From Pyrinomonadaceae bacterium (GTDB lineage Bacteria > Acidobacteriota > Blastocatellia > Pyrinomonadales > Pyrinomonadaceae), in NCBI GenBank assembly GCA_036506775.1, contig DASXRE010000287.1, positions 1,088 to 65,087 of the forward strand: a stretch of DNA of 64,000 nucleotides. The letters run 5' to 3'. The translations under genes and the position numbers were made by a program. The notes beneath the pieces were generated by a model. It saw only the letters and a program-made list of their open reading frames with translations. It searched no databases and was not told the origin of the DNA. Positions 1 to 64,000 of this stretch are shown one piece after another. Numbering within the stretch: the first letter of the stretch is position 1; the number at the start of each line of letters is the position of its first letter.

Positions 1-944
1 TGGACCACTTCATCACTGACGACGGGTCGATCCGCACCTATTCACTCGACGAGTACAACATCGACAACATTCTTCCCGGCCGCGTGCTTCTGCTCCTTCA
101 CAAAACCACCAGCCAGGAAAAATACAAGAAAACAGCCGCGCTCTTACGCGAACAGCTCAAAACTCATCCACGCACGTCTGAAGGCGGCTTCTGGCACAAG
201 AAGATCTATCCCTCGCAGATGTGGCTCGATGGACTCTACATGGGCGAACCGTTCTACGCCGAGTACGCCGCCACTTTTCACGAAGACTCAGCGTTCGACG
301 ATATCGCGAAGCAGTTCATTCTTATGGAGCGCCACTCGCGGGACGAGAAGACCGGACTGCTTTATCACGGTTGGGATGAATCAAGAAAACAGCGTTGGGC
401 CAACCCGGCGACCGGACGCTCAGCGAACTTCTGGGCTCGCGCAGTTGGCTGGTATGCGATGGCGCTCGTCGACGTACTCGACTACTTCCCCAAAAACCAT
501 CCGCAACGAGCTGAGCTGATCGCCATTCTTAATCGTCTCGCCCGCGCAGTCGCTAAATATCAGGAGCCGAACTCCGGACTCTGGTATCAAGTGCTAGATA
601 AGGGCAGCGCGAAAGGAAACTACTTCGAGGCGTCCGCGTCGTGCATGTTCGTCTACGCGCTAGCGAAAGGCGTGCGCAACGGCTATCTCCCGTCTACGTA
701 CCTGCGCGTTGCGGAGAATGGTTATCGAGGGATCAGCAAACAATTCCTGAAAACAGATGCAAACGGCCAGCTCAATCTCGAAGGCACGGTGAGCGTTGGC
801 GGCCTGGGTGGAAACCCGTATCGCGATGGCAGCTACGAGTACTACCTCAGCGAAAAAGTAGTCACTAACGATCCGAAAGGCATTGGCGCGCTGCTGCTCG
901 CCGCGACTGAGATGGAGAAGCAGAAGTTGACCAGTCTGAATTGA
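1..944 (+). CDS. Unsaturated rhamnogalacturonyl hydrolase-like glycoside hydrolase (GH105/GH88 fold), 5-prime end outside window
   Basis: The frame is open from nt 3, so no true start lies in the window (the ORF-track start at 84 is internal). Family-typical motifs: QMWLDGLYMGEPFYAEY, LLYHGWDES, FWARAVGWYAMALVD. Stop at 942-944. Confidence 0.8.
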   Translation, partial: DHFITDDGSIRTYSLDEYNIDNILPGRVLLLLHKTTSQEKYKKTAALLREQLKTHPRTSEGGFWHKKIYPSQMWLDGLYMGEPFYAEYAATFHEDSAFDDIAKQFILMERHSRDEKTGLLYHGWDESRKQRWANPATGRSANFWARAVGWYAMALVDVLDYFPKNHPQRAELIAILNRLARAVAKYQEPNSGLWYQVLDKGSAKGNYFEASASCMFVYALAKGVRNGYLPSTYLRVAENGYRGISKQFLKTDANGQLNLEGTVSVGGLGGNPYRDGSYEYYLSEKVVTNDPKGIGALLLAATEMEKQKLTSLN

Positions 945-1020
945 GCGCCTCCTTGGAGTGCGCCGACTCGTCGGCGCTTTGGCCAAAGCGGTGACAAGTC
1001 CCCGCACTCCAAAGAGGCGC
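945..1020. repeat. Palindromic intergenic repeat, family A (GGAGTGCGCCGAC..GTCGGCGCTTTGGCCAAAGCGGTGACAAGTCCCCGCACTCC)
   Basis: A ~75-nt imperfect palindrome directly after the GH105 stop. Near-identical copies at 24753, 43652, 44559 and 61227, plus a half copy at 30785. Confidence 0.9.
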
Positions 1021-1087
1021 CCATTCCGGAGAAGCAAACGGCTCGTACAACAGGCAAGAAAAAGGTAAGCTAAACAAGCAAGAAACA

Positions 1088-1819
1088 ATGGGCGAATCAA
1101 ACGCAAACATCTTCAAGGCTATCGACGCCGAACGGCGCGGCACCAGTTTCGAAGAAGTCGTCACGCAACTTCGGGAGATGATTCACCGCGGTGAACTGCG
1201 CCCAGGTGATCGACTGCCGCCCGAACGAGACCTCGCGAAGCAACTCGGTGTTAGCCGTCCGACTCTGCGCGCGGGCATCAGTTCCCTTGCCGCAGTCGGC
1301 GTGTTGCAGCCACGTCGTGGCGCGGGCACGTTTGTGGTTGAAGCCGAAGGTCCACCGGCGCTCGACAGCAGTGCGCTGCGTTTGATGGCGTCGTTGCAAC
1401 GCTTCACGCCAGCGGAGATGTTTGAAGCGCGGCGTTCGTTGGAGATGGCCATCGCGGCGTTAGCCGCGGAGCGGGCGACGGGCGAACAGATGGCTGAGAT
1501 GTCGGAAGAGATTACCGGCATGTTTGCTTCGCTTGATGAGCCGGAACAGTTTCTCGTTCACGACATGCGCTTTCACCAGACGGTTGCGGCTGCTTCGGGA
1601 AACAGAATCCTCACCGCGCTGATGAACATGGTTGCGACGATTCTTTTCGAAGTGCGAAGCAAGACGGTGAAGCGTGCGCGAGATTTGAAGGAATCCGCCG
1701 AGATGCACCGCGCGATCTACCGCGCTATTCGCGATCGCAATCCGGCCGCCGCGCGTGACGCGATGCGCGACCATCTGATGCTCGCCCAGAAAGCCCAGGA
1801 ACAAGAAGAAGAAGTTTGA
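1088..1819 (+). CDS. GntR-family transcriptional regulator (FadR subfamily, FCD-type C-terminal domain)
   Basis: N-terminal winged-helix signature GDRLPPERDLAKQLGVSRPTLRAGI, followed by an all-helical ~150-aa effector domain. Located in a sugar-acid locus. Confidence 0.85.
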   Translation: MGESNANIFKAIDAERRGTSFEEVVTQLREMIHRGELRPGDRLPPERDLAKQLGVSRPTLRAGISSLAAVGVLQPRRGAGTFVVEAEGPPALDSSALRLMASLQRFTPAEMFEARRSLEMAIAALAAERATGEQMAEMSEEITGMFASLDEPEQFLVHDMRFHQTVAAASGNRILTALMNMVATILFEVRSKTVKRARDLKESAEMHRAIYRAIRDRNPAAARDAMRDHLMLAQKAQEQEEEV

Positions 1820-3438
1820 AGCCACAAATAAGCACAAAAGGCACAACGGCCTTGGCGATTGTGGTTGTGCTCCTTGTCTTGTTTGTGCTTCCTGTGCCTC
1901 TTTGTGGTTTAGGTTCTGACCGGACTTATACCAACCCGATTGTTTACGCCGACTACTCGGACCCGGACGTAATCCGCGTCGGCGACGACTTCTATCTCAC
2001 CGCTTCGAGTTTCAACTGCATTCCCGGACTACCGATTCTTCATTCGCGCGACCTGGTGAACTGGAAGATCATCGGCCATGCGCTCCAACAACAACCTCCG
2101 GCCGACGTCTTTGCACGGCCGCAACACGGCAACGGAGTGTGGGCGCCAGCGATCCGTTTTCGTAACGGCTACTTCTACATCTTTTACGGCGATCCCGACT
2201 TCGGCATCTACATGGTCAAGGCACGCAACGCCGCTGGTCCATGGTCAACGCCTTTATTAATCAAATCTGCCAAAGGATGGATCGATCCCTGTCCGTTCTG
2301 GGACGATGACGGCAACGCGTACCTCGTTCATGCGTGGGCCAACAGCCGCTCCGGCATCAAAAGCATCCTGACGATAAACCGCATGAGCACTGACGGCACC
2401 CGCCTGCTGGACGAAGGCACGATGGCCTTCGACGGGCGACTTCATCATCCGACGATCGAAGGACCAAAGCTCTACAAGCGCAACGGCTATTATTACATCT
2501 TCGCACCCGCAGGCGGTGTGACTGAGGGTTGGCAGACGGTGCTGCGTGCGAAAAACATTTACGGTCCTTACGAAGACCGGGTCGTGATGGACCGTGGCCG
2601 CACGGAAGTCAATGGACCGCATCAGGGCGGCTGGGTCGAACTCAACTCAGGCGAGTCGTGGTTTGTTCACTTTCAGGATCGCGGCGCCTACGGCCGCATC
2701 GTGCATCTGCAACCGATGAATTGGCGCGACGATTGGCCGGTGATTGGCGCCGATCCTGATGGTGACGGAAAAGGCGAACCCGTTGCGACCCATCGCAAGC
2801 CGAACGTCGGGCGTGACTACGCCGTTCAGTCGCTGCAAGCGAGCGACGAGTTTTCCGGCGTCAGACTTGGCCTGCAGTGGCAATGGCACGCGAATCCGCT
2901 CGATGAATGGCTGTCGTTATCGAGGCCAGGATGGCTCAGCTTGTCGGCGATGCCGTGGCCCGGCGAAGGGCGCACTTTGTGGACCGTTCCAAACTTGTTG
3001 CTCCAGAAACTACCAGCGCGCGAGTTCACCGTGACGACCCGCGTCGATGCAACGAGTTTGCGAGAAGGCGAACGCAGTGGTTTGGTGATGATGGGCCGCG
3101 ACTACTCGTACATCGCGGTCGTGAGAACTGCAACCGGCGTGCGTCTCGTTCGTGTAACGTGTCTCGACGCCGCCAAAGCCAGCTCGGAAAGAGAGGATGC
3201 CGCCGTTGAGATCCAGACGCCATCCGTGTATCTCCGTCTTTCCGTGGTTGATGACGCGGTGTGTGAGTTCAGCTTTGGTCGAGACGGAAAGAGGTTTGAG
3301 TCGTCAGGAAAGGAATTTAAAGCAAAACCAGGAGTCTGGATCGGAGCCAAAGTCGGACTCTTCGCACTTGGTCCACCCGACGCCACCACCCACGGTCACG
3401 CCGACTACGACTGGTTTCGTTTTGAGCTGAAGCGCTAG
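1816..3438 (+). CDS. Glycoside hydrolase family 43 (beta-xylosidase/alpha-L-arabinofuranosidase-like) with C-terminal beta-sandwich domain
   Basis: GH43 propeller motifs: NPIVYADYSDPDVIRVGDDFYL, GVWAPAIRF, IEGPKLYKRNGYYYIF. The start is uncertain: TTG 1816 overlaps the GntR stop, and the hydrophobic N-terminus is encoded by a palindromic repeat. Confidence 0.8.
   Translation: MKPQISTKGTTALAIVVVLLVLFVLPVPLCGLGSDRTYTNPIVYADYSDPDVIRVGDDFYLTASSFNCIPGLPILHSRDLVNWKIIGHALQQQPPADVFARPQHGNGVWAPAIRFRNGYFYIFYGDPDFGIYMVKARNAAGPWSTPLLIKSAKGWIDPCPFWDDDGNAYLVHAWANSRSGIKSILTINRMSTDGTRLLDEGTMAFDGRLHHPTIEGPKLYKRNGYYYIFAPAGGVTEGWQTVLRAKNIYGPYEDRVVMDRGRTEVNGPHQGGWVELNSGESWFVHFQDRGAYGRIVHLQPMNWRDDWPVIGADPDGDGKGEPVATHRKPNVGRDYAVQSLQASDEFSGVRLGLQWQWHANPLDEWLSLSRPGWLSLSAMPWPGEGRTLWTVPNLLLQKLPAREFTVTTRVDATSLREGERSGLVMMGRDYSYIAVVRTATGVRLVRVTCLDAAKASSEREDAAVEIQTPSVYLRLSVVDDAVCEFSFGRDGKRFESSGKEFKAKPGVWIGAKVGLFALGPPDATTHGHADYDWFRFELKR
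1820..1908. repeat. Palindromic repeat, family C variant (CCACAAAGAGGCACAA-type arms)
   Basis: AGCCACAAATAAGCACAAAAGGCACAA ... TTGTGCTTCCTGTGCCTCTTTGTGG, with arms complementary. Same type as the copy at 23209-23278. Overlaps the 5-prime end of the GH43 ORF. Confidence 0.75.
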
Positions 3439-4085
3439 CTGGCACGGGCCTCGCGCACGATCTGCACAAATTCACGCGCACGCTCGGTAATTACGTGCTG
3501 CTGACCTTCGCGAAGCGCCTTGAGATCCACCAGATCCGCTCCCACACCAAGTGCACTCGCACCTGCTTTAATGAAATCCGCAGCCGTCTTCAGTGACACG
3601 CCTCCGGTCGGCACGAGTTCAATCTGCGGCAACGGCGCCTTCAACGCCTTGATGTAACTCGCGCCGCCCATCGCGCCCGCTGGGAACACCTTTACAAAAT
3701 CCGCGCCCGCCGACCACGCCTGGACGACCTCGGTCGGCGTCAACGCACCCGGCATGACCGCCACGCCGTAACGTCGACAAACTGCAATCGTGTCGAGATC
3801 GAGTGACGGGCTAACAATGAACTGCGCGCCCGCCAGAATACACGCACGCGCTGTTTCACCGTCGAGCACCGTGCCGGCGCCGACCAACGCGTCAGCACCA
3901 TAACGCTGCGAAACCTCTTCGATCACGCCAACCGCGCCCGGCACCGTCATCGTAATCTCCAGCAACGAAACGCCGCCTTCCCGTATCGCGTCGATCGCCT
4001 TCATCGCCTCGGCGGCAGACTGGGCGCGCACCACCGGAATGATTCCGATATCACGAATAGTTTGAATCACCTGAGCTTTGTTCAT
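3435..4085 (-). CDS. eda: 2-dehydro-3-deoxyphosphogluconate (KDPG) aldolase
   Basis: 216 aa. KDPG/KHG aldolase motifs: IIPVVR, VSLLEITMTVPGA, and FVKVFPA containing the Schiff-base Lys. Directly downstream of kdgK. Confidence 0.85.
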   Translation of the reverse strand: MNKAQVIQTIRDIGIIPVVRAQSAAEAMKAIDAIREGGVSLLEITMTVPGAVGVIEEVSQRYGADALVGAGTVLDGETARACILAGAQFIVSPSLDLDTIAVCRRYGVAVMPGALTPTEVVQAWSAGADFVKVFPAGAMGGASYIKALKAPLPQIELVPTGGVSLKTAADFIKAGASALGVGADLVDLKALREGQQHVITERAREFVQIVREARAS

Positions 4086-4091
4086 CTCGAA

Positions 4092-5192
4092 TCAACGATC
4101 CACACGCGCGGTTCCGCGCTTCATCACTCGTTCCACTTCCGCGAGCGTCGCCATCGTGGTGTCACCGGGTGTCGTCATCGCCAACGCGCCGTGCGCGGCG
4201 CCGCACTCGACGGCCCATTGCAAACCCTTGCCTGCCAGCAAGCCGTAGATCAACCCGGAAGCAAAAGAATCTCCGCCGCCGACGCGGTCCAAGATCTCGA
4301 GGTCCTCACGGACGGGTGCCTGATAGAGTTCGCCGCCGGAGTAACACACCGCGCCCCAATCGTTCACCGTCGCCGTCTTCGCATTGCGCAGCGTAGTGGC
4401 GACGATCTTGAAGTTGGGAAACTCAGTCACCGCCTTTTCGATCATGCGGCGAAAGTTTTTCACCTCGAGTTTTGAATGATGCTCGTCCAGCCCTTCGACT
4501 TCGAATCCGAGCGCCGCGGTGAAGTCTTCTTCGTTTCCGATCATCACATCCACGAGTGGCGCCAGTTCGCGATTAACCTCAACCGCTCTTTCTCTGCCAC
4601 CGATCGAGCGCCACAACGAGTCGCGATAATTCAGGTCATACGAAATGATCGTGCCGTGCTTCTTCGCCGCTTCCATCGCTTCGCGCGCAACCGCGGGCGT
4701 GGTCTCGGACAGCGCACAAAAAATCCCACCGGTGTGGAACCAGCGCGCACCTTCGTGTGCAAATATCTGTTCCCAATCGATCTCGCCGGGCTGCAACTGC
4801 GAGATCGCGGTGTGGCCACGGTCCGAACAACCCGCCGCAGCGCGTACACCGAAGCCACGCTCGGTGAAGTTCAGACCGTTGCGAACGGTGCGTCCCACGC
4901 CATCGAACTTCACCCACTTTACATGCGACTGATCTACGCCGCCCTGATAAATCAGATCCTGGACCAGACGCCCGACCGCGTTATCGGCAAACGCCGTCAC
5001 CACAGTCGCGTCAAGACCGAAACAACGCTTTAATCCACGCGCAACGTTGTATTCACCACCGCCTTCCCAAACCTGAAAACTCCGCGTCGTGTGAACGCGC
5101 CCATCACCCGGGTCGAGCCGCAACATCACTTCGCCAAGCGACACGATGTCCCAGCGACACTTCGCCTTGTCTTTAATGTTCAGATCAGTCAT
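4092..5192 (-). CDS. kdgK: 2-dehydro-3-deoxygluconokinase (PfkB family)
   Basis: PfkB sugar-kinase fold with the C-terminal DRVGGGDSFASG motif. Start set at ATG 5192 (MTDLNIK...), which overlaps the upstream MFS stop by 8 nt, instead of the ORF-track start at 5231. Confidence 0.8.
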   Translation of the reverse strand: MTDLNIKDKAKCRWDIVSLGEVMLRLDPGDGRVHTTRSFQVWEGGGEYNVARGLKRCFGLDATVVTAFADNAVGRLVQDLIYQGGVDQSHVKWVKFDGVGRTVRNGLNFTERGFGVRAAAGCSDRGHTAISQLQPGEIDWEQIFAHEGARWFHTGGIFCALSETTPAVAREAMEAAKKHGTIISYDLNYRDSLWRSIGGRERAVEVNRELAPLVDVMIGNEEDFTAALGFEVEGLDEHHSKLEVKNFRRMIEKAVTEFPNFKIVATTLRNAKTATVNDWGAVCYSGGELYQAPVREDLEILDRVGGGDSFASGLIYGLLAGKGLQWAVECGAAHGALAMTTPGDTTMATLAEVERVMKRGTARVDR

Positions 5193-6756
5193 TGCGCCGT
5201 AACAAGAGACCGCCGATTGCACCGATGACAATACCGATGCCGCCAGCGATCATCATGTACTCAAACTGCACTCCACCGGAAACTCTCGCCGCTAGACTCA
5301 CGCACCAACCCACAAAGGAACCAAACACCAGACCGGCAAAACCAAAACCGATAAACAGACCCGCTGAAAACCTTCGCCCCGGCAGGCGCTCGACATCTTC
5401 CACCGGCGCGAGTTGCGGCGAAAGCAGATGGATGACAGCCAGAGCCAGCAAGTAAGTAGTGCCCGCAATGGTGAACACGATCGAGTAATTCTGGCCGGTA
5501 CTCTCCAGAATGTAACCCGTGGCGACGGCCATCGTGGCGCCGCCGAGCGCGCCGGCCATGCCGCCGATGCCCACGACTGATCCGACCGCGCGGCGCGGAA
5601 ACATGTCTGACGTCGTCGTGAACAGGTTACAGGACCAGCCCTGATGTGCGGCAGCCGCAAGTCCGATCAGCAGGGCCGCCACCCACAGGTTCTTCACGTT
5701 CGAAGCGAAGATGATCGGTGTCACCGCGAGCGCGCAGATTAGCATCGCCGTCTTGCGCGCGCGATTGATGGTCCAGCCGCGCTTGATAAAAGTTGAAGAG
5801 AGCCAGCCGCCCCCGATGCTGCCGATGTCAGCGATCAGATAGATCACGATCAACGGCCCGGCACTGCCGGTCAAATCGAGTTTGTGATGCTCGCGGAAAA
5901 ACGTGGGAATCCAGTAGAGATAAAACCACCACACCGGATCGGTAAGATACTTGCCAATCGCGAAAGCCGAAGTTTGCCGGTGCGGAATCAGTCGCACCCA
6001 TGGAATTTTTTCGGCCGGCGGATCCGGCGGATCGCTCTGAATGTGGGCCAACTCAGCCGCGGAGACTTTCGCGTGTTTTTCCGGATGCCGGTAAGTTGGC
6101 AGCCAGAACAACAGCCACAGAAATCCGAAAACGCCGGTGAGAATAAACGCCCAGCGCCAGCCGAGGTGACCGGCAATCCACGGGACGCATAACGGTGCAA
6201 CTATCGCTCCGACATTTGAGCCGGCGTTGAAGAGGCCCGTGGCAAACGCGCGTTCCTTCTTCGGAAACCATTCCGCAACAGTCTTGATCGCAGCCGGAAA
6301 GTTTCCGGCTTCGCCAAACCCCAACGCCGCACGCGCAACACCGAAACCCAAAGGCGTGCGCGCCAGAGCATGGGCCATCGCTGCCAGACTCCACCAGACA
6401 ATCGCGAGCGCGTAGCCGACGCGCGTCCCAATGCGATCCATCAAGCGGCCGGCGAGTAACAGGCCAAACGCGTAAGCAGCATTGAAAGCGGCGACGATGT
6501 TGCCGTAGTCGATTTCGGTCCAACCGATCTCGCTCTTCAGATCTTTTGCCAGCAGGCCGAGGACCTGGCGGTCAACATAGTTGACGGTGGTGGCAAAGAA
6601 CAGCAGACCGCAGATCACCCAGCGATAACGACCAACTCTCTCGCCTAATGTCTCCGCGCTAACAGCGGCAGCCGCGGGTGAAATGGTTGAGCTGTGCGTT
6701 GTTTTGGGGAGCGCGGGCGCATTCGCGATCTCGCCGGCATCGTTCATCGTCTCCAC
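5185..6756 (-). CDS. MFS transporter, ACS/ExuT-like (probable hexuronate importer)
   Basis: 523 aa with ~12 hydrophobic segments. MFS motifs: VNYVDRQVLGLLA, GRLMDRIGTR. The operon position between the SDR and kdgK-eda matches hexuronate transporters. Confidence 0.75.
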   Translation of the reverse strand: METMNDAGEIANAPALPKTTHSSTISPAAAAVSAETLGERVGRYRWVICGLLFFATTVNYVDRQVLGLLAKDLKSEIGWTEIDYGNIVAAFNAAYAFGLLLAGRLMDRIGTRVGYALAIVWWSLAAMAHALARTPLGFGVARAALGFGEAGNFPAAIKTVAEWFPKKERAFATGLFNAGSNVGAIVAPLCVPWIAGHLGWRWAFILTGVFGFLWLLFWLPTYRHPEKHAKVSAAELAHIQSDPPDPPAEKIPWVRLIPHRQTSAFAIGKYLTDPVWWFYLYWIPTFFREHHKLDLTGSAGPLIVIYLIADIGSIGGGWLSSTFIKRGWTINRARKTAMLICALAVTPIIFASNVKNLWVAALLIGLAAAAHQGWSCNLFTTTSDMFPRRAVGSVVGIGGMAGALGGATMAVATGYILESTGQNYSIVFTIAGTTYLLALAVIHLLSPQLAPVEDVERLPGRRFSAGLFIGFGFAGLVFGSFVGWCVSLAARVSGGVQFEYMMIAGGIGIVIGAIGGLLLRRND

Positions 6757-6775
6757 TCCTTAACAGATCAGCTTA

Positions 6776-6830
6776 GTCTCTATGTCTCTGTGGTTGCTCA
6801 AAAAACCACAGAGACACCGAGGCACGGAGG
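6776..6830. repeat. Palindromic repeat, family C (GTCTCTGTGGTT / AACCACAGAGAC)
   Basis: A perfect 12-bp stem with an 8-nt loop between the SDR stop and the MFS start. Related copies at 10462 and 25297. Confidence 0.85.
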
Positions 6831-6831
6831 T

Positions 6832-7608
6832 TTACTGGTTTACACCGCTCGCCAAAAAGCCGCCGTCAACGGCAAGGATCTCGCCAGTCACAAAACTGGC
6901 GGCATCGGAGGCCAGGAAGATCGCCGCGCCGGCGAGTTCGTCTACGTTGCCGAAGCGTTTCATCGGTGTGCGCAACAGAAACTCGCGGCCCCGTTCAGTT
7001 TCATCAAGCAGCTTTTGATTAAGCGCGGTGCGAAAGACGCCCGGCGCGATCGCATTCACACGCACGCCGCGGCTGGACCACTCGACAGCCAGCGACTTCG
7101 TCAGTGAACCGACCGCAGCCTTACTCGCCGAATACGCCGCGACCTCGTGCAGCGCCACGAAGGTCGATAACGAAGCGATGTTGATAATGCTGCCCGACTC
7201 GCGTTCCAACATGTGCCGCCCAAACACCTGGCACGCGCGCAACGTTCCCGTCAGGTTTGTGTCGATGATCGCGTTCCAGTCGTCTTCGGCGAAGTCGATG
7301 GTAGGCGCGCGCTTGGTCCGGCCGGCGGAGTTAACAAGAATATCGACCTTGCCCAACTTGTCGATCGCTTCGCTCAGCACGCGCTCTAATGACGCGCGGT
7401 CAGAAACATCAGACGGAACACGCAACGATCGACGCCCCAACTCCTCGATCTCGCTCGCGGCCGCTTCGACTTGTTCTTCGCGCCGGGAGGTCGGAATGAC
7501 GTCGGCGCCGGCCTGCGCGAAACCGCGCGCGATGGCGCGTCCGATACCAGAAGTGCCGCCCACGACCACGGCTACTTTGCCACTCAGTTCTAGTGGAGAA
7601 TAAGTCAT
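6832..7608 (-). CDS. Short-chain dehydrogenase/reductase (KduD / gluconate-5-dehydrogenase-like)
   Basis: Classical SDR motifs GGTSGIGRA (TGxxxGxG) and YSASKAA (YxxxK). First gene of the minus-strand SDR-MFS-kdgK-eda operon. The substrate cannot be determined. Confidence 0.8.
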   Translation of the reverse strand: MTYSPLELSGKVAVVVGGTSGIGRAIARGFAQAGADVIPTSRREEQVEAAASEIEELGRRSLRVPSDVSDRASLERVLSEAIDKLGKVDILVNSAGRTKRAPTIDFAEDDWNAIIDTNLTGTLRACQVFGRHMLERESGSIINIASLSTFVALHEVAAYSASKAAVGSLTKSLAVEWSSRGVRVNAIAPGVFRTALNQKLLDETERGREFLLRTPMKRFGNVDELAGAAIFLASDAASFVTGEILAVDGGFLASGVNQ

Positions 7609-7800
7609 AAGTTCTATATTGTTCTGTTCTCGGACTAAAAAACCATTCGCAGATTACAGCTACTGCCCTGTGTGTAACCTGTGAATTGCGTTCAGCTCCG
7701 GTTTGGAAAGGTTAGACCACTTTTAGAAAGTGCGGATACTGTGTAACACCCTGAGTCACCTAGCGTCAAGCACAAAAAGTCGCGTACTGATCTACGATTA

Positions 7801-7815
7801 GCTGGTTTTACCAGC
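7801..7815. promoter_or_regulatory. Palindromic operator GCTGGT-TTT-ACCAGC (GntR/FadR-type TGGT-N3-ACCA)
   Basis: A perfect 6+6 inverted repeat in the divergent promoter between the SDR operon and the NagB-like/uxaA operon. Confidence 0.55.
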
Positions 7816-7882
7816 CTCGTTTGAGTGCTGAAATTGTAGCTTGTCTAGTTGCGTTCTGCGTGTTAAAGTCATGGCTCTTTCG

Positions 7883-7899
7883 AAATTGGTATTACCAGT
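7883..7899. promoter_or_regulatory. UxuR/ExuR-like operator AAATTGGTATTACCAGT
   Basis: TGGTATTACCA palindrome (7887-7897), 27 nt upstream of ATG 7926. Resembles the hexuronate-regulon box (TTGGTATACCAA type, as I recall it). Confidence 0.55.
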
Positions 7900-7925
7900 C
7901 GGGCGACTTGGAAACCAGTCGGCAA

Positions 7926-8873
7926 ATGTCAGCAACCAGCAAACAGACTCTTCGGCGCCGCTCCGTCGCGGCGAACATCTGGCTCTCCCACGATGCTCCG
8001 GACAGTAATTATCTCGCGCGATTGCCTGTTCGAGACCTCGTCTACGAGGTGTTACCAGAGGAAGAAGCCGTGGGCCGCGCGATGCTCGAGGAGATCACAA
8101 ATGGCCTCGCCACTAAAGAGGCCACGAAAGATGGATCGCTCGTGATGGTGATTGTCGGCGGCCGGGGCGGGCAGGCGTTGCACCGGATCCTCGGCGCGAT
8201 GGCCAAGACGAGCGAGTACGATTCGTTATTCAGCCGTCTTCACGTCTTTACGCAAGACGCACTCGCGCCCATGCGAATGGACAACGGCCTCAGCTTTGTG
8301 CGCGACTTCGAACGACTGCTCGGCGAAGATTTCTTTCACAAGGTTCAGAGTTTCAATACCATGCGCACTGACGCCGAAGATCTCGAAAGTGAACTCGTTC
8401 GCTACGTAGAGCGACTTGAATCGTTGGGCGGCATCGACCTCTTCTTTCTTGGTCTTGGTCCAGAAGCCGGTGGCGCTTCACATCTCGCGTACATCAAACC
8501 CGGCTCCGGCGCGACTTACAACGACGTCGCCGGGCTGATTCCGATCTCACCGTCGATTCTTGAGCACCACATCAACAAATTCAAAGCCGGCGGCACGATT
8601 GTTACTGAAACTGACGAGACTGAGTGTCGCACGGCAAAACACATTCTGACGCTTGGTCCGGCAGCGATTCTCGGCGCGCGCCGTGTCGTGCAATCGATCG
8701 TCGATGCCGATACCGCACCGGCCAAACGCGACTCGTACCGGCAGTTGTTGACGACGAAAATCGCCGGCGATGCTGAGACGCGCCAGACTCAATTCGATCA
8801 AAACCCCGGACTCTGGTTGCGAGTTCATCCGAACGTTCGCTCGTTGATTCTGCCGAACGTTTTAGAAAGCTGA
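7926..8873 (+). CDS. NagB/6-phosphogluconolactonase-superfamily protein (divergent sugar-phosphate isomerase/deaminase-like)
   Basis: VMVIVGGRGGQALHRIL aligns with the GLxTGxTP region. IDLFFLGLGPEAGGASHLAYIKPGS aligns with the iDlxlLGiGxDGHiAFNEPgs region of NagB/Pgl. Start moved to ATG 7926 because both operators lie inside the TTG-7821 extension. Confidence 0.55.
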   Translation: MSATSKQTLRRRSVAANIWLSHDAPDSNYLARLPVRDLVYEVLPEEEAVGRAMLEEITNGLATKEATKDGSLVMVIVGGRGGQALHRILGAMAKTSEYDSLFSRLHVFTQDALAPMRMDNGLSFVRDFERLLGEDFFHKVQSFNTMRTDAEDLESELVRYVERLESLGGIDLFFLGLGPEAGGASHLAYIKPGSGATYNDVAGLIPISPSILEHHINKFKAGGTIVTETDETECRTAKHILTLGPAAILGARRVVQSIVDADTAPAKRDSYRQLLTTKIAGDAETRQTQFDQNPGLWLRVHPNVRSLILPNVLES

Positions 8874-8876
8874 CAC

Positions 8877-10442
8877 ATGTCGAACGTCCAAACAGCTTCG
8901 CTACTGCATGAGTTCGCGATCGTCGTGGATCCAAAGGACAACGTCGCGGTCGTCAAGAAAGCGACTACGCCCGGTTTGGAGTTGCTGTTGCCAAACGATT
9001 CGCTGATCGAGCTCCAGGACACCGTTCCGCCGGGTCACCGCTTTGCAACGCGCGATATTCCCGCAGGCGAGTTTGTATTGCAATTTGGACAACCGATCGG
9101 AACTTCTTTGGGGATTCAGCAGGGCCAACAGATCACGCACGACAACATGTCTGACGAGGTGCCAATCGTCCGCGAGCTTCCGGAAAACCTGCACACGGCG
9201 CCGCCAGATTATTTTCCTCTCGATCAACGACCCACGTTCATGGGTTATCGCCGTCCGGACGGCCGCGTGGGTACACGCAACTACGTGCTGATCGTGCCGA
9301 CGAGCATGTGTGCAAGTCACGAGGCGTTGCAAATCTCAACCATTGCTGAGTTCACGCTTCACGACAGAGTGAAGTATCCGAACGTCGATGGCGTCGTGGC
9401 CATTCCGCATAACAAAGGTTGTGGCTGTCAGGAAGGTTCGACGATCGACGTGATGTTGCGCACGCTTTCGAACTATGCCGACCATCCGAATGTTGGTGGC
9501 GTAATTCTGATCGATCTCGGTTGCGAAAAGACGAATCTTGCGCAGGTCGAGAAGTATCTGCTGAAGCGTGAGAAAGCGTTTGCGAAGCCGGTCGCGAAGA
9601 TTGGGATTCAGGAAGTTGGCGGCACGCAGGCAGCAATTCAACGCGGGCTGAAGGAAGTGCAAGAGATGCTGCCCGTGGTTAACAGAGTCAGTCGTGAAGA
9701 GTGTTCGGTGAGTGAGTTGGTGCTCGGTGTGAAGTGTGGCGGGTCCGATGGCTTTTCCGGCATTTCCGCAAATCCGTCGCTGGGTCGCGCTGCTGATCTG
9801 CTCGTTCGTTCTGGTGGAACTGTTTTGATCACCGAAGTGCCGGAGTTCTGTGGCGCGGAACATCTGCTCGCGCGGCGCGCGAAGGACGTGGAAACCGGAC
9901 GCGCGGTTTATCGCATGGTTGATTGGTACAAGGAATATGCGTCGAAGTTTGGGGCCGTGCTCAACAACAATCCGAGTCCCGGCAACGTCACGGGCGGATT
10001 GCTCAACATCACGATCAAATCGTTGGGAGCGATTGCGAAAGCTGGCACCACGCGCGTTGAAGGCGTAATTGAATACGCGGAAACACCAAAGCATCGCGGA
10101 CTGAACCTGATGCAGGGACCGGGTTACGACCAGGAATCCACGCCGGGTTTGGTCGCGGCCGGAGCGACGGTCGTTGTCTTCACGACCGGACGCGGCACGA
10201 CGATCGGCAACGCCATCGCGCCCGTAATCAAACTGGCCTCAAACACTCCCGTGTTTGAGCGCATGTCGAGCGATCTCGATCTCTCCTCCGGCGGCGTGAT
10301 CGACGGCACTGAATCGATCGACGAAGTCGGGCAACGCGTGTTCGATCACGTCGTAGCCGTCGCGGATGGACTGCAAGCAAAAGCCGAACTGCACAAGCAC
10401 CGCGAGTTCCAATTCTGGGCCGAACAGACCGTCTCACTCTAG
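8877..10442 (+). CDS. uxaA: Altronate dehydratase (UxaA/GarD family)
   Basis: 521 aa with an N-terminal SAF domain (VVDPKDNVAVV..PGHRFA) and UxaA-family core motifs (IPHNKGCGC, KCGGSDGFSGISANP). Confidence 0.85.
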   Translation: MSNVQTASLLHEFAIVVDPKDNVAVVKKATTPGLELLLPNDSLIELQDTVPPGHRFATRDIPAGEFVLQFGQPIGTSLGIQQGQQITHDNMSDEVPIVRELPENLHTAPPDYFPLDQRPTFMGYRRPDGRVGTRNYVLIVPTSMCASHEALQISTIAEFTLHDRVKYPNVDGVVAIPHNKGCGCQEGSTIDVMLRTLSNYADHPNVGGVILIDLGCEKTNLAQVEKYLLKREKAFAKPVAKIGIQEVGGTQAAIQRGLKEVQEMLPVVNRVSREECSVSELVLGVKCGGSDGFSGISANPSLGRAADLLVRSGGTVLITEVPEFCGAEHLLARRAKDVETGRAVYRMVDWYKEYASKFGAVLNNNPSPGNVTGGLLNITIKSLGAIAKAGTTRVEGVIEYAETPKHRGLNLMQGPGYDQESTPGLVAAGATVVVFTTGRGTTIGNAIAPVIKLASNTPVFERMSSDLDLSSGGVIDGTESIDEVGQRVFDHVVAVADGLQAKAELHKHREFQFWAEQTVSL

Positions 10443-10461
10443 TTCAACCTACGTTCTAAGT

Positions 10462-10533
10462 CTTCTGTGTCTCAGTGTCTCTGTGGTTAACTTAATATGG
10501 GAGAACACTACAGAGACACTGAGACACTGAGAA
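10462..10533. repeat. Palindromic repeat, family C (TGTCTCAGTGTCTCTGTGGT / ACTACAGAGACACTGAGACA)
   Basis: A ~20-bp near-perfect stem between the uxaA stop and the esterase start. It creates the spurious MGEHYRDTETLR N-terminal extension in the ORF track. Confidence 0.85.
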
Positions 10534-11369
10534 TGCCTTGTAACCCAAACATCGACAGGCGTGAGTTCTGTCTTCTGGCCGGGAGTACGATTGTCGCAAC
10601 TGCGTTAAGCAGCAGTTGTGGTGGCATTGGCGCGTCAGCGTTTGCGCGCGAAGGCAGACTCACCGCGCGTCCGCGTGAAGGCGTACAGTCAACGGCGACT
10701 GGCCCAATCGAGCTCCATCTTGACAACGGACGCGAGGCGATTTTTTATTTGCCAAAGCGTGCCAGCCAGTCTCCCGTTCCGTTGCTGCTCATGTTGCACG
10801 GTGCGACTCAAAACGCGCAGGACATGTTCGACTATCTCGGCACGGCGCCTGAGGAAGCGGGCGTGGCAGTGCTCGCGCCAAAGTCACGCGAGACCACCTG
10901 GGACGCTATCGGCGGCAGCTTCGGCGAAGATGTCGATCTCTTGAACGCTGCACTCGAACGCGTTTTTGCAACGACCGCAATCGATCCGGCGCGCGTCGCA
11001 ATCGGCGGCTTCTCCGACGGCGCCTCGTATGCAATCTCACTCGGAATAATCAACGGCGATCTTTTTCGCAGCGTCGCCGCGTTCTCACCGGGCTTTGTCA
11101 TCAGCGGCATGCCACACGGCAAACCTCGCATCTTTATCTCGCACGGCACCCAGGACCACATACTTCCTATCGACAGTTGCGGCCGCCGCGTTGCTGCCGG
11201 CTTGATCGCTCGTGGTTACGACGTGACGTTTCGGGAGTTTGAAGGAGACCACGAAATACCGGCTGCGGTGGCGCGTGAGGGAATGATGTGGGTCGCCGGC
11301 CTGGCTCACGGATTAGAAGGCCGGCGTTCAGGCGAGGGTAATGGCAAGTTGATCGACTTGAAGATCTGA
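10533..11369 (+). CDS. Secreted alpha/beta-hydrolase (phospholipase/carboxylesterase family)
   Basis: Start at ATG 10533 (MPCNPNIDRREFCLLAGS, a Tat-like RR motif). Nucleophile elbow GGFSDGAS, ISHGTQDHILP, and the catalytic-His region GDHEIP. Confidence 0.7.
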   Translation: MPCNPNIDRREFCLLAGSTIVATALSSSCGGIGASAFAREGRLTARPREGVQSTATGPIELHLDNGREAIFYLPKRASQSPVPLLLMLHGATQNAQDMFDYLGTAPEEAGVAVLAPKSRETTWDAIGGSFGEDVDLLNAALERVFATTAIDPARVAIGGFSDGASYAISLGIINGDLFRSVAAFSPGFVISGMPHGKPRIFISHGTQDHILPIDSCGRRVAAGLIARGYDVTFREFEGDHEIPAAVAREGMMWVAGLAHGLEGRRSGEGNGKLIDLKI

Positions 11370-11776
11370 TCCGCGATCGGGAGCATTGTCGGTTCGCCAG
11401 TTTCCATTCGCATGTAAATCTGGACCTCGCCCTTCTCCCAGTTCCCTACATTCAGTTCAGCACGATAGCTGCGTTTTGAGTTGACCGTTTGCCAGTATGT
11501 GCGGATGTTTGCGCGCTGGCCGCGAATCCTTGTAGTCGACTCCTGATAATCGCTCATCCAGTCTTGCTTTCGATCTTTATAGGTGGCGGACTCCGTGTGA
11601 CCCCACACCACGATCAGTTTCGTCCCGTTTTTCTGATACTCCGCGCGCACTTCGTCTGGTCCAAGCGCAGAACTGCGAACAAATCCTTCGGGCAGACGGA
11701 AACTGAACAGACCGTTGAAGTCGACCGTCTGCCATCCGGCCGTGGAAATCACGAGAATTAGGGCCAGCGTTTTCAT
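11306..11776 (-). CDS. Hypothetical secreted protein
   Basis: ORF with a signal-like N-terminus MKTLALILVISTAGW. No recognisable motif. Its 3-prime end overlaps the convergent esterase gene by 64 nt, so the exact extent is uncertain. Confidence 0.45.
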   Translation of the reverse strand: MKTLALILVISTAGWQTVDFNGLFSFRLPEGFVRSSALGPDEVRAEYQKNGTKLIVVWGHTESATYKDRKQDWMSDYQESTTRIRGQRANIRTYWQTVNSKRSYRAELNVGNWEKGEVQIYMRMETGEPTMLPIADQIFKSINLPLPSPERRPSNP

Positions 11777-11898
11777 GCTTCGCGCCTTGTTGACCGATCG
11801 GAGTTTCAATATAATGCGCCCTCCTTCTACTCGGTCGAGGCTTCAATCACTAATTTCAACTTAACTGTCCGCGCTTCACGGAAAGGATATCAAAACAG

Positions 11899-14800
11899 AT
11901 GCGTCGCTTCATTACGGCGGTAACCCTTATCTGTATGCTCCTCATAAATGGCGTGACCTTGTTTGCGCGCAATACCAATCCGAAACAACCGAAATCACGC
12001 ACCAGAGCAATGAAAAATTCGGCGCCGCGCAAGCAGCTTGCTCGCAGCAAACGTGAGTCACGTAAGGAAGAAGCAGCGCGACAGCAGCTCGTCAAACGTA
12101 ATCCTCGCCTGGCCTCTCTCTTCAAACCAGAGGCGGAGGCAGAAGCCGATCTCGATCGCTTCGATCAGCCACGTGAAGCACTCGAATGGTACATGCAGAA
12201 GCGCTTGCCAAAAGGCGCAAAGGAGTTGCCCATCGAGCGTTACTTCCAGGCCAAAGAGAAGATCAAGAAGATGAAGCGGTTCTCCACGGCCAAAAACAAA
12301 AACCTTCCGTCCCAAGCCGAATCCGGCGATACAGAGGAACTCTTCGGCGATCCGGAGTTTCCCGGCGGCACGGGCGGTGGCGGCGCTGGCGACGGTAGCG
12401 CTTCCACGAGCGGCGCGCTCGGCACCTGGCAATCGCTTGGACCAGGTAACGTCGGCGGTCGTACTCGCGCGCTCGTTATCGATCCTGTCAGTCCTGACGT
12501 GATGTACGCGGCAGGCGTTGCAGGCGGCATCTGGAAAACGACGAATGGCGGTGGTACGTGGTCGCCACTGAATGACTTCCTCGCGAACATCGCCGTGACC
12601 GTTCTCGCGATGGACCCCACCGATTCGAACACAATCTATGCCGGCACCGGCGAAGGTTATTTCAATGGTGACGGTGTTCGCGGCGCGGGTATCTTCAAGA
12701 CGATCGACGCCGGCGCACACTGGACTCGCCTCGCGTCAACCGCATCGAATACAAACTTCTTCTTCATTAACGACCTCGTCGTCAGTCCGGCGAATAGTCA
12801 AAACGTTTACGCCGCCACTCGCACAGGTGTCTTTCGTAGTCTTGATGGCGGCACAAACTGGACGCAGGTGATCGTTTCCAACTTAGCGAACGGCGCCAAC
12901 GGTGCGATGGACCTCGTGATGCGCACCGATCAGGCGACGGACTACATTTACGCTGCGGTCGGCACGTTCTCAACTTCACACATCTTCCGTAACACCGACG
13001 CGGCGGGCGCAGGCACGTGGGTCGATGTTTACTCCGAGCCCACCATGGGCCGCACCTCGCTGGCCATCGCGTCCTCGAATCAGAACGTGATTTACGCGAT
13101 GGCGGCTTGTATTTCCTGCGGCGCGGGAACAAATCCAAACTTTCCGACCGCAAACTACACTGACGGTCTACTCGGCGTGTTCCGTTCGACCTCGTCGGGC
13201 GACGCCGGTTCGTGGACCGCGCAGGTACGCAACAACAGCGCGAACCTGCAAGACACGTTGTTGCTTAGCAATCCTGTCAACGGCGCTTTGACGCAGTGCG
13301 GTTTCGGTACCAGTCAGTTTCTCAATCAAGGTTGGTACGACAACGTGATCGCCGTCGATCCCACAGACTCAGACAAAGTGTGGATAGGCGGCGTCGATCT
13401 GTTCCGTTCAGACAATGGCGGTGTCAACTGGGCCGTTGCGTCTTACTGGTGGTTCCAGATAAATGGAACTCCGCCTAACAACGGCGATCCGCAGTTTGTC
13501 CATGCTGACAATCACGCTCTCGTCTTTCATCCAAACTACAACGGCACAACTAATCAAACGCTGTTCGCCGGCAACGACGGCGGTATCTACAAAACCGATA
13601 ACGCCAAGACAGGTAACGTGGGCTATGCCGGTGGCATAACTCCGGGTGGCGGGGCCATCACGCCATCGAGCCCGATCTGCGGTAATGAATTCACACCGGG
13701 CGGATTCTTTACAGTTCCGTCGCCGGTTATTTGGGGTCCGTTGAACAACAACTACGCCGTGACGCAGTTTTATCACGGCCTGCCTTACCCGAATGGGCAA
13801 ACATATTTCGGCGGCACGCAGGACAACGGCACCAACCGCGGTACTGACGCGGCTGGTCCAAATGCGTGGGCTCGCATCAATGGTGGCGACGGTGGCTACG
13901 TGGCCGTTAACCCCTCCAACACCAACACGATTTTCTTTGAGACGACGGGTCTTTCGCTTCGCCGATCAACCAACGGTGGTCTGAGTTCCGCCTCCGTCAT
14001 CACTGGCATCGCCGGCGATGCGTTCCCGTTCATCACGGTGTTCAGGATGGACCCAACCACACCTACCCGCTTGTGGATTGGTGGCCGCTTCATGTGGCGC
14101 ACGGACAACAACGCCACAAACTGGACCAGAACGAGCAACGCGCAGCAGACCGGCGGCTCAATCACGGCCATAGCAATCGCGCCCACAAATTCGAACATCG
14201 TGATCGACGGCGCAGCTTCAGGACAGCTCCGGCGCACGACGATTGGCCTGACTGCTAATGCGGCGAGTGTGTTGGCCACCACGTGGCTACAGACCTTCAC
14301 GCCGCGCGGCAACGGCAACGGCACGATCTCATGGGTTGAATATGATCCGACGAATGCCAATAACGTTTGGGCCACCATCTCGAACTTCAACGGCACTCCC
14401 AATGTGAACGGAACGAGTGCTGGTCACGTCTTCAAGAGCACGGACGGAGGCGCAAACTGGACGCTCGCAGACGGAACGCAGACGGCTGGAAACGTCAACG
14501 CGATACCTGACATCCCGGCGCACTCAGTCGTTGTCGATCCGAATAACAACCAGCGTATCTACGTCGGTACAGACTTGGGCGTGTTCGTTTCACTCGACGG
14601 TGGAGCAAACTGGGCGCGTGAGACAACGGGCTTCTCCAATACGGTAGTGGAGTCGCTCTCAGCAGTGAACAACGGCGGAGTGACGACGTTGTTTGCTTTC
14701 ACGCACGGTCGCGGTGCTTTCAAGGTGACTATTCCGGCGTCGTGCGCAACCGTCTCACCAACTACTCAGGCGTTTTTCTCACCCGGCAACACGGGCAACG

Positions 14801-16386
14801 TAACGGTGACGAAGAACCTGTCGGCCACAGCGCCCTGCGACTGGAACGCGGTGAGTAACAGTCCGTTCATCACGATCAATTCCGGCACGCCGGGAAATGG
14901 AAACGGCACCGTCAACTTCACCGTTGCGCCAAACACGACCGGAGCAGCTCGCGTCGGAACACTAACCGTAGCCGGCCGAAACGTGACCATCACACAGGAT
15001 GCGGCGCCAATTGCAAGCAACGACTCCGCAACCACAGATGAAGACACGCCCGTTGACATCAATGTGCTCGTTAACGACGTCGAGCCCGACGGCGACACAC
15101 TCAACATCAACTCGGTGACACAAGGTGCCAATGGAACAGTCTCGGTCAATCCGAACAAGACCATTCACTACGCGCCCGCATTGAACTTCTTTGGCAACGA
15201 CTCATTCACCTACACGATCGATGATGGACACGGCGGCATGTCGACAGCCACCGTAAACGTCACTGTTAATCCGGTGAATGACGCGCCGGTCTTTACGATC
15301 AACGTGTTGTCGCAGGCGGTGCAGTACAGCGATCCGATTACGCCGGTGACTGTTTCTGTGTCGGATGTGGACGATGCAACTTCATCCTTGACGTTGTCAG
15401 TGACGACCGCGGTGCCGGCCGGATTGACGGTCACGCCGAACGGCGTGGGGTCGTTGATCATCTCCGGCAATCCGACGGTAGTGGCCGGGGTCTATAACAT
15501 CGGACTACAAGTGGTCGATCCACACGGTGCGACGACAACCGCAACCGTCACGATCACCGTTAACAAGGAGACGGCGGAAACGACTTACACCGGCGACATG
15601 GGGATCGTAACCGCTGGTCCAACAATCACCACGGCAACCGTGCGTCTCGGGGCACACCTGACGCAGGATCCGGATGGAGCACCGGGAGACATCACGCTGG
15701 CGCGCGTGACGTTTGAGTTGTTCAAGTCAACCAACATGAGCAACACGCCCGACACGACGGTGGCAAACGTTCCGGTCGATAGCAACGGTGATGCACTGAC
15801 TTTCCTTGCTGGTGTTGCTGCCGATACCTATGTCGTGAAGGTCAAGATTGACGCGACTAACGGATACTGGACCGCAGACCCGGTGGGCCTCGGCACAATC
15901 AACGTCGCCGTAGGCACAAACGATCAGCGGGCCACTGGCGGTGGCTGGGTGCCCGATGCCGGCAGTGTTAACGGTAAGGGCAATTTCGGGTTCACCGTTC
16001 GCATCGACAAGAACAGCCTGAAAGGTAACTCGATCTACATCTTCCGTGGCACCGATGGATTCAACTACATCGTGAAGAGCACGAGTTGGACAGGTGGTTT
16101 CCTGAACTTCTCCACCGAGCCCGCCACGAGTACGCTGAACCGCGCCTCGTTCAAGGGCAAATGCACGGTGCAGAAGGTCGATCGGAATACGGGTGCGGTA
16201 GTTGACTCGTTTGGTAACTACAGCTTCACGGTTGACGTGCGTGACGGCGATCTGCTCGTCCCAACGCAAGGCGATGCATACGCCATCACGATCCTGGACA
16301 ACAACGGCGTGATCTGGCGCCGCGTCGGCACCAACCTGTCGCTGGTATCAATCGGCGGTGGCAACGTGCTGGTGAAAGCCCAGTAA
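11899..16386 (+). CDS. Large secreted BNR/Asp-box propeller protein with BACON-like and cadherin-like Ig domains
   Basis: 1495 aa with a signal-like N-terminus. Repeated Asp-boxes: TTNGGGTWSPL, SLDGGTNWTQV, SDNGGVNWAV, STDGGANWTL, SLDGGANWAR. Cadherin-like repeats: DEDTPVDINVLVNDVEPDGD, VNPVNDAPVF. Confidence 0.8.
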   Translation: MRRFITAVTLICMLLINGVTLFARNTNPKQPKSRTRAMKNSAPRKQLARSKRESRKEEAARQQLVKRNPRLASLFKPEAEAEADLDRFDQPREALEWYMQKRLPKGAKELPIERYFQAKEKIKKMKRFSTAKNKNLPSQAESGDTEELFGDPEFPGGTGGGGAGDGSASTSGALGTWQSLGPGNVGGRTRALVIDPVSPDVMYAAGVAGGIWKTTNGGGTWSPLNDFLANIAVTVLAMDPTDSNTIYAGTGEGYFNGDGVRGAGIFKTIDAGAHWTRLASTASNTNFFFINDLVVSPANSQNVYAATRTGVFRSLDGGTNWTQVIVSNLANGANGAMDLVMRTDQATDYIYAAVGTFSTSHIFRNTDAAGAGTWVDVYSEPTMGRTSLAIASSNQNVIYAMAACISCGAGTNPNFPTANYTDGLLGVFRSTSSGDAGSWTAQVRNNSANLQDTLLLSNPVNGALTQCGFGTSQFLNQGWYDNVIAVDPTDSDKVWIGGVDLFRSDNGGVNWAVASYWWFQINGTPPNNGDPQFVHADNHALVFHPNYNGTTNQTLFAGNDGGIYKTDNAKTGNVGYAGGITPGGGAITPSSPICGNEFTPGGFFTVPSPVIWGPLNNNYAVTQFYHGLPYPNGQTYFGGTQDNGTNRGTDAAGPNAWARINGGDGGYVAVNPSNTNTIFFETTGLSLRRSTNGGLSSASVITGIAGDAFPFITVFRMDPTTPTRLWIGGRFMWRTDNNATNWTRTSNAQQTGGSITAIAIAPTNSNIVIDGAASGQLRRTTIGLTANAASVLATTWLQTFTPRGNGNGTISWVEYDPTNANNVWATISNFNGTPNVNGTSAGHVFKSTDGGANWTLADGTQTAGNVNAIPDIPAHSVVVDPNNNQRIYVGTDLGVFVSLDGGANWARETTGFSNTVVESLSAVNNGGVTTLFAFTHGRGAFKVTIPASCATVSPTTQAFFSPGNTGNVTVTKNLSATAPCDWNAVSNSPFITINSGTPGNGNGTVNFTVAPNTTGAARVGTLTVAGRNVTITQDAAPIASNDSATTDEDTPVDINVLVNDVEPDGDTLNINSVTQGANGTVSVNPNKTIHYAPALNFFGNDSFTYTIDDGHGGMSTATVNVTVNPVNDAPVFTINVLSQAVQYSDPITPVTVSVSDVDDATSSLTLSVTTAVPAGLTVTPNGVGSLIISGNPTVVAGVYNIGLQVVDPHGATTTATVTITVNKETAETTYTGDMGIVTAGPTITTATVRLGAHLTQDPDGAPGDITLARVTFELFKSTNMSNTPDTTVANVPVDSNGDALTFLAGVAADTYVVKVKIDATNGYWTADPVGLGTINVAVGTNDQRATGGGWVPDAGSVNGKGNFGFTVRIDKNSLKGNSIYIFRGTDGFNYIVKSTSWTGGFLNFSTEPATSTLNRASFKGKCTVQKVDRNTGAVVDSFGNYSFTVDVRDGDLLVPTQGDAYAITILDNNGVIWRRVGTNLSLVSIGGGNVLVKAQ

Positions 16387-16415
16387 AGACCAGCGAACGC
16401 TTGTCGTTAGTGCAA

Positions 16416-16446
16416 GGGGGCAGCCTTGCGGGGCTGCCCTTCGTTA
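16416..16446. terminator. GC-rich hairpin between convergent genes (GGGCAGCC-ttgcgg-GGCTGCCC)
   Basis: 8-bp GC stem at 16418-16425 / 16432-16439, followed by TTCGTT. Lies between the 1495-aa gene stop and the ParE stop. Confidence 0.5.
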
Positions 16447-16451
16447 TCTGA

Positions 16452-16745
16452 CTACGATACGCGTGACTGCCACATCTCTGGATTGCGACGTGAGTGGAAA
16501 ATCGCCGTCACCTGAATCTCGTCGACTGTTACTTCATAGAATATAGCGAAGGGAAAACGGCGGACGATCGCACGTCGCAACGTCCTGTAGACTACCGGGA
16601 ACGAATTTGGACTGCTAACTACGAGCGCAAGCGCCTCATCAATGGACTGCATGAACTCCAGGTCCAAATTTGCGCGTTGGTGAGAATACCATTCGCGGGC
16701 CTCAGTGAGATCGGCCTCCGCTTCAGGAGAGATGCGAACAAGCAT
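16452..16745 (-). CDS. parE: Type II toxin, RelE/ParE family
   Basis: 97 aa with a family-typical layout (EAEADLTEAREWY ... FPFAIFYEV..DEIQVTAIFHSRRNP), 9 nt downstream of an antitoxin gene. Confidence 0.75.
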   Translation of the reverse strand: MLVRISPEAEADLTEAREWYSHQRANLDLEFMQSIDEALALVVSSPNSFPVVYRTLRRAIVRRFPFAIFYEVTVDEIQVTAIFHSRRNPEMWQSRVS

Positions 16746-16754
16746 GTGTTGTAT

Positions 16755-16976
16755 TTAGCGCGACTTCATGAACTCAGACTTGATCTCTTCCCAAGTGCGG
16801 CCACGGCCAGGATTCTTTCTGGCCGCTTCGAGACGGCGGTCCAGTTCCAGCTTCTGAGCGTCAGTTAGCTCAAATGCCTCATTCTCCTCGGCGATCGTGT
16901 CCCAGATGTCCTCTACCAGGCGGATTCTCTCCGGGATGCTGAGGTTCTTCGCCTCTTTGACTAACTCCATTGCCAT
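16755..16976 (-). CDS. Addiction-module antitoxin (TIGR02574-like)
   Basis: Start set at ATG 16976 (MAMELVKEAKNLSIPERIRLVEDIWDTI...). The LSxxERxxLxxxIWDSI-type motif and the C-terminal ELDRRLEA..NPG region are typical of this antitoxin family. Confidence 0.7.
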   Translation of the reverse strand: MAMELVKEAKNLSIPERIRLVEDIWDTIAEENEAFELTDAQKLELDRRLEAARKNPGRGRTWEEIKSEFMKSR

Positions 16977-17165
16977 GCGCGCGATTATAGCAAAGCAGCA
17001 CCGCTGAAAGAGAATACCATTTTTGTTGAAGGTCATCGGCGCCTAGCGGAGTGCTTCGGTCTTCTTTTGGAGGTGACCAATTGGCACCTCCCACATCTCG
17101 ATCTCACAGCTATCTGCACAATCGCTGAAAATCATTAACGAACCACCTCGTGAGATAATTAAGGC

Positions 17166-18776
17166 ATGCATCCACTCCTGCAGCAATATCAACACACGCT
17201 TCTGGGTCGTTTGCGAACTAAACTCTTCTTGCAGATCACTGGTTCTACCGACCGTTTACCTACTGAACAAGAGTTATGGCGGTATCTGATGCCAGCGTGG
17301 AAACAGAACGCACTTGCCGCTGAATTGCAGTTTCACCTGATTCATCTCAGGGGGTCACGTCGGGTGTCTTTTCCGACAAGCATGTCTCGACAGCAAGTAC
17401 GTGCTTGCTTGAGGGACATTGTTCGAAAGGAACCGGTGTGGAGCTTATTCGCAGAAGGCGTCTCACCAACGCAATCACCCCCGACAGGTATTGGCTGCGT
17501 CGCGCTCGGCCATACAAGACCATCAGGCGAGCCAGGTTATTACGCTGCCATAATGTCCGAGGCTGATTTCCCTGATTGTGGATTCGTTTCCATTGCTCCA
17601 CATATTCGCACCTCTGACTCGCACATTGCCGTGCTTGGCACGAATGGGTGGGCCGAACTTACGGTATCACAGGCTGGCTCGCACGAGGGGCCGTGCATTG
17701 CCCTGACCGCCATTCAACAACATTTGCCCGGAGTAATTACAGTGCCTCTGGAGCAAATCAAGGATGCGAGGCGCGAGGATCAGCCGCCCAAAGATCCGGA
17801 ATTGATGCGGCGTCTTGAGCTAGTATTGCGGGGAAAGATGCGTTTAGCTAAAGCGACGGTACGCCGCAGCACCGTTCGTCTGTTTGACGACAAGTTTGCG
17901 AGAACTATAGATCCGGCCAAGGTCATGCGGTTTATCAACGGAGGCGATCACGATCTTCTTGTCTATTGGGATGGACATTCTTTCGTTTCCAGCGATGACT
18001 ACTACACATATTTGGGTTATCAGATGCTGGAAACCGAAGAGGTAAAGGTTGTGATTATTGGAGAGTTTCCTTCCAGGTTGGCCAAAGTAGAGAGTCGTGG
18101 GAACCACGAGTTATTACCACCGGTAGTAATTAGCCGGACGAGTGCGGTGCCTGGCGTGAGCCTGGAACTACAAGCATGGCAAGCTCGCGAAGAGAGATTA
18201 AAAGACAGGCGCTTGGCAACGCCCGCGGACCTCCTTGCTGGATGGGTAGCATTCGCCAATGTTTTAGGTGATGAAACTGCCAAGGAGAGTGCTCTCCATA
18301 AACTACTTGTCTCTTATCCAGTAATTCTAGGTGCGAAGTGGGACATCGTCGACAGCGAGGTCCATTTCGGGCGAAATTACAAAGCTGACTTGGTTCTACG
18401 CGCGAACCGAGCACTACCGACGGTGTGCCTTGTTGAGTTGGAAAGGGCCAATCATCGCCTGTTTACGAAAGACTTCCACGAGACTGACGAAGTTACTCAT
18501 GCTGTTCAGCAGGTAAGCGATTGGTTACGATACTGTAGACAACATCCGGAAGATCCCGTCATTTCGGCTAGTCATGGCGTAAGTCCAGATGGTCTAGTCG
18601 TTATCGGCCTATCCCGCCATTTAAGTCAACGCGAACGGGAAACACTTGCGCATAATAATCAAGGGAGGAATGTCAAGGTTATTACTTATGACGAATTGCT
18701 CGATGACTTCGGGACACTCATTCTCCATCGGCTCGATGATGGTGCCAGCGTATCGAGTGACCAACGGAATGAATAG
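17166..18776 (+). CDS. Shedu-like protein: unknown ~370-aa N-terminal region + DUF4263-like PD-(D/E)xK nuclease domain
   Basis: The C-terminal 167 aa match the DUF4263 pattern as I remember it: HKLL..YPVILG ... KADLVL ... VCLVELER..HRLF ... AVQQVSDWLRY ... LVVIGLS ... NVKVITYDELLDDF. Confidence 0.6.
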   Translation: MHPLLQQYQHTLLGRLRTKLFLQITGSTDRLPTEQELWRYLMPAWKQNALAAELQFHLIHLRGSRRVSFPTSMSRQQVRACLRDIVRKEPVWSLFAEGVSPTQSPPTGIGCVALGHTRPSGEPGYYAAIMSEADFPDCGFVSIAPHIRTSDSHIAVLGTNGWAELTVSQAGSHEGPCIALTAIQQHLPGVITVPLEQIKDARREDQPPKDPELMRRLELVLRGKMRLAKATVRRSTVRLFDDKFARTIDPAKVMRFINGGDHDLLVYWDGHSFVSSDDYYTYLGYQMLETEEVKVVIIGEFPSRLAKVESRGNHELLPPVVISRTSAVPGVSLELQAWQAREERLKDRRLATPADLLAGWVAFANVLGDETAKESALHKLLVSYPVILGAKWDIVDSEVHFGRNYKADLVLRANRALPTVCLVELERANHRLFTKDFHETDEVTHAVQQVSDWLRYCRQHPEDPVISASHGVSPDGLVVIGLSRHLSQRERETLAHNNQGRNVKVITYDELLDDFGTLILHRLDDGASVSSDQRNE

Positions 18777-18783
18777 GGCAGAC

Positions 18784-19590
18784 TTAACGCAGCAGGTCGC
18801 GGAGGGCCGGGTGGCCGCCGTGCTCGGCCCAGCCCAAGGGAGTTGAGCCGACCTTTGTATCTTTCACATTCCGATCCGCGCCTTGGGCCAGCAGGAATTC
18901 AACCATCGCGCGTTGCCCGTTCAGTGCAGCGTAATGTAGACCAGTGCCGGCGTAATCAAACCCTCCCGGTATCACATTGATCTCCGCACCTTTCTCCAGC
19001 AACAGTCTCGCCGCCTCGATGTGGCCGTGCATACAGGCGTAGACGAAAGCATTATTAATGATGCCTTGCCGATCCTGTTGCCACGGATTACCTCGACTGC
19101 TCCACGGCCACTCAATCCTGCCGGCCTCGGGTTTTAAACTTCCATCGGGATTGAAATAACTTTCAATCAGATCGGTGCGTCCAAGACCGGCGGCCATGCG
19201 AAGGTTTTGCACCTTCGCACCACGCTCAAGCAACAACGCCATCACGTCCTGACTGTTCCAGTACAAAGCCTCTTCCAAAGGCAACCAATTCCCGGTGCCA
19301 TCAATCGCCGCGCCACGATCGAGCAGCAGTTCAGCGACCGGTCGATTGTCGATGCTCGCCGCCGCCACCAGCGGCTCATTTATGTCAGCGCCCGCATCGA
19401 TCAAAACTGTCGCCATCTCGAGCGCGTTAGGTTTATCTTTACCATCCAGCACCAGGCACTGAAGCAACGTCGGATGACTGGTTGACGATCGTGACGTCGC
19501 AAGCGAAGGGTCCCCGGCGACGAGCGACTTCAGGTTCTCAACGTCATCGGATCTGATTGCCTTTATTGCGGGATGGAATTTTGCGTCCAT
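18784..19590 (-). CDS. Ankyrin-repeat protein
   Basis: 268 aa with several ANK-type units (TLLQCLVLDG..., LIDAGADINE, LLDRGAAIDG, LLERGAKVQN, HGHIEAARLLLEKGAEIN, GLHYAALNGQRAMVEFLLAQGADRN). Confidence 0.85.
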   Translation of the reverse strand: MDAKFHPAIKAIRSDDVENLKSLVAGDPSLATSRSSTSHPTLLQCLVLDGKDKPNALEMATVLIDAGADINEPLVAAASIDNRPVAELLLDRGAAIDGTGNWLPLEEALYWNSQDVMALLLERGAKVQNLRMAAGLGRTDLIESYFNPDGSLKPEAGRIEWPWSSRGNPWQQDRQGIINNAFVYACMHGHIEAARLLLEKGAEINVIPGGFDYAGTGLHYAALNGQRAMVEFLLAQGADRNVKDTKVGSTPLGWAEHGGHPALRDLLR

Positions 19591-19616
19591 AATGCTCCAG
19601 TTTAGATCACCGGAGG

Positions 19617-21743
19617 ATGATCATGTTCATCAAAAATCTGTTACTGGCACTGGTCGTGCTCGCCAGCAGCGCGCTCAGCATCGCAGCGCAGACAGCCAAA
19701 GCGCCGCTGACGCACGAAACGATGTGGATGCTCAAACGCGTCGGAGCGCCCGCGCCGAGTCCCGACGGCAAGTGGGTCATCTTCTCGCTGGTCGAACCCG
19801 CTTACGACGAGAAGGACCAGGTTTCTGATCTGTGGATCGTTCCTGCCGACAATAGCGCGAAGCCGCGCCGTTTGACCTTCAGCAAGAGCGCGGAGAATGG
19901 CGTAACGTGGAGTCCGGACAGCCGGCAGATCGCGTTCTCCGCCAGGCGCGAAGGCGACGAGGCGAGTCAACTATATGTTTTGGACGTGGCAAACGGCGGC
20001 GAGGCGGTGCGAATCACTTCCCTTTCGACCGGCGCACGCTCGCCGCAGTGGCGGCCCGACGGCAAAGCACTCCTCTTTGTCAGCACAGTCTATCCCGGCG
20101 CGGCTGACGACGAAGCAAACAAGAAGATCGCCGCCGAACGAAAGGCGCAGAAGTATCGCGCGCGCGTCTACGAGAAGTTTCCCATCCGCAATTGGGACCG
20201 CTGGGTCGACGACATGCAGTCGCATCTTTTCATTCAGGACGCCCAGCCCGGCGCCAGGCCCAAAGATCTGCTCGTCGCGACAAAGCTGGTTAATGAGCGC
20301 GGCTTCGCCGGCCGAGTGAGTGACTCCGGCGACGATCTTGACGCGATCTGGACGCCCGAAGGCGAGGCCATCGTGTTCGTCGCCACCACGAACCGCGACA
20401 CGGCCGCGTACGCAAACACCAACACTTCGCTTTTCAAAGTTGCGGCAACCGGTGGCGAACCCGTTCGATTGACAACCGGAACGGAGAGTTTCACTCGTCC
20501 AGCTTTTTCACCCGATGGAAAAGCACTCTATGCGATCTTCAACGCTCAGACTGTTAACAAAGTCTACAACCTCGATCGCCTCGCGAAGCTCTCGTGGCCC
20601 AACGTGGGTCAACCCGCAATTCTCACCGGCAAGTTTGATCGCACAGTGAGCAGCTTCGCATTCACGCCCGACAGCAAGACGCTCTACCTGACGGCGGAAG
20701 AAGCCGGAAACGAGAAACTCTTCTCGCTGGCAGCGGATGGCGACGAAGTGCGTCTCGCAATGGACATGACGCGCGGCGTCTACACAAACCTGAAAATTCC
20801 CGCGAAGGCCTCGTCAACGATGCTGATCGCCAACTGGGAAAGCGCCATCAATCCACCCGAAGTCGTGCGACTCGACCTGAATTCGAAAACTCAGCAATCG
20901 CTCACGTCATTCAACGCGGAGCAGCTCGCCAAAGTCGATTGGCAACCGCTGCGTCACTTCTGGTTCACCAGTAAGGCCGGGAAACGCATTCACAACATGA
21001 TCGCTTTGCCGCCAAACTTCGACGAGCACAAGAAGTATCCGCTGCTCGTCGTGATCCACGGTGGGCCACACAGCATGTGGCGCGATAATTGGGGGTTGCG
21101 TTGGAACTACTTCATGTTGACGCGACCGGGTTACGTTGTTTTGTTGACAAACTATGCGGGTTCGACGGGTTTCGGCGAAGCGTTTGCGCAGAGTATTCAA
21201 GGCGATCCGTTCAAAGGACCGGGCAACGAGCTCAATGAAGCTGCCGATGAGGCGATCAGGCTTTATCCATTCATTGATGGATCGCGGCAGGCAGCCGCGG
21301 GCGCGAGTTACGGTGGACATCTCGCCAACTGGTTGCAAGCGACGACTACGCGTTACAAAGCACTGATTAGTCACGCCGGTCTGATTAACCTCGAGTCGCA
21401 GTGGGGCACGAGCGACACGATCTATTCGCGTGAGGTCAACAACGGCGGGCCTGTTTGGGAGCAAGGTCCGGTGTGGCGCGAACAGAATCCGATCCGGCTC
21501 GCGGCCAACTTCCGCACGCCGATTCTGCTTTCAGTCGGCGAGAATGATTTTCGCGTACCGTTAAATCAAACGCTCGAGAACTGGAGCGTGCTGCAACGCC
21601 TGCGCATTCCGAGTCGTTTGATCGTCTGGCCTGATGAAAACCACTGGATCCTGAAAGGCGAGAACAGCCGCTACTGGTACCAGGAAGTTTACGCGTGGCT
21701 CAAGAAGTATCTCGACGAGCCGAACAACATGAGCGAGCGGTGA
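19617..21743 (+). CDS. S9-family serine peptidase (prolyl oligopeptidase / acylaminoacyl peptidase-like) with N-terminal beta-propeller
   Basis: Signal peptide, PD40-like repeats (SPDGKWVIF, WSPDSRQIAF, WRPDGKALLF, FSPDGKALY), catalytic GASYGGH (GxSxGG), and a C-terminal D/H region. Confidence 0.85.
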   Translation: MIMFIKNLLLALVVLASSALSIAAQTAKAPLTHETMWMLKRVGAPAPSPDGKWVIFSLVEPAYDEKDQVSDLWIVPADNSAKPRRLTFSKSAENGVTWSPDSRQIAFSARREGDEASQLYVLDVANGGEAVRITSLSTGARSPQWRPDGKALLFVSTVYPGAADDEANKKIAAERKAQKYRARVYEKFPIRNWDRWVDDMQSHLFIQDAQPGARPKDLLVATKLVNERGFAGRVSDSGDDLDAIWTPEGEAIVFVATTNRDTAAYANTNTSLFKVAATGGEPVRLTTGTESFTRPAFSPDGKALYAIFNAQTVNKVYNLDRLAKLSWPNVGQPAILTGKFDRTVSSFAFTPDSKTLYLTAEEAGNEKLFSLAADGDEVRLAMDMTRGVYTNLKIPAKASSTMLIANWESAINPPEVVRLDLNSKTQQSLTSFNAEQLAKVDWQPLRHFWFTSKAGKRIHNMIALPPNFDEHKKYPLLVVIHGGPHSMWRDNWGLRWNYFMLTRPGYVVLLTNYAGSTGFGEAFAQSIQGDPFKGPGNELNEAADEAIRLYPFIDGSRQAAAGASYGGHLANWLQATTTRYKALISHAGLINLESQWGTSDTIYSREVNNGGPVWEQGPVWREQNPIRLAANFRTPILLSVGENDFRVPLNQTLENWSVLQRLRIPSRLIVWPDENHWILKGENSRYWYQEVYAWLKKYLDEPNNMSER

Positions 21744-21749
21744 CACCGA

Positions 21750-22649
21750 TCAACTGTCGAGTACTGCGAGATCCAGTTTTTGAAGCCGTGCCGCATCGGC
21801 GATGATTTCGACTTCGACGATCCTGCGATTTGTGATCGTGAACGTCAGCGCTCGTGACAACTTGCCACCAGTCGCGAACACCAGTCCCACTTCTCCGTTG
21901 ATCAAAGTCGGCTGCACGAACCGAGCCAAACGCGAGAACGCGACCGCGCCTCTGGCCCAATTCTCTGCCCCATGAATCTCGCGTGGCGCACCCGGAGCTC
22001 CGGCACCCGGAGCGCCGGCACCCGGATCGAGTCGGACCACGACATCCGGATCCAGCACCGCGACGAGCCCATTAAAGTCGCCGGCGCGCAAGGCATTCAG
22101 AAACGCATCCACTACGACTCTCTGACTCTGAAGGTCTGACGTGGGAACCGTGTCTTCGCCTCGCACTCGCCTGCGAGCACGACTCGCGAGTTGCCGCGCT
22201 GCCGCTGGTGTGCGACCAACGATGGACGCAATCTCATCAAACGACACGTCGAATACGTCGTGCAAAACGAAAGCAACGCGTTCGGCCGGCGCTAGAGTGT
22301 CGAGCACGACGAGCAGTGCAAGCCCGACCGAGTCGGCGAGCAGCGCCTCTTCTTCCGGATCGATGACGCGCTCCGTCTGCGCGAGTGGCTCGACAATTTC
22401 GGTGTCGAGTGTTTCCTCCCGCCGGGCTTTTCGTGACCGCAGCATGTCGAGACAAACTCGGGCTACCACGGTCGTGAGCCAGCCTTCGAGATTTCGGATG
22501 GCCTCCGCATCAGTGCGGCTGAGTCGCAGCCACGCTTCCTGCACCGCGTCGTCTGCTTCATTTGCCGAGCCGAGCATGCGGTAAGCTACCGCCCGCAGGT
22601 GACCGCGGTGCGTCTCAAACAACCCTGCTAACCGTTCCGTTGAGTCCAT
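21750..22649 (-). CDS. ECF sigma factor, group ECF41-like (SigJ-type, fused SnoaL-like C-terminal domain)
   Basis: Sigma-2 region (DAVQEAWLRL) and sigma-4 region (ERVAFVLHDVFDVSFDEIASIVGRTPAAARQLASRAR), plus a ~110-aa C-terminal extension. Divergent from a CMD gene, the typical ECF41 context. Confidence 0.8.
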   Translation of the reverse strand: MDSTERLAGLFETHRGHLRAVAYRMLGSANEADDAVQEAWLRLSRTDAEAIRNLEGWLTTVVARVCLDMLRSRKARREETLDTEIVEPLAQTERVIDPEEEALLADSVGLALLVVLDTLAPAERVAFVLHDVFDVSFDEIASIVGRTPAAARQLASRARRRVRGEDTVPTSDLQSQRVVVDAFLNALRAGDFNGLVAVLDPDVVVRLDPGAGAPGAGAPGAPREIHGAENWARGAVAFSRLARFVQPTLINGEVGLVFATGGKLSRALTFTITNRRIVEVEIIADAARLQKLDLAVLDS

Positions 22650-22650
22650 C

Positions 22651-22677
22651 TGTCACATTCCGTCGCCGCGATTCGTC
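22651..22677 (+). promoter_or_regulatory. ECF41-type promoter TGTCACA-N16-CGTC driving the CMD gene
   Basis: TGTCACA at 22651-22657, an exactly 16-nt spacer, and CGTC at 22674-22677, 50 nt upstream of ATG 22727. Confidence 0.65.
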
Positions 22678-22685
22678 ATAGTGGT

Positions 22686-22712
22686 GACGAGTTAAAACCA
22701 ACAAATGTGACA
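22686..22712 (-). promoter_or_regulatory. ECF41-type promoter TGTCACA-N16-CGTC on the minus strand (sigma autoregulation)
   Basis: Minus strand reads TGTCACA (22712-22706), a 16-nt spacer, and CGTC (22689-22686). Points toward the sigma start codon at 22649. Confidence 0.6.
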
Positions 22713-22726
22713 GGAGAAAAGTACTC

Positions 22727-23209
22727 ATGCAAGCACGAATGGCAAATCCGGTAATGATGATTCCCGAAGCGATGCAGGCTCTGCTGGCTGTCAACACCGC
22801 TACAGAAAAGAGCGGCGTGCCGCCGGCGATTCTTGGTTTGGTTCACATGAGAGCAAGCCAGATCAATGGTTGCAGCGTCTGTGTTGATATGGGTTGGCGC
22901 ATGTTGCAGAAGACAGGTGAGAAGGATGAGCGCATCTTCTCGGTCTCGGCCTGGCGAGATGCGCCGTATTTCACTGACGCTGAACGCGCGGCGCTGGCCT
23001 TGACGGAAGCTGTTACCCGGCTCAGCGATCGAAGTGATCCAGTGCCCGAAGAGATTTGGGCTGAAGCCGCAAGCCAGTTTAGCGAAAGCGAACTTGCAGG
23101 GTTGCTGCTTTCGATTGCCATGACGAACGTGTGGAATCGTCTCAACGTGAGCACCAGGCAAGTCGCGGGTGAGTGGTTTAAATCGGCCGAAGCAAAAGCC
23201 GGGGCTTAG
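22727..23209 (+). CDS. Carboxymuconolactone decarboxylase-family (AhpD-like) protein
   Basis: 160 aa with the AhpD-core CxxC motif (INGCSVCVDMG). SD-like AGGAG upstream. Confidence 0.8.
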   Translation: MQARMANPVMMIPEAMQALLAVNTATEKSGVPPAILGLVHMRASQINGCSVCVDMGWRMLQKTGEKDERIFSVSAWRDAPYFTDAERAALALTEAVTRLSDRSDPVPEEIWAEAASQFSESELAGLLLSIAMTNVWNRLNVSTRQVAGEWFKSAEAKAGA

Positions 23210-23278
23210 GCCACAAAGAGGCACAAAGAGCCACAAAGGTTTTCCTTAACTTTTTGTGCTTCTTGTGCCTCTTGTGGC
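23209..23278. repeat. Palindromic repeat, family C variant (GGCCACAAAGAGGCACAAAGAGCCACAAAGG / complement)
   Basis: Long complementary arms around an 11-nt loop, between convergent gene ends. Confidence 0.8.
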
Positions 23279-23290
23279 TATCTTCTACTA

Positions 23291-23809
23291 CTACTTCGGC
23301 GAGATTTCGCGACGCAAGTAGAAGATCAGATCCGTCGACGGCGGATCGATGCTGAGTTGCCGGATCATCCCGACGATTTGTCCACGATGATGGGTGGCGT
23401 GATTTACGACGTGCTGCATCTGTTCGATCAGCCGCATCGAGCTCGCGTCACCACTTAAAAGCTTGAATGCGAGCTCAGCGCCGAGCCGCTCTTCATCGAG
23501 TTGAGTAATAAACCGCGTGCGCCGGTCGATAACGCCGCGCCAGCGTTCTTTCAGCGTTGGCAAATCGGCGCACGCTTCGGTGGTCCACGATGCCCACGCT
23601 TCGGCTTTTGCAGGTGAGTGACCATGCCATCTCTCCAGCCAGATCCATTCCGCGCCCGCCATGTGCAGCAGTGTTCCGAAGATTGAACCGTGACTGATGT
23701 TTACCTCGCGCCGGAGACTCTCATCCGGCAACTTCGCTGCCGCCTCCAGCGCCAGGTCGTTGGCCCACTCTGTGTAGTCAAATAGACGTTTGATATCTTC
23801 CAGGTTCAT
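23291..23809 (-). CDS. DinB-family protein
   Basis: 172 aa. Four-helix-bundle His motifs typical of DinB (FDYTEWAN, LLHMAGAEWIWLERW, VVNHATHHRGQI). Confidence 0.75.
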   Translation of the reverse strand: MNLEDIKRLFDYTEWANDLALEAAAKLPDESLRREVNISHGSIFGTLLHMAGAEWIWLERWHGHSPAKAEAWASWTTEACADLPTLKERWRGVIDRRTRFITQLDEERLGAELAFKLLSGDASSMRLIEQMQHVVNHATHHRGQIVGMIRQLSIDPPSTDLIFYLRREISPK

Positions 23810-23837
23810 TATTACCTCCCGAGAGGAGTGTCGTCGG

Positions 23838-24230
23838 ATGAAATTTGCCAGGATCGTTTTCCTGATCGCCGGTGTTTACGGCTTGCTCGTGTTGCTCCCA
23901 CTGTACTTTATGGAAAATCAGACGGGACGAGATTACCCGCCGCCGATTACTCACCCGGAGTACTACTACGGTTTTATCGGAGTTGCTGTTGCATGGCAAC
24001 TGGTGTTTCTCGTCATGTCGCGCGACCCGGTGCGGTATCGGACGCTAATAATTCCCGCGATTGTCGAGAAGGCGAGCTTTCTGATTCCCGTGATCGTGCT
24101 GTATCTGCAACAGCGCATCTCGTCGTTCATGCTCGGCGCGGGTTCGCTTGATGGAGTGCTTGGTGTGCTATTTATTATTGCGTACCTGAAGACCGGAGAG
24201 CGTCGATCTGCTCGTTTTGAGCCGTCGTAA
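23838..24230 (+). CDS. Hypothetical integral membrane protein
   Basis: Start at ATG 23838 after a GAGGAG SD. About four hydrophobic segments. No motif recognised. Confidence 0.5.
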   Translation: MKFARIVFLIAGVYGLLVLLPLYFMENQTGRDYPPPITHPEYYYGFIGVAVAWQLVFLVMSRDPVRYRTLIIPAIVEKASFLIPVIVLYLQQRISSFMLGAGSLDGVLGVLFIIAYLKTGERRSARFEPS

Positions 24231-24246
24231 TAGTGAGGAGGCTTTT

Positions 24247-24729
24247 ATGGAAAGGGATCTAACGAATATTGAACTAATGTTCAAAACGAACACAGACATC
24301 GTCAACAAAGCGATCGCTAATGTGGCGGCGGAAGATTGGTTTCGCAAGCCCGGCGACGACTCAAATCACCTGATGTGGGTGATAGGACACTTGACAGTTC
24401 ACCGCGGCCGAACGCTCAACCTTCTCGGCGGCGACTGGGACACTTCATGGGCGCCACTATTCGCGCGCGGCGCTCAGCGCGTCGCTGACACCGAGTACCC
24501 ATCGTCCGAGGAAATGCGCACGGCGTGGGAGAAGGTTTCAGCAGACTTGTTGAATGCAGTAGGTAGTGTGCCCGCGGACGTGCTCACAAAGAGCGCACCG
24601 GCAGGTCCGCCGTCGTTCGACGGCAAACTGAGCGGCACAGTGGCGTTCTTCGCCTTTCATGACACGTATCACGCCGGACAGATCAGTTACCTGCGAAAGT
24701 GGCTCGGATACGGCCAAACCGTTGGTTAG
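24247..24729 (+). CDS. DinB_2-family protein
   Basis: Start at ATG 24247 after GAGGAGG. Motifs HLMWVIGHLTVHR and FHDTYHAGQISYLRKWLG. Confidence 0.7.
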   Translation: MERDLTNIELMFKTNTDIVNKAIANVAAEDWFRKPGDDSNHLMWVIGHLTVHRGRTLNLLGGDWDTSWAPLFARGAQRVADTEYPSSEEMRTAWEKVSADLLNAVGSVPADVLTKSAPAGPPSFDGKLSGTVAFFAFHDTYHAGQISYLRKWLGYGQTVG

Positions 24730-24752
24730 GAGCGCTACTTTGAGTTGCGGTA

Positions 24753-24824
24753 CTCCTTGGAGTGCGCCGCCTTGTCGGCGCTTTGGCCAAAGTGGTGACG
24801 AGTCCCCGCACTCCAAGGAGGCGC
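24753..24824. repeat. Palindromic intergenic repeat, family A
   Basis: CTCCTTGGAGTGCGCCGCCTTGTCGGCGCTTTGGCCAAAGTGGTGACGAGTCCCCGCACTCCAAGGAGGCGC. Confidence 0.9.
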
Positions 24825-24850
24825 CCGGCTCAACTGCACCACTGAATTGA

Positions 24851-24876
24851 TGTCGATTTCGCGAAGTTCATGCGTC
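24851..24876 (+). promoter_or_regulatory. Candidate ECF42-type promoter TGTCGA-N16-CGTC upstream of the DGPF/YciI gene
   Basis: TGTCGA at 24851-24856, a 16-nt spacer, and CGTC at 24873-24876, 52 nt upstream of ATG 24928. Confidence 0.5.
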
Positions 24877-24927
24877 GTAAGGTTGAAGGCAAGATTGAAT
24901 CAAGACTGAAAATGAAGGAGCACTGGG

Positions 24928-25296
24928 ATGAAATACATGTTGCTGATTTACCACGACGAGCAGAGCTGGAGCGCGATCGGCGAACCGGAGCGCGAGCAAA
25001 TTTACGGCGAGTACAGAGAGTTGCGCTCCGATCTTCAGGCACGCGGCCAGTTTGTCACCGGCTCACAGTTGCAGCCAATTACTACGGCGACGAGTGTGCG
25101 TGTGCGCGAAGGCAAGGAACTGATCACCGACGGCCCGTTCGCCGAGACGCACGAGCAACTGGGCGGCTATTTTCTGGTTGAAGCAGAGAACCTCGACGAG
25201 GCCACGAGCATCGCGGCCCGAATCCCGTCAGCTCGAACCGGCACGATCGAAGTGCGGCCGCTGATTGAAACAAGAGTAGACGCCGCCGCGAAGTGA
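24928..25296 (+). CDS. YciI/DGPF-domain protein
   Basis: 122 aa with the family-typical start MKYMLLIYHDEQSW and the GGYFLVEAENLDEA motif. SD GAAGGAG upstream. Confidence 0.8.
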   Translation: MKYMLLIYHDEQSWSAIGEPEREQIYGEYRELRSDLQARGQFVTGSQLQPITTATSVRVREGKELITDGPFAETHEQLGGYFLVEAENLDEATSIAARIPSARTGTIEVRPLIETRVDAAAK

Positions 25297-25357
25297 CCTC
25301 TGTGCCTCCGTGTCTCTGTGGTTTATGATTCAGCCACGGAGACACAGAGACACACGG
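25297..25357. repeat. Palindromic repeat, family C
   Basis: CCTCTGTGCCTCCGTGTCTCTGTGG ... CCACGGAGACACAGAGACACACGG, filling the whole YciI-sigma intergenic gap. Confidence 0.85.
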
Positions 25358-25358
25358 T

Positions 25359-26624
25359 TTGAACGCAAGCACAACACTCGAAAAAGTTTTTCGCGAAGAG
25401 TACGGACGAATCATCGCCACGCTGATTCGTCACTCCGGCTCGTTTGACCGGGCCGAAGAAGCATTGAACGAGGCCTTTGTCGCTGCGGCCGATAGCTGGG
25501 AACGCGACGGTCCACCCCGCAATCCGGGCGCCTGGCTGACAACGGTTGCGCAGCGCAAACTGCTCGACGCAATCCGTCGCGACAAAACGCGCGCGGACAA
25601 GCAGTCAGAGATCGAGTACGAAGCCCTCCGCCTGCAACCCTTTGTTGAACCCGCATCGTTCGAGGAAGTTGTGGAATATCCCGATGACCGATTGCGTTTG
25701 ATGTTCACTTGCTGCCATCCGTCTCTGGCTCGCGAGGCTCAGGTGGCACTCACGTTACGCACGCTCGGCGGACTCACCACCACCGAAATCGCACACGCGT
25801 TCCTCGTGCCCGAAACCACGATGGCCCAACGGCTGGTGCGAGCGAAACAGAAGATTCGTCTCGCGCGGATCCCCTACGAGATTCCCTCACTTGAACGGAT
25901 CAACGATCGCCTTGCTGCCGTGCAGGCCGTGGTCTATCTGATCTTCAATGAAGGTTACGCGGCGAGCACGGGTGAGAACCTCGTGCGAAACGATCTCTGC
26001 TCGGAAGCGATTCGTCTCGGGCGCGTGCTTTGCGACTTGTTGCCCAATGAACCAGAGAATATCGGTTTGCTGGCGCTGATGCTCTTGCAGGACTCACGCC
26101 GCCGCGCGCGCGTGAGCGATCGCGGCGAACTCGTGACGCTCGAAGAGCAGGATCGTTTGTTGTGGGACCGGGGCGAGATTGAAGAAGGTCTGCGGTTACT
26201 CGAAAGCGCGCTCGCAATGCGCCGTGCCGGCAAGTATCAACTTCAGGCTGCCATCGCCGCTGTTCACTGTGAAGCGCGAACTGCGGCCGAAACAGACTGG
26301 CGCCAGATCGTCGCGCTTTATGAACGACTGATGCGAACTTCAGCGTCACCCGTCGTTGCTTTAAATTACGCTGCGGCAGTGGCGATGAGTGAGGGTGCCG
26401 AAGATGGTCTGGAGTTGATTGAAGCTGCCGGCGCCGGCGGCAGACTGGATAACTACTATCTTTTTCACGCCGCTCGCGCCGACCTCCTGCGGCGGCTGGA
26501 TCGCTTTGACGAAGCCCACGCCGCCTACGAAAGAGCGCTTTCGCTCACGACTAATCGCGTGGAGCAGAACTACATTCAGCGCCGATTAGCAGAGACCGAG
26601 GGAAAATCTACGGCACAATTCTGA
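25359..26624 (+). CDS. ECF sigma factor, group ECF42-like (long TPR-like C-terminal extension)
   Basis: 421 aa. Sigma-2 and sigma-4 regions (LTLRTLGGLTTTEIAHAFLVPETTMAQRLVRAKQKI) followed by ~230 helical residues. Directly downstream of a DGPF gene. The predicted start is TTG 25359 (uncertain). Confidence 0.75.
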   Translation: MNASTTLEKVFREEYGRIIATLIRHSGSFDRAEEALNEAFVAAADSWERDGPPRNPGAWLTTVAQRKLLDAIRRDKTRADKQSEIEYEALRLQPFVEPASFEEVVEYPDDRLRLMFTCCHPSLAREAQVALTLRTLGGLTTTEIAHAFLVPETTMAQRLVRAKQKIRLARIPYEIPSLERINDRLAAVQAVVYLIFNEGYAASTGENLVRNDLCSEAIRLGRVLCDLLPNEPENIGLLALMLLQDSRRRARVSDRGELVTLEEQDRLLWDRGEIEEGLRLLESALAMRRAGKYQLQAAIAAVHCEARTAAETDWRQIVALYERLMRTSASPVVALNYAAAVAMSEGAEDGLELIEAAGAGGRLDNYYLFHAARADLLRRLDRFDEAHAAYERALSLTTNRVEQNYIQRRLAETEGKSTAQF

Positions 26625-29600
26625 TCGTGCCCATATTGCTCGACCGGCCGTGTGCGCGGATGATGACGGTGCACGTACCCACGGGCAGATTGTTGGGCAG
26701 CCTCACTTTCACCTGCGTTATTTCCGAGTCACGCTGCGTGAACGGATCCAAAGACTCGCGTACGTTGCGGACATCGATTGCAGGCACGTCGAAGACCTGA
26801 TTATTGCTGCCGATGAACCGGACGATCACAGCGAAAGGAGCCTCGCCCGGATTCAGCTCCAGATTCTGCGCAAACAGAAACAGTCTCGTATTCCGATCCG
26901 GATCGGTTGAGAACCAATCCGGAATGCCTTGCACGCGATAAGGATCGCGCAAAAACAGATCGGCATCGACGGCCGCTGCCTGGTTGGGAGTCGGGCCTGA
27001 ATCTTCTAACAGCAGGATGAGTAGATCGTCATTGACAATGGTGGCTTGGCCCTCGTCGACAATAAATGTGGCGTTGACAGGATTCGAAAGAGTAAGACCG
27101 AATGTCTCGTTCGACTCTGCATTCTTGTCACCACAGATCTTTACAGGAACTGTTACTGACGTGGTGCCGGGTTGAAATGAGATCGTGCCCGCGGCGTTCT
27201 CAAAATCAACGCCCTTTTCGTTACAGCTTGCGCCACCAGATGCAAGGAAGCTTGTGGTGGAATAGTTCACGCTGACCGAACGTCCGCTCGCGGCAGTCAG
27301 GTTTACGATGAACAAGGCCTGCGTAGTGCTGCCGGTTCCTTCGACAACAGCCGTATCGAAGATGAATATCGCCGGCGTCTTACTGCGGTCCTGAATAGTT
27401 ATAGTCACGACGGTGGGCGCCGCCAGGGCCTCGAGGTTCGAGGGATTGCGCAGCGACAGCGTGAAAGTCTCGTCAGGTTCCGTGGTTGCATCGTCGGAAA
27501 TCGGGATCTGAATCGTCTTGCTCGTTTCGCCATCACTGAAGTTCAGCGTGCCGGAAACCGAGGTGTAGTCTTGGCCGGCAATCGCAGTGACATCGGCGGT
27601 TGAGTATTCAACGCTTAGGTTCCCGGTACTGCCACCCTTGCGCACGACGGTGACATTCGCGACGCCTACGTCTTCGATCACACTGAACGAGTTCACGCTG
27701 AATTGCACGCTGCCGGTCGCGTTCGTTGCGTCGCCGGCTGAAAACTCGGAGGTATTACCATTCGGATCAGTCGCGGTCGCGGTAACCACTCTGCCGGTTG
27801 AACCAACTGGAAGGTTCGCGTTTATAGACGCATTGCCGGTACCGTCTGTGTTTACTGAAATCGAACCCAAAAACTGCGCGCCTTCGCCGTTTCCTGACGG
27901 GTCGAGAGCGGCGCTCGAATAGAAGTCGATCTGGAAAGTGGTGTTTGCCGTCGAGGTCAAACTTCCCTGAATGTTCGTACTGTTGCTCGTCGAGAGCACT
28001 GAAGTTAATACCGGGAAGTTCTGTAGCAGGTTCGCACCGTGGTCCGAGTCGATCGGATCGTTCGGAGTCACTCCAGTCAGGAACTCTGAACCAAGGTCAA
28101 TCCCCAACTCGCCGTTGGAAAAAATGGAATTGCCGCGGATTACATTACCGTTGCCGTCAAAGATCCGGACGCCTGCACCACCGCTGAAGGCTATCTTGTT
28201 CGCAGCTCCCGTTTGCGTGCCGCCGATAGTGTTGTTATTCGCACCGGAGATGACGATGCCGTAAAAACTATTCGGAAGCGGCCCCGTTCCGAGTGCGTTC
28301 AATCCGATAAGGTTTCCCTGGATAACATTTCCGAAGAGCAACGCCGTGGTCGAGCCTCCGATTTGTATGCCGTAGCCGTTTCCGGAAATTACATTGCCAG
28401 CTCCCGGCGCGACGCCGCCGACGACGTTGTTAACATCAGAAATACTGACGCCCGCAAACACATTATTGGTGAGATTGCTGAGAGCTTTGGTGCCGGTCAC
28501 GTCAGTGCCGATGTAGTTTCCCTGCACTACCGCTGCGGAGCCGATGCTGTTCGAACCGAGTGAGACGTTCCCAAACCCGCCGTTCGCCGAAATAATATTG
28601 CGGGCTTCGGGAACGGTGCCGCCGATTAACGCGTGGTCACCAGCGACAACACCGCTGCCGCCATTGCCCAAGGCGAGCGTGCCAGTGATGTCGGTGCCGA
28701 TGTAATTACCCTGTACCTTGGTGTCGGCCCCACTAACTGAAACGCCGTCTCCGTTATTGCCGGAAATGATGTTTCTGGCTGCCGCTGTCAGACCACCCAC
28801 AAGTATGTTTGTGCCTCTTGCACTGACACCGACGCCGTTGGGAACTTTGCTGGTTCCAGTCACATCCGTCCCGATCAAGTTGCCTTGAATGACAGTTCCG
28901 GTGCCGCTGGTGTTGACTCCGCGCTGGTTTCCGGAAATGAGATTACCGGCTCCGGCTGCCGTACCGCCGATTACATTGTTTGTGAAAGGAGAACTCTGAA
29001 TCGTTATTCCACTGGAGCCGTTTGCAATCTCGGCTGTTCCGGCTGCGTTGGTGCCGATAAAGTTTCCCTGAACGACGTTCTCATTGCCACCGATTTCAAT
29101 GCCGTCGAAGATACTGGCGGAGATCACGTTGCGTGCGGCAGTGGTGGTTCCTCCGATAGTGTTGTTTGAGGAGATCGAGAGAAGAATGCCGCGGACGTTC
29201 GGTTTAGCCGTGGTCCCATTCGCATCAACGCCGAGATAATTTCCCTGAATCACATTGTTGTCGCAGCTAAACAGCCAGATGGCTGCGTTGCCGCTACGGA
29301 AGTTACCAATCGCTAATCCTCGCACCGTGCTTCCGCCGGCTTTGATCACGAAACCATTTCCCGTATTCCCGGTGCCGTCGAGTTGGATAAGCGGTGTGCC
29401 GGCGTAGCCTGGTTGGGTGGTGCCGTCAATTACGATCTGCTCCGTGATGTCCGGCAGTGGCGTGGGCAAATTGATGGTCTTCACTCCCGGTCCGGGAATG
29501 TTGAAGACAATCGTGTCCGCACCAGGCGTGGCGTTCGCGTTGGTAATCGCTTCGCGGAGTGAGCCAGTGCCGTCGGCGTTGTCGTTCGTCACCACAAAAT

Positions 29601-29787
29601 TCTGCGAGAAGGTTGCGACGTTTGCTGTTCGAGCCACACGCAGATTGGCGAAGGTTTGGCGGCGTGGTCCAGCGTCCTCTTTGTGAGCGGCGACGAAAAT
29701 CACGGACGCGAATATCGCGATCAGGCAGACCGTGGCACCGACAAGCGCAGTCCGATGGCTGTGCGAGAAGCGGGAGGTTGAGATCAT
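26608..29787 (-). CDS. Large secreted CSLREA-domain / parallel beta-helix repeat protein with two Calx-beta domains
   Basis: 1059 aa with an N-terminal TM/signal segment. GTGSLREAITNAN motif. More than 15 degenerate GN.IGTD..GT beta-helix turns. Two Calx-beta-like units (EYSTADVTAIAGQDYTSVSGTLNFSDGETSKTIQIPISDD; VNYSTTS...FQPGTTSVTVPVKICGD). Confidence 0.8.
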   Translation of the reverse strand: MISTSRFSHSHRTALVGATVCLIAIFASVIFVAAHKEDAGPRRQTFANLRVARTANVATFSQNFVVTNDNADGTGSLREAITNANATPGADTIVFNIPGPGVKTINLPTPLPDITEQIVIDGTTQPGYAGTPLIQLDGTGNTGNGFVIKAGGSTVRGLAIGNFRSGNAAIWLFSCDNNVIQGNYLGVDANGTTAKPNVRGILLSISSNNTIGGTTTAARNVISASIFDGIEIGGNENVVQGNFIGTNAAGTAEIANGSSGITIQSSPFTNNVIGGTAAGAGNLISGNQRGVNTSGTGTVIQGNLIGTDVTGTSKVPNGVGVSARGTNILVGGLTAAARNIISGNNGDGVSVSGADTKVQGNYIGTDITGTLALGNGGSGVVAGDHALIGGTVPEARNIISANGGFGNVSLGSNSIGSAAVVQGNYIGTDVTGTKALSNLTNNVFAGVSISDVNNVVGGVAPGAGNVISGNGYGIQIGGSTTALLFGNVIQGNLIGLNALGTGPLPNSFYGIVISGANNNTIGGTQTGAANKIAFSGGAGVRIFDGNGNVIRGNSIFSNGELGIDLGSEFLTGVTPNDPIDSDHGANLLQNFPVLTSVLSTSNSTNIQGSLTSTANTTFQIDFYSSAALDPSGNGEGAQFLGSISVNTDGTGNASINANLPVGSTGRVVTATATDPNGNTSEFSAGDATNATGSVQFSVNSFSVIEDVGVANVTVVRKGGSTGNLSVEYSTADVTAIAGQDYTSVSGTLNFSDGETSKTIQIPISDDATTEPDETFTLSLRNPSNLEALAAPTVVTITIQDRSKTPAIFIFDTAVVEGTGSTTQALFIVNLTAASGRSVSVNYSTTSFLASGGASCNEKGVDFENAAGTISFQPGTTSVTVPVKICGDKNAESNETFGLTLSNPVNATFIVDEGQATIVNDDLLILLLEDSGPTPNQAAAVDADLFLRDPYRVQGIPDWFSTDPDRNTRLFLFAQNLELNPGEAPFAVIVRFIGSNNQVFDVPAIDVRNVRESLDPFTQRDSEITQVKVRLPNNLPVGTCTVIIRAHGRSSNMGTIRIVP

Positions 29788-29996
29788 ATTTTCTTAGCGA
29801 AAGCGAACTAAAAGATTTATCGGCGAGAGGCCGCGAGCTGATGCCGCATCCATTTTGTTGATAAGGGCCAAAGAAGTCAATTGGTGGCCCTAAAAAGATC
29901 GAAATTTCGCGTTATTAACTGGTCGGGCTTTTCAAACTTTGTCGTAAAGACGATGACAGACTGCGTCGTATAGAGAACAAAAGGAACCCCCGCAAA

Positions 29997-30674
29997 ATGA
30001 AAATCAGAGCAAAATATGTGGTCTTTACGCTGATCGGGTTGATGAGTTTGTACGTGATGTATCACAACGAGCGTTTCCTCGTGGATTCGAATCATCCGGC
30101 ATGGCAACACTACGGGCCATTCAAGTGGTGGTTACTGCCGCACGGCATCTTTGGCGCGATCGTGCTGCTGTTTGCGCCACTGCAGTTTTCTGATCGGCTG
30201 CGACAGCGATTCACCAAAGTGCATCGCATCATGGGACGACTCTACGTGGTTGGTGCGCTAGGACTCGCGCCGCTTGGTGCCTACATTCAGTATTACCAGG
30301 AACGCATGGGTGCGCCACGTTCCTTTACCGTTTTGGGAATCGTCGACGCATCCATGTTGATGGGCGCCACGCTGCTCGCTTTTCTGTTTGCGTTCAAGCG
30401 GAAGATCGCCTTGCACCGGCAGTGGGCCACGCGCAGTTATGCCATCGCCCTGGTGTTCATCGGTGGCCGGTTCGTTTTGGGAATCACTGGTTGGGAGACG
30501 CTGGGAGTTGAGATCGTGCAGGCGATGATCTGGTCATGTCTCGCTTTGTCAGTTCCGTTGGCGGATATCGCGATCAACTGGCGCGAGCTGCGGTCCACTG
30601 TGTCGGCAGCGCCCGCGAAGCCAACTATGGCGAGTAATCAGAGCGTTGTTACTCGCGCCGCGCGCGCTGCTTAA
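29997..30674 (+). CDS. DUF2306-like membrane protein
   Basis: 225 aa with ~5-6 TM segments. LLPHGIFGAIVLLFAPLQF..LR....VHRIMGRLYV matches the DUF2306 pattern as I recall it. Confidence 0.55.
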   Translation: MKIRAKYVVFTLIGLMSLYVMYHNERFLVDSNHPAWQHYGPFKWWLLPHGIFGAIVLLFAPLQFSDRLRQRFTKVHRIMGRLYVVGALGLAPLGAYIQYYQERMGAPRSFTVLGIVDASMLMGATLLAFLFAFKRKIALHRQWATRSYAIALVFIGGRFVLGITGWETLGVEIVQAMIWSCLALSVPLADIAINWRELRSTVSAAPAKPTMASNQSVVTRAARAA

Positions 30675-30681
30675 GAGGACG

Positions 30682-30765
30682 GTTTGTAGGGGCAGTCCGT
30701 GGCCACCCCCTTTAGCGTCTCAAACGGGGTGGCCACAGAGTGCCACCCCCTACAAAATCAGGACT
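30682..30765. repeat. Palindromic repeat, family B (GTAGGGG..GTGGCCACCCC..CCCCTACAAAATCAGGACT)
   Basis: Nested inverted repeats. A related copy lies at 37602-37667 and shares GTGGCCACCCCGTTTGAG and CCCCTACAAAATCAGGACT. Confidence 0.8.
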
Positions 30766-30784
30766 CTTCTTCTCCAGAGATCTC

Positions 30785-30821
30785 GGACCAAAGCGGTGAC
30801 AAGTCCCCGCACTCCAGGGAG
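30785..30821. repeat. Solo right arm of family A repeat
   Basis: GGACCAAAGCGGTGACAAGTCCCCGCACTCCAGGGAG, with no matching left arm nearby. Confidence 0.8.
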
Positions 30822-30843
30822 ACGCCCGTGGATCTCTTCGCGG

Positions 30844-31374
30844 TTACTCGGGTTTGTCACGTCTTTGCAGATTCACAAAGACGTGGTAGGTAACGCCGTC
30901 CCAGGCGTTGTGGATGCCGACGAAGAGAAGCAGTAATGTCGCAGCGGCCACGATGAATAGCGCCGGGCGTGCCTGAGCGCGAGCCACGAGTGCCGAGATC
31001 GCCAACATTGCGTAGGCCACAAGCGGAAGGAGAATGTGAAACAACCAATCTTCGAACACCGGCCGATAAGCTTTCTGCTTTCGCATGCGCTTGGCAACGA
31101 CGATTTCATACACAGTCGCGGCAAGACCGATTAATCCCCAAAGAGTTGCAATGGCGCCGATCGTATTCCACGGCGCGCTCAGCAACGCGGCCAACAGCAA
31201 CACCACGCCAAAGTGAACTACGCTCGGCGTTGCAAACGCCGCACTAGCCTCAGCCGCACGCACTGGTGGTCGTTGGGCGATGAGCGTGAGGACCACGAAC
31301 TGCAGTCCAATCAGTGCGCCCGCAGATGACCCAGTGATCACATAGAAGTTGCTCCAACCGGTCAGTTCTGACAT
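30844..31374 (-). CDS. Hypothetical integral membrane protein
   Basis: 176 aa with ~5 hydrophobic segments and no recognisable motif. Confidence 0.5.
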   Translation of the reverse strand: MSELTGWSNFYVITGSSAGALIGLQFVVLTLIAQRPPVRAAEASAAFATPSVVHFGVVLLLAALLSAPWNTIGAIATLWGLIGLAATVYEIVVAKRMRKQKAYRPVFEDWLFHILLPLVAYAMLAISALVARAQARPALFIVAAATLLLLFVGIHNAWDGVTYHVFVNLQRRDKPE

Positions 31375-31571
31375 ATCGTTAGTTCATCTCCAATGGGATT
31401 TTTGTTTCGGACTAATAATACAGATTTCATTGATCTCCGCCTGCCGGAGGAGTATTGTCAAGTGCAAGAGTTGCGAACAGAAAGGGCTTCAACCGGGGCC
31501 TTCCCGACTTCCGTTCCCCCCGCATCCTCGTTGTAATTCTGCTCCTCCTGGCAATCATTAAGGAGGTCCTC

Positions 31572-32330
31572 GTGCGCATTCGACAAAGCGTGGCAGCAGC
31601 ATTTCTTCTCGCGACGAGTCTGCTTGTCATAGCATCAACTGATTCAGTCGCAAGGTCCAAAGTCAAGAAACGGCCAGCCGGTCCACCCACTCGTGCAGAG
31701 TTGAAAGAGGCAGAGCGGCGTCTGTCAGAGATGGGTTACTGGACTGGACCCATCGACGGCGTGATCGACAGCACCACCCACTCCGCCTTGATTGCATTTC
31801 AAAAATGGGAAGACCGCAGAATTACGGGTCGACTAACGCGTTCAGAGTTCAACGCGATCCGTGAGGCCAGTGCGCCACAAGCGAGAGACACGAGCTACAA
31901 ACACGTCGAAATAGATCTCGATCGACAAGTGCTTTTGTTGACGGATGACGACGGGATCGTCACGAGAGTTCTTACCGTATCAACCGGCAGTGGCAAGCAC
32001 TACAAAGAGAAACGGATGAGCGGTCTCGCTTACACACCGCGAGGCCGCTTCAGGATTTACGGGAAGATGCAAGGATGGCGGAAGTCGCCTCTCGGTCTGC
32101 TTTATTACCCCAACTACTTCAGCGACGGTCTGGCGATACACGGCAATCCTTCAGTACCGCACAACCCTCAGAGTCATGGTTGCGTGCGCATTCCGATGTT
32201 TGCGGCAGAGGAGATGAGCAAACAACTTCCGGTCGGAACGATCGTGCTGATCTACGATAGCGAGTCATTCGTTTCCGCCAGAGATTGGGCGGAAGCGGAT
32301 AAGCAAAGGGCGGCGAACAATGATCGATGA
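31572..32330 (+). CDS. L,D-transpeptidase (YkuD) with PG_binding_1 domain
   Basis: GTG 31572 lies 5 nt after AAGGAGG. Signal peptide. PG-binding motif (LSEMGYWTGPIDGVIDSTTHSALIAFQKW). Catalytic HGCVRIP. Confidence 0.8.
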   Translation: MRIRQSVAAAFLLATSLLVIASTDSVARSKVKKRPAGPPTRAELKEAERRLSEMGYWTGPIDGVIDSTTHSALIAFQKWEDRRITGRLTRSEFNAIREASAPQARDTSYKHVEIDLDRQVLLLTDDDGIVTRVLTVSTGSGKHYKEKRMSGLAYTPRGRFRIYGKMQGWRKSPLGLLYYPNYFSDGLAIHGNPSVPHNPQSHGCVRIPMFAAEEMSKQLPVGTIVLIYDSESFVSARDWAEADKQRAANNDR

Positions 32331-32544
32331 TGGAAGCAATGTAATCATTCCATTGGCCGCGCAGCTTCACGTAGTTCTCTCCCTCTTGCCTGGACTGTTT
32401 CTTCTATTTGGTAGAAACCCAAGTTTTAGGCGAGTTAGCATGAGACCGGTCACTTGCCGTGCCAAACTGCCCGCCGCCCAACCTCTTCAAAAGCGTCCTT
32501 GTTTCTTCTTGCACTAATGCTGGCCGTGACGTAAAACGTCACCG

Positions 32545-35313
32545 GTGGCAGAACTTTCCCCCGATGCTACGCTGGCCCACTATCGCATCATCTCCAAAAT
32601 CGGTGCGGGCGGTATGGGTGAGGTATATCGCGCCCAGGATACCGAACTCGGACGGCCAGTTGCTCTAAAATTCCTGCCAGCCGAACTCGCTGCTCATCAA
32701 AACCGCGTAAAACGGTTCATCCAGGAAGCAAAGGCCGCCTCCGCACTCAATCATCCAAACATTCTCACCGTTTACGAGATTGGGCGGGCGGACGACACAA
32801 CTTTCATCGCGACCGAGTTCGTCGACGGCATCACACTCCGCGATTACATGCACCAGTGGCTAAAGCTGGTGGACATACTCGACGTCGCCGCACAAATCGC
32901 TTCCGCACTGGTTGCCGCACATGCCGCGGGCATTGTTCATCGCGACATCAAACCCGAAAACATCATGGTGCGCAAAGACGGCATCGTGAAGGTACTGGAC
33001 TTCGGTCTCGCCAAGCTCACCGAAAGACAAGATTCATTAACTGGTTCGGAAGCCACCACGATCGCCCTCGTCAACACCGAACCCGGAACAGTGCTAGGCA
33101 CCGCCGCTTACATGTCGCCGGAGCAAGCCGCAGGACGTGAGGTTGATGCGCGCTCGGATATCTGGAGTCTCGGCGTCGTGCTTTACGAGATGCTCACGTC
33201 ACGCACGCCTTTCGCAGGCGCGTCGAAGAGTCACATCATCGTCGCGATTATCGATCAAGAGCCATTGCCAATAACGAAGTTAGCACCCGAGGTGCCGGCA
33301 GCACTCGAATGGATCGTCGCTGAAGCCCTGACGAAAGATCCCGACGAGCGCTGTCAGACGGCGAAAGAGATGCTGAACAAGTTGAAGCGCTTGAAGCAGC
33401 GGATCGAGTCGGGTGATTCCAACATAACTTTACTTCCCGCCACCCAATCCGGGTCGGACCAACCCCGCTCCGTCGCGACAACGCGATCAGATGTTGTCGT
33501 ACCCACGCGCGAACTCTCAAACGTTGAATCCATGTCCTCGCAAATCAGTAAACACAGGAAAGCGTCCGTCGCAGTTGCTGTACTCGGCTTGATCATCGTC
33601 ACTGCGATTGGTTATGGCCTCTACCGGCTGTTCAACCAGCCAAAGCAGTTCGGTCCGGTAAGGATGACAGCGTTAACAACCGGCGGGAAGCTGAACGACG
33701 AAGACATCAACGGTCAACTCTCGATTTCACCTGACGGCAAGTACGTGGTCTGCGCCGCGAATGATGCCAAACAACAAGCGAGCCTCTGGATCAGACAAAT
33801 ATCAACGAACAGCCTCGTACGGATCGTTCCTCCGGATAACGGCACCTACATGGCGACAACCTTCTCGCCGGACGGCGAAATGGTTTACTACCAGGCGGTG
33901 CTCGAAAGAGACAAGTTTGTTCCTACTCTCTATCGAGTTCCCGTTCTGGGTGGCACGCCCGCAAAGGTGCTTGATCGCGTCTTCAGTGCAATCGGGTTTT
34001 CTCGTGACGGCTCTCAATTCGCTTTCGTGCGCAAGAATCAGAACGACATGGCGCTCATGGTCGCCAATACCGACGGCAGCGGTGAGCCAAAGACTATCGC
34101 CGTGCTCAAACAGCCGAATGGGTTTTCCGCTGCTGGACCATCATGGTCGCCTGACGGAAAGCGGATCGCCTGCGGTATGTTCAATGGATCTGGCGCCGGA
34201 TACTCGACCGTCGTAGCAGTCCCGGTCGAAGGCGGTAATCCTCAACCACTTGGTTCACAGCAATGGGCCAGCGTTGGTCGTGTAGTCTGGCTCGCAGACG
34301 GCAGCGGCCTGATCATGACTGCGCAGCCTGAGTCGTCGTCTATCGGTACGCAGATCTGGCTACTTTCTTATCCTCGCGGAGAGGCGCGACGAGTAACCAA
34401 CGACTTGAACGGTTACGGAGAAGTGAGCCTGGGATTGACGTCAGACTCACGCACGATCGCTACGATCCAGCAGGTAAACACGAGCAGCATCTGGATTACT
34501 GGTCCAAACGAAGATGAAAGCCGCGCGCAGCAGGCTCTCAAAACCACTCTTCCGGAAACCGTTTCCTGGACGCCGGACGGAAAGATCGTTTACGCCGCGC
34601 GCACCGGAGAAAATTGGGACATCTGGACAGCCAATCCTGACGGCCCTGGAAGCAAGCAACTAACGACTGATGCTTTTGTCGATCAGCAACCATCAGTTTG
34701 TGCGGATGGCCAATACATCGTGTTTCAATCCAATCGTTTGCGCAGTCGAAACATCTGGCGAATGAATGCCGACGGCACCAATCCGAAGCAACTCACCGAC
34801 GGCAAAGATGTGGACGCTTATCCGGTCTGTTCCACTGACAGCCACTCCGTGGTGTTCATGTCGGAGCGCTCCGGCTCATCGTCCATCTGGAAGGTTGGAA
34901 TCGATGGTGGCGCTCCAGTGCGATTGACCAATCGTCCTTCCGAACTCCCAACTATCTCGCCCGATGGTAAACTGATCTCGTACTTCTACAGAGACGAACA
35001 GGCAAACAGCCAACCCAGACTGGCGTTTATCCCTTTCGAAGGTGGCGATCCCGTAAAGACGATCGAACTCCCGCGTACCGTCCAACCTGTTGCGTTTGCA
35101 TGGCTGCCTGATGGACGCTCGATCGCTTACCTTGATGCCGCCTCTGGAATCATAAACGTCTGGAGTCAACCGATTGGCGGCGGTGCGCCAAAACAGTTGA
35201 CTAATTTCAAGAGAGAGTTCGTGACCAGTTTTGCGATCTCTCGCGATAACAGAATTGCCGCATACCGCTTTTCTGCGACAAGAGACATTGTCCTAATCAA
35301 AGATTTCCGATAA
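32545..35313 (+). CDS. Membrane Ser/Thr protein kinase with extracytoplasmic TolB-like (PD40) beta-propeller
   Basis: Kinase motifs: GAGGMGEVYRA, VALKFL, HRDIKPENIM, DFGLA, YMSPEQ. One TM segment (VAVAVLGLIIVTAIGYGLY). Nine or more PD40-type repeats (SPDGKYVV, FSPDGEMVYY, WSPDGKRIAC, WTPDGKIVYA, ISPDGKLISY...). Confidence 0.9.
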   Translation: MAELSPDATLAHYRIISKIGAGGMGEVYRAQDTELGRPVALKFLPAELAAHQNRVKRFIQEAKAASALNHPNILTVYEIGRADDTTFIATEFVDGITLRDYMHQWLKLVDILDVAAQIASALVAAHAAGIVHRDIKPENIMVRKDGIVKVLDFGLAKLTERQDSLTGSEATTIALVNTEPGTVLGTAAYMSPEQAAGREVDARSDIWSLGVVLYEMLTSRTPFAGASKSHIIVAIIDQEPLPITKLAPEVPAALEWIVAEALTKDPDERCQTAKEMLNKLKRLKQRIESGDSNITLLPATQSGSDQPRSVATTRSDVVVPTRELSNVESMSSQISKHRKASVAVAVLGLIIVTAIGYGLYRLFNQPKQFGPVRMTALTTGGKLNDEDINGQLSISPDGKYVVCAANDAKQQASLWIRQISTNSLVRIVPPDNGTYMATTFSPDGEMVYYQAVLERDKFVPTLYRVPVLGGTPAKVLDRVFSAIGFSRDGSQFAFVRKNQNDMALMVANTDGSGEPKTIAVLKQPNGFSAAGPSWSPDGKRIACGMFNGSGAGYSTVVAVPVEGGNPQPLGSQQWASVGRVVWLADGSGLIMTAQPESSSIGTQIWLLSYPRGEARRVTNDLNGYGEVSLGLTSDSRTIATIQQVNTSSIWITGPNEDESRAQQALKTTLPETVSWTPDGKIVYAARTGENWDIWTANPDGPGSKQLTTDAFVDQQPSVCADGQYIVFQSNRLRSRNIWRMNADGTNPKQLTDGKDVDAYPVCSTDSHSVVFMSERSGSSSIWKVGIDGGAPVRLTNRPSELPTISPDGKLISYFYRDEQANSQPRLAFIPFEGGDPVKTIELPRTVQPVAFAWLPDGRSIAYLDAASGIINVWSQPIGGGAPKQLTNFKREFVTSFAISRDNRIAAYRFSATRDIVLIKDFR

Positions 35314-35324
35314 GGAGCCTCCCA

Positions 35325-37142
35325 ATGAAAGAAAAAGAGTGGACAATAATGATCTACATGGCCGGTGACAATAATCTCGCTGTCGACATGGCCTACGCGA
35401 TGGAACAAATAAAAGGAGTCGCCGGGTCAGGCGTAGACAGCCCAAATCTTTTCGTCTACTACGACGGCAACTCGCCCGCGATTCCCACACTCTATTGTGA
35501 TTTCTCGGAACCGCACAAACCACGATACGTGCGCTCTTACAAAGTGCCGGACAAACTCTATCCAGTTCCGAAAAAAGAAAATGAGAATGCAGCCGACCCG
35601 CGTTCGATCCTCAACTTCGTCGATTGGTGCGTCAATAAAGTCGAGGTTGACCACAACGGCGAGATCACGTTCGGCCGCCGGGCGCAAAAGTATGCCCTCA
35701 TCTTCTCCGGACACTCACTCGGTTTTCAGGACATCGGTTTGTTTAAGGATGAGACGTCAGGCAAGTCGATGAAGATGACCCAGTTTTACGGCGTGCTTCA
35801 GGGACTGGTCTGCAACAAAAACCAATTAGAGCAACTGGCTCGGATAAATGGTTGGGAAGGCGAGGTGCGCGCGAGGGAAACAGCAGTCCTGCTCGGTCAG
35901 AAGCTCGACATTTTGGGTTTCGATAGCTGCGTGATGGGCATGCTTGAAGTCGGTTATCAGTTCAACTACGTAGCGAAGACGATGATCGCTTCCGAGGGTA
36001 GCGTTCCCAGCGCGGGCTGGACCTACGCGAAGATCCTCGGCTGTTTGACGCGAGAGCATAACCGCAACATCGACACTCGCGACGTGGCAGAACTCTTCGT
36101 CAGGGAATTCATTCACAGTCAGGATGCCTACACCGTTGGCGGCGTTTCAGTCGACATGGCGGCTTGGGATCTGGGCCGGTTTGAACATCTGGCGGAGGCT
36201 TTCGACGAACTCGCCGAGGCTTTAATTCTCTGTTTCGCAGACGAAGAGAGCCGAATTTACCGGCAGATGGAACGCGTGATTCTTCAGGTGCACTGGAAGT
36301 GTCAGTCGTACATGTACGATCAGAACGTCGATCTCGGAGATTTCTGTGAGTTGCTTGATCGAGAGTGTGAGCTGGTCGCGGAAGAGCTGGCTGAGGGTGG
36401 AGATCTCGACCTGTTGACCGTGGTCCAGCGGCAGTGCCGAGGCGTTTTGAAAGAATTGAAGAAGGCTGTGGTTCTCAGTGGCTTCAGTGGCGGAGGTTAC
36501 CAGTACTCGAATGGCGTGTCTGTGTTTTTCCCCTGGTCGCGTGAGGCGTATGAGGTGTCGCGGAAGAATTATGAGAGTTTGTGGTTTGCGAAAGACGTGA
36601 AGCGAAAGCAACTGTCGTGGACGGATTTTTTGAAGAGATATCTTTATGAAGTCACGCTTCGCAAATTCGAACCGCCCCCGGCTGATGTTCCGGATGGAGC
36701 CAGATACAGGTATCCGTCAGGCGTAAAGTTTGACGAGCGGTTCGGCACGATGGCGTATGTGGCGAAGGCCGCCGCGGCCGGGAGGATTGCGGGACAAGAG
36801 GGCTCGAAGATCGCGGGACAAGAAGGCTCGAAGATCGCAGGACAAGAAGGCTCGAAGATCGGTGGTCAGGAAGGCTCCAAGATCGCGGGACAAGAAGGCT
36901 CGAAGATCGCGGGTCAGGAAGGTTCCAAGATCGCGGGTCAGGAAGGCTCGAAGATCGCAGGTCAGGAAGGTTCGAAGATCGCGGGACAAGAGGGTTCGAA
37001 GATTGCTGGTCAGGAAGGTTCCAAGTTGGCGGGTGCCGGTGGCTCGTCGAGTCGATTCTTCGACAGCTTGCGACTTTTCAAAAATATCGAAAGCCGCTGG
37101 GATATTTCCGGCTTCACCAAAAAACCGACTGAACGATTATGA
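35325..37142 (+). CDS. Clostripain-like cysteine peptidase (family C11) with C-terminal octapeptide repeat tail
   Basis: Family-typical start WTIMIYMAGDNNLAVDM. His region ALIFSGHSLGF. Cys region ILGFDSCVMGMLEV. SD AAGGAG 8 nt upstream. 12 nt after the kinase stop. Confidence 0.75.
   Translation: MKEKEWTIMIYMAGDNNLAVDMAYAMEQIKGVAGSGVDSPNLFVYYDGNSPAIPTLYCDFSEPHKPRYVRSYKVPDKLYPVPKKENENAADPRSILNFVDWCVNKVEVDHNGEITFGRRAQKYALIFSGHSLGFQDIGLFKDETSGKSMKMTQFYGVLQGLVCNKNQLEQLARINGWEGEVRARETAVLLGQKLDILGFDSCVMGMLEVGYQFNYVAKTMIASEGSVPSAGWTYAKILGCLTREHNRNIDTRDVAELFVREFIHSQDAYTVGGVSVDMAAWDLGRFEHLAEAFDELAEALILCFADEESRIYRQMERVILQVHWKCQSYMYDQNVDLGDFCELLDRECELVAEELAEGGDLDLLTVVQRQCRGVLKELKKAVVLSGFSGGGYQYSNGVSVFFPWSREAYEVSRKNYESLWFAKDVKRKQLSWTDFLKRYLYEVTLRKFEPPPADVPDGARYRYPSGVKFDERFGTMAYVAKAAAAGRIAGQEGSKIAGQEGSKIAGQEGSKIGGQEGSKIAGQEGSKIAGQEGSKIAGQEGSKIAGQEGSKIAGQEGSKIAGQEGSKLAGAGGSSSRFFDSLRLFKNIESRWDISGFTKKPTERL
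36792..37031 (+). repeat. In-frame tandem repeat, 10 x 24 bp, encoding GQEGSKIA units
   Basis: Ten head-to-tail 24-nt units read directly. Eight encode the identical GQEGSKIA. Unit 3 ends in G and unit 10 reads GQEGSKLA. Units differ at synonymous positions. Confidence 0.95.
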
Positions 37143-37588
37143 ACTCACAATTTGCAAATCCGAACGACTCGCAACCGGCCATCGAAGCGCGACTGCGTAC
37201 GATGCGTACGCTCTGGATTGGTATGCTCTTGAGCGTGGGCGTTTACTACGGCTTTACCCTTCTTCAGGGACGATCGGAATCGCTCGAGCCCAACAACAAG
37301 CTGTTTCTCATTCTGGTCGGCGTTTCACTATCAACAACGCTGATTTCCCTCCTCATAAAAAGCCAGATGTTGAGACGGGCCATCGAGCAACAGCAAGCAC
37401 CACAGGTCCAACAGGCATACGTAATCGCGTGGGCAGTAAGCGAGGTCGCGGCGCTGCTGGCAATGGTTGATTTCTTTGCCACCGGTGATCGCTACTATTA
37501 CGTCATGTTCATCATTGCGGCGTGTGGCCAGTTGCTTCACTTTCCCCGCCGCGAACCTGTCGTAAACGCTTCTTTCAAGAGTTTATGA
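37139..37588 (+). CDS. Small integral membrane protein (hypothetical)
   Basis: 149 aa with ~4 hydrophobic segments. The start ATG overlaps the C11 stop (ATGA), suggesting translational coupling. Confidence 0.55.
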   Translation: MNSQFANPNDSQPAIEARLRTMRTLWIGMLLSVGVYYGFTLLQGRSESLEPNNKLFLILVGVSLSTTLISLLIKSQMLRRAIEQQQAPQVQQAYVIAWAVSEVAALLAMVDFFATGDRYYYVMFIIAACGQLLHFPRREPVVNASFKSL

Positions 37589-37601
37589 AAACGGATCAGT
37601 T

Positions 37602-37667
37602 GTGGCCACCCCGTTTGAGGCGTTAAGAGGGACAGCCAGGGAGTGCTGCCCCTACAAAATCAGGACT
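37602..37667. repeat. Palindromic repeat, family B
   Basis: GTGGCCACCCCGTTTGAGGCG...GCTGCCCCTACAAAATCAGGACT, between convergent gene ends. Confidence 0.8.
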
Positions 37668-37669
37668 AA

Positions 37670-38668
37670 CTAACTGCTCTGCGTTCGGGCGTAAGATTTC
37701 TCCTCGTCACTACCCGCACGCTCGACACTAGCCGCGTTCAGCAACTCAATCGACGCCTGGTCCAACTGAAGCTTCGTCGCCTCGATGAGATCGTTCAGTT
37801 GCTCCAGACTGGTAGCACTGGCAATCGGAGAAGTGATGCTCGGACGCGCTATCAACCACGCAAGCGCAACACGCGCCGGGGTTGAATGATACTGAGAAGC
37901 GACTTGATCCAGCGCATCGAGTATTCGAAATCCACGTTCGTTCAAATACTTCTTGACCGTTCCACCGCGAGCACTCTTCGCCAGATCAGCTTCCGAACGG
38001 TACTTGCCCGTCAGAAATCCCGCCGCCAACGAGTAGTAGTTGATCACGCCGAGACCTTCTTTCAGACACAGCGGCTCCAACTCGTCTTCGAAAGCCGCGC
38101 GGTCGTAAAGATTGTAGAGAGGCTGAAGACTCTCGTATCGCGGCAGGCCACGGCTCTTGCTGATATTCAAAGCTTCGGCGAGTCGCGCGGCACTGTAATT
38201 CGACGCGCCGATCGCCCTGACTTTTCCCTGCTTGATCAACTGATCGTAAGCCCCGAGTGTCGCTTCCAGCGGCGTCTCCTCATCATCCCGGTGCGACTGG
38301 TAAAGATCTATGTAGTCAGTTTGCAGCCGCTGGAGCGACTCATCTACGGAGCGCAAGATGTGCTCCTTCGACAGTCCTTTTCTATCCGGCGCCATTTCCA
38401 TTCCGACCTTGGTCGCGATCACAACCTCGTGCCGTTTGCCACTCCGCTTCAACCAATTCCCGACAATCGCCTCCGATTCGCCGCCTTGATTGCCCGGCAC
38501 CCATTTCGGGTAAACGTCAGCCGTGTCGATGAGGTTGAATCCGTTAGCGACAAAAGCATCCAGCAACGGAAACGCGGCTGCTTCATCAACCGTCCAGCCA
38601 AAAACATTGCCACCGAAAGCCAGCGGCGCAACTTCCAAACCAGATTTTCCCAAGCGTCGTCTTTCCAT
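37670..38668 (-). CDS. Aldo/keto reductase
   Basis: 332 aa with an AKR layout (MERRRLGKSGLEVAPLAFGGNVFGW, IDTADVY, IDLYQSHRDD, VRAIGASNYS). Confidence 0.85.
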   Translation of the reverse strand: MERRRLGKSGLEVAPLAFGGNVFGWTVDEAAAFPLLDAFVANGFNLIDTADVYPKWVPGNQGGESEAIVGNWLKRSGKRHEVVIATKVGMEMAPDRKGLSKEHILRSVDESLQRLQTDYIDLYQSHRDDEETPLEATLGAYDQLIKQGKVRAIGASNYSAARLAEALNISKSRGLPRYESLQPLYNLYDRAAFEDELEPLCLKEGLGVINYYSLAAGFLTGKYRSEADLAKSARGGTVKKYLNERGFRILDALDQVASQYHSTPARVALAWLIARPSITSPIASATSLEQLNDLIEATKLQLDQASIELLNAASVERAGSDEEKSYARTQSS

Positions 38669-38716
38669 TTCAGTATCTCTTTCTTTTCTGACCCCAGTCT
38701 CGCTCTTACTGTTGAC

Positions 38717-39355
38717 TCAGAGTATATTCACGGCGCGACCCGCCAGCAACGCGATGACAAGCAAAGAAATCATCGCCTGAATCATCATTAGGCCCTTGGC
38801 CCAACGCGACAAGACCGGCACGTCCGTCGGTGAAAAGGCAGTACTAGTGTTGAAGGCCAAAAACAGATAGTCAACAAAGTGTGGTTCCCAATCCTCTTCA
38901 CCCGCCGCAGTCTTGGCGTCAGGGTGCATCGTCATCTGCGGAAACAAGAACGCGCCGTCAGTATGCCCGGTTGTACGGGCCCGCTCATGAGGCCCGCCTG
39001 CATCCAGGCGCCAGTACCACGAGGCGAAGACGAGAATGTTTGAGCCCCAAAGCGCCGCAGCAGAGGTCATGAGCCGCTGCGGCGTTATCGCGTGTTGCGT
39101 TACTTGCAGAAGGAGAAAAGCCAGCGAGAAGATCATCGCCGCGGTAACGATCACGTTGAGAACGTAACCCAACGCATGACTCACCGAATGATTGCCGCGC
39201 CGGTGAAGGACCAACATGGGCACGATCAGCACGAGCACAATTGCCACCATCAACCAGCGTGGCGCGCCACCCAACAGACTCGTTGGCAAGGCAGCGTACA
39301 GACCTCCAATAGCCAGCATCGCCACGAATGGTGGCCAGAGTGGTTCACGTGTCAT
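38717..39355 (-). CDS. DUF1345-like membrane protein
   Basis: 212 aa with ~5 TM segments. C-terminal FVDYLFLAFNTSTAFSPTDV...LMMIQAMISLLVIALLAGRAVN matches the DUF1345 pattern. Confidence 0.6.
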   Translation of the reverse strand: MTREPLWPPFVAMLAIGGLYAALPTSLLGGAPRWLMVAIVLVLIVPMLVLHRRGNHSVSHALGYVLNVIVTAAMIFSLAFLLLQVTQHAITPQRLMTSAAALWGSNILVFASWYWRLDAGGPHERARTTGHTDGAFLFPQMTMHPDAKTAAGEEDWEPHFVDYLFLAFNTSTAFSPTDVPVLSRWAKGLMMIQAMISLLVIALLAGRAVNIL

Positions 39356-39999
39356 CGCAGATGCCCCCGAAGTGGACCAACGAAAGCTGTAGGCTGAGAC
39401 AGAACAGTGATCTTAGTAACGGGATGCAGCTCCCACGCAGTGGCGCGCCAGTTTTCCGGGTTGTAAGCGGCGGTGTTCTCGGATTCTTCGGCATGGCCTG
39501 CGTCAAAATACAACCAGCCCTCGAATTCACACCAGTGGCCCACCAACTGCGCTTGCAGCGTTTGTTCAGACCAGTCCACTTTTTGCTTCTCAGCCCACTC
39601 GCGCAGATTTGGCGTGACCTCGAGCATGACCTGCTCGTTCTTCGGAGCATCTTTTCGATTCGCAACCAGAATGTGAATGTCGCGACGACAAGGACTGAAA
39701 CAGTTTGTTGCTTCTGGCCGAGCGTAGGCCACGTCGATTACCAGCCCCTGAATTCTCGCCGCGCGATCCGTGGACCAGCGGCTCGTGTCATCGCCTGGCC
39801 TGAGTAGTTCATCGAGCGTAACGCTTGAATCGAAGTCCGCAGCTTGCGGCAATGCGGTCCTGTTTTTCAACCAGTGCAGGTAGCGGGCGCGGCTGGTGAG
39901 AGCGATGCCGGCGCTCGGACAATTCAAAGCCAGCACCACCCACACCGCGGTGAGAAGAAGAATGACGGCGACAAGGAATAGGCGGGCTCGTCGGAACAT
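39352..39999 (-). CDS. Hypothetical secreted/anchored protein
   Basis: 215 aa with an N-terminal signal/anchor (ARLFLVAVILLLTAVWVVLA). 4-nt overlap with the downstream DUF1345 gene. No motif recognised. Confidence 0.5.
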   Translation of the reverse strand: MFRRARLFLVAVILLLTAVWVVLALNCPSAGIALTSRARYLHWLKNRTALPQAADFDSSVTLDELLRPGDDTSRWSTDRAARIQGLVIDVAYARPEATNCFSPCRRDIHILVANRKDAPKNEQVMLEVTPNLREWAEKQKVDWSEQTLQAQLVGHWCEFEGWLYFDAGHAEESENTAAYNPENWRATAWELHPVTKITVLSQPTAFVGPLRGHLR

Positions 40000-40048
40000 G
40001 GGAGTCGTTGGAATCCTGGTCGCGCCGAAGCGGTACGGCCTTTACGTG

Positions 40049-41110
40049 TTATTGCCACCTAAAGATCTTCAGCGCGACGACAAAACTGACCAGACACCAC
40101 GCAAGCAAGATCGCAATCGGAATCCAGTTGGACGAAAGCGACGCGCCTTCGTTCATCAACGCACGCAACACGTTGTTGAGAGCCGTCAGAGGCAAAGCCT
40201 GGATGAATGGTTGCAGGATTTGTGGAAACCGTTCCGACGAGAAGAATGTGCCTGACAACAACCACATCGGCAGCATGATGAAGTTCATCAGGCCCGAGAC
40301 GCCTTCAATTGTCGTCGGTCGCGCCGCGACCAGCAATCCAAGCCCCGAAAAAGTGAAGCCGCCGAGCACGGTCATCAGAACTACACTCAACCATGAACCA
40401 CGCACGGTAAAACCAAACGCGAGCGACGCGAAGACAATCACGGCTGCGACTTCCAGCACCAGAAACACCAGACGCGAGAGCATAAATGAAAGCAGATAAT
40501 GCGAGCGCCGCATGGGTGTCGCGGCAAAACGCTTGAGAAGTTTTCGCGAGCGCGCTATCACGACCGTGAATCCCAGGCCCCACAATCCACTGCCCATCAG
40601 GTTCATGCCAATCAAACCGGGAACCAGAAAATCAACATAACGTGCGCCCGGTTCAGTGACCTTCTGTTCGCCGACGTTCACCACATCGGTTCGGCCCTTG
40701 CCTCTTTGCAAAGCATCATCAACCAGGAGTCGAGCGGCCCGACTCTCGGGTCTGGTTGGATCAAACCGATAGGCGAAGGAATCGTTCTCTGGTTTGACGA
40801 CGATCGAGACCTTGCCGCTTCGCAAAGCCTGCGTCGCTTCGTCCGGACCTAATACCAGCGCCGTGATTTCAGGAGAACGAGACAAGACACCGGCAGTTTC
40901 ACTTACTTTCTGGTCCATCGAGCTGCCTTCGATCGCCACGAACGTCTTATCCGGGACGGTGTTGCGAAAGGCGATACCCAGCGCGAAGGTCATCAACACG
41001 GGAAAGATGAAGACCCAAAACACGGCTTCCTTCTCGCGCAGGAACTCGCGCACGCGCATTGCGGTCAGCTCGACCAACGGATGAAAAGATTCGGGCGTCG
41101 CTTCAGGCAT
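40049..41110 (-). CDS. ABC-2 type transporter permease
   Basis: 353 aa. One N-terminal TM segment, a large loop and five C-terminal TM segments. Overlaps the upstream ABC ATPase gene by 8 nt. Confidence 0.8.
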   Translation of the reverse strand: MPEATPESFHPLVELTAMRVREFLREKEAVFWVFIFPVLMTFALGIAFRNTVPDKTFVAIEGSSMDQKVSETAGVLSRSPEITALVLGPDEATQALRSGKVSIVVKPENDSFAYRFDPTRPESRAARLLVDDALQRGKGRTDVVNVGEQKVTEPGARYVDFLVPGLIGMNLMGSGLWGLGFTVVIARSRKLLKRFAATPMRRSHYLLSFMLSRLVFLVLEVAAVIVFASLAFGFTVRGSWLSVVLMTVLGGFTFSGLGLLVAARPTTIEGVSGLMNFIMLPMWLLSGTFFSSERFPQILQPFIQALPLTALNNVLRALMNEGASLSSNWIPIAILLAWCLVSFVVALKIFRWQ

Positions 41111-42074
41111 CGCGCAACATTCTCCCTGTCAAACTGACAAAGACGTCTTCGAGCGTCGCTTGATGCGTGGTGAGCGTGACGAGTTCGGACTGTTGCCGCT
41201 TGATTTCCGCCAGCAAGGCAGGCAAGGCGATGCCGATCTCCGAAACCGTGAGCGCGTAGACCTCGCCGCGTTTGTGCAAATGATTGACGGCCGGAAGACG
41301 CGTTAAAGGATCATCTACAAGGTCCTGCGTGACGCTGAATTCGATGATCTGATCGGCGCCGAGCGATTCGATCAACTCGGCAGGCGTTCCGAGCGCGATT
41401 ACTTTTCCGTGGTCCATGATCGCGACACGATCGCACAGACGCGTCGCCTCTTCCATGTAGTGAGTTGTGAGAAGAACGGTACCGCCGCCGGCGCGAAACT
41501 TTTCGACAATGTCCCAGAGAGAAAGACGCGCTTGTGGGTCCAGTCCCGTGGTCGGCTCATCGAGAAACAGGAGTTCCGGATCGCTTACGAGCGCACACGC
41601 GACTGCGAGTCTCTGTTTCTGTCCGCCCGAGAGTTTGCCCACCCGTGCGTTTCGCTTTTCCTCGAGAGCGACTGTGTGAATAACCTCGTCAACGCCATGA
41701 CCGCGCTTGTAAAAACTACGAAAGAGTCTGACGGTTTCGACGACGGTCACCTTCTCTGCGAGTTGCGTTTCCTGCAACTGCACACCGATACGTTCTCGCA
41801 ACGCTCTCTCGTTGCCCGTATTCCAGCGCTGGCCCAGGAGTTCGACAGTGCCTTCATCCGACGGCGTCAGACCTTCCAGTATTTCAACGGTGGTGGTTTT
41901 ACCAGCGCCGTTTGGACCAAGCAAACCAAAACATTCGCCTGCGAATACCTCCAGATCGAGCCCGTTCACGGCTGTGACATCTGCGAACCTCTTTACCAAT
42001 CCCGAGCAGCGCAACGCGACTCGGCCAGTCTCAGGCGCAATCGTGCGCAGTTCCTCTGAAATTTGCGTTGACAT
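41103..42074 (-). CDS. ABC transporter ATP-binding protein (DrrA/ABC-2 exporter type)
   Basis: Walker A GPNGAGKTT, signature LSGGQKQRL, Walker B LLFLDEPTTGLD. Confidence 0.9.
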   Translation of the reverse strand: MSTQISEELRTIAPETGRVALRCSGLVKRFADVTAVNGLDLEVFAGECFGLLGPNGAGKTTTVEILEGLTPSDEGTVELLGQRWNTGNERALRERIGVQLQETQLAEKVTVVETVRLFRSFYKRGHGVDEVIHTVALEEKRNARVGKLSGGQKQRLAVACALVSDPELLFLDEPTTGLDPQARLSLWDIVEKFRAGGGTVLLTTHYMEEATRLCDRVAIMDHGKVIALGTPAELIESLGADQIIEFSVTQDLVDDPLTRLPAVNHLHKRGEVYALTVSEIGIALPALLAEIKRQQSELVTLTTHQATLEDVFVSLTGRMLRDA

Positions 42075-42097
42075 AAGAGGCAGGGATTCTAGCAGGC

Positions 42098-42829
42098 TTA
42101 CAGGCCCGTTTTATAGGCGTACCAAACGCCAAAGCAGATGCTGAGTGCCGCAGCGAGGGTTTGTAGTCCCCGGTGGACATGGGCCAACTTGCCGGAGGTG
42201 AGAGCGAAAGGCAGGCCAATCAACCCTGACATCAAGAGCATTCCCACGATCGATCCAACACCAAAGGTCGCAACGTACAAAAAGCCGAGCCACGATGAAC
42301 TAAGCTGCGTGAGCACCAGCAGAGTCAACGCACCCGAGCCGGCGAGTCCGTGCATCATGCCCACCATCAGTGGCTTCACGCCAATGCGCGATACACCATG
42401 CGAGTGTGGAACAGGCGCAGCCGGCGTGTGCCTGGTTTCGTGTTCGTGAAAGTGAACGTGCGTGTGCGAGACGCCGCCGTGACGGTGCTGATGTACGTGA
42501 ACTTTCGTGTTGGTCCGCAATGTCCGCCAAAGCGCGCTGATGCCCAGACCGATGATCATGAGCGCCACGCCAAACTCCAGCCATCCACTTACTCGCTCCG
42601 GAATCTCAACCCGGAACCACAACACGATCGCGGCAATCACCAGCAATGAGACGGTGTGTCCGGCGCCCCAAAGCGCTCCCACCACGCCCGAGCGAAAAAC
42701 GTTCTTGTGCCGGCTTACGATCGTCGAGATCGCAATGACGTGATCGACTTCGGTTGCGTGTTTCAGCCCAAACACCAAACCGATACCCAAAATAGCAACG
42801 AGACTGAGTGCGCCTGGATTTTCTAGCAT
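42098..42829 (-). CDS. NicO/RcnA-family nickel/cobalt transporter
   Basis: HX4DH signature in TM2 (KHATEVDHV), a His-rich cytoplasmic loop (HVHQHRHGGVSHTHVHFHEHETRH), and ~6 TM segments. Confidence 0.75.
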   Translation of the reverse strand: MLENPGALSLVAILGIGLVFGLKHATEVDHVIAISTIVSRHKNVFRSGVVGALWGAGHTVSLLVIAAIVLWFRVEIPERVSGWLEFGVALMIIGLGISALWRTLRTNTKVHVHQHRHGGVSHTHVHFHEHETRHTPAAPVPHSHGVSRIGVKPLMVGMMHGLAGSGALTLLVLTQLSSSWLGFLYVATFGVGSIVGMLLMSGLIGLPFALTSGKLAHVHRGLQTLAAALSICFGVWYAYKTGL

Positions 42830-42989
42830 ATTCGCGGTAGTTGTTCGCCGACGAGCATATCAACGATCCGCGTGCCGCCAAAACCAGTACGCATCGAAAC
42901 GATTCCTTCGGGCTGCGTTTTGACCTCGCCGATGATGCACGCAGCAGCACCGTAGCGGTGCTGTTCAAGGCGATTGAGAGTTCGTGCAT

Positions 42990-43571
42990 CTAACTCCCCT
43001 GCTCACTTCGCGCCAGAATGTCGAACGAACACTTCACTTCGTTCTTGATCTTGAGCGTGCCGCCCGCAACTGAAACCAGCTTGATCCTGTAGTCGGTTTG
43101 TTTGACAGCGAAATTACCTTTGGCGCGCAAGCTATCGGCGTTTATCGTCACCTCACCATCGAGCCAAATGTTGTTCTGTGCGACACCGTGCAACGTCAGA
43201 TCGCCGATGACGCGCGCGCGATAGCGCCCGTTGCCGATTCGACTCAACGAGACATTCTTGCTTTGAAAAACAATTTCCGGGTACTTGCTGGTCTCAAGCA
43301 CCTCCTCGCGCATCGCGCGCTCGATCTCCCGGCGATCCTTTTCCTTGATACCGTTCAAAACCGTCAGAGAACTCGCGTTGATCGTTAGTTTGAGCGAAGC
43401 ATTTTCAAACGTATCGGGCACAAATTCTGCTTCACCTTGAAAGTCCTTGATGCCGATCACCGGATCGTGCCCAAAGACGGAAAACAGGCCTTCGGCAAAG
43501 GCTTGGGCCGTGAACGTGCTTCCGGCAGCGTCGATCCGGTAGTGTTTGAGATCCGCCATCACATTGATCAT
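42990..43571 (-). CDS. YceI-family (polyisoprenoid-binding) protein
   Basis: 193 aa with a lipocalin-like YceI pattern (YRIDAAGSTFTAQAF...FGHDPVIGIKDFQGE, LTLHGV). Confidence 0.75.
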   Translation of the reverse strand: MINVMADLKHYRIDAAGSTFTAQAFAEGLFSVFGHDPVIGIKDFQGEAEFVPDTFENASLKLTINASSLTVLNGIKEKDRREIERAMREEVLETSKYPEIVFQSKNVSLSRIGNGRYRARVIGDLTLHGVAQNNIWLDGEVTINADSLRAKGNFAVKQTDYRIKLVSVAGGTLKIKNEVKCSFDILARSEQGS

Positions 43572-43651
43572 GGTTGCGGAGTATTATTCAACAGTTACCG
43601 ACGCGAAGGAAATGAATCAGGCCCGTCTCGTAGTGCGCCAGTTCCAATTGT

Positions 43652-43725
43652 GCGCCTCCTTGGAGTGCGCCGACTTGTCGGCGCTTTGGCCAAAGCGGTG
43701 ACAAGTCTCCGCACTCCAAGGAGGC
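43652..43725. repeat. Palindromic intergenic repeat, family A
   Basis: GCGCCTCCTTGGAGTGCGCCGACTTGTCGGCGCTTTGGCCAAAGCGGTGACAAGTCTCCGCACTCCAAGGAGGC. Confidence 0.9.
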
Positions 43726-43779
43726 AAACTGACCTCGTCGCCCGCGGTATTGAACGAGCAACGATCATGGTTTCGGCCC

Positions 43780-44376
43780 TCAAGGCTTCATGAATTTTGC
43801 AACTCCATTGATGAACATCTGTACCGCGAGCATCACCAGCAGCATTCCCATCAAGCGTTCGACCGCAATCAATCCTCGTTCTTTCAACAGCCGGTAGAAG
43901 ATCGTTGAAGAAAGCAGAATGATTGCCGTAACAGCCCACGCGAGCGTCAGCGCAGCCCAGAGTTGCAGCGTGCTGTTTGAACTCGACTGCAACAAGAGAA
44001 GTGCGGCAAGCGTCGATGGTCCAGCGATGAAAGGAATCGCGAGCGGCACGAGGAAAGGCTCGCCCGCGAGCGTGTCGCTGGCGGCGTGATCGCTGGGGAA
44101 GACCATTCTCAGCGCAATCAGAAAGAGGACAATACCGCCCGCAATGCTTATCGTCTCCTCCTGGAGACTTAATAACCGCAAGAGATACTTGCCCAAAAAC
44201 AAAAACACCAGCAGCACGACGTAAGCAACCAGTATTTCGCGGACCAGCACCTTGCGCCGCCGGTCGGGCTGCACGTGTTTCAGCACGGACAGGAACGGCG
44301 GCACGTTACCCAGCGGATCCATGATGAGTAACAAAGTGATCGCGTTGAAGAAGATCCTCATTCGTGGAGAGAACAT
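43780..44376 (-). CDS. MarC-family (UPF0056) membrane protein
   Basis: 198 aa with 6 TM segments and the family motif IMDPLGNVPPFL near the N-terminus. Confidence 0.8.
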   Translation of the reverse strand: MFSPRMRIFFNAITLLLIMDPLGNVPPFLSVLKHVQPDRRRKVLVREILVAYVVLLVFLFLGKYLLRLLSLQEETISIAGGIVLFLIALRMVFPSDHAASDTLAGEPFLVPLAIPFIAGPSTLAALLLLQSSSNSTLQLWAALTLAWAVTAIILLSSTIFYRLLKERGLIAVERLMGMLLVMLAVQMFINGVAKFMKP

Positions 44377-44558
44377 GCCACAAAGAGGGCTGGCTTGTCG
44401 CGGGTTCGACGCGACATGATGCTTTAAGCCTGGCGCTGTTCGCGACGCACTCGGTCCATAACATCCCGATCGTCGTGCATGTCCATGAACGGGTACTTGG
44501 AAGGGTTTTCTGTTCTACGGCAGTGATGTTTGAATCGCGAAAGGCTGTTCCAAAGGAC

Positions 44559-44659
44559 GCCTCCCTGGAGTGCGGGGACTTGTCACCGCTTTGGCCTAAC
44601 GACGTTGCAGCCGATAGTACCGGACCAAAGCGGTGACAAGTCCCCGCACTCCAGGGAGG
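44559..44659. repeat. Family A repeat with ~27-nt insertion at the palindrome centre
   Basis: CCTCCCTGGAGTGCGGGGACTTGTCACCGCTTTGGCC - taacgacgttgcagccgatagtaccgg - ACCAAAGCGGTGACAAGTCCCCGCACTCCAGGGAGG. Here the arms are perfectly complementary. Confidence 0.9.
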
Positions 44660-44757
44660 TTACTAAGTCCTAACTTGGCGAAGTCGTCTTATCGTCAGGC
44701 CAAACGCAGCCGCAAGTATGCTGTAATGAGCGCCGAATCCCCATGGTAATTACCCCC

Positions 44758-44919
44758 TCACTGGATCAAAACGAAAAAAGGGTAATAGAGCATCAGGAGC
44801 CGGCCTAACACCGCATCGACCGAACCTGAGACAGAGCCGACCACCGCGCCGATAACGAGGAGCAACACCTGAACCGCTAATGCGATACCAAAGTACTTGA
44901 AAAACGTCTTAAACCTCAT
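44758..44919 (-). CDS. Small hydrophobic protein, 53 aa (below ORF-track cutoff)
   Basis: ATG 44919 is preceded by AAGGAG (12 nt upstream). Encodes MRFKTFFKYFGIALAVQVLLLVIGAVVGSVSGSVDAVLGRLLMLYYPFFVLIQ, with two hydrophobic segments. Stop TGA at 44758. Confidence 0.4.
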   Translation of the reverse strand: MRFKTFFKYFGIALAVQVLLLVIGAVVGSVSGSVDAVLGRLLMLYYPFFVLIQ

Positions 44920-45007
44920 CTTCTATTACTACTCCTTGCTACGCGCTCCCTCCATCTCCTATCTTACCTTCCCTGCAATATAGACCAACTAAAGGATTGA
45001 AAACGAG

Positions 45008-46288
45008 ATGATTCATCACGCGGTGTCGCTCGTGGGCTTCGTGGTCTTCGCGAGTGTGGCCTGGCTGCTTTCCAGTAATCGACGTCGCATTGCGTGGAAA
45101 ACGATCGCCTGGGGTGTCGGCCTGCAATTCATTATCGGTCTGATCATCTTTCGCTTGCCGGTTTCGCAGCGAGTCCTGCTCTGGCTCAACGACGCGGTGC
45201 TGGTCCTGCTCAACGCATCGAAGAGCGGTACCGTGTTCCTGCTTGGACCACTGGCAGCGAGCCCCGGAGAGTCAGGCTCAGTTGGCTTCATACTCGTGTT
45301 TCAGGTTCTTCCGGTAGTGATCTTCTTTGCGGCGTTCACTGCAATGCTCTATCACTTGCGCGTGTTGCAGGTGTTCGTGCGACTCTTCGCCATGCTCTTC
45401 CACCGCACGATGAAGATCAGTGGCGCGGAGTCACTCTCGAGTGCGGCGAACATCTTTGTTGGCGTTGAATCGGCGCTCGTCATCCGCCCATACCTGGAGA
45501 AGATGACCCGCTCAGAGTTGCTATTAATATTGACTGCGGGCATGGCCACGGTGGCCTCGAGTGTGCTCGGAGTTTACGTGGCTTTTCTCACCGGTGTGTT
45601 TCCGCAGATCGCTGGACACTTGATATCGGCGTCGATTCTCGCGATTCCTGGTTGCGTAGTCGTCTCCAAGTTGCTCATTCCCGAAACCGAAACGCCGGAA
45701 ACGCTCGTGGCGGTTCCTCCGGAAGACGAATCCGCGCGATCGAAGAATCTGATTGGTGCAATTATCGAGGGAGCGATGGACGGGCTGAAGCTCGCGGCCG
45801 GAATCTCTGCACTGATCATTGCGATTCTGGGAATCGTTGCGCTGTTCGACAAGCTACTCGGAGTCGTAAGTACGTGGTTTGGGATGAGCGAGCCGCTGTC
45901 GATCGTGAGAGTCCTGGGCTGGGTGTTTTATCCGTTCGCGTTTCTGCTCGGTTTACAAACCAGTGACGTTCCGGTCGCGGCGCGCTTGTTGGGTGAACGC
46001 GTAATACTGACTGAGGTTTTCTCCTACAACCATCTCGCACAGCTAATCTCGAGCGGCCAGATCACAGACGGGCGGACGGTCGTGATCATGAGTTACGCAC
46101 TCTGCGGCTTCGCACACGTTGCGGCGATGGCGATCTTTGTCGGCGGCACTGCCGCCCTCGCCCCGTCGCGTCGCGACGATCTCGCGAGTCTTGGTTTGCG
46201 AGCGTTGTTGGCCGCGACCTTGGCGACGCTGATGAACGGGTGTGTAGCGGGGATGTTCAGCAGTGGTGCAGGCGTGTTGACCCGATGA
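45008..46288 (+). CDS. NupC/NupG-family concentrative nucleoside transporter
   Basis: 426 aa, polytopic. CNT-family motifs (FGxxGFIFAFQVLP-like [18 protein letters not shown]; [16 protein letters not shown]; [15 protein letters not shown]). Confidence 0.8.
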
Positions 46289-46343
46289 GACCGAGATACT
46301 CGGGCAAGTCTTATCCGCGGATTACACAAATGGATTCGAGGCA

Positions 46344-47324
46344 TTACGCGGGCTGATCGACTTCGATTATTACCTTGCCTCGCGCGTGTCCTTCTTCCAA
46401 ATAACGAACAGCATCGTGGACTTCACTCAAGCTGTAGCGCCTGTCGATTACTGGCGTTAATTTCCCTTCGGTCATGAGCGCGGCCAAAACGCTCAGATCC
46501 TTCTGGTTCAGTCTCGCCAGCACGCTGATGAACTTCTGGCTCACGAAGGGCGACCTTACAAGCTCTGTCATTCGAGCGGCCAGTATACCGATCATTGATC
46601 CGTGCAGCGCGATTGCGCCAGCCCCAATATAAATTCCGTTCGGAGTTAAGGCGCGCCTGTGCTCTGAGAACGAATGGTTCGAGACGAGATCGAGAATAAC
46701 GTCGTAGCGTTGGCCATTGCTGGTGAAATCTTCTCGTGTGTAATCAATGACCGTGTCTGCGCCGATGGACCGGACCATTTCCACATTCCTCGTACTGCAA
46801 ACACCAGTAACTTCGGCGCCAAACGTTTTCGCGATCTGTACGGCAAACGTGCCGACTCCGCCGGCGGCGCCATTAATCAAGACCTTCTGGCCCGGCTGAA
46901 CCTGTGCTTTGTCGCGAAATGCCTGCAAGGCGGTGAGTCCGGCCACAGGCACAGACGCTGCTTGGTAGAACGACACGTTAGTCGGTTTGATTGCCAGTGC
47001 TGACTCGCGTGCGCACGCGTATTCGGCAAAGGCCCCGGAGCACGCGCCGAACACCTCGTCGCCCTGCTTGAACTGCGTAACGTTCCTGCCGACAGCTTCG
47101 ACTTCGCCCGCCACATCACGGCCCGGTCGTGTGTTCTTTGCTTTGCTTGCGGTCGAGATTACGCGACGGAGAAAAGCATGTCCTAACAAGTGGTAGTCAA
47201 GTGGATTGACTGACGCCGCGCGAACTTTGATTAAGATCTCGTCGTCCGCGGGAACGGGCTTTTCAATCTCTGCTAACTCGAGCACATCACCCGAACCGCT
47301 GTTGTGGTAGACGATTGCTTTCAT
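46344..47324 (-). CDS. NAD(P)-dependent medium-chain dehydrogenase/reductase (quinone oxidoreductase-like)
   Basis: 326 aa. GroES-like N-terminus and a Rossmann motif VLINGAAGGVGTFAVQIAK. No structural-zinc Cys cluster. Confidence 0.8.
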   Translation of the reverse strand: MKAIVYHNSGSGDVLELAEIEKPVPADDEILIKVRAASVNPLDYHLLGHAFLRRVISTASKAKNTRPGRDVAGEVEAVGRNVTQFKQGDEVFGACSGAFAEYACARESALAIKPTNVSFYQAASVPVAGLTALQAFRDKAQVQPGQKVLINGAAGGVGTFAVQIAKTFGAEVTGVCSTRNVEMVRSIGADTVIDYTREDFTSNGQRYDVILDLVSNHSFSEHRRALTPNGIYIGAGAIALHGSMIGILAARMTELVRSPFVSQKFISVLARLNQKDLSVLAALMTEGKLTPVIDRRYSLSEVHDAVRYLEEGHARGKVIIEVDQPA

Positions 47325-47483
47325 CAGTGGTAGTGGTACGAGAGCAAGCGAGTTGAGGTTTCGATTGTGGATTCGCCGCTACGCCATGTGCCATGAACTG
47401 AATCGTCATGTTTTTGCGTTTGCTACGTGTTGGGTCTTTCGTAGAAATGCTATATAACGACAGATAAATAGAGGAGATAAGGC

Positions 47484-47783
47484 ATGGTTACAGTAGGATT
47501 GCTCGTACGGCTCGAGGCGAAACCCGGAAAGGAAGCAGAGGTTGAGAGTTTCCTTAACAGCGGGTTGGCGGTGGTCCAGGAAGAACCGGATACAACGGCT
47601 TGGTTCGCAATCCGCATGGGCCGATCAACGTTTGGCATCTTCGACGCGTTCCCGGATGAGTCGGGGCGGCAGGCACATCTCACGGGCAGAGTGGCAGCGG
47701 CACTAATGGCAAAAGCATCCGATCTGTTCGCACAGCCACCAGTGATCGAGAAGGTTGATGTGCTCGCAGTAAAACTACCCTAA
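47484..47783 (+). CDS. ABM-domain (antibiotic biosynthesis monooxygenase-like) protein
   Basis: 99 aa with a ferredoxin-like dimeric alpha+beta pattern (VGLLVRLEAKPGKEAEVESFL ... WFAIRMG..TFGIFDAF). Confidence 0.7.
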   Translation: MVTVGLLVRLEAKPGKEAEVESFLNSGLAVVQEEPDTTAWFAIRMGRSTFGIFDAFPDESGRQAHLTGRVAAALMAKASDLFAQPPVIEKVDVLAVKLP

Positions 47784-47970
47784 AGCTAGCGACTACTGAC
47801 GGCGTGTCTGAGCTTGCGGACATTCTCAAAGGGACCAAAGCGCGCTAGATAAGTTGCAGTTTGGCTCCTGGATGATTTCGCAACCGCGGCAGGCGTTCCC
47901 GCAGTTTGGAAGCAGAATAATGCTGCGAAGCGTTGCAAAACACAGAATGGGTTCTCTATCTTACGTGGCA

Positions 47971-48636
47971 TCAGCGGACGTGATTCGATTCAGGTGCTTT
48001 ACGATTCCTGAGCATGCGCCTGACCTCTTCTAGCCGGTACGGAGGGTAGTGTAGATGAACGACCCTATGGCAATTCGCGCAAAGGATGGCCAGATCTTCT
48101 AGTCGTGTGGTAACGAGTTGTTCGGCTTCAGCTAGTGGGACAAGATGATGCACCTCGCAATACTCTCCCGCGTGCCTTCCATAGGCTCGGGCGAATGAGA
48201 AGCCACATACCTCGCAATGAAGTGAAGCTGCCTGTCTTTTCTTCTTGCGAATGAGTGCCTTATTACGCTCGCGCTGAAGATGGGCTATCAGCCTGCGACG
48301 ACCTTCGATCGCGGTTGAGGATGGTTTGTGAATATCGACATCAATTGTTGGCATCGTTGATGACGACAGTTTCCCGCGCGAATGAATCACTTGAACGTAC
48401 CCCGGTATGGCTGAGATACCTGGTCTGCGGATGTGAACATGCTTTGCAATCCTCAAGTACGGAGACCTGAGAAATTCTTTCTTTGTAGTGAATACGACGT
48501 ACCCGTTCTGATCGAATAGAGCGCCGGGGAACCTCTTGAGTTGGTGATACCAATGGCCGTCATGTATGTAGAGAGCATGAGCGGCACCTACACGCCACCG
48601 TTTATTTAGGTCTGCGCCAGTGGTTTGTTTGGCCAT
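47971..48636 (-). CDS. HNH endonuclease (McrA-like C-terminus) with unassigned N-terminal domain
   Basis: C-terminal CEVCGFSF ... YCEVHHLVPL ... LAILCANCHRVVH (CxxC..HH..N..CxxCH). The N-terminal ~110 aa are not recognisable. Confidence 0.8.
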   Translation of the reverse strand: MAKQTTGADLNKRWRVGAAHALYIHDGHWYHQLKRFPGALFDQNGYVVFTTKKEFLRSPYLRIAKHVHIRRPGISAIPGYVQVIHSRGKLSSSTMPTIDVDIHKPSSTAIEGRRRLIAHLQRERNKALIRKKKRQAASLHCEVCGFSFARAYGRHAGEYCEVHHLVPLAEAEQLVTTRLEDLAILCANCHRVVHLHYPPYRLEEVRRMLRNRKAPESNHVR

Positions 48637-49032
48637 AAGAGAAATCGCTGCGGATTCTAAATTGGGTTTTCGTCACGTTGTGAGCCACGAGGATTTGGGA
48701 TTAAAAGCGATCTCGCAACGAATTAGGGCAGGCTTATACACCGGCCAGCGTAGGAGAAGCAAGAGGTTTTGTATTTCAGATTGTTTGTGCCCGACGAGTC
48801 ACAGATCAGTCGGGAGGATTTTAGACTCGGAGAACGTCAGCGCAGCACAGTGGCGCCATTCGAAGGCTGCGGTGAAGTATACCCTCACAATGGGAGTACG
48901 GCTCCTCTTTCAAGTATGTTTTAACAGCTAACGATGGCGCTTGCCGATTCACTTGGTCTAATGGTGATCACAGAAACACCATCATGATCTTCGATGGACC
49001 CAGCACGATCGCCCGAAGCTTTACTTTGCATC

Positions 49033-50232
49033 TCACGCCGCTTTCCGAAACTCCATCACGACCTCGCGACGCATACGACTGTCAAGTGCGCTTTCATCTC
49101 CAGCGGCCGAAGGAGGAGGCAGATATCTTCTATTTGCGGGCAGGCGACGAGAGTGTCGTGACACCAACGAAAGGCCGTGCCGATGCGCCAAAACAGAAAC
49201 GATTCGGGAATTGCGGATGAATGTTCCTCTTATGGTCGAATCGCCAACGACGTAGACCGCAAGAGCTCCAGATCGTAACACGCGCGCCGTTTCACTGATC
49301 GCTTGATTCATGTCCCAAATATACTGGCACAATAACCGCTGATCGCGAGTGCTAAGGCGAGGTGTCAATCGTAAGTTTGTAATAATCGATCGCACCCATT
49401 CTGCCGCTATCGCTTCTGGTGAGGCTGATTCCGCGCCGATATTTTCGCCACGGATCTTGCGAAGCTCTGATACGTTGTATCCCATCCAGACCAGCGAAAA
49501 CTTACTACAACGCAAGTAATCAATTGCGTTCAAATAAGGAGGCGACGTGACTACAATGTCTATGGAATTATCATCGATGTCCAATTGTCGCGCGTCTCCC
49601 TCCGAAACTCGAGGCGGTGGTCCAAGTCGTTCAGCCCCTCTTTGAGGACAATTTGAGACAACCACGTCAACCGTTGCGAGGAACTTATTAAATGGCTTTA
49701 TCGGTGCACGCCTGAATTTCTTATGCGGTCTGCTGTGGGAGAGATCCATAGCAAGGGAGGCTCCAGCCTGCTTAGTAATGATAAGACGGGAGAAACCGCA
49801 CCAAAGAACCTCGCGTATACGTTCGTCGCGAACACGGCTAATCGCGGTTGCAAGAGAGGCCAATTGCCGACGCGCATAATCATCGAACCAATACCGAATG
49901 AACTTTCGAGTATCAGCGTCAGCATTCTTCGGATATGCAGCGGCGATGGTGAGCGTTCGAAACAGAGTCTTCGCACGTTGTAGTACCTCATCAGCCTTTA
50001 GAAGAACCGCCTGACGATCAATGGTTGTTGTCCAGACGCGCGCAAGTAATACAGCTAATGGATCGGAATCGACTCCAATCGCTCTATGACCTTCAGCGCG
50101 TGCGATGGCAAGAACAGTACCCGAACCCATCATCGGATCCAGCAACCGGGCAGAGCCCTCCAAGCCATGAAGCGACTTAAGGACAATACCTGGTGCCATT
50201 CGTGCGGGGAAGGGATGTATAGGTTTAATCAT
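49033..50232 (-). CDS. DNA N6-adenine/N4-cytosine methyltransferase
   Basis: IHPFPARMAP opening, AdoMet motif I LDPMMGSGT, catalytic motif IV VVTSPPY ~190 aa later. The order I-TRD-IV suggests an alpha-class enzyme. Confidence 0.85.
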   Translation of the reverse strand: MIKPIHPFPARMAPGIVLKSLHGLEGSARLLDPMMGSGTVLAIARAEGHRAIGVDSDPLAVLLARVWTTTIDRQAVLLKADEVLQRAKTLFRTLTIAAAYPKNADADTRKFIRYWFDDYARRQLASLATAISRVRDERIREVLWCGFSRLIITKQAGASLAMDLSHSRPHKKFRRAPIKPFNKFLATVDVVVSNCPQRGAERLGPPPRVSEGDARQLDIDDNSIDIVVTSPPYLNAIDYLRCSKFSLVWMGYNVSELRKIRGENIGAESASPEAIAAEWVRSIITNLRLTPRLSTRDQRLLCQYIWDMNQAISETARVLRSGALAVYVVGDSTIRGTFIRNSRIVSVLAHRHGLSLVSRHSRRLPANRRYLPPPSAAGDESALDSRMRREVVMEFRKAA

Positions 50233-50241
50233 GAGTCCAAG

Positions 50242-52896
50242 CTAACCAAGTGTGCTTTTGTCGGGATCATTGTGAAGATTCTCTAACTGAGCTTTCACTG
50301 CCGCTGCCACCCGCTCGGGGCTAGCATTGACCACAATCTTATCGCTGTCTACGCCGACGAGGTCTGGCACAAGAATGGAAAGTCCCTTAGCTACTGCAAT
50401 GACCTCGTCATCCCTTACCGTGACAGCGTTGAATACAGTCCTACACTGGTATGCTATCAACGACGCCGCTAAGACATCGGGAACATCTCCTTTGAGCTTT
50501 TCGAGAGCTTTCAAAAAAATGTCGATCGTCAAATGCCGTTGGTTCTTGACCCATTTCTCCAGATCATCAACCCAAGTTGTGACCTCAGTTGGGTTATGTA
50601 ATTGGAAAACTTCCCGTAATTTCGTCAGCGGTATCGCTCCGTGTTCGACCGTGTATTCGAGCAGCCTTCCGAGATCGCGGGCTGTCATGGGGGTGACATC
50701 CTGCTCCTCGCAACGAGTTGTAATAGCCCCTTCCTCAAAACCTGGCGCAACAACCAATGCATGATCCGCTTTATAGCGATTGCGATGCTCAACCACGCCA
50801 TCTAGTTTGATATTACCCGTCTTGGAAACTTCATTTTTGGAAGACTTTGCGTCGAAAGAAAAGCTATAAAGTGGGGGTGAAGGGTCATCCTTAGTAGGAT
50901 TCGTTAGAGTAGGATACGCGTACGCCGAGGCTATACCCTCAGGTTCCCCAGGCTTTGCGAGATCGCGAACTTGAAATCCAATATATCGCAAAGCATCCGA
51001 TAGCACGGCCTCCATGCGTTTGCTGTTGGTGCTGTCGTGCTGCGTCTGAAGAAGGAGCTTTGCGATGTAGGTTCCCGACTGACGTCGCTGCATTGCGCGA
51101 AAGCGCATTAACTTGTCGCGATACTCTCGAATGTTTTCTAGCGTAGACGGCTCGACTCCGATGTCCAGCGCATAAACATCAGCTAGCAGATCAACCATTG
51201 CGATCGTCCGCATCAGCTCCTTCTCTGCCTTACTACGAGAGTGTTCCGCGACAAAAGGGTGGTCTTTATTTATAACGATCGTATTGTCGGCGATCCGAAA
51301 CTTAACAAAGCTGTCATCGTCGAGTTTTTCATACCGTACCTGCGTAAGAGCATTTTTGATATTATCAGCCGTGTTTTCGCGCCAGGACTTCCAACTTGCC
51401 TCGCGATCATCAATTCCGCTGTCATCAAACAAAAAGCGAACAGATGGCTGTTTTGTTAGAGCTTCGGAGACAACGTTCCGTAGTGGCGAGAGTGAGAGCA
51501 CGCCGAGAGATTTAACAAGAAGATCACCACTGTCAGGGAGTTCGGCATTTTGGTCGCTATCGTAGTAGGTTCTTGCTCGATTGAAGACCTTCCTTAAAAA
51601 GGCTCGAAAGACTTTTAATTCTCTGCGGTCTTGAAACTGTTCTCGATTAATAGTAAGTAGCGGATTTAGCCCATCGGCACGTACCGTCATCCTGAATCTG
51701 GCCCACGCCGCATGACTCAAGTTTTTCTCGCCGAAGCTGGGATCATCCTGATTAACAACACGGCCGAGAACATTGATGTGGAACCCGTTTGAAGCGCCAC
51801 GCTCATCGCTTCTTCCGCCGCTAATCTTATCGACAAAGAGCTTAACGTTGCCGGTGATCATTCCAACGTTTGGGATCTTGACATGGGGCACGGGGGATGT
51901 ACCTGATTCGATAGGTATCACTGTCACAAAAGAAGAATCATTCTCATCTTCAGCACTGGTTTCGTTGTCGGTCTGGTTCAATCGATCTGATTCATCCACC
52001 TCGACAGTAGAAATCTCGAGATCCGGGCCTATTGTCCATTCTTTCAACGTCGGAAGCGCCAATTTTGATGAAAGGAGCAGTTCGCCATTAAGGCGTATCG
52101 CCATTTCGCTTCCAAACGGTAGCGCGGCCTGAAGCATCCGTCGCAGCACTCCAATTTTTAGTTCGCGTCCGGTAGGTTTCAGGTCTGACAAAACAGCGAG
52201 AGTCCAAGTTCCTTGAGCTGGTGCCTTGAGCGAAGTTTTCGGCGCGCCAAACTCGTCATCTCCCAAGTCTGTTTCACTGGGGTGGGGAATGCCCTTTCGG
52301 ATGAGATTTAGCAAAACATCACCATCGAATACATTTTTCAACGCTTCTTCAAGCTCCTGCTCCTCTACCTCGTAAATATCCAATTCAATGTCACTGATAA
52401 GTTTATCCTCTGCGTCATCCTTGAATTGCTCAATATCGTAATTCATCGTCACGCGTCGAATTAGACCATCAGAAGCCTTACAAATGTACGTTAGTTTGTT
52501 TGCCAATACGTACGTTGCCAATTTGCCAATGCCGAATTGACCAATAACCGGCCTACCGTATTGAGTCGGCGTGTTCTTTTTCGGAGAGAACGCTATCCGC
52601 CACAGCAACCGGAGACCTTCTGCATCCATAGACGCCCCGTTATCCAAAACGCACATCGTGGCAGTCATGGCTTTGAGGTCCGTGGAGATGCGAACGTCAA
52701 CGCAATCTGCACCAGCGTCCCAACCATTCGAAATCAATTCTTCGAATGCCTTTTGTGGTGATGAATATAATTGCTCGCTGAAGTGTTCTAGGAATCTGGT
52801 TCCCAGTTCTACCGAGATCTTTTGCCCTGATGAGTGACCAATTGTATCGGGTAGCGGAATGACTTCGTCGTTAATTGCGTGAGATAGGTTGTCCAT
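50242..52896 (-). CDS. GHKL (HATPase_c_3 / MORC-like) ATPase fused to an Mrr-like PD-(D/E)xK nuclease domain
   Basis: N-box FEELISNGWDAGA, G1 VLDNGASMD, G2 GQFGIGKL. Residues ~627-725 read MEAVLSDALRYIGFQV..GEPEGIA..YSFSFDAKSSK..ADHALVVAPGF (an E..E/D..DxK nuclease core). Confidence 0.7.
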   Translation of the reverse strand: MDNLSHAINDEVIPLPDTIGHSSGQKISVELGTRFLEHFSEQLYSSPQKAFEELISNGWDAGADCVDVRISTDLKAMTATMCVLDNGASMDAEGLRLLWRIAFSPKKNTPTQYGRPVIGQFGIGKLATYVLANKLTYICKASDGLIRRVTMNYDIEQFKDDAEDKLISDIELDIYEVEEQELEEALKNVFDGDVLLNLIRKGIPHPSETDLGDDEFGAPKTSLKAPAQGTWTLAVLSDLKPTGRELKIGVLRRMLQAALPFGSEMAIRLNGELLLSSKLALPTLKEWTIGPDLEISTVEVDESDRLNQTDNETSAEDENDSSFVTVIPIESGTSPVPHVKIPNVGMITGNVKLFVDKISGGRSDERGASNGFHINVLGRVVNQDDPSFGEKNLSHAAWARFRMTVRADGLNPLLTINREQFQDRRELKVFRAFLRKVFNRARTYYDSDQNAELPDSGDLLVKSLGVLSLSPLRNVVSEALTKQPSVRFLFDDSGIDDREASWKSWRENTADNIKNALTQVRYEKLDDDSFVKFRIADNTIVINKDHPFVAEHSRSKAEKELMRTIAMVDLLADVYALDIGVEPSTLENIREYRDKLMRFRAMQRRQSGTYIAKLLLQTQHDSTNSKRMEAVLSDALRYIGFQVRDLAKPGEPEGIASAYAYPTLTNPTKDDPSPPLYSFSFDAKSSKNEVSKTGNIKLDGVVEHRNRYKADHALVVAPGFEEGAITTRCEEQDVTPMTARDLGRLLEYTVEHGAIPLTKLREVFQLHNPTEVTTWVDDLEKWVKNQRHLTIDIFLKALEKLKGDVPDVLAASLIAYQCRTVFNAVTVRDDEVIAVAKGLSILVPDLVGVDSDKIVVNASPERVAAAVKAQLENLHNDPDKSTLG

Positions 52897-53052
52897 AGTT
52901 GAGGTTCCTTTCGACCACTCAATCTAATCGAAACGCTTTTGTTCTACAACCTCTTGGAAAATCCATTGAACAGGCACTACTCGCAGTAGCATACTTGAAG
53001 TTCGTGCGATAACCGGTGGTGGGAACCGGTTTAGTGACAATTGATCAGGACA

Positions 53053-53511
53053 TTAGTGTGTGGCACGCCACAACTCGCCCTCAAGTGCTGCAATCTGTGC
53101 GTCGACCATGCCGTTGAGGTTCAACTCGCCGCAGCGAGTGAAGGCAAGGTGCTTCGCTGTGTTCGCAAGTGCTTTCGGTTGGGTGGAGTTTTCGAGCGTC
53201 GACAGCAGGACGAGCAGCGCTGCCGAGGGCTCGTCACCGGCCCGGCAGATCAGATCTGTTAATGCTTCGATCTTTTCTTCGCTTGAATGAACATACAGGT
53301 TATCGATGATGCTTTCACCGGCGTCGACACAGCGCACGAGTTCGGGCAGCTCCGGGTCGTTTATTTCCAAGGCGTAACGGATTACCGCACGGGTTTGTGC
53401 GTCGATCGATTTGTCGTTGATGACTGATTGAGCGCGTCGTTTAAGAGCGTCGCTGATGTGAGATGTTTCTTCCCGCAGTCTTGCACTGCTAAGATTAAGC
53501 ATGACTTTCAT
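53053..53511 (-). CDS. Hypothetical helical protein, first gene of the MTase/GHKL cluster
   Basis: 152-aa ORF on the same strand, 156 nt upstream of the GHKL gene. No motif recognised. Confidence 0.5.
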   Translation of the reverse strand: MKVMLNLSSARLREETSHISDALKRRAQSVINDKSIDAQTRAVIRYALEINDPELPELVRCVDAGESIIDNLYVHSSEEKIEALTDLICRAGDEPSAALLVLLSTLENSTQPKALANTAKHLAFTRCGELNLNGMVDAQIAALEGELWRATH

Positions 53512-53688
53512 CCTTTCACTAGAAGGTTGAGGGTCCCAGGGTCGGCTTTGTGTTACCGCACAAGTCGGCCCGCTTCGTTTTTAGAGTGGGTGGACCAGCA
53601 CTGTAGCGCCGCGATTTTCGCATGTCAATGCAAACTATTCCGAGTTATGCTGGAAGCGAGTTCAAGGATTTGAAATGGAGTCGAGTAA

Positions 53689-53919
53689 ATGAAACTTGCG
53701 CCCGATATGCAAAACGACAACGCTGAGCCAGACGCTACGACCGATCAGAAATTCCTGGAGATGCAGGATCGGATGGAAGCGATTGAGGGCATAAGGCGTG
53801 GGCTCGAAAGTATGAAACGGAACGCAGGCAAGCCGGCAGAAAAGTCCGGAAGTTTTTCGCGAGGTGACGAGTGTTATTACAGTTCGCTGCCGCGCTGTTC
53901 CAGCTCATTAGCGAAGTGA
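53689..53919 (+). CDS. Small hypothetical protein with antitoxin-like motif
   Basis: 76 aa. MEAIEGIRRGLESMKRNAGKPAEK resembles C-terminal segments of ParD/RHH-type antitoxins. The last 43 nt overlap the convergent HepT gene, so the 3-prime end is doubtful. Confidence 0.3.
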   Translation: MKLAPDMQNDNAEPDATTDQKFLEMQDRMEAIEGIRRGLESMKRNAGKPAEKSGSFSRGDECYYSSLPRCSSSLAK

Positions 53920-54362
53920 GTCAGCGCTTGCTTTACGGAGGCATTCTCAAGCGACCAGCGATTCCAAAGTTCGACTGTTTTGGCTTTGTCGAGTTTGAAG
54001 TCGTATGCATGTCGAAAAAGGTGACGAAAGCCAAGGAGATCTCCAAGCACTGAGCGCACTTGTTCCGGCAGTACGGCGGGCCGCAAAGATTTGATATCCA
54101 GAAACATCTTGTCAAGCAACTCGCGTTGCCAACGAGTGTGATCGCGCACATGATTCTCAAAGCTCAGAGAAATTTGTGTAAAGCAGTTCTCTAAGGCGTT
54201 GTAAATGTTGTGCATCGAATATCCGAGTGAGTCCAACTCGGCGAGACTCAAGTTATTGACGTCAAATTGAGAAACATGACTTTCAATGCGAGCGATCGCG
54301 CCAAGATCGTTACGAATGAAGGCAGCCAAAGTGAGAGCAGCCTTAGCGTCAATTCTCATCAT
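53877..54362 (-). CDS. HEPN-domain toxin (HepT-like)
   Basis: Rx4H motif in LLGFRHLFRHAYDF. Start set at ATG 54362/54359 (MMRIDAK...), overlapping the MNT stop by ~11-14 nt, rather than the ORF-track start at 54509. Confidence 0.7.
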   Translation of the reverse strand: MMRIDAKAALTLAAFIRNDLGAIARIESHVSQFDVNNLSLAELDSLGYSMHNIYNALENCFTQISLSFENHVRDHTRWQRELLDKMFLDIKSLRPAVLPEQVRSVLGDLLGFRHLFRHAYDFKLDKAKTVELWNRWSLENASVKQALTHFANELEQRGSEL

Positions 54363-54801
54363 CAAGAATAATTCCGTGCTCAAGAATTTGCTCACGCAGA
54401 AGTGAGTTACAGGCTTCGAGCTCGACGACATCAACTGGGCGAGGCAAGATCTGTAGTAGATGACCCACGCTTCCGAAGAATCGATCTGCCGGGAGTCCCT
54501 CAACAGCAAAATCGAAGTCTGAATGAACGGTAGGTTGACGGCCCTTAGCTAATGAGCCAAATAGCCACACCCTCCTCGCTCCTTGTTCTCTCAGAAACCT
54601 GGCAGCTAATCGTATATGCCCCTGGTCATCGCTGCTGAGGGATGCCGGCAAGGTACGCGCTGCGCTGTCGTAAGGGGAAAGCTTCATACCGGGATTATTA
54701 CACGCGCCCAAGATCCTAACAAGATATCTCAAATGGTCTAAGCGGAGAATGAAGCGGTACGCTGTTGTCTTTTCTGAAATCGCCTTGATGCGCCGTTGCA
54801 A
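54349..54801 (-). CDS. Minimal nucleotidyltransferase (MNT) antitoxin
   Basis: Pol-beta NTase motif VWLFGSLAKGRQPTVHSDFDFAVEG (GSx10-13DxD). Start ambiguous: TTG 54801 or, more likely, ATG 54687 (MKLSPYD...). Confidence 0.7.
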   Translation of the reverse strand: MQRRIKAISEKTTAYRFILRLDHLRYLVRILGACNNPGMKLSPYDSAARTLPASLSSDDQGHIRLAARFLREQGARRVWLFGSLAKGRQPTVHSDFDFAVEGLPADRFFGSVGHLLQILPRPVDVVELEACNSLLREQILEHGIILDDEN

Positions 54802-54804
54802 AAA

Positions 54805-56157
54805 TCACTTAATCCGAATCACAACTGGCAAATCAGCCTGAGTCCCATCATCGAGGTTCGCCATTAACATACGCCAGTCGCCCTTCTCGAGTGTCTCGGG
54901 CAGTCTTACGACGATTTCACCGGTCCATTCTGTTTTGAGATCTGGTTCAATGACGTCTAAATCGATCGATTCTCCGGATCGGAAAAGCGTCACCTTTATC
55001 TTCTTTGCGTCGGCTACGCGAAAGTCTCCATTGATCACCAGCACATCTCCGGCGGTTGCGCTGAAACTCTCCGGCTTTTCAGGACCGGGCGAGAGCTGCA
55101 CCCAACGACCCTTCTCAAGCCTGATTGCCTGGATCGACGGAGGCACTAGTTTTTCGGATAGTTGAAATGGACCTTCAGCCGACCAGACAGACGGGAGGCC
55201 GTTGCGCCAAGTGCGCGTTTGCAGTTGAACGTTTCCTGGAGCCAGAGCCTTGGGAACAACAACCCGAAGGTGTTTCGGATAAGTCGTGGACACTACGATA
55301 GCTCGATCAGCTTGTTTGAAAGCGATTTCGGTTAATTCGGAGCGCTTGAGTGGATCGGTGCTCCAGACGGACAACTCCAGCAATTGGCCAGGCGCGACTG
55401 GCGTCATCCAGCTGAGTGCGAGATCTAAAGGCAGCGGATCGTTTGTAACCTGAAATATGACAGGCTCGGTAAATTGGTTGTTGCCGTATTTACGATTTCC
55501 GATGCGGATCTTCAGAGGTCCTTCCGGGGCGTCGTTTGGGACTTTAAAGCTGCTGTCGCTGCTGGAGCCTCCGGATTCGAAGCTCGTAACTTTGCCGGCA
55601 GCATCAGTGAGCTCAATCAGATCGTAGATATGAAATCCGTAACAGGTTAGCAAAACATCCGTGCCGGGTGAGCCGCTCGCGGGGACAATTCGCTGGACCT
55701 CAGGCAAAATCCAGTCGACGATGGTCACAGTCGCCGGCACACTACGAAGACCATTAATTTCAACCACCACCTGACTTGGACCAAGTACTACTTCTTCGGG
55801 CACTATCACTTCGAGAGTCTGACGCCCGTTGTTTTCATCATTCGTGGCCCATGATCCACCTCCGGTTCGGGCCAGGTACGTGTTGCCATTCTGAAGGAAG
55901 AACACCCTCGTATTTATCGATGATGGTTTCAAGCGGTAGCCTCTTAACTCCAGAACGGAGTTGATGGATATCTTTTCTGGTCCGAAATCGTCGATGACCG
56001 GAGTGGCAGCTTTTGGGGAATCTTTAAGTTGCGAATGTTGGCTCTGTTGTGGGTGTTCTTCGACTTGAGCGGCGGCCATCGAATGAAGCAGTGGAGGCGA
56101 TAAAAAAATGAGGAGAGCCACTACAGGTGTGAATTTGAGCGACATGCTCCTCACCAT
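54805..56157 (-). CDS. Secreted protein with IPT/TIG-like Ig repeats
   Basis: 450 aa with a signal peptide (VVALLIFLSPPLLHSMAAA). Repeated units of the type VQRIVPASGSPGTDVLLTCYGF...GPLKIRIGN. Confidence 0.55.
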   Translation of the reverse strand: MVRSMSLKFTPVVALLIFLSPPLLHSMAAAQVEEHPQQSQHSQLKDSPKAATPVIDDFGPEKISINSVLELRGYRLKPSSINTRVFFLQNGNTYLARTGGGSWATNDENNGRQTLEVIVPEEVVLGPSQVVVEINGLRSVPATVTIVDWILPEVQRIVPASGSPGTDVLLTCYGFHIYDLIELTDAAGKVTSFESGGSSSDSSFKVPNDAPEGPLKIRIGNRKYGNNQFTEPVIFQVTNDPLPLDLALSWMTPVAPGQLLELSVWSTDPLKRSELTEIAFKQADRAIVVSTTYPKHLRVVVPKALAPGNVQLQTRTWRNGLPSVWSAEGPFQLSEKLVPPSIQAIRLEKGRWVQLSPGPEKPESFSATAGDVLVINGDFRVADAKKIKVTLFRSGESIDLDVIEPDLKTEWTGEIVVRLPETLEKGDWRMLMANLDDGTQADLPVVIRIK

Positions 56158-56359
56158 ACTCCGGCGGTTCCGAGTTTTCTAGAAGTTGCTCGTAAACAAG
56201 TTGAGTTGCTGGCAGATCCCCTCAAGCTCTGCAGAGAAAACTACATTGGATCAGGTGAAGAAATCTCGTAATATCATTCGAGGTAACAATGGATTGTCGA
56301 GTAAGTTCACATTCACGCGAAACAACAAAAGAAATCGAAAGTCAAATGCGGTCCAAATC

Positions 56360-56904
56360 TTGAACCTATCAAATCTTCGACTCTTAATACTCTTCCTGCT
56401 GTTGTTCAGCTTGCCTGGCTGTCGTTCAAGTGCAAAGCAACGGTCTAAGACTCTGTTCAGCGAGGCCAATAAAATCAGTGACCAACAAATAAAAGTCCTG
56501 AACGAGTGGGCTCGGGAGTTTAGTCAGATATTCACAGAGCAGAACCGAGCACAGTTCCCTTCTAACCGAGATTGGTTGAACAGTCGTGCACAAAAATAAT
56601 ACTGCTCATCGACGAAAGCTCGCAACTAGGCAGCGAGGCGGTAGAGAAATATGAAGAGGCAAGTCGTCTGATGAGTAAGGATCAAGAAAGAAGGGGATTG
56701 GCCATCATTGCTGCATCATTCAGAAAAAGTGTAGAAATCGAGCAGTTGTTCAAAGCGCAAGCCCAACTTGCTTCAGATGAAACGATTAATGACCAAAAGA
56801 CATTCACCGAAAAGTTTGCTTACCTCACGACGCTTATTCAACAGAAGCAAAAAGAAAAGGACGATCAGTTCGCCGAAGGAAAACGATTGTTCCTAATGAA
56901 GTAG
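56360..56904 (+). pseudogene. Lipoprotein gene interrupted by a frameshift in an A5 run (or sequencing error)
   Basis: TTG 56360 gives MNLSNLRLLILFLLLFSLPGC (lipobox LPGC). The frame stops at 56597-56599. The +1 frame continues ...KIILLIDESSQLGSEAVEKYEEA to 56904. One extra A in 56592-56596 would fuse the two frames. Confidence 0.5.
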
Positions 56905-57003
56905 AGTGAACCGAAGTTGTGAGTTGGCAGCTTCTTTTCTGCCACAGAGGAGGATAATGCGTTCACGAAGTTCTCTGGCATTCACGAAAACGCGAACAAG
57001 AAG

Positions 57004-57528
57004 ATGATCGCAATCAACAATAAAAATCTCGACATCTTGGCGGCCATTGGAATCGGACTCGGCGCGGTGTTTGGCCTGGCCGGTACCGTGGTCTCGCAAG
57101 ACTCTCTCAGGCAAATCTTCTGGGCCATCGATGGTGTTGGACTGATTGTCGCTTGCGCCTTGTTGACGGTGAAGCTCGCGCGATCAGGCAATGAGTTTGT
57201 GTCGGCTGGTTTTCTTGTTTTTGCAATTGGCGAGAGCCACCTCGTTTCCGGCATCGCGGCAGGCCTCGCGGGAAGCGTTCCCTCATTCGCGGGCGGCGTT
57301 GCGCTCTGGGCGGCGGGACTCTTGCTGATCAGCGTCCCGCGGTTATTCCACATCTGGGTACGTATCGTGGGAGTACTGGCGGCAGTCCTTTTCAGTTTAG
57401 TGGCGGCGAGAATATTCCTGGGTGAACAGTTGTTACCCACGTCTTCACCACTTCCCTTTTTCGCTTATCCGTTTTTGGTCCTGACGTTCGTTGGTTGGAT
57501 CTGGACGCTGCTAAAGCACAGGCTGTGA
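57004..57528 (+). CDS. Hypothetical integral membrane protein
   Basis: 174 aa with ~5 TM segments. No motif recognised. Confidence 0.5.
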   Translation: MIAINNKNLDILAAIGIGLGAVFGLAGTVVSQDSLRQIFWAIDGVGLIVACALLTVKLARSGNEFVSAGFLVFAIGESHLVSGIAAGLAGSVPSFAGGVALWAAGLLLISVPRLFHIWVRIVGVLAAVLFSLVAARIFLGEQLLPTSSPLPFFAYPFLVLTFVGWIWTLLKHRL

Positions 57529-57558
57529 CTTGATTAAAAGGAGCGTTCCGCTTAGACC

Positions 57559-58086
57559 ATGCCCAAGCAACGGCGGATCATAATCGTCGCCGGACCTAAC
57601 GGCGCCGGCAAGACAACTTTTGCTCGCGAGTATTTGCTGAAAGAAGCGCACTGCCCCGACTTTGTTAACGTAGATCTCATCGCCGCCGGATTATCGCCTT
57701 TCGATCCGGATCGCGCGGCGATTAGAGCCGGCCGGATTATGCTCTCTGAAATTCAGCGCCGCGTTCGCACGGGTGAAAGCTTTGCATTTGAAACTACCTT
57801 GAGCGGGCACGTTTATGCGCGGCTGATTCCAGGTTGGCGAAGCGTCGATTACCGCGTGAGACTCATATTTCTGAGCTTGCCAAATTCTGAGATTGCGATC
57901 GCGCGTGTCGCCGCGCGAGTCGCCCAGGGTGGTCATCATGTAACAAGCGCTGTCGTTCGTCGCCGCTTTGATTCTGGTCTGCGCAACTTTCAAAACATTT
58001 ATAAGGACCTGGTTGATAAGTCGGAGTGGTACGATAATTCAGGCAATACACCGCAGCTGATTTCAGAGGCAGGCAATTGGAGGTAG
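57559..58086 (+). CDS. Zeta-toxin-like P-loop kinase (COG4185-type)
   Basis: Walker A IIIVAGPNGAGKTTFAREYL, followed by FVNVDLIA and ETTLSG motifs typical of zeta/AAA_33-like kinases. Confidence 0.7.
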   Translation: MPKQRRIIIVAGPNGAGKTTFAREYLLKEAHCPDFVNVDLIAAGLSPFDPDRAAIRAGRIMLSEIQRRVRTGESFAFETTLSGHVYARLIPGWRSVDYRVRLIFLSLPNSEIAIARVAARVAQGGHHVTSAVVRRRFDSGLRNFQNIYKDLVDKSEWYDNSGNTPQLISEAGNWR

Positions 58087-58090
58087 TTCA

Positions 58091-58303
58091 ATGAGCCGTC
58101 GAGTCAATTCACCTTCACCCGAAGCACAAGATACGCTGCGCGCCTTACGTCGCGCCGGACGTAAAGCCCTGGAACTCGGACTCAAAACTGGAACTCCAGT
58201 CTATGTGATCAGAAACAACAAGATCGTGGACCTCACAAAGGACCAACCAGCTACCAAAAAGTCGCGGTCAAGACGGACCTCAGCAAAAACTTCATCGAGA
58301 TAA
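58091..58303 (+). CDS. Small basic protein, possible cognate partner of the zeta-like kinase
   Basis: 70 aa, starting 5 nt after the kinase stop. Lys/Arg/Ser-rich tail. No motif recognised. Confidence 0.45.
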   Translation: MSRRVNSPSPEAQDTLRALRRAGRKALELGLKTGTPVYVIRNNKIVDLTKDQPATKKSRSRRTSAKTSSR

Positions 58304-58357
58304 TACGGACAAGAATCCGTCTTCATCTGCGTTCATCCGTGGCCGTTCTTCTGAACG

Positions 58358-58819
58358 TTACATCTGATCCGGAATCTCAGCTTCGACGAGTTTCGCCAAC
58401 AGCGTTAGCGACTCCTGCCAACCGAGATAGCAAGCCTCGGCAGGAATAACGGCCGGCACGCCCTCTTGCACGATGTTCAATTCAGTTCCGACAGATACTT
58501 TCTTCAACGTGATCGTTGTTTGTATTTCTCCGGGCAGATTAGGGTCGTCGAATCTGTCCGTGTAGCGGATGCGTTCGTTTGGCGTCAGCTCAACATACTC
58601 TCCCCCGAATGAGTGACTGCTGCCGGTGGTGAAATTAGTGAACGACATCTTGTAAGTACCTCCGACTTTCGCCTCGAGGTGATGAACCTGGCCCGTAAAA
58701 CCATTTGGCGGAAGCCACTTGGCCATCGCACTTGCATCAAGGAATGCTCGGTAAACTCTCTCCGCCGGTGCGCGGAGCACTCGGTGTAGTTTGATCGTGT
58801 TTGTGTTACCTGTTGTCAT
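58358..58819 (-). CDS. SRPBCC-superfamily protein (AHSA1-like)
   Basis: 153 aa. RVLRAPAERVYRAFLDASAMAKWLPP ... GGTYKMSF pattern. Confidence 0.75.
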   Translation of the reverse strand: MTTGNTNTIKLHRVLRAPAERVYRAFLDASAMAKWLPPNGFTGQVHHLEAKVGGTYKMSFTNFTTGSSHSFGGEYVELTPNERIRYTDRFDDPNLPGEIQTTITLKKVSVGTELNIVQEGVPAVIPAEACYLGWQESLTLLAKLVEAEIPDQM

Positions 58820-58939
58820 GATTTTTCCTCGTATGATTACTTAAGTTCGCCTCCTTCAACAGTAAGTCGAATGGCGACTGGCGAAATCGACACTTGCAAA
58901 TTGTTTTGGGGGAATAACCGCAAAGAGGCACAAAAAATC

Positions 58940-59470
58940 TCAACGGGTGGGTTTATTGTCCGCAGGTCCACCGGCCGGCAGATCGGAGCTGAACATATCC
59001 GCCATGCACTTCCAGCTACCATCCGCCTGCTTCCGCCAAACCTCCACATACTTGCCTTTATCCATTATTGGTTTGCCGCTATCATCCTGCTCATTCAATT
59101 GATAGGTTCCGCTGACGTAGGCCAGATCTCCCGATCGCGCAACTTCTACCTTTGTTGCCTTCCAGCCACCAGAAAACGCCGGAGAATCAAGCATGCTTTT
59201 CCAAAGCGTTCGGATGGGTTCTTTACCTGTCAATGTCGGGATATTCGGCAGCATCAAAACCGCATCATCCGAATAGTAGGAGATCGTCTTTTCAACATCC
59301 CTGGATGCTGCAGCCTTGGACCATTCATCGTCCAATTTCTTTAAGGCAGTCTCTTCGGCGGCACGCGTGTCAGACGTCGCTTGCGTCTGACAGGCAGTTG
59401 CGAGCGAAAGCAGAAACAGCAAAAAGACGAGTGTGATTACACGAAGATCAAAAAGGAGATGACTCGACAT
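58940..59470 (-). CDS. DUF4440/SnoaL-like (NTF2-fold) protein, probable lipoprotein
   Basis: Signal peptide ending LSLATAC. LDDEWSKAAASRDVEKTISYYSDDAVLMLPN ... KYVEVWRKQADGSWK, typical of DUF4440. Confidence 0.7.
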   Translation of the reverse strand: MSSHLLFDLRVITLVFLLFLLSLATACQTQATSDTRAAEETALKKLDDEWSKAAASRDVEKTISYYSDDAVLMLPNIPTLTGKEPIRTLWKSMLDSPAFSGGWKATKVEVARSGDLAYVSGTYQLNEQDDSGKPIMDKGKYVEVWRKQADGSWKCMADMFSSDLPAGGPADNKPTR

Positions 59471-59543
59471 TTTCTGAGCAACCTTATCGCGTGAGCTGGA
59501 CAGAGCGCGGTTAACCTATTCTCCACTGACTACCCTGTCAAGG

Positions 59544-59840
59544 TTAACCGCCCGCGATTGCTCCGATGATGTAGAACGGCTCTGCGCCGGAGGCGATTGC
59601 CTGTGGCAGCGGAGCGTCCGCGGGTTCGTGGGTCACGTCCTCGCCACAGGCAAAGAATCGCAATAACGGGCGGCGCTCTCCGGCGACGTGGTCGCGAATG
59701 GTCCCACGCAGCATTGGATACCGAGCCTCAATCGCATCGAGGATCGAGTGACGTGTCACTTCACCGTCAATCACAAGTTGCACAACTCCACTGACGCCCG
59801 CGAGCGCACGCAAATGTGCCGGCAGCACAACCACAATCAT
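59544..59840 (-). CDS. MoaD/ThiS-family ubiquitin-like protein ending in Gly-Gly
   Basis: Start at ATG 59840 ([15 protein letters not shown]...) in an ATGA overlap with the upstream BNR gene stop. The C-terminus is ...IIGAIAGG. Confidence 0.65.
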
Positions 59841-61024
59841 GTCAGTGTCTGGACCTCCACTGATAACACTGCCGGAAGGTCTCTGACTATCGGCGCCCAC
59901 GTGTCTCCACCGTCAGGCGATGCGTACACCTGCCCGCCGGTCGTGCCGAAATACACGCCACACGAATCAAGCGAGTCAACGGCCATCGCGTCGCGCAACA
60001 CGTTTACGTAACAGTCACTTTGCGGCAAACCTTTGGTCAGCGCCTCCCATTCGTTACCACCGGTGCGACTACGATAGACGCGCAGTTTGCCGTCCGGCGG
60101 ATAGTGTTCACCGTCGCTCTTGATGGGCACGACGTAGATCGTCTCCGGTTCATGCGCGTGAACGTCGATCACGAACCCAAAGTCAGTCGGCAAATTTCCA
60201 CTGACCTCGCGCCACGAATCGCCGGCGTCGTCGCTGCGCAGCACGTCCCAGTGCTTCTGCATGAACAGCACGTTTGCATTCGCAGGATGCTTCGCAATGT
60301 GATGAACACAGTGGCCCACCTCCGCGGTCGGATCCGGAATGTATTGCGAGTGCAGTCCTTTATTGATCGGCTTCCACGTCGCGCCGGCATCATCACTGCG
60401 AAACGCACCTGCGGCGGAGATTGCCACAAAGATTCGGTCGCGATTAGCGGCGTCAAGGATAACTGTGTGGAGGCACATGCCACCGGCGCCGGGTTGCCAC
60501 TGAGATCCCGTGCCGTGCCCGCGTAAACCAGAAAGTTCCTGCCAACTCTGACCGCCGTCGGCCGAACGGAACAAGGCGGCATCTTCAACGCCCGCGTAGA
60601 CCGTTTCCGGATCGTCGAGCGAGGGTTCAAGGTGCCAGACTCGTTTGAACTCCCACGGATGTGGAGTGCCGTCATAGAACTGATGCGTCGTGAGCGGTTT
60701 GCCGGTTTCAGACGAAGTGTCGTAAACGAACTTGTTGCTCTCGCCTTTTGGCATTCCGTCGGGCGTGGTGGTCGGTTCGCCGGACGGCGTTCCGGGTTGG
60801 AACCAGGTCTTGCCGCCGTCGTCGGAGCGTTGAACGATCTGTCCAAACCAGCCGCTGGTTTGCGACGCGTAAATGCGGTTCGGATCCACGGCCGAACCTT
60901 TCACGTGATAGATCTCCCAGCCGGGGAAGTGGGGGCCGCTAACGTCCCATTTTTCACGTTTTCCATCTGAAGTCAGAATGAATGCACCCTTCCGGGTGCC
61001 AACGAGTACTCGTACATTGCTCAT
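59837..61024 (-). CDS. BNR/Asp-box repeat beta-propeller protein (sialidase/Ycf48-like fold)
   Basis: Six Asp-box-like motifs: [48 protein letters not shown]. No signal peptide. Confidence 0.75.
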
Positions 61025-61226
61025 CTTTTCGTTCCTTCTTTAGTGACTTGCTAGCAGATTTCGACTCCTCATTAATAATAAGTCGAACCGCAACTGGCGA
61101 AATCGACAATTTTGCAGAAAAAAATTTCAGTTTTGCGCCAGGGTGAAGCCTAACCCAAACACTGAGCCAATAACCAGGAAGGTAACGATGAATCCCAGCG
61201 CTTCGCGGCGTTTAGAGGGTCAGTTT

Positions 61227-61300
61227 GCCTCCTTGGAGTGCGGGGACTTGTCACCGCTTTGGCCAAAGCGCCGACAAGGCGGCGCACTCCAAGGAGGCGC
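61227..61300. repeat. Palindromic intergenic repeat, family A (inverted orientation)
   Basis: GCCTCCTTGGAGTGCGGGGACTTGTCACCGCTTTGGCCAAAGCGCCGACAAGGCGGCGCACTCCAAGGAGGCGC. Confidence 0.9.
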
Positions 61301-61391
61301 CCAATTGAAACTGATCCTACCAGACGCGCCCAACGCATTTATTAACAACCGACAAGGGTGATACTCTTCCAACTGTTTAGCCACGGATGAC

Positions 61392-61988
61392 ATGGTTGAC
61401 CGGGACGAAAATCTTTCTACAACCGTTCCTTCCCTTGCTCGATCGATTACCATCGGCGCGATTGGTTTCGCCGCCGTAAGTCTCTGCGTGTTTGCCACCG
61501 TCGCTTTCGCCGAAAGATGGATGTATGGAACGCTCGGTATAACTGGCGCATACCTCACGTGGACTGTGCTGTTCATATTGCTGAGCGGTGCGGTGTTTGG
61601 CTCGCTCGTTGTCGTTCGCTGGCGCTTGCCTCGATTTTATCTGCTGTTTGGTCTCGCATTCTTCGCGTATGCCGTGGCCTGGATGCTCGCTTATTTCAAC
61701 CTGGGTCGAACCACAGGCGAATTGGTTGGCTCGCTTGCGGGATCGGTCTTGATGGCGATCGTGTTTGCTGCGGGATTTGGGGCGCTAAGATCTGCAGTAA
61801 AAATTTCCGCAGTGCTCTTCGTAGCAAACTTTCTCGGCTACTTCCTGGGATCTACGCTGTTCTTTTACTTGACCGCTCCGCGAGGGATGCTCTTGTTCGG
61901 AGTCGTATACGGTCTGTTTTTCGGAGCCGGAATCGGAGCGGCCCTTCACTTCGTCCAAAGACAACAATCTAGCGAACGAGCGGCCTGA
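61392..61988 (+). CDS. Hypothetical integral membrane protein
   Basis: 198 aa with ~6 TM segments. No motif recognised. 20-nt convergent overlap with the M61 gene. Confidence 0.5.
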   Translation: MVDRDENLSTTVPSLARSITIGAIGFAAVSLCVFATVAFAERWMYGTLGITGAYLTWTVLFILLSGAVFGSLVVVRWRLPRFYLLFGLAFFAYAVAWMLAYFNLGRTTGELVGSLAGSVLMAIVFAAGFGALRSAVKISAVLFVANFLGYFLGSTLFFYLTAPRGMLLFGVVYGLFFGAGIGAALHFVQRQQSSERAA

Positions 61989-63819
61989 TCACATCTCCGA
62001 TTACATCCGGTTTGGTGCTGTCGCGCTCGAGATGCGGGTATCGCTCTCCTTCGTGGTAGTTCACCTTGTACGTCTCGTTGAAACTACCGTTTTCAACGAC
62101 CAACTCAATCGGCGCGGCGCTGTTTTTCGCTGAAGCAATAGCTTCGTGGAGCACGTCAGTGGACCACGCGCGGCCATTTACGGAAACTATTTTCATTCCC
62201 GGCGCCATCCCCGCCTTGAACGCCGCGAGGTTCGGATTGACGTCCATCACCGTCCCGTCTTCTTTCAGTAACGCGCCGAGCGAATACGACAGGTCCACGC
62301 TCTTGCGCGCGTGATCGGCTATTCGAATTTCCGTGTTCGGTTTATCTGTATAAACAAGCTTCCAACCGCCATCGGTGATGCCGGCGACAGGCGCGTGCGG
62401 ATTGATCGCGTTTATTCGCGCATTCAGGAAACTGCGCCAATCGTAAGGCATGACTTCGTTGAGTGCGTTTACTATGTCGTCGAACGTGTAAGGCTTGACC
62501 GCAGGGCCCGTCTCCTGGCCGCCATGAAATCGCCGGCAGAAATCGTCGAGCGAGAGCTTCCCGTTGCTTCGCGTTCTGATTAGCACATCAGCTTCCAGCC
62601 AAATCAGTGAACCTTCGTCGTAGTAATCAACCCGACGACGATAGTTCATCCAGGCGCGCGGAGAGGGGTACGTAAATTGGACCGCTGTTGCTGTGTCAAC
62701 GAGCGGACGCCATTGGCGGCCCGACTGGTTTTCCATCTCCGCCGCAACGGCGGCCATTGCTTCGCGAAAGTTTTCCGGAGACCAAAGACCGCTGCGCGCC
62801 GGCAAGACTTTGCCAAGATACTGTGTCAGTCCTTCATAAACCCACAACAATTCGCCGCGCATCGGCTGTTCAAAATCAGGTGTCGCCAGACCAACCGAAC
62901 GGCGATACTTGCCATTCCACGAATGCGCGTATTCATGGCCCATTAACTCAGCGAAGTCGAGCAGTTCGAGCTCATCGCTGAACGCTTTTTCGCCGACACC
63001 ATCTTCGCTCGATTCGTGATGCTCCAGTCCTTCGCCCCCGCCGTGATCGCTCAGCGTCACGAGAAACTTGTACTTGCTGTAATGGCGTGCGCCGAACAAC
63101 GCGTAGGCTTGCTGGACGAGTGCTTTCAGGCCTGTCAACGTCTCTGACTTGATTTCGAGCGCTGAAGTGGTGTCGGCCATGACGTCGAGCTCGTGCTTGA
63201 CGCTTGAGACGTTCAGCGCAAACTGCTGGAAGTTCGCGCCGATAATTGCAGGAGAGTCCACCAGTTCTGTAAGAGAGACTTCTTTGAATTGCAGCTCATC
63301 CTTGTTCTGATTCATGACGGACAAGACCGATGCAAATTTCCATCCCGCCGGTAGCTTCAGAGACGCTGTGACGTTGATCGCATCGCTGTTCATCCCTTCC
63401 GGGTAAACGAGCAAACGATTCCACTTGATGCGTGCGAGCTTCGCACTCGCAGTTGTTTCCGGTTGCGAAACGTCATCGAAGGCGACGTCGAGAACAGATA
63501 CTCCTTGCGGGATGTCGCAATGAAAGGCAAACATTTCCACGTCATCACGCTGCCACGCGATCGTTTTACCGCTCGCACTTAGCTTCAGTCCAACGAGATC
63601 GTTGATTGGGCCGGTAGGACTGTGTTCGCCGGGAATCCACTTTGGGTAGAACAGTGTCAGTGGTCCTGGTTTGACGGGAACGGCGAGTTTGCTGTGAATG
63701 ATGTTCCGCGCGGCGTCGGTAGCATCGACGTTGAGCGTCATTGCTGTCTGGGGGAGGACAGAAGAAACGCTGGCGAGAAACAGGATGATCGCGATGGAGA
63801 AGATTCGAATCGGTTTCAT
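61969..63819 (-). CDS. M61-family glycyl aminopeptidase with C-terminal PDZ domain
   Basis: Zinc motif HEYAHSWNGK (HExxH). PDZ-like GMAPGMKIVSVNGRAW. Start set at ATG 63819 (MKPIRIFSIAIILFLASVSS signal peptide) rather than 63885. Confidence 0.8.
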   Translation of the reverse strand: MKPIRIFSIAIILFLASVSSVLPQTAMTLNVDATDAARNIIHSKLAVPVKPGPLTLFYPKWIPGEHSPTGPINDLVGLKLSASGKTIAWQRDDVEMFAFHCDIPQGVSVLDVAFDDVSQPETTASAKLARIKWNRLLVYPEGMNSDAINVTASLKLPAGWKFASVLSVMNQNKDELQFKEVSLTELVDSPAIIGANFQQFALNVSSVKHELDVMADTTSALEIKSETLTGLKALVQQAYALFGARHYSKYKFLVTLSDHGGGEGLEHHESSEDGVGEKAFSDELELLDFAELMGHEYAHSWNGKYRRSVGLATPDFEQPMRGELLWVYEGLTQYLGKVLPARSGLWSPENFREAMAAVAAEMENQSGRQWRPLVDTATAVQFTYPSPRAWMNYRRRVDYYDEGSLIWLEADVLIRTRSNGKLSLDDFCRRFHGGQETGPAVKPYTFDDIVNALNEVMPYDWRSFLNARINAINPHAPVAGITDGGWKLVYTDKPNTEIRIADHARKSVDLSYSLGALLKEDGTVMDVNPNLAAFKAGMAPGMKIVSVNGRAWSTDVLHEAIASAKNSAAPIELVVENGSFNETYKVNYHEGERYPHLERDSTKPDVIGDVIRPLVR

Positions 63820-64000
63820 GGCCCTATTGAACCAAGAACCTGTGTGTCTCAACAAACGGCGGAACCCGCGTTTTATTGCGGGCAACCTGCTGATTCAGTC
63901 GGCGCGTAGCGCCGGTTGAGTTTAGCCCGGCGTTTCAACGCCGGGAAAACATGCGCACCAAACATTTCGAGTCGCTTTAGCGACGCCGGAAACGTCGCTA

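Follow-up and report, generated by a model that had tools for sequence, protein, structure and literature searches.

The gene at positions 17166..18776 on the plus strand of the analysed window, a 64,000-nucleotide stretch of DNA from Pyrinomonadaceae (Acidobacteriota), probably encodes a stand-alone Shedu (SduA) anti-phage nuclease. The gene is mostly ordinary, because the Shedu subfamily to which it belongs is already recognised in defence databases. Two features are less ordinary. Glutamate takes the place of lysine in the active site, and the N-terminal module of the protein is fused elsewhere to different effector domains.

The open reading frame is intact and full length, encodes 536 aa and begins with ATG, with AAGG located 5 nt upstream. 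The N-terminus MHPLL corresponds to the same start in 12 of 17 aligned homologues. The Pfam profile PF14082 (SduA_C, DUF4263) matches residues 373–512 over profile positions 3–159 of 159 (E=3e-16), with a score of 60.4 bits against the gathering score of 27. Thirteen PADLOC SduA models match the protein. The best of them, PDLC00387, aligns residues 10–519 with profile positions 33–540 of 546 (E=4e-61), and relatives of the protein reach E=1e-93 against the same model. Given this near-full-length match, the whole architecture is already catalogued as Shedu. The NCBI record for the identical protein also carries an SduA-domain-containing name. Hence the gain in annotation is small, as the gene is already labelled Shedu both by PADLOC-type tools and at NCBI. 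Our literature search found no functional or structural study of the PDLC00387 subfamily.

The full-length protein was modelled with AF2 (pLDDT 82.5). Foldseek comparison of the predicted model with known structures yielded Shedu from Bacillus cereus (8ti9_C, E=9.5e-5, TMt 0.64; 8ti8 chains, E=2e-3 to 6e-3) and EndoMS (5gke, E=2.1e-4). A sequence search of PDB chains with the whole protein gave no match, and 8ti8 was reached by sequence only with a profile of the nuclease domain. The first-pass annotation had recognised the DUF4263 layout in the C-terminal part and assigned the protein to the Shedu family. The Pfam score places the layout beyond chance, and Pfam, PADLOC, Foldseek and the 8ti8 alignment agree on the family. 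All peptides quoted in that annotation are present in the open reading frame at the expected places: DLLVYWDG...IIGEF at residues 263–301, HKLLVSYPVILG at 378–389, KADLVL at 406–411, VCLVELER at 420–427, AVQQVSDWLRY at 446–456, LVVIGLS at 477–483 and VKVITYDELLDDF at 503–515. None of the three findings that this annotation named as refuting its reading was obtained: the protein matches DUF4263 significantly, its acidic catalytic residues are present and invariant, and the homologues share no conserved housekeeping context.

The SduA_C domain, a nuclease of the PD-(D/E)xK fold, occupies aa 370–528 (18273..18749; this and all other features within the gene are on the plus strand), as delimited by Pfam, Foldseek and the profile alignment to 8ti8. 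In this alignment D408 corresponds to D249 of the B. cereus enzyme, E424 to E264, E426 to K266 and Q449 to Q295. Motif II is D408 (18387..18389), located in KADLVL. Motif III is E424-L425-E426 (18435..18443), that is, E-x-E for the canonical E-x-K, and the motif IV helix contains H445-A-V-Q448-Q449 (18498..18512). Since E374 (18285..18287) lies outside the stretch aligned with 8ti8, we infer from its position in the helix before the core strands that it is the motif I Glu, equivalent to E204 in B. cereus and E226 in Escherichia coli. Residues E374, D408, E424, E426, Q449 and W453 are conserved in all 81 cluster representatives of the family, and H445 in 80 of them. Motif III has the form E-x-E in 81 of 81, and the residue after it varies (R in 49, S in 8, H in 7, K in 5, N in 5). 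Such invariance of the active site points to purifying selection, not to decay. At the level of genome loci, E-x-E is found in 17 of the 19 loci with this N-terminus (L010–L028); in the remaining two, L022 and L028, the nuclease columns are unaligned. Thus the canonical catalytic Lys of motif III (K266 in B. cereus, K285 in E. coli) is missing, its column being occupied by E426. The first reading of the sequence had put this as "Glu/Arg where Lys is usual", in agreement with the 8ti8 alignment.

The motif IV His is located four residues, or one helical turn, ahead of the motif IV Gln Q449. It accompanies E-x-E, including in open reading frames with other N-termini, and is missing from E-x-K Shedu open reading frames. 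The pair of E-x-E and His marks a Shedu sub-branch wider than the set of proteins with this N-terminus. Because the whole sub-branch is still classed as SduA by Pfam and PADLOC, E-x-E marks a variant and not non-membership. A large and strictly conserved SduA_C sub-branch therefore has E-x-E with a co-occurring His in place of the canonical Lys, and the rules for the active site that were derived from the two studied enzymes, of B. cereus and E. coli, do not hold for the whole family. The role of Lys may be taken by H445 or by the second Glu. KELShedu was considered as a relative with the E-L-E motif and dismissed, as its name derives from an accession and has no connection with the motif.

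The N-terminal region of about 360–370 aa consists of two domains in the predicted model, and no family was assigned to it by Pfam, NCBIfam or PDB profile search. Domain 1 (aa 1–203, 17166..17774) is predicted with pLDDT 89.7 and pTM 0.83 and starts with four helices, after which come a sheet of six strands and two more helices. Five elements, LLGRL (12–16), G26, P32, E97 and G110, are invariant in 17 close homologues. The best Foldseek match of domain 1 has E=0.39 and probability 0.08 in PDB, and E=0.056 with TM<0.3 in BFVD. These matches combine low probability with high rmsd and were discarded as noise. Since domain 1 is confidently predicted yet no relative of it was found in PDB or BFVD, these first 200 aa are a target for structural work as a possible sensor of ligands or nucleic acids.

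Domain 2 (aa ~204–320, 17775..18125) has a predicted ParB/sulfiredoxin-like fold, assigned from Foldseek, hhalign and conservation. Sulfiredoxin (Srx) 1xw4 is matched by the predicted model with E=8.2e-3, probability 1.0 and rmsd 2.7 Å over 85 columns, 6ky4 is matched with TMt 0.64, and the matches include more than 20 chains of ParB, Noc, PadC, SbnI and SerK. In the hhalign comparison with Srx the E-value is 0.0033 with a probability of only 9.7%. The majority of residues conserved in the N-terminal region (79 sequences) fall in this domain. The motif S276-D277-D278-Y279 (17991..18002) takes the place of the ParB/Srx phosphate-binding loop according to conservation and the Srx alignment; D277 is conserved in 79 of 79 sequences, Y279 in 76, D278 in 70 and S276 in 68. 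A faint resemblance to ParB/Srx had been suspected at the outset for the segment DLLVYWDG...IIGEF, and this segment indeed lies within the ParB/sulfiredoxin-like fold, without the canonical residues. The linker to the nuclease (aa 321–369, 18126..18272), delimited by AF2 secondary structure, is a low-confidence loop followed by helices 333–347 and 353–368 leading into the nuclease domain (pLDDT<50 at 318–327).

The first-pass annotation called the N-terminus novel. This is right insofar as no Pfam or NCBIfam family covers it. It is not right for the databases as a whole, given that PDLC00387 covers residues 10–519, the protein has an NCBI name, and the profile of the N-terminal region collects 295 protein clusters at 50% identity. 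Nor does the N-terminal class count as new, since ParB/sulfiredoxin-type N-termini (DUF262, N48) have already been listed among the Shedu classes by Gu et al.

The N-terminal module is also fused to SMEK, to EAD11 and to two other types of tails, and is thus evolutionarily mobile. The two other tails carry the motifs VLTED...HRDRDY and YRLDF...GIELS. Based on these motifs, the former may be Toprim-like and the latter restriction-endonuclease-like; a Pfam search of the alternative tails gave nothing significant, with REase_MTES_1575 as the best match (E=0.06). The contigs with the EAD11 and SMEK variants are only about 2 kb long and hence uninformative on partners. In Kaur et al. 2020, EAD11, ParB, SMEK and Shedu are absent under those names. 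Our tentative proposal is that the N-terminal module could be a sensor or regulator cassette of bacterial immunity not described before, independent of the effector and with at least five outputs. The Shedu sub-branch attached to it here could use Lys-less D...E-x-E plus His chemistry, unlike the two Shedu enzymes studied so far. The five outputs are the E-x-E Shedu nuclease, the SMEK nuclease, the EAD11 adaptor, the Toprim-like tail and the restriction-endonuclease-like tail. That the module is shared with non-Shedu effectors is what one would expect if it were a sensor or regulator, and a comparison of the systems sharing it offers a route to the trigger. Given the EAD11 fusions, the module may itself be an effector rather than a sensor.

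The family is scattered in a patchy manner over about nine phyla. In the sample of 23 homologue loci the genes are often located in defence islands. Their neighbours include GajA/GajB (Gabija), Dsr1, a type IIG RM enzyme, a PD-T4-6-like kinase and an NACHT NTPase, as well as an HNH protein, a P4-type primase, and MazEF and PIN pairs. No flanking family is common to at least three of the 23 loci. The gene is therefore a single-gene system without a conserved operon partner.

Within the window, defence-like neighbours are limited to one toxin–antitoxin pair encoded on the minus strand, which the first-pass annotation had correctly described as a ParE-type pair adjoining the gene. The toxin gene (16452..16745, 97 aa) belongs to the ParE/RelE family (PF05016 ParE_toxin, E=3.3e-9). 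The antitoxin gene (16755..17036, open reading frame of 93 aa) belongs to the "putative addiction module component" family (PF09720, E=1.7e-16; TIGR02574, E=4.9e-22 over residues 28–89), and its true start is probably an internal Met at about 16973. The two open reading frames are separated by a 9-bp gap. The 129-bp region between the antitoxin open reading frame and sduA (17037..17165) is divergent and presumably holds both promoters; this role is presumed because a consensus scan of the region gave no sigma-70-like site. Promoter and terminator scans around the sduA-like gene gave results no better than shuffled sequence. Other neighbours in the window are an ankyrin protein and two genes that we take, from our own reading of the sequences, to encode a peptidase and a sigma factor; they are not defence genes. 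A functional link of the sduA-like gene with the ParE pair or the ankyrin neighbour was rejected, since neither recurs next to homologues. The annotation also placed the gene in an AT-richer islet. The local GC content is indeed lower than the window mean (51.5% vs 55.1%, with 57–58% in the immediate neighbours of the dip), but the dip is modest (z=−1.33; 15% of same-size segments have equal or lower values), and base composition thus gives only a weak indication that the DNA is foreign.

The adjacency of the pair allows one to consider the sduA-like gene and the ParE/antitoxin genes as one three-gene module, for instance a toxin–antitoxin-controlled nuclease. The pair directly adjoins the gene across the 129-bp divergent region, and toxin–antitoxin pairs are also found next to homologues in L013 (MazEF, PIN) and L005 (Fic and HTH). 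However, the toxin–antitoxin families change from locus to locus, most loci have none, the ParE pair was not found beside homologues, no flanking family reaches three occurrences in the 23 loci, and Shedu is established as a single-gene system. A three-gene module is thus very unlikely, and the ParE/antitoxin pair is a separate selfish module in the same small variable islet. The neighbourhoods bear also on the reading of the gene as a housekeeping gene for DNA repair, with a product like the endonucleases NucS and EndoMS, instead of a defence gene. EndoMS (5gke) and NucS from Pyrococcus abyssi (2vld) are among the top structural matches, but the Shedu structures score higher, and both Pfam and PADLOC assign SduA. 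Combined with the patchy distribution across phyla, the non-syntenic neighbourhoods and the many defence islands, this makes a repair enzyme extremely unlikely. The loss of the motif III Lys could mean, further, that the nuclease domain is a dead pseudo-enzyme, either only a DNA-binding or scaffolding factor or a decaying relic. E426 does occupy the K266 column, and both characterised Shedu enzymes, from B. cereus (Gu et al., preprint) and E. coli (Loeff et al., preprint), have E-x-K with Lys in the active site, so that activity of the E-x-E site is something we infer. A decaying site would vary, whereas here E-x-E and the other catalytic residues are invariant in 81 of 81 representatives, the pattern extends to the wider sub-branch, and the open reading frame has remained intact over its full length. 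The PD-(D/E)xK enzyme BamHI is active although Glu stands where Lys is usual; the analogy implies that loss of Lys need not mean loss of activity, and nothing more. We consider a pseudo-enzyme unlikely, and by this analogy the D...E-x-E site, although it lacks Lys, has most likely kept its catalytic activity.

If the stand-alone Shedu nuclease acts like its relatives from B. cereus and E. coli, its nuclease domains would form a homotetramer, and the N-terminal module would keep the enzyme inactive and serve as an infection sensor. The sensed cue would be either some feature of the nucleic acid that invades the cell or a ligand or protein associated with infection, and sensing would release metal-dependent DNA cleavage. 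In the Shedu paradigm the nuclease core is tetrameric, and autoinhibition, shown for the B. cereus enzyme, or sensing is the task of the N-terminal domains (Gu et al., preprint; Loeff et al., preprint). A different mode of control would follow if the ParB/Srx-like domain were an active nucleotide-binding or NTPase switch, with NTP binding or hydrolysis gating the nuclease. Such a switch was proposed by Gu et al. for ParB/Srx-type Shedu (Type 1D, with DUF262 or N48 N-termini), and GmrSD/BrxU provide a parallel. The fold matches include CTP- and ADP-bound ParB, Srx, SbnI and SerK, the most conserved N-terminal residues fall in domain 2, and another Shedu, KELShedu, is inhibited by NTPs. The loop itself argues against a switch. 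In the hhalign register against human Srx, D277-D278-Y279-Y280-T281 is aligned with G-G-C99-H100-R101, acidic and aromatic residues thus standing where Gly and basic ones are expected. The signature loop (G-C-H-R in Srx, GxxR in ParB, DGQQR in DUF262) is absent from domain 2, which has no conserved basic residue at this place. Moreover, no ParBc, DUF262 or similar Pfam match was found in 12 members even at E≤1, and the search of PDB by sequence with the N-terminal profile returned no ParB/Srx chain. We regard the nucleotide switch as rather unlikely.

Among known systems, type II toxin–antitoxin modules (ParE/RelE with TIGR02574/PF09720) are represented by the neighbouring pair, which matches both families; its antitoxin does not belong to the ParD family, and the pair is unlinked to the Shedu family elsewhere. 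BamHI-type sites have a similar D...E-x-E acidic arrangement, with kinship limited to the superfamily fold. SduA from B. cereus B4264 (8ti8, 8ti9) and from E. coli have the same C-terminal nuclease family by sequence and predicted fold, and the motif I Glu, the motif II Asp, the first Glu of motif III and the motif IV Gln are kept here. They are likewise encoded by a single gene with a variable N-terminus and an association with defence islands. They differ in having E-x-K; the protein studied here has E-x-E, and its motif IV helix contains an additional invariant His. The N-terminus of the B. cereus protein is an sPC4/Whirly-type domain (Gu et al.), in contrast to the orphan and ParB/Srx-like domains found here, which, going by its description, also differ from the DNA-end clamp of the E. 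coli protein (Loeff et al.). The database model PDLC00387 has the same architecture over nearly the full length. Type 1D Shedu (DUF262, N48; Gu et al.) and GmrSD/BrxU also have a domain of the ParB/Srx fold before the nuclease. They differ from the protein studied here, whose ParB/Srx-like domain could still correspond to N48, in that the canonical ParB/Srx signature and a DUF262 or ParBc match are absent here, and an extra orphan domain of 200 aa precedes the ParB/Srx-like domain.

The sduA gene occupies an ATG-initiated ORF of 536 aa at 17166–18776 on the forward strand, with AAGG 5 nt 5' of the start codon; the protein begins with MHPLL, a start common to 12 of 17 aligned homologues. The ORF and all peptides quoted in the first-pass annotation were found at the implied positions (HKLLVSYPVILG at residues 378–389, KADLVL at 406–411, VCLVELER at 420–427, AVQQVSDWLRY at 446–456, LVVIGLS at 477–483, VKVITYDELLDDF at 503–515, and the segment DLLVYWDG...IIGEF at 263–301), which confirms the original observation. 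The proposed Shedu identity of the C-terminal part was borne out by Pfam, where SduA_C (DUF4263, PF14082) matches residues 373–512 along all 159 profile positions and scores 60.4 bits where the gathering score is 27, by 13 PADLOC SduA models, and by structure comparison. The top PDB matches of the AlphaFold2 model (17 homologues as input, mean pLDDT 82.5) are Bacillus cereus Shedu (8ti9_C, E=9.5e-5, TMt 0.64) and EndoMS, the nearest structural homologue of Shedu according to Gu et al. An identical protein in NCBI is already named as SduA-domain-containing. The gene encodes a Shedu-family nuclease of a type that is known and has already been catalogued.

The N-terminal region had been described as novel, with a faint ParB/sulfiredoxin (Srx) resemblance. 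The novelty was overstated: PADLOC model PDLC00387 already covers the region, with residues 10–519 aligned to profile positions 33–540 of 546 (E=4e-61). A word-indexed search retrieved about 29 homologues, mostly full length, and among 1.84 billion representatives the profile of residues 1–362 matched 295 clusters at E≤1e-3, of which 171 reach E≤1e-10. No Pfam or NCBIfam family matches this region. In the AlphaFold2 model it comprises two domains and a helical linker. Domain 1 (residues 1–203), modelled alone with pLDDT 89.7 and pTM 0.83, lacks a credible structural relative in either PDB (best hit E=0.39 at probability 0.08) or BFVD. The Srx hint proved right at the level of predicted fold for domain 2 (residues ~204–320), which matches sulfiredoxins 1xw4 (rmsd 2.7 Å over 85 columns, probability 1.0) and 6ky4 (TMt 0.64), as well as more than 20 ParB, Noc, PadC, SbnI and SerK chains in the structure search. 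The hhalign comparison of a 35-sequence profile of domain 2 with human Srx, the sequence of which was confirmed to be identical to the PDB chain, gave a weak match (E=0.0033, probability 9.7%); its register aligns FVSSDDYYTYLGYQML with FYSFGGCHRYAAYQQL and agrees with the structural match. In this register the Srx signature G-G-C99-H100-R101 corresponds to D277-D278-Y279-Y280-T281. Nowhere in the N-terminal region is conservation higher than in the loop S276-D277-D278-Y279 (D277 in 79 of 79 sequences, Y279 in 76, D278 in 70, S276 in 68). As modelled, domain 2 is a ParB/Srx fold devoid of the canonical nucleotide-binding and catalytic residues; their place is taken by another loop, acidic and aromatic and under strong selection. 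ParB/sulfiredoxin-type N-termini (DUF262, N48) were already listed among Type 1D Shedu by Gu et al.

The N-terminal unit is modular. Combined with SduA_C in 84 of 174 retrieved sequences, this ~360-aa module is also joined to at least four other domains. About nine proteins of ~441–452 aa carry it, with EAD11 (PF19964) at the C-terminus in all six scanned (P0118, P0121, P0136, P0139, P0094 and P0085; E down to 2.9e-17). In P0042 and P0049 it is preceded by an N-terminal SMEK domain (PF21941, E=2e-30), a nuclease domain described in short-Argonaute systems. Two further C-terminal tails have no significant Pfam match: a ~220-aa tail with 'VLTED...HRDRDY...GTDIESY' (15 representatives, including P0067, P0072 and P0087), which by its motifs may be Toprim-like, and a tail with 'YRLDF...GIELSPW' (three representatives: P0071, P0083, P0095), putatively restriction-endonuclease-like on the same basis. 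Fusion to varied effectors is exactly the pattern expected of an exchanged regulatory or sensor cassette, and supports control of the nuclease by the N-terminus; given the EAD11 fusions, the module could also be a recruited effector itself.

Active-site residues were mapped by aligning the nuclease-domain profile to B. cereus SduA (8ti8). D408 of motif II corresponds to D249, E424 and E426 of motif III to E264 and K266, and Q449 of motif IV to Q295; E374 was assigned to motif I from its position. The earlier remark that Glu/Arg stands where Lys is usual in motif III therefore holds, since E426 falls in the K266 column and forms E-x-E, not E-x-K. In 81 cluster representatives (50% identity) having both this N-terminus and SduA_C, the acidic residues E374, D408, E424 and E426 are invariant, as are Q449 and W453 (all 81 representatives), and H445 is found in 80. 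The residue after the second motif III Glu varies (R 49, S 8, H 7, K 5, N 5) and hence cannot be a relocated catalytic Lys. Judged from the sequences, E-x-E has been kept as a variant site and is no sign of decay. H445 lies four residues, or one helical turn, before Q449, so that it would face the active site, and it may compensate for the lost Lys.

Among loci recovered with nuclease-domain patterns, E-x-E is always paired with the motif IV helix 'H-A-x-Q-Q-V-x-D-W'. The combination also occurs in ORFs without this N-terminus (L029–L036, L038–L042, L045), whereas E-x-K ORFs (L043, L044, L046–L049) have '(S/G)-x-x-x-Q-V-L-D-Q' in its place, in a sample (L029–L049) biased by the search patterns used. 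Since the pairing extends to ORFs whose N-terminal domain is a different one or is absent, it marks a whole Shedu nuclease sub-branch; in this pattern-biased set it suggests that Lys-to-Glu and Ser/Gly-to-His changed together and define a sub-branch of DUF4263. This sub-branch, the portable module shared with other effectors and the orphan fold of domain 1 go beyond the first-pass annotation.

Full-length relatives were found in Verrucomicrobiota, Gemmatimonadaceae, Pyrinomonadaceae and Blastocatellia, Pseudanabaena, Anaerolineae, Obscuribacterales, Nitrospiraceae, a deltaproteobacterium and several Proteobacteria, cultured ones including Variovorax, Pseudomonas, Undibacterium and Peristeroidobacter. 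In two loci (L022, L028) tblastn matched query residues 1–525 and 6–508, but the in-frame ORFs that span it (683 and 654 aa) do not align to the nuclease profile; these copies may carry a frameshift or an interruption, or be pseudogenes. Only 3 of ~2.9 million viral contigs contain a relative. Two IMG/VR viral/prophage contigs (L050, L051) encode one with 30% identity over residues 154–519, the same identity and range as in Pseudomonas loci L023 and L024, which suggests occasional carriage on prophage-like elements.

The gene has a single-gene organisation and its relatives are frequently located in defence islands. Neighbours of homologues include Dsr1 (L023), a type IIG restriction-modification enzyme (L014), a PD-T4-6-like kinase (L011) and, in L012, a NACHT NTPase, an HNH protein and a P4-type primase; in L025 the homologue is immediately followed by GajA and GajB (E=9e-267 and 1e-239). 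Toxin–antitoxin adjacency recurs, with a different family each time: in the Pseudanabaenaceae locus L013 the homologue lies between MazE/PemK (7346–7929, upstream) and a small ORF with a PIN protein (9680–10295, downstream), and in L005 Fic and HTH_17 (5022–5698) flank it. When flanking ORFs within 5 kb were clustered for 23 loci, no family was common to three or more. The only families common to unrelated loci were ankyrin-repeat proteins in the window and in L002, one family in L007 and L012, and an L010/L014 pair, in which a 77-aa fragment of L010 matches a 950-aa ORF of L014.

Beside sduA, the reported ParE pair was recovered on the reverse strand as a ParE/RelE-family toxin (16452–16745; PF05016, E=3.3e-9) and its antitoxin (16755–17036; PF09720, E=1.7e-16; TIGR02574, E=4.9e-22). 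The listed antitoxin ORF (93 aa) begins 21 codons ahead of its TIGR02574 match (residues 28–89), and its true start is probably the internal Met of MAMELVKEAK, at ~16973. Directly upstream of the pair, a forward-strand ORF of 1495 aa (11899–16386), rich in Gly/Thr/Asn repeats and with an N-terminal hydrophobic segment, looks like a secreted repeat protein. A convergent ankyrin-repeat gene (18784–19590, reverse strand) adjoins sduA on its downstream side; 7 bp separate the two stop codons (18776–18784), and no terminator-like hairpin lies between them. Its product matches PADLOC PDC-M72A (E=7.7e-16), probably due to the repeats alone. The second ankyrin-repeat protein, in L002 (9790–11328, reverse strand), is two genes away from the homologue; apart from the ankyrin-repeat proteins, the window shares no flanking family with another locus. 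As to the AT-richer islet, the GC dip is real but weak, and its significance was overstated: 16452–18776 has 51.5% GC, compared with 57–58% in the flanking genes and 55.1% on average in the window (z=-1.33), and among stretches of equal size 15% have a GC content at or below this value. The lowest-GC stretch of the window (~48%, ~50200–53100, near 50.5 kb) overlaps a large ORF at 50242–52896 on the reverse strand.

These observations bear on several readings of the gene. Gating of the nuclease by NTP through the Srx-like domain is unlikely: the fold is there, and the canonical nucleotide-binding loop is replaced, which makes canonical NTP binding improbable. That the protein is a dead pseudo-nuclease is somewhat less probable still, given a site of variant composition that is intact and strongly constrained, with E374, D408, E424, E426 and Q449 invariant. 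BamHI, an active enzyme of the PD-(D/E)xK type, carries Glu where the Lys would be, which shows that catalysis is possible without it, and by this analogy the E-x-E site would be catalytic too. A three-gene module of sduA with the ParE pair is very improbable, because the pair is not a conserved partner in the 23 loci; it is another instance of selfish or defence genes gathering around sduA. We give slightly less credence yet to a housekeeping NucS-like enzyme, the same clustering having revealed no conserved context. The outcomes that the first-pass annotation named as refuting its Shedu proposal did not arise: the DUF4263 match is significant, the acidic residues are in place, and the homologues do not share a housekeeping setting.

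By the B. cereus and Escherichia coli Shedu structures, the nuclease domains would form a tetramer, the N-terminal module would hold the enzyme off and sense infection, and its release would lead to metal-dependent DNA cleavage. The active site comprises E204, D249, E264, K266 and Q295 in B. cereus Shedu and E226, Q230, D269, E283, K285 and Q314 in E. coli Shedu. Both of these experimentally studied enzymes have Lys in motif III, whereas the sduA protein has Glu.

Follow-up and report, generated by a model that had tools for sequence, protein, structure and literature searches.

The 64,000-nucleotide stretch of contig DASXRE010000287.1 that was analysed (the window) carries on its minus strand a gene for an 884-aa fusion of a GHKL ATPase and a nuclease (R), a gene for a 399-aa amino-methyltransferase (M) and an ORF of 152 aa (Table 1). 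The gaps between the three are 9 nt (399-aa/884-aa) and 156 nt (884-aa/152-aa), and the G+C content of the cassette is 0.47-0.51 vs 0.54-0.57 in the flanks, so that the ORFs, gaps, quoted motifs and lower G+C are all as the first-pass annotation had given them. The JGI call of M is 388 aa, starting at a downstream ATG. Promoter and terminator scans of the locus returned counts no higher than expected by chance, the sole item worth mention being a terminator-like hairpin 36 nt past the M stop. The ORF list and profile searches showed no helicase, HsdS or McrB gene near the cassette.

Table 1. Genes and predicted domains at the locus, in window coordinates
Feature	Coordinates	Strand	Evidence
M gene, 399-aa amino-methyltransferase	49033..50232	-	ORF; Pfam N6_N4_Mtase and PADLOC MTase_II
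R gene, 884-aa GHKL-ATPase/nuclease fusion, predicted restriction subunit	50242..52896	-	ORF and homologues
R: GHKL (Bergerat-fold) ATP-binding domain, residues ~25-230	52207..52824	-	Pfam, motif conservation, Foldseek
R: transducer (S5-like middle) domain, residues ~231-445	51562..52206	-	Structural alignment; boundaries inferred
R: mainly helical middle region, residues ~446-620	51037..51561	-	Conservation; low pLDDT
R: PD-(D/E)xK nuclease domain, residues ~621-755 (E629, P652-E653, D682-A-K684)	50632..51036	-	Profile, model, Foldseek
R: C-terminal helical/winged-helix-like tail, residues ~756-884	50245..50631	-	Model and weak Foldseek matches
152-aa ORF	53053-53511	-	ORF; no part of the cassette

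By sequence and model, the N-terminal half of R is an intact MORC-like GHKL ATPase with its transducer, for which ATP hydrolysis and dimerisation are predicted. Pfam HATPase_c_3 covers residues 45-178 (E=3e-15), all four Bergerat motifs (ExxxNxxD, DxGxG, GxxGxG and the motif IV Thr) are present, and the residues of the N-box (E53/N57/D60), G1 (D85/G87) and G2 (G119/G122/G124), along with T232, are invariant in 54 R-family members ranging down to 27% identity. The best Foldseek matches of the first ~300 residues were the ATPase modules of eukaryotic MORC2/3/4 and SMCHD1, followed by TRAP1, and the match to MORC2 (E=1.8e-9, ~300 columns) extended past the GHKL domain into the transducer; the profile match, the invariant motifs and the fold thus agree with the GHKL/MORC-like ATPase that the first-pass annotation had proposed. 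A PDB search with the single R sequence gave only marginal Hsp90/TRAP1 matches, and weak MutL matches were found in 20 of the 54 family members. The transducer/ATPase part of the full-length AF2 model is of moderate confidence (pLDDT mostly 70-90), and in the R-family alignment two transducer arginines, R379 and R418, are invariant. The middle region contains a motif, N543-x-x-H546-P547-F, in which N543 and H546 are the same in all 54 members and P547 in 53, while the model itself is poor at residues 450-620 and nothing is claimed from it for that stretch.

Residue conservation, profile comparison and structural modelling indicate that the nuclease domain of R is a PD-(D/E)xK domain nearest to HindIII, FokI and Mrr, with cleavage as its predicted activity. 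Across the same 54 family members, to 27% identity, E629 is kept in 53, P652 in 48 and K684 in 53, and positions 653 and 682 are each D or E in every member. The model of residues 600-884 (pLDDT 90, pTM 0.83) has a core of H23-40, E43-46, E55-59, E78-84, H99-108 and E113-118 in domain numbering, i.e. an alpha-beta-beta-beta-alpha-beta order. An hmmsearch with the nuclease-domain profile retrieved HindIII (2e52/3a4k) at E=5.5e-4, in an alignment that put the two DAK motifs opposite each other, and Foldseek matched the model to HindIII (1.8e-5) and FokI (1.1e-4) at an rmsd of 3.2-3.9 A, the next matches being AspBHI, Ecl18kI, PspGI, MspJI and NucS. When 35 C-terminal domains were searched with Pfam, Mrr_cat was found in only 4/35 (best 1.6e-6) and RE_HindIII in one; the Mrr/PD-(D/E)xK-like core described in the first pass therefore holds as to its fold, but is nearer to HindIII and FokI than to Mrr. 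HindIII and the FokI cleavage domain (2e52/3a4k, 1fok/2fok), the nearest solved relatives, differ from R in having no ATPase, HindIII being a compact 300-aa Type IIP enzyme and the FokI domain being joined to a separate recognition domain. The FokI cleavage domain must pair for double-strand cutting. The tail that follows the nuclease domain in R was modelled as H-H-E-H-H-E-E, has weak Foldseek matches to winged-helix domains (Cdt1 C-terminus, MarR, ORC/Cdc6) and is the least conserved region of the protein, with the lowest identity; it is possibly a DNA-binding or dimerisation module.

M was matched by Pfam N6_N4_Mtase (E=1.6e-7) and PADLOC MTase_II (E=1.4e-29), and its motif I, LDPMMGSGT at residues 31-39, precedes motif IV, TSPPY at 229-233, as expected of the amino-methyltransferase initially described. 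Both motifs are well preserved, with DPM.GSG and TSPPY kept in at least 90% of 58 M orthologues. The presence of the TSPP(Y/F) motif IV and the FxGxG-type motif I that mark N4-cytosine methyltransferases makes m4C the predicted product, and a Bordetella orthologue bears the automatic UniRef name 'cytosine-N(4)-specific'. In R-M pairs whose R proteins are 60-75% identical, three segments of M (residues 61-140, 181-215 and 269-312) are variable, at 35-40% identity, as against 65-69% in the conserved catalytic blocks between them.

A methyltransferase of the M family adjoins the R gene in 69/80 related loci from many phyla, in keeping with the R-M-like nature and the linkage to methyltransferases anticipated from the sequence of this single locus. 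M lies downstream of R on the same strand in 46/57 loci, most commonly with a 4-bp overlap at the junction, and the identities of R and M co-vary (Spearman 0.74). R and M were the only widely recurring gene families among the 80 loci, every other family occurring in seven or fewer, and no controller (C) gene was conserved upstream of R, where the ORFs were heterogeneous and none was shared. At one locus (L045) an unrelated C5-MTase takes the place of M, a substitution typical of R-M behaviour. Three loci (L036, L060 and L061) have an intact R without an adjacent M-family MTase, and at another (L012) the MTase has decayed; such solitary copies fit poorly with a restriction enzyme that would be lethal, unless a protecting MTase is encoded at another place in the genome or the copies are silent.

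The R family is large, with 859 close homologues and 367 clusters at 50% identity (E<1e-30), nearly all full-length, and sporadic in its distribution, relatives being present in 330/185,579 species genomes (~0.18%) from more than 10 phyla. The copies in Salmonella and Bordetella are cargo of integrative conjugative elements, and the present cassette lies in a low-GC defence/toxin-antitoxin hotspot. Afipia clevelandensis, Bordetella genomosp. 8 and Salmonella Orion are among the carriers available in culture. A tblastn search of plasmids and phages found no match, and neither did a megablast search of complete E. coli genomes with the Salmonella cassette as query. The cassette is a two-gene, horizontally mobile, predicted R-M cassette with no third conserved gene. 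In their adjacency, intact motifs and, as far as the sequences indicate, joint inheritance, R and M are as a Type II R-M system is at the gene level. In the Salmonella copy, R is preceded by an HTH_3 gene.

Two neighbouring genes were considered as further components. The three-gene module with a 152-aa partner, as first annotated, was rejected, the ORF being missing from 80/80 related loci and from an 80%-identical relative; it belongs to a highly conserved acidobacterial gene family that here flanks a variable defence/toxin-antitoxin hotspot and in other Acidobacteria flanks different cargo. An HNH gene at 47971-48636 was likewise rejected, with one weak match in 80 loci, and is a candidate for a separate McrA-like Type IV system.

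The first-pass annotation had also taken it that no characterised system is known to pair a GHKL-nuclease fusion with one N6/N4 MTase, which was overstated, as R.HgiDII, R.BbrUII, the putative R.VeiORF1182P and VcSduA precede the present cassette. Two of these, R.HgiDII and R.BbrUII, have been characterised as Type II enzymes; both carry a GHKL domain at the N-terminus and recognise GTCGAC (PMC2441816, PMC5867850). Like R, the proteins of this family (NF050001, 'BbrUII/HgiDII family restriction enzyme') are single-chain restriction enzymes headed by a GHKL domain and paired with one MTase, and, like the present cassette, they have no helicase and no specificity subunit. NF050001 was the top NCBIfam match for the GHKL domain in 54/54 R-family members, and the GHKL domain of R is most similar to BbrUII/HgiDII and to two PADLOC REase_II models. 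R itself scored 53.5 bits against a cut-off of 550 bits, over residues 34-161 only, which places it outside NF050001, and the strongest match among the 54 members (E=7e-24) was still confined to the GHKL domain. The C-terminal domain of HgiDII is of unassigned fold (PMC2441816) whereas that of R is clearly PD-(D/E)xK, and the partner MTase of HgiDII/BbrUII is an m5C enzyme (PMC5867850) whereas M is an amino-MTase with TSPPY. R is, in addition, ~225 residues longer than the HgiDII/BbrUII protein. HgiDII has been described as an ordinary SalI isoschizomer, so that cleavage in vitro may not need the ATPase.

REBASE also lists the putative family of R.VeiORF1182P, the product of Verminephrobacter eiseniae ORF1182, with GHKL and PD-(D/E)XK domains, assigned to Type II subtype P and counting 19 members in 2008 (Orlowski & Bujnicki, PMC2441816). 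It shares with R the two-domain logic of an N-terminal GHKL and a C-terminal PD-(D/E)XK domain, is itself a prediction only, and, on a comparison by description only, its family could be identical with the R family; the supplements of the 2008 papers gave no tie between the R family and R.VeiORF1182P or a numbered paraMORC family. VcSduA of Vibrio cholerae (Shedu I-D/paraMORC3) is a validated single-chain GHKL and PD-(D/E)xK nuclease, whose phage defence needs both ATPase and nuclease residues and for which an entwined dimer with a clamp is predicted (PMC12137116; see also Iyer et al. 2008, PMC2292703, and the classification in bioRxiv 10.1101/2023.08.10.552793). Shedu I-D proteins resemble R in that one chain runs from a GHKL ATPase through an Hsp90/MORC-like middle domain to a PD-(D/E)xK domain at the C-terminus. 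However, they typically stand alone without a methyltransferase, while the R family is almost always MTase-coupled. The Shedu nuclease domain DUF4263 was not detected in whole R, in its isolated C-terminus (E<=10) or in the 35 C-terminal domains, and no PADLOC Shedu model matched any of the 54 family members. It was Iyer et al. 2008 (PMC2292703) who proposed that MORC-type ATPases work alongside nucleases and methylases in R-M systems; most of the prokaryotic MORC operons that they described have SF2 helicases and separate nucleases, whereas in R the nuclease is fused and there is no helicase. The hallmarks of Types I, III, ISP and McrBC systems (SF2 helicase/translocase, McrB AAA+ GTPase, HsdS) were lacking in R, M and the conserved neighbours, as the initial claim of neither translocase nor specificity subunit had it. 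The design of a GHKL-headed restriction enzyme is therefore already catalogued; the R family itself is uncharacterised, and no experimental study of it was found in the literature.

The probable explanation of these observations is a mobile two-gene R-M cassette with an ATP-gated, translocase-free restriction subunit, of which we infer the restriction, the modified base, the ATP gating and the site of specificity. M would mark a short motif in host DNA, probably as N4-methylcytosine, and R would cleave unmarked incoming DNA by means of its HindIII/FokI/Mrr-type PD-(D/E)xK domain. The MORC-like GHKL ATPase and transducer would serve as an ATP-operated dimerisation gate, in which ATP binding closes the N-termini of two R chains as a clamp around DNA and the closed clamp pairs or licenses the two nuclease domains, such that cutting would be conditional on ATP and on the capture of unmodified DNA, with no helicase or translocase involved. 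Sequence specificity may reside in the nuclease domain and C-terminal tail of R, or may be lent by M. A stronger version, in which such cassettes form a mechanistically distinct restriction class, ATP-dependent and translocase-free, with a MORC-type clamp on unmethylated DNA assembling two FokI/HindIII-like domains, possibly MTase-guided, is put forward only tentatively. Counted against the ATP-gated cassette are the solitary R copies, the HgiDII precedent, the R-before-M gene order together with the lack of a conserved controller gene, and also the finding that M is less well conserved than R, contrary to what is usual in R-M systems.

This last finding would be accommodated by an alternative, unlikely overall, in which R has no specificity of its own and acts in complex with M, in the manner of Res-Mod Type III, Type IIG or BREX-like systems, the variable segments of M reading the target, R being recruited to unmodified sites and the GHKL clamp replacing the helicase motor. 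The alternation of three variable segments with conserved catalytic blocks in M agrees with such a division of labour, as does the co-evolution of R and M, and the 4-bp overlap most often seen at the junction suggests that the two genes are translated in a coupled way and their products made in stoichiometric amounts. However, the pairing of R with an unrelated C5-MTase at L045 and the few loci without an adjacent MTase are hard to square with an obligatory complex, R brings its own HindIII-like domain and a tail that is a candidate for DNA binding, and in a regression, in which shared phylogeny is a confounder, no R domain convincingly tracked the variable segments of M. It is slightly more plausible, though still rather improbable, that R is an ordinary Type IIP-like enzyme, a homodimer cutting a fixed palindrome by its HindIII-like domain, with the GHKL part an accessory unneeded in vitro whose role would be modulation, e.g. 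a delay after transfer, stability control or sensing of ATP levels. Homology of the nuclease core to HindIII, a Type IIP enzyme, is consistent with this, and precedents exist in the cataloguing of the GHKL-headed HgiDII/BbrUII, with their GTCGAC site, as Type II (PMC2441816, PMC5867850) and in the placing of the R.VeiORF1182P family in subtype P by REBASE (PMC2441816). Yet the ATPase motifs are strictly invariant family-wide, and the GHKL, transducer and middle regions, which make up ~70% of R, are conserved like the nuclease, which points to a role essential to the mechanism and not merely accessory.

Functions other than restriction appear very improbable. R and M might constitute a MutL-like repair or epigenetic-maintenance pair, nicking near lesions or mismatches at methylated sites in a Vsr-Dcm-like manner, or R might be a Shedu-like infection sensor to which the MTase linkage is merely incidental. 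A GHKL domain joined to an endonuclease is the MutL design, with which the weak MutL matches noted above agree, intact R copies do occur without an MTase, and in VcSduA (Shedu I-D) a GHKL-nuclease protein acts in defence as a stand-alone gene product (PMC12137116). Against these readings stand the sporadic, horizontally transferred occurrence of the family in so small a fraction of species genomes across many phyla, its carriage on integrative conjugative elements and placement in defence hotspots, the near-universal MTase adjacency and R-M co-evolution, the lack of any DUF4263 or PADLOC Shedu match, and a nuclease domain whose likeness is to restriction enzymes, not to Vsr or the C-terminal domain of MutL.

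Restriction enzymes with a GHKL head have been on record since 2008, and no report on the role of their ATPase was found. The R family is large and unusually well conserved, its cassette is a compact one of two genes, and its nuclease is homologous to two of the restriction nucleases that are understood best, which makes it a practical system for the control of cleavage by a MORC-type ATP clamp. Pfam, NCBIfam and PADLOC have no model dedicated to the R family; annotation of R therefore goes no further than 'ATP-binding protein', and surveys of defence and R-M systems probably overlook the cassette. The family could also serve to probe bacterial relatives of MORC as possible readers of DNA methylation. 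If the clamp-based class proved true, it would provide a simple bacterial prototype for the coupling, by MORC proteins, of methylation reading to DNA clamping.

Relatives of R, the 884-aa fusion of a GHKL ATPase and a nuclease that is the predicted restriction subunit, were found in 330 of 185,579 scanned genomes, with each species represented by a single genome, and 80 loci with R identities of 29-67% were retained across the Proteobacteria, Acidobacteriota, Actinomycetota, Chloroflexota, Bacteroidota, Bacillota, Planctomycetota, Verrucomicrobiota, Spirochaetota, Saccharibacteria and others. Searches of these loci by tblastn with the window neighbours, together with all-against-all clustering of every locus ORF, revealed exactly two common families, R (80/80) and the amino-methyltransferase M (69/80), with no further gene family present in more than 7 of the 80 loci. 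The linkage of R homologues to methyltransferases, proposed as a check in the first-pass annotation, therefore extends to other genomes, and its description of a system without helicase or specificity subunit holds, R and M being the sole gene families shared widely. Among the 57 complete pairs, 46 have M immediately after R in the same orientation, with a modal spacing of a 4-bp overlap, and R-R and M-M identities co-vary (Spearman 0.74, 1,653 locus pairs). Most of the 11 loci scored as lacking a methyltransferase were accounted for: five are truncated contigs, L020 carries a methyltransferase masked during ORF picking, L012 has a decayed methyltransferase (frameshifted and truncated, 4022-4434) beside an intact R, and in L045, a Micavibrio MAG, a C5-cytosine methyltransferase (10154-11161, +) takes the position of the amino-methyltransferase. 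An intact R with no adjacent methyltransferase was seen in L036, L060 and L061, and all catalytic residues are kept in the R of these six named loci.

The three minus-strand ORFs of the first-pass annotation were recovered in the window as it had placed them, with all of its quoted motifs present, gaps of 9 nt between M and R and 156 nt between R and the 152-aa ORF, and a G+C content of 0.47-0.51 in the cassette against 0.54-0.57 in both flanks, confirming the AT-richer island. The 152-aa ORF and a HepT/MntA pair are absent from 80/80 loci, an HNH gene is absent save for one weak match, and all three are missing from P0004, an 80%-identical relative, as well. The conserved unit is therefore two genes, R and M, and not the three proposed from a correct observation and a good domain reading; the 152-aa ORF is ruled out as a third component.

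Features of the cassette and its surroundings in the window
Feature	Coordinates	Strand	Evidence
HNH protein, 221 aa	47971-48636	-	Pfam HNH 1e-7; PADLOC mREase_IV 1e-7
M, 399 aa	49033-50232	-	ORF call
R, 884 aa	50242-52896	-	ORF call
N543-x-x-H546-P547-F motif, R residues 530-552	51241-51309	-	N543, H546 54/54; P547 53/54
Small ORF, 152 aa	53053-53511	-	ORF call
HepT-like toxin and MntA-type nucleotidyltransferase antitoxin	53877-54801	-	HepT-like_2 6e-22; NCBIfam MntA 2.7e-13, sub-cut-off
P-loop protein (GPNGAGKTT), 175 aa	57559-58086	+	Faint Zeta_toxin and AAA_33 matches in the same genome's JGI record

The 152-aa ORF has 3,893 homologues, the best 120 of which are 81-93% identical and lack any Pfam domain, in keeping with the earlier failure to recognise a motif; they are annotated as 'hypothetical' or, in some JGI records, occasionally as 'plasmid stability protein'. 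On three other long contigs the gene stands beside changing toxin-antitoxin and defence genes (ParE/Phd, a Zeta-toxin-like kinase, HepT/MntA, ORF6N, a NACHT protein, DUF433), with a large protein kinase gene a few kb away. It is a real gene, read as the conserved edge of a hotspot of variable content in Pyrinomonadaceae-like Acidobacteria, whose cargo in the window is the R-M cassette and an McrA-like HNH gene. The latter, 396 nt downstream of M and named '5-methylcytosine-specific restriction protein A' by JGI, is probably an independent Type IV restriction gene located in the same island. The HepT/MntA type VII toxin-antitoxin pair lies immediately upstream of the 152-aa gene and recurs near it in one of the three contigs (L087), and the 175-aa P-loop gene looks like another conserved hotspot element since it recurs beside the 152-aa gene in another (L086).

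In R, the sole Pfam domain found was HATPase_c_3 (residues 45-178, E=3e-15), and an alignment of 54 family members with identities down to 27% showed E53, N57 and D60 of the N-box, D85 and G87 of G1, G119, G122 and G124 of G2, and T232 to be invariant, as are R379 and R418 in the domain that follows. Although the full-length AlphaFold2 model is moderate (mean pLDDT 63.5) and poor at residues 450-620, the best matches to its N-terminal ~300 residues are human ATPase modules, those of MORC2, MORC3, MORC4 and SMCHD1 (E down to 1.8e-9), with Hsp90/TRAP1 ranking behind them. The invariant Bergerat residues and these matches support a MORC-like GHKL domain with transducer, as had been read by eye. 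Between transducer and nuclease lies a helical region bearing, after a beta-hairpin and inside the poorly modelled middle, an invariant N543-x-x-H546-P-F motif.

The C-terminal part of window R gave no Pfam match, so that of the profile hits anticipated for this protein the ATPase was obtained and the nuclease was not. A profile built from 35 diverse C-terminal domains nevertheless matches HindIII (PDB 2e52/3a4k, E=5.5e-4), aligning the family's Y-x-F-x-[YF]-D-A-K-S on HindIII 'LVADAKS', and a confident domain-only model of residues 600-884 (pLDDT 90.0, pTM 0.83), in which an alpha-beta-beta-beta-alpha-beta core is visible, retrieved HindIII (1.8e-5) and the cleavage domain of FokI (1.1e-4) in Foldseek at rmsd 3.2-3.9 A, with weaker matches to AspBHI, Ecl18kI, PspGI, MspJI and NucS/EndoMS, all PD-(D/E)xK nucleases. 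The catalytic set, conserved throughout, comprises E629 (53/54), P652 (48/54), D/E at 653 and at 682 (both 54/54) and K684 (53/54); D645 seems conserved when close relatives are compared, but the wider family does not keep it. The Mrr/PD-(D/E)xK-like core suggested earlier thus stands as to fold and catalytic residues, with HindIII and FokI nearest; among the 35 domains, Pfam Mrr_cat was reached by four (best 1.6e-6) and RE_HindIII by one. The helical, winged-helix-like tail (about 756-875) is the least conserved portion of R.

M (METHYLTRANSFERASE) matches many PADLOC MTase_II models and, as expected in the first-pass annotation, Pfam N6_N4_Mtase. From its motif I (DPM.GSG, residues 31-38) to the later motif IV (TSPPY, 229-233) the distance is the ~190 residues previously noted, and each motif is retained by at least 90% of the 58 orthologues compared. 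TSPP(Y/F) is by an established rule the signature of N4-cytosine enzymes and (D/N)PP(Y/F) that of N6-adenine enzymes, so that M is predicted to produce m4C, in agreement with the UniRef automatic name of the Bordetella orthologue.

The claim that no characterised system pairs a GHKL-nuclease fusion with one methyltransferase fails. In R.HgiDII the N-terminus is a GHKL domain and the C-terminal domain is unassigned, and four further REBASE subfamilies share the GHKL N-terminus, one being R.VeiORF1182P (19 members, subtype P) with a C-terminal PD-(D/E)XK domain (Orlowski and Bujnicki 2008, PMC2441816); the methyltransferases M.HgiDII and M.BbrUII have been characterised as m5C enzymes acting on GTCGAC (PMC5867850). 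MORC/paraMORC ATPases were predicted in R-M operons, including paraMORC3 with GHKL, S5 and an RE-fold nuclease (Iyer, Abhiman and Aravind 2008, PMC2292703), which is now Shedu type I-D (PMC12137116; bioRxiv 10.1101/2023.08.10.552793), and phage defence by VcSduA of this type requires ATPase and nuclease residues alike (PMC12137116). Window R matches the NCBI model 'BbrUII/HgiDII family restriction enzyme' (NF050001) over the GHKL domain only (53.5 of 550 bits), and its family lacks the DUF4263 of Shedu type I-D. Profile searches with 54 diverse R members reached no NCBIfam or PADLOC family, save for weak GHKL similarity to BbrUII/HgiDII, Hsp90, MutL, MzaB and TmtA. The family is distinct from the catalogued families compared by profile, but it may coincide with R.VeiORF1182P, which is described with the same two-domain layout. 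In public annotation R is an 'ATP-binding protein' and M a 'hypothetical protein' or 'site-specific DNA-methyltransferase'. The cassette is a widespread, uncharacterised example of a recognised kind, in which a GHKL-headed restriction enzyme is accompanied by one methyltransferase. It is distinguished by a nuclease that can be clearly assigned to the HindIII/FokI/Mrr type, by an M predicted to make m4C and by unusually high R conservation.

Integrative conjugative elements house the cassette in Salmonella enterica serovar Orion and in Bordetella genomosp. 8, and these elements also encode an integrase, RadC, ParA, a replication initiator, a TrwC relaxase and a coupling protein; searches of 72,556 plasmids, 50,697 phage records and complete E. 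coli genomes recovered no copy. At the Salmonella locus (L081), a 115-aa HTH_3 (Xre-type) gene (7608-7955, +) is separated by 45 nt from the R gene that follows it in the same orientation, and may encode a local controller protein, one not conserved across the R family.

The ATPase, restriction-type nuclease and amino-methyltransferase are intact, co-inherited and horizontally mobile without a helicase, specificity subunit or other partner, and a restriction-modification cassette is the most economical reading. This simple picture is complicated by the greater conservation of R than of M, by the few intact R genes without an adjacent methyltransferase, and by a translation order of R before M with no conserved controller gene found at the family loci. 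Where R pairs are 60-75% identical, M averages 53% overall and 35-40% in three variable segments, which could mean that specificity is supplied by M, like Mod of Type III systems. In the GHKL proteins GyrB, MutL, Hsp90 and MORC, ATP-driven N-terminal dimerisation makes a clamp, and FokI-type domains need pairing for a double-strand cut; on these grounds, ATP binding would close an R dimer on DNA, and the closed dimer would license the paired nuclease domains. The family raises a testable issue, the role of a MORC-like ATPase in restriction, and should the ATP-clamp mechanism hold, which is possible but less likely than not, it would define a form of restriction that depends on ATP yet needs no translocase, and would serve as a bacterial model of how MORC proteins work.
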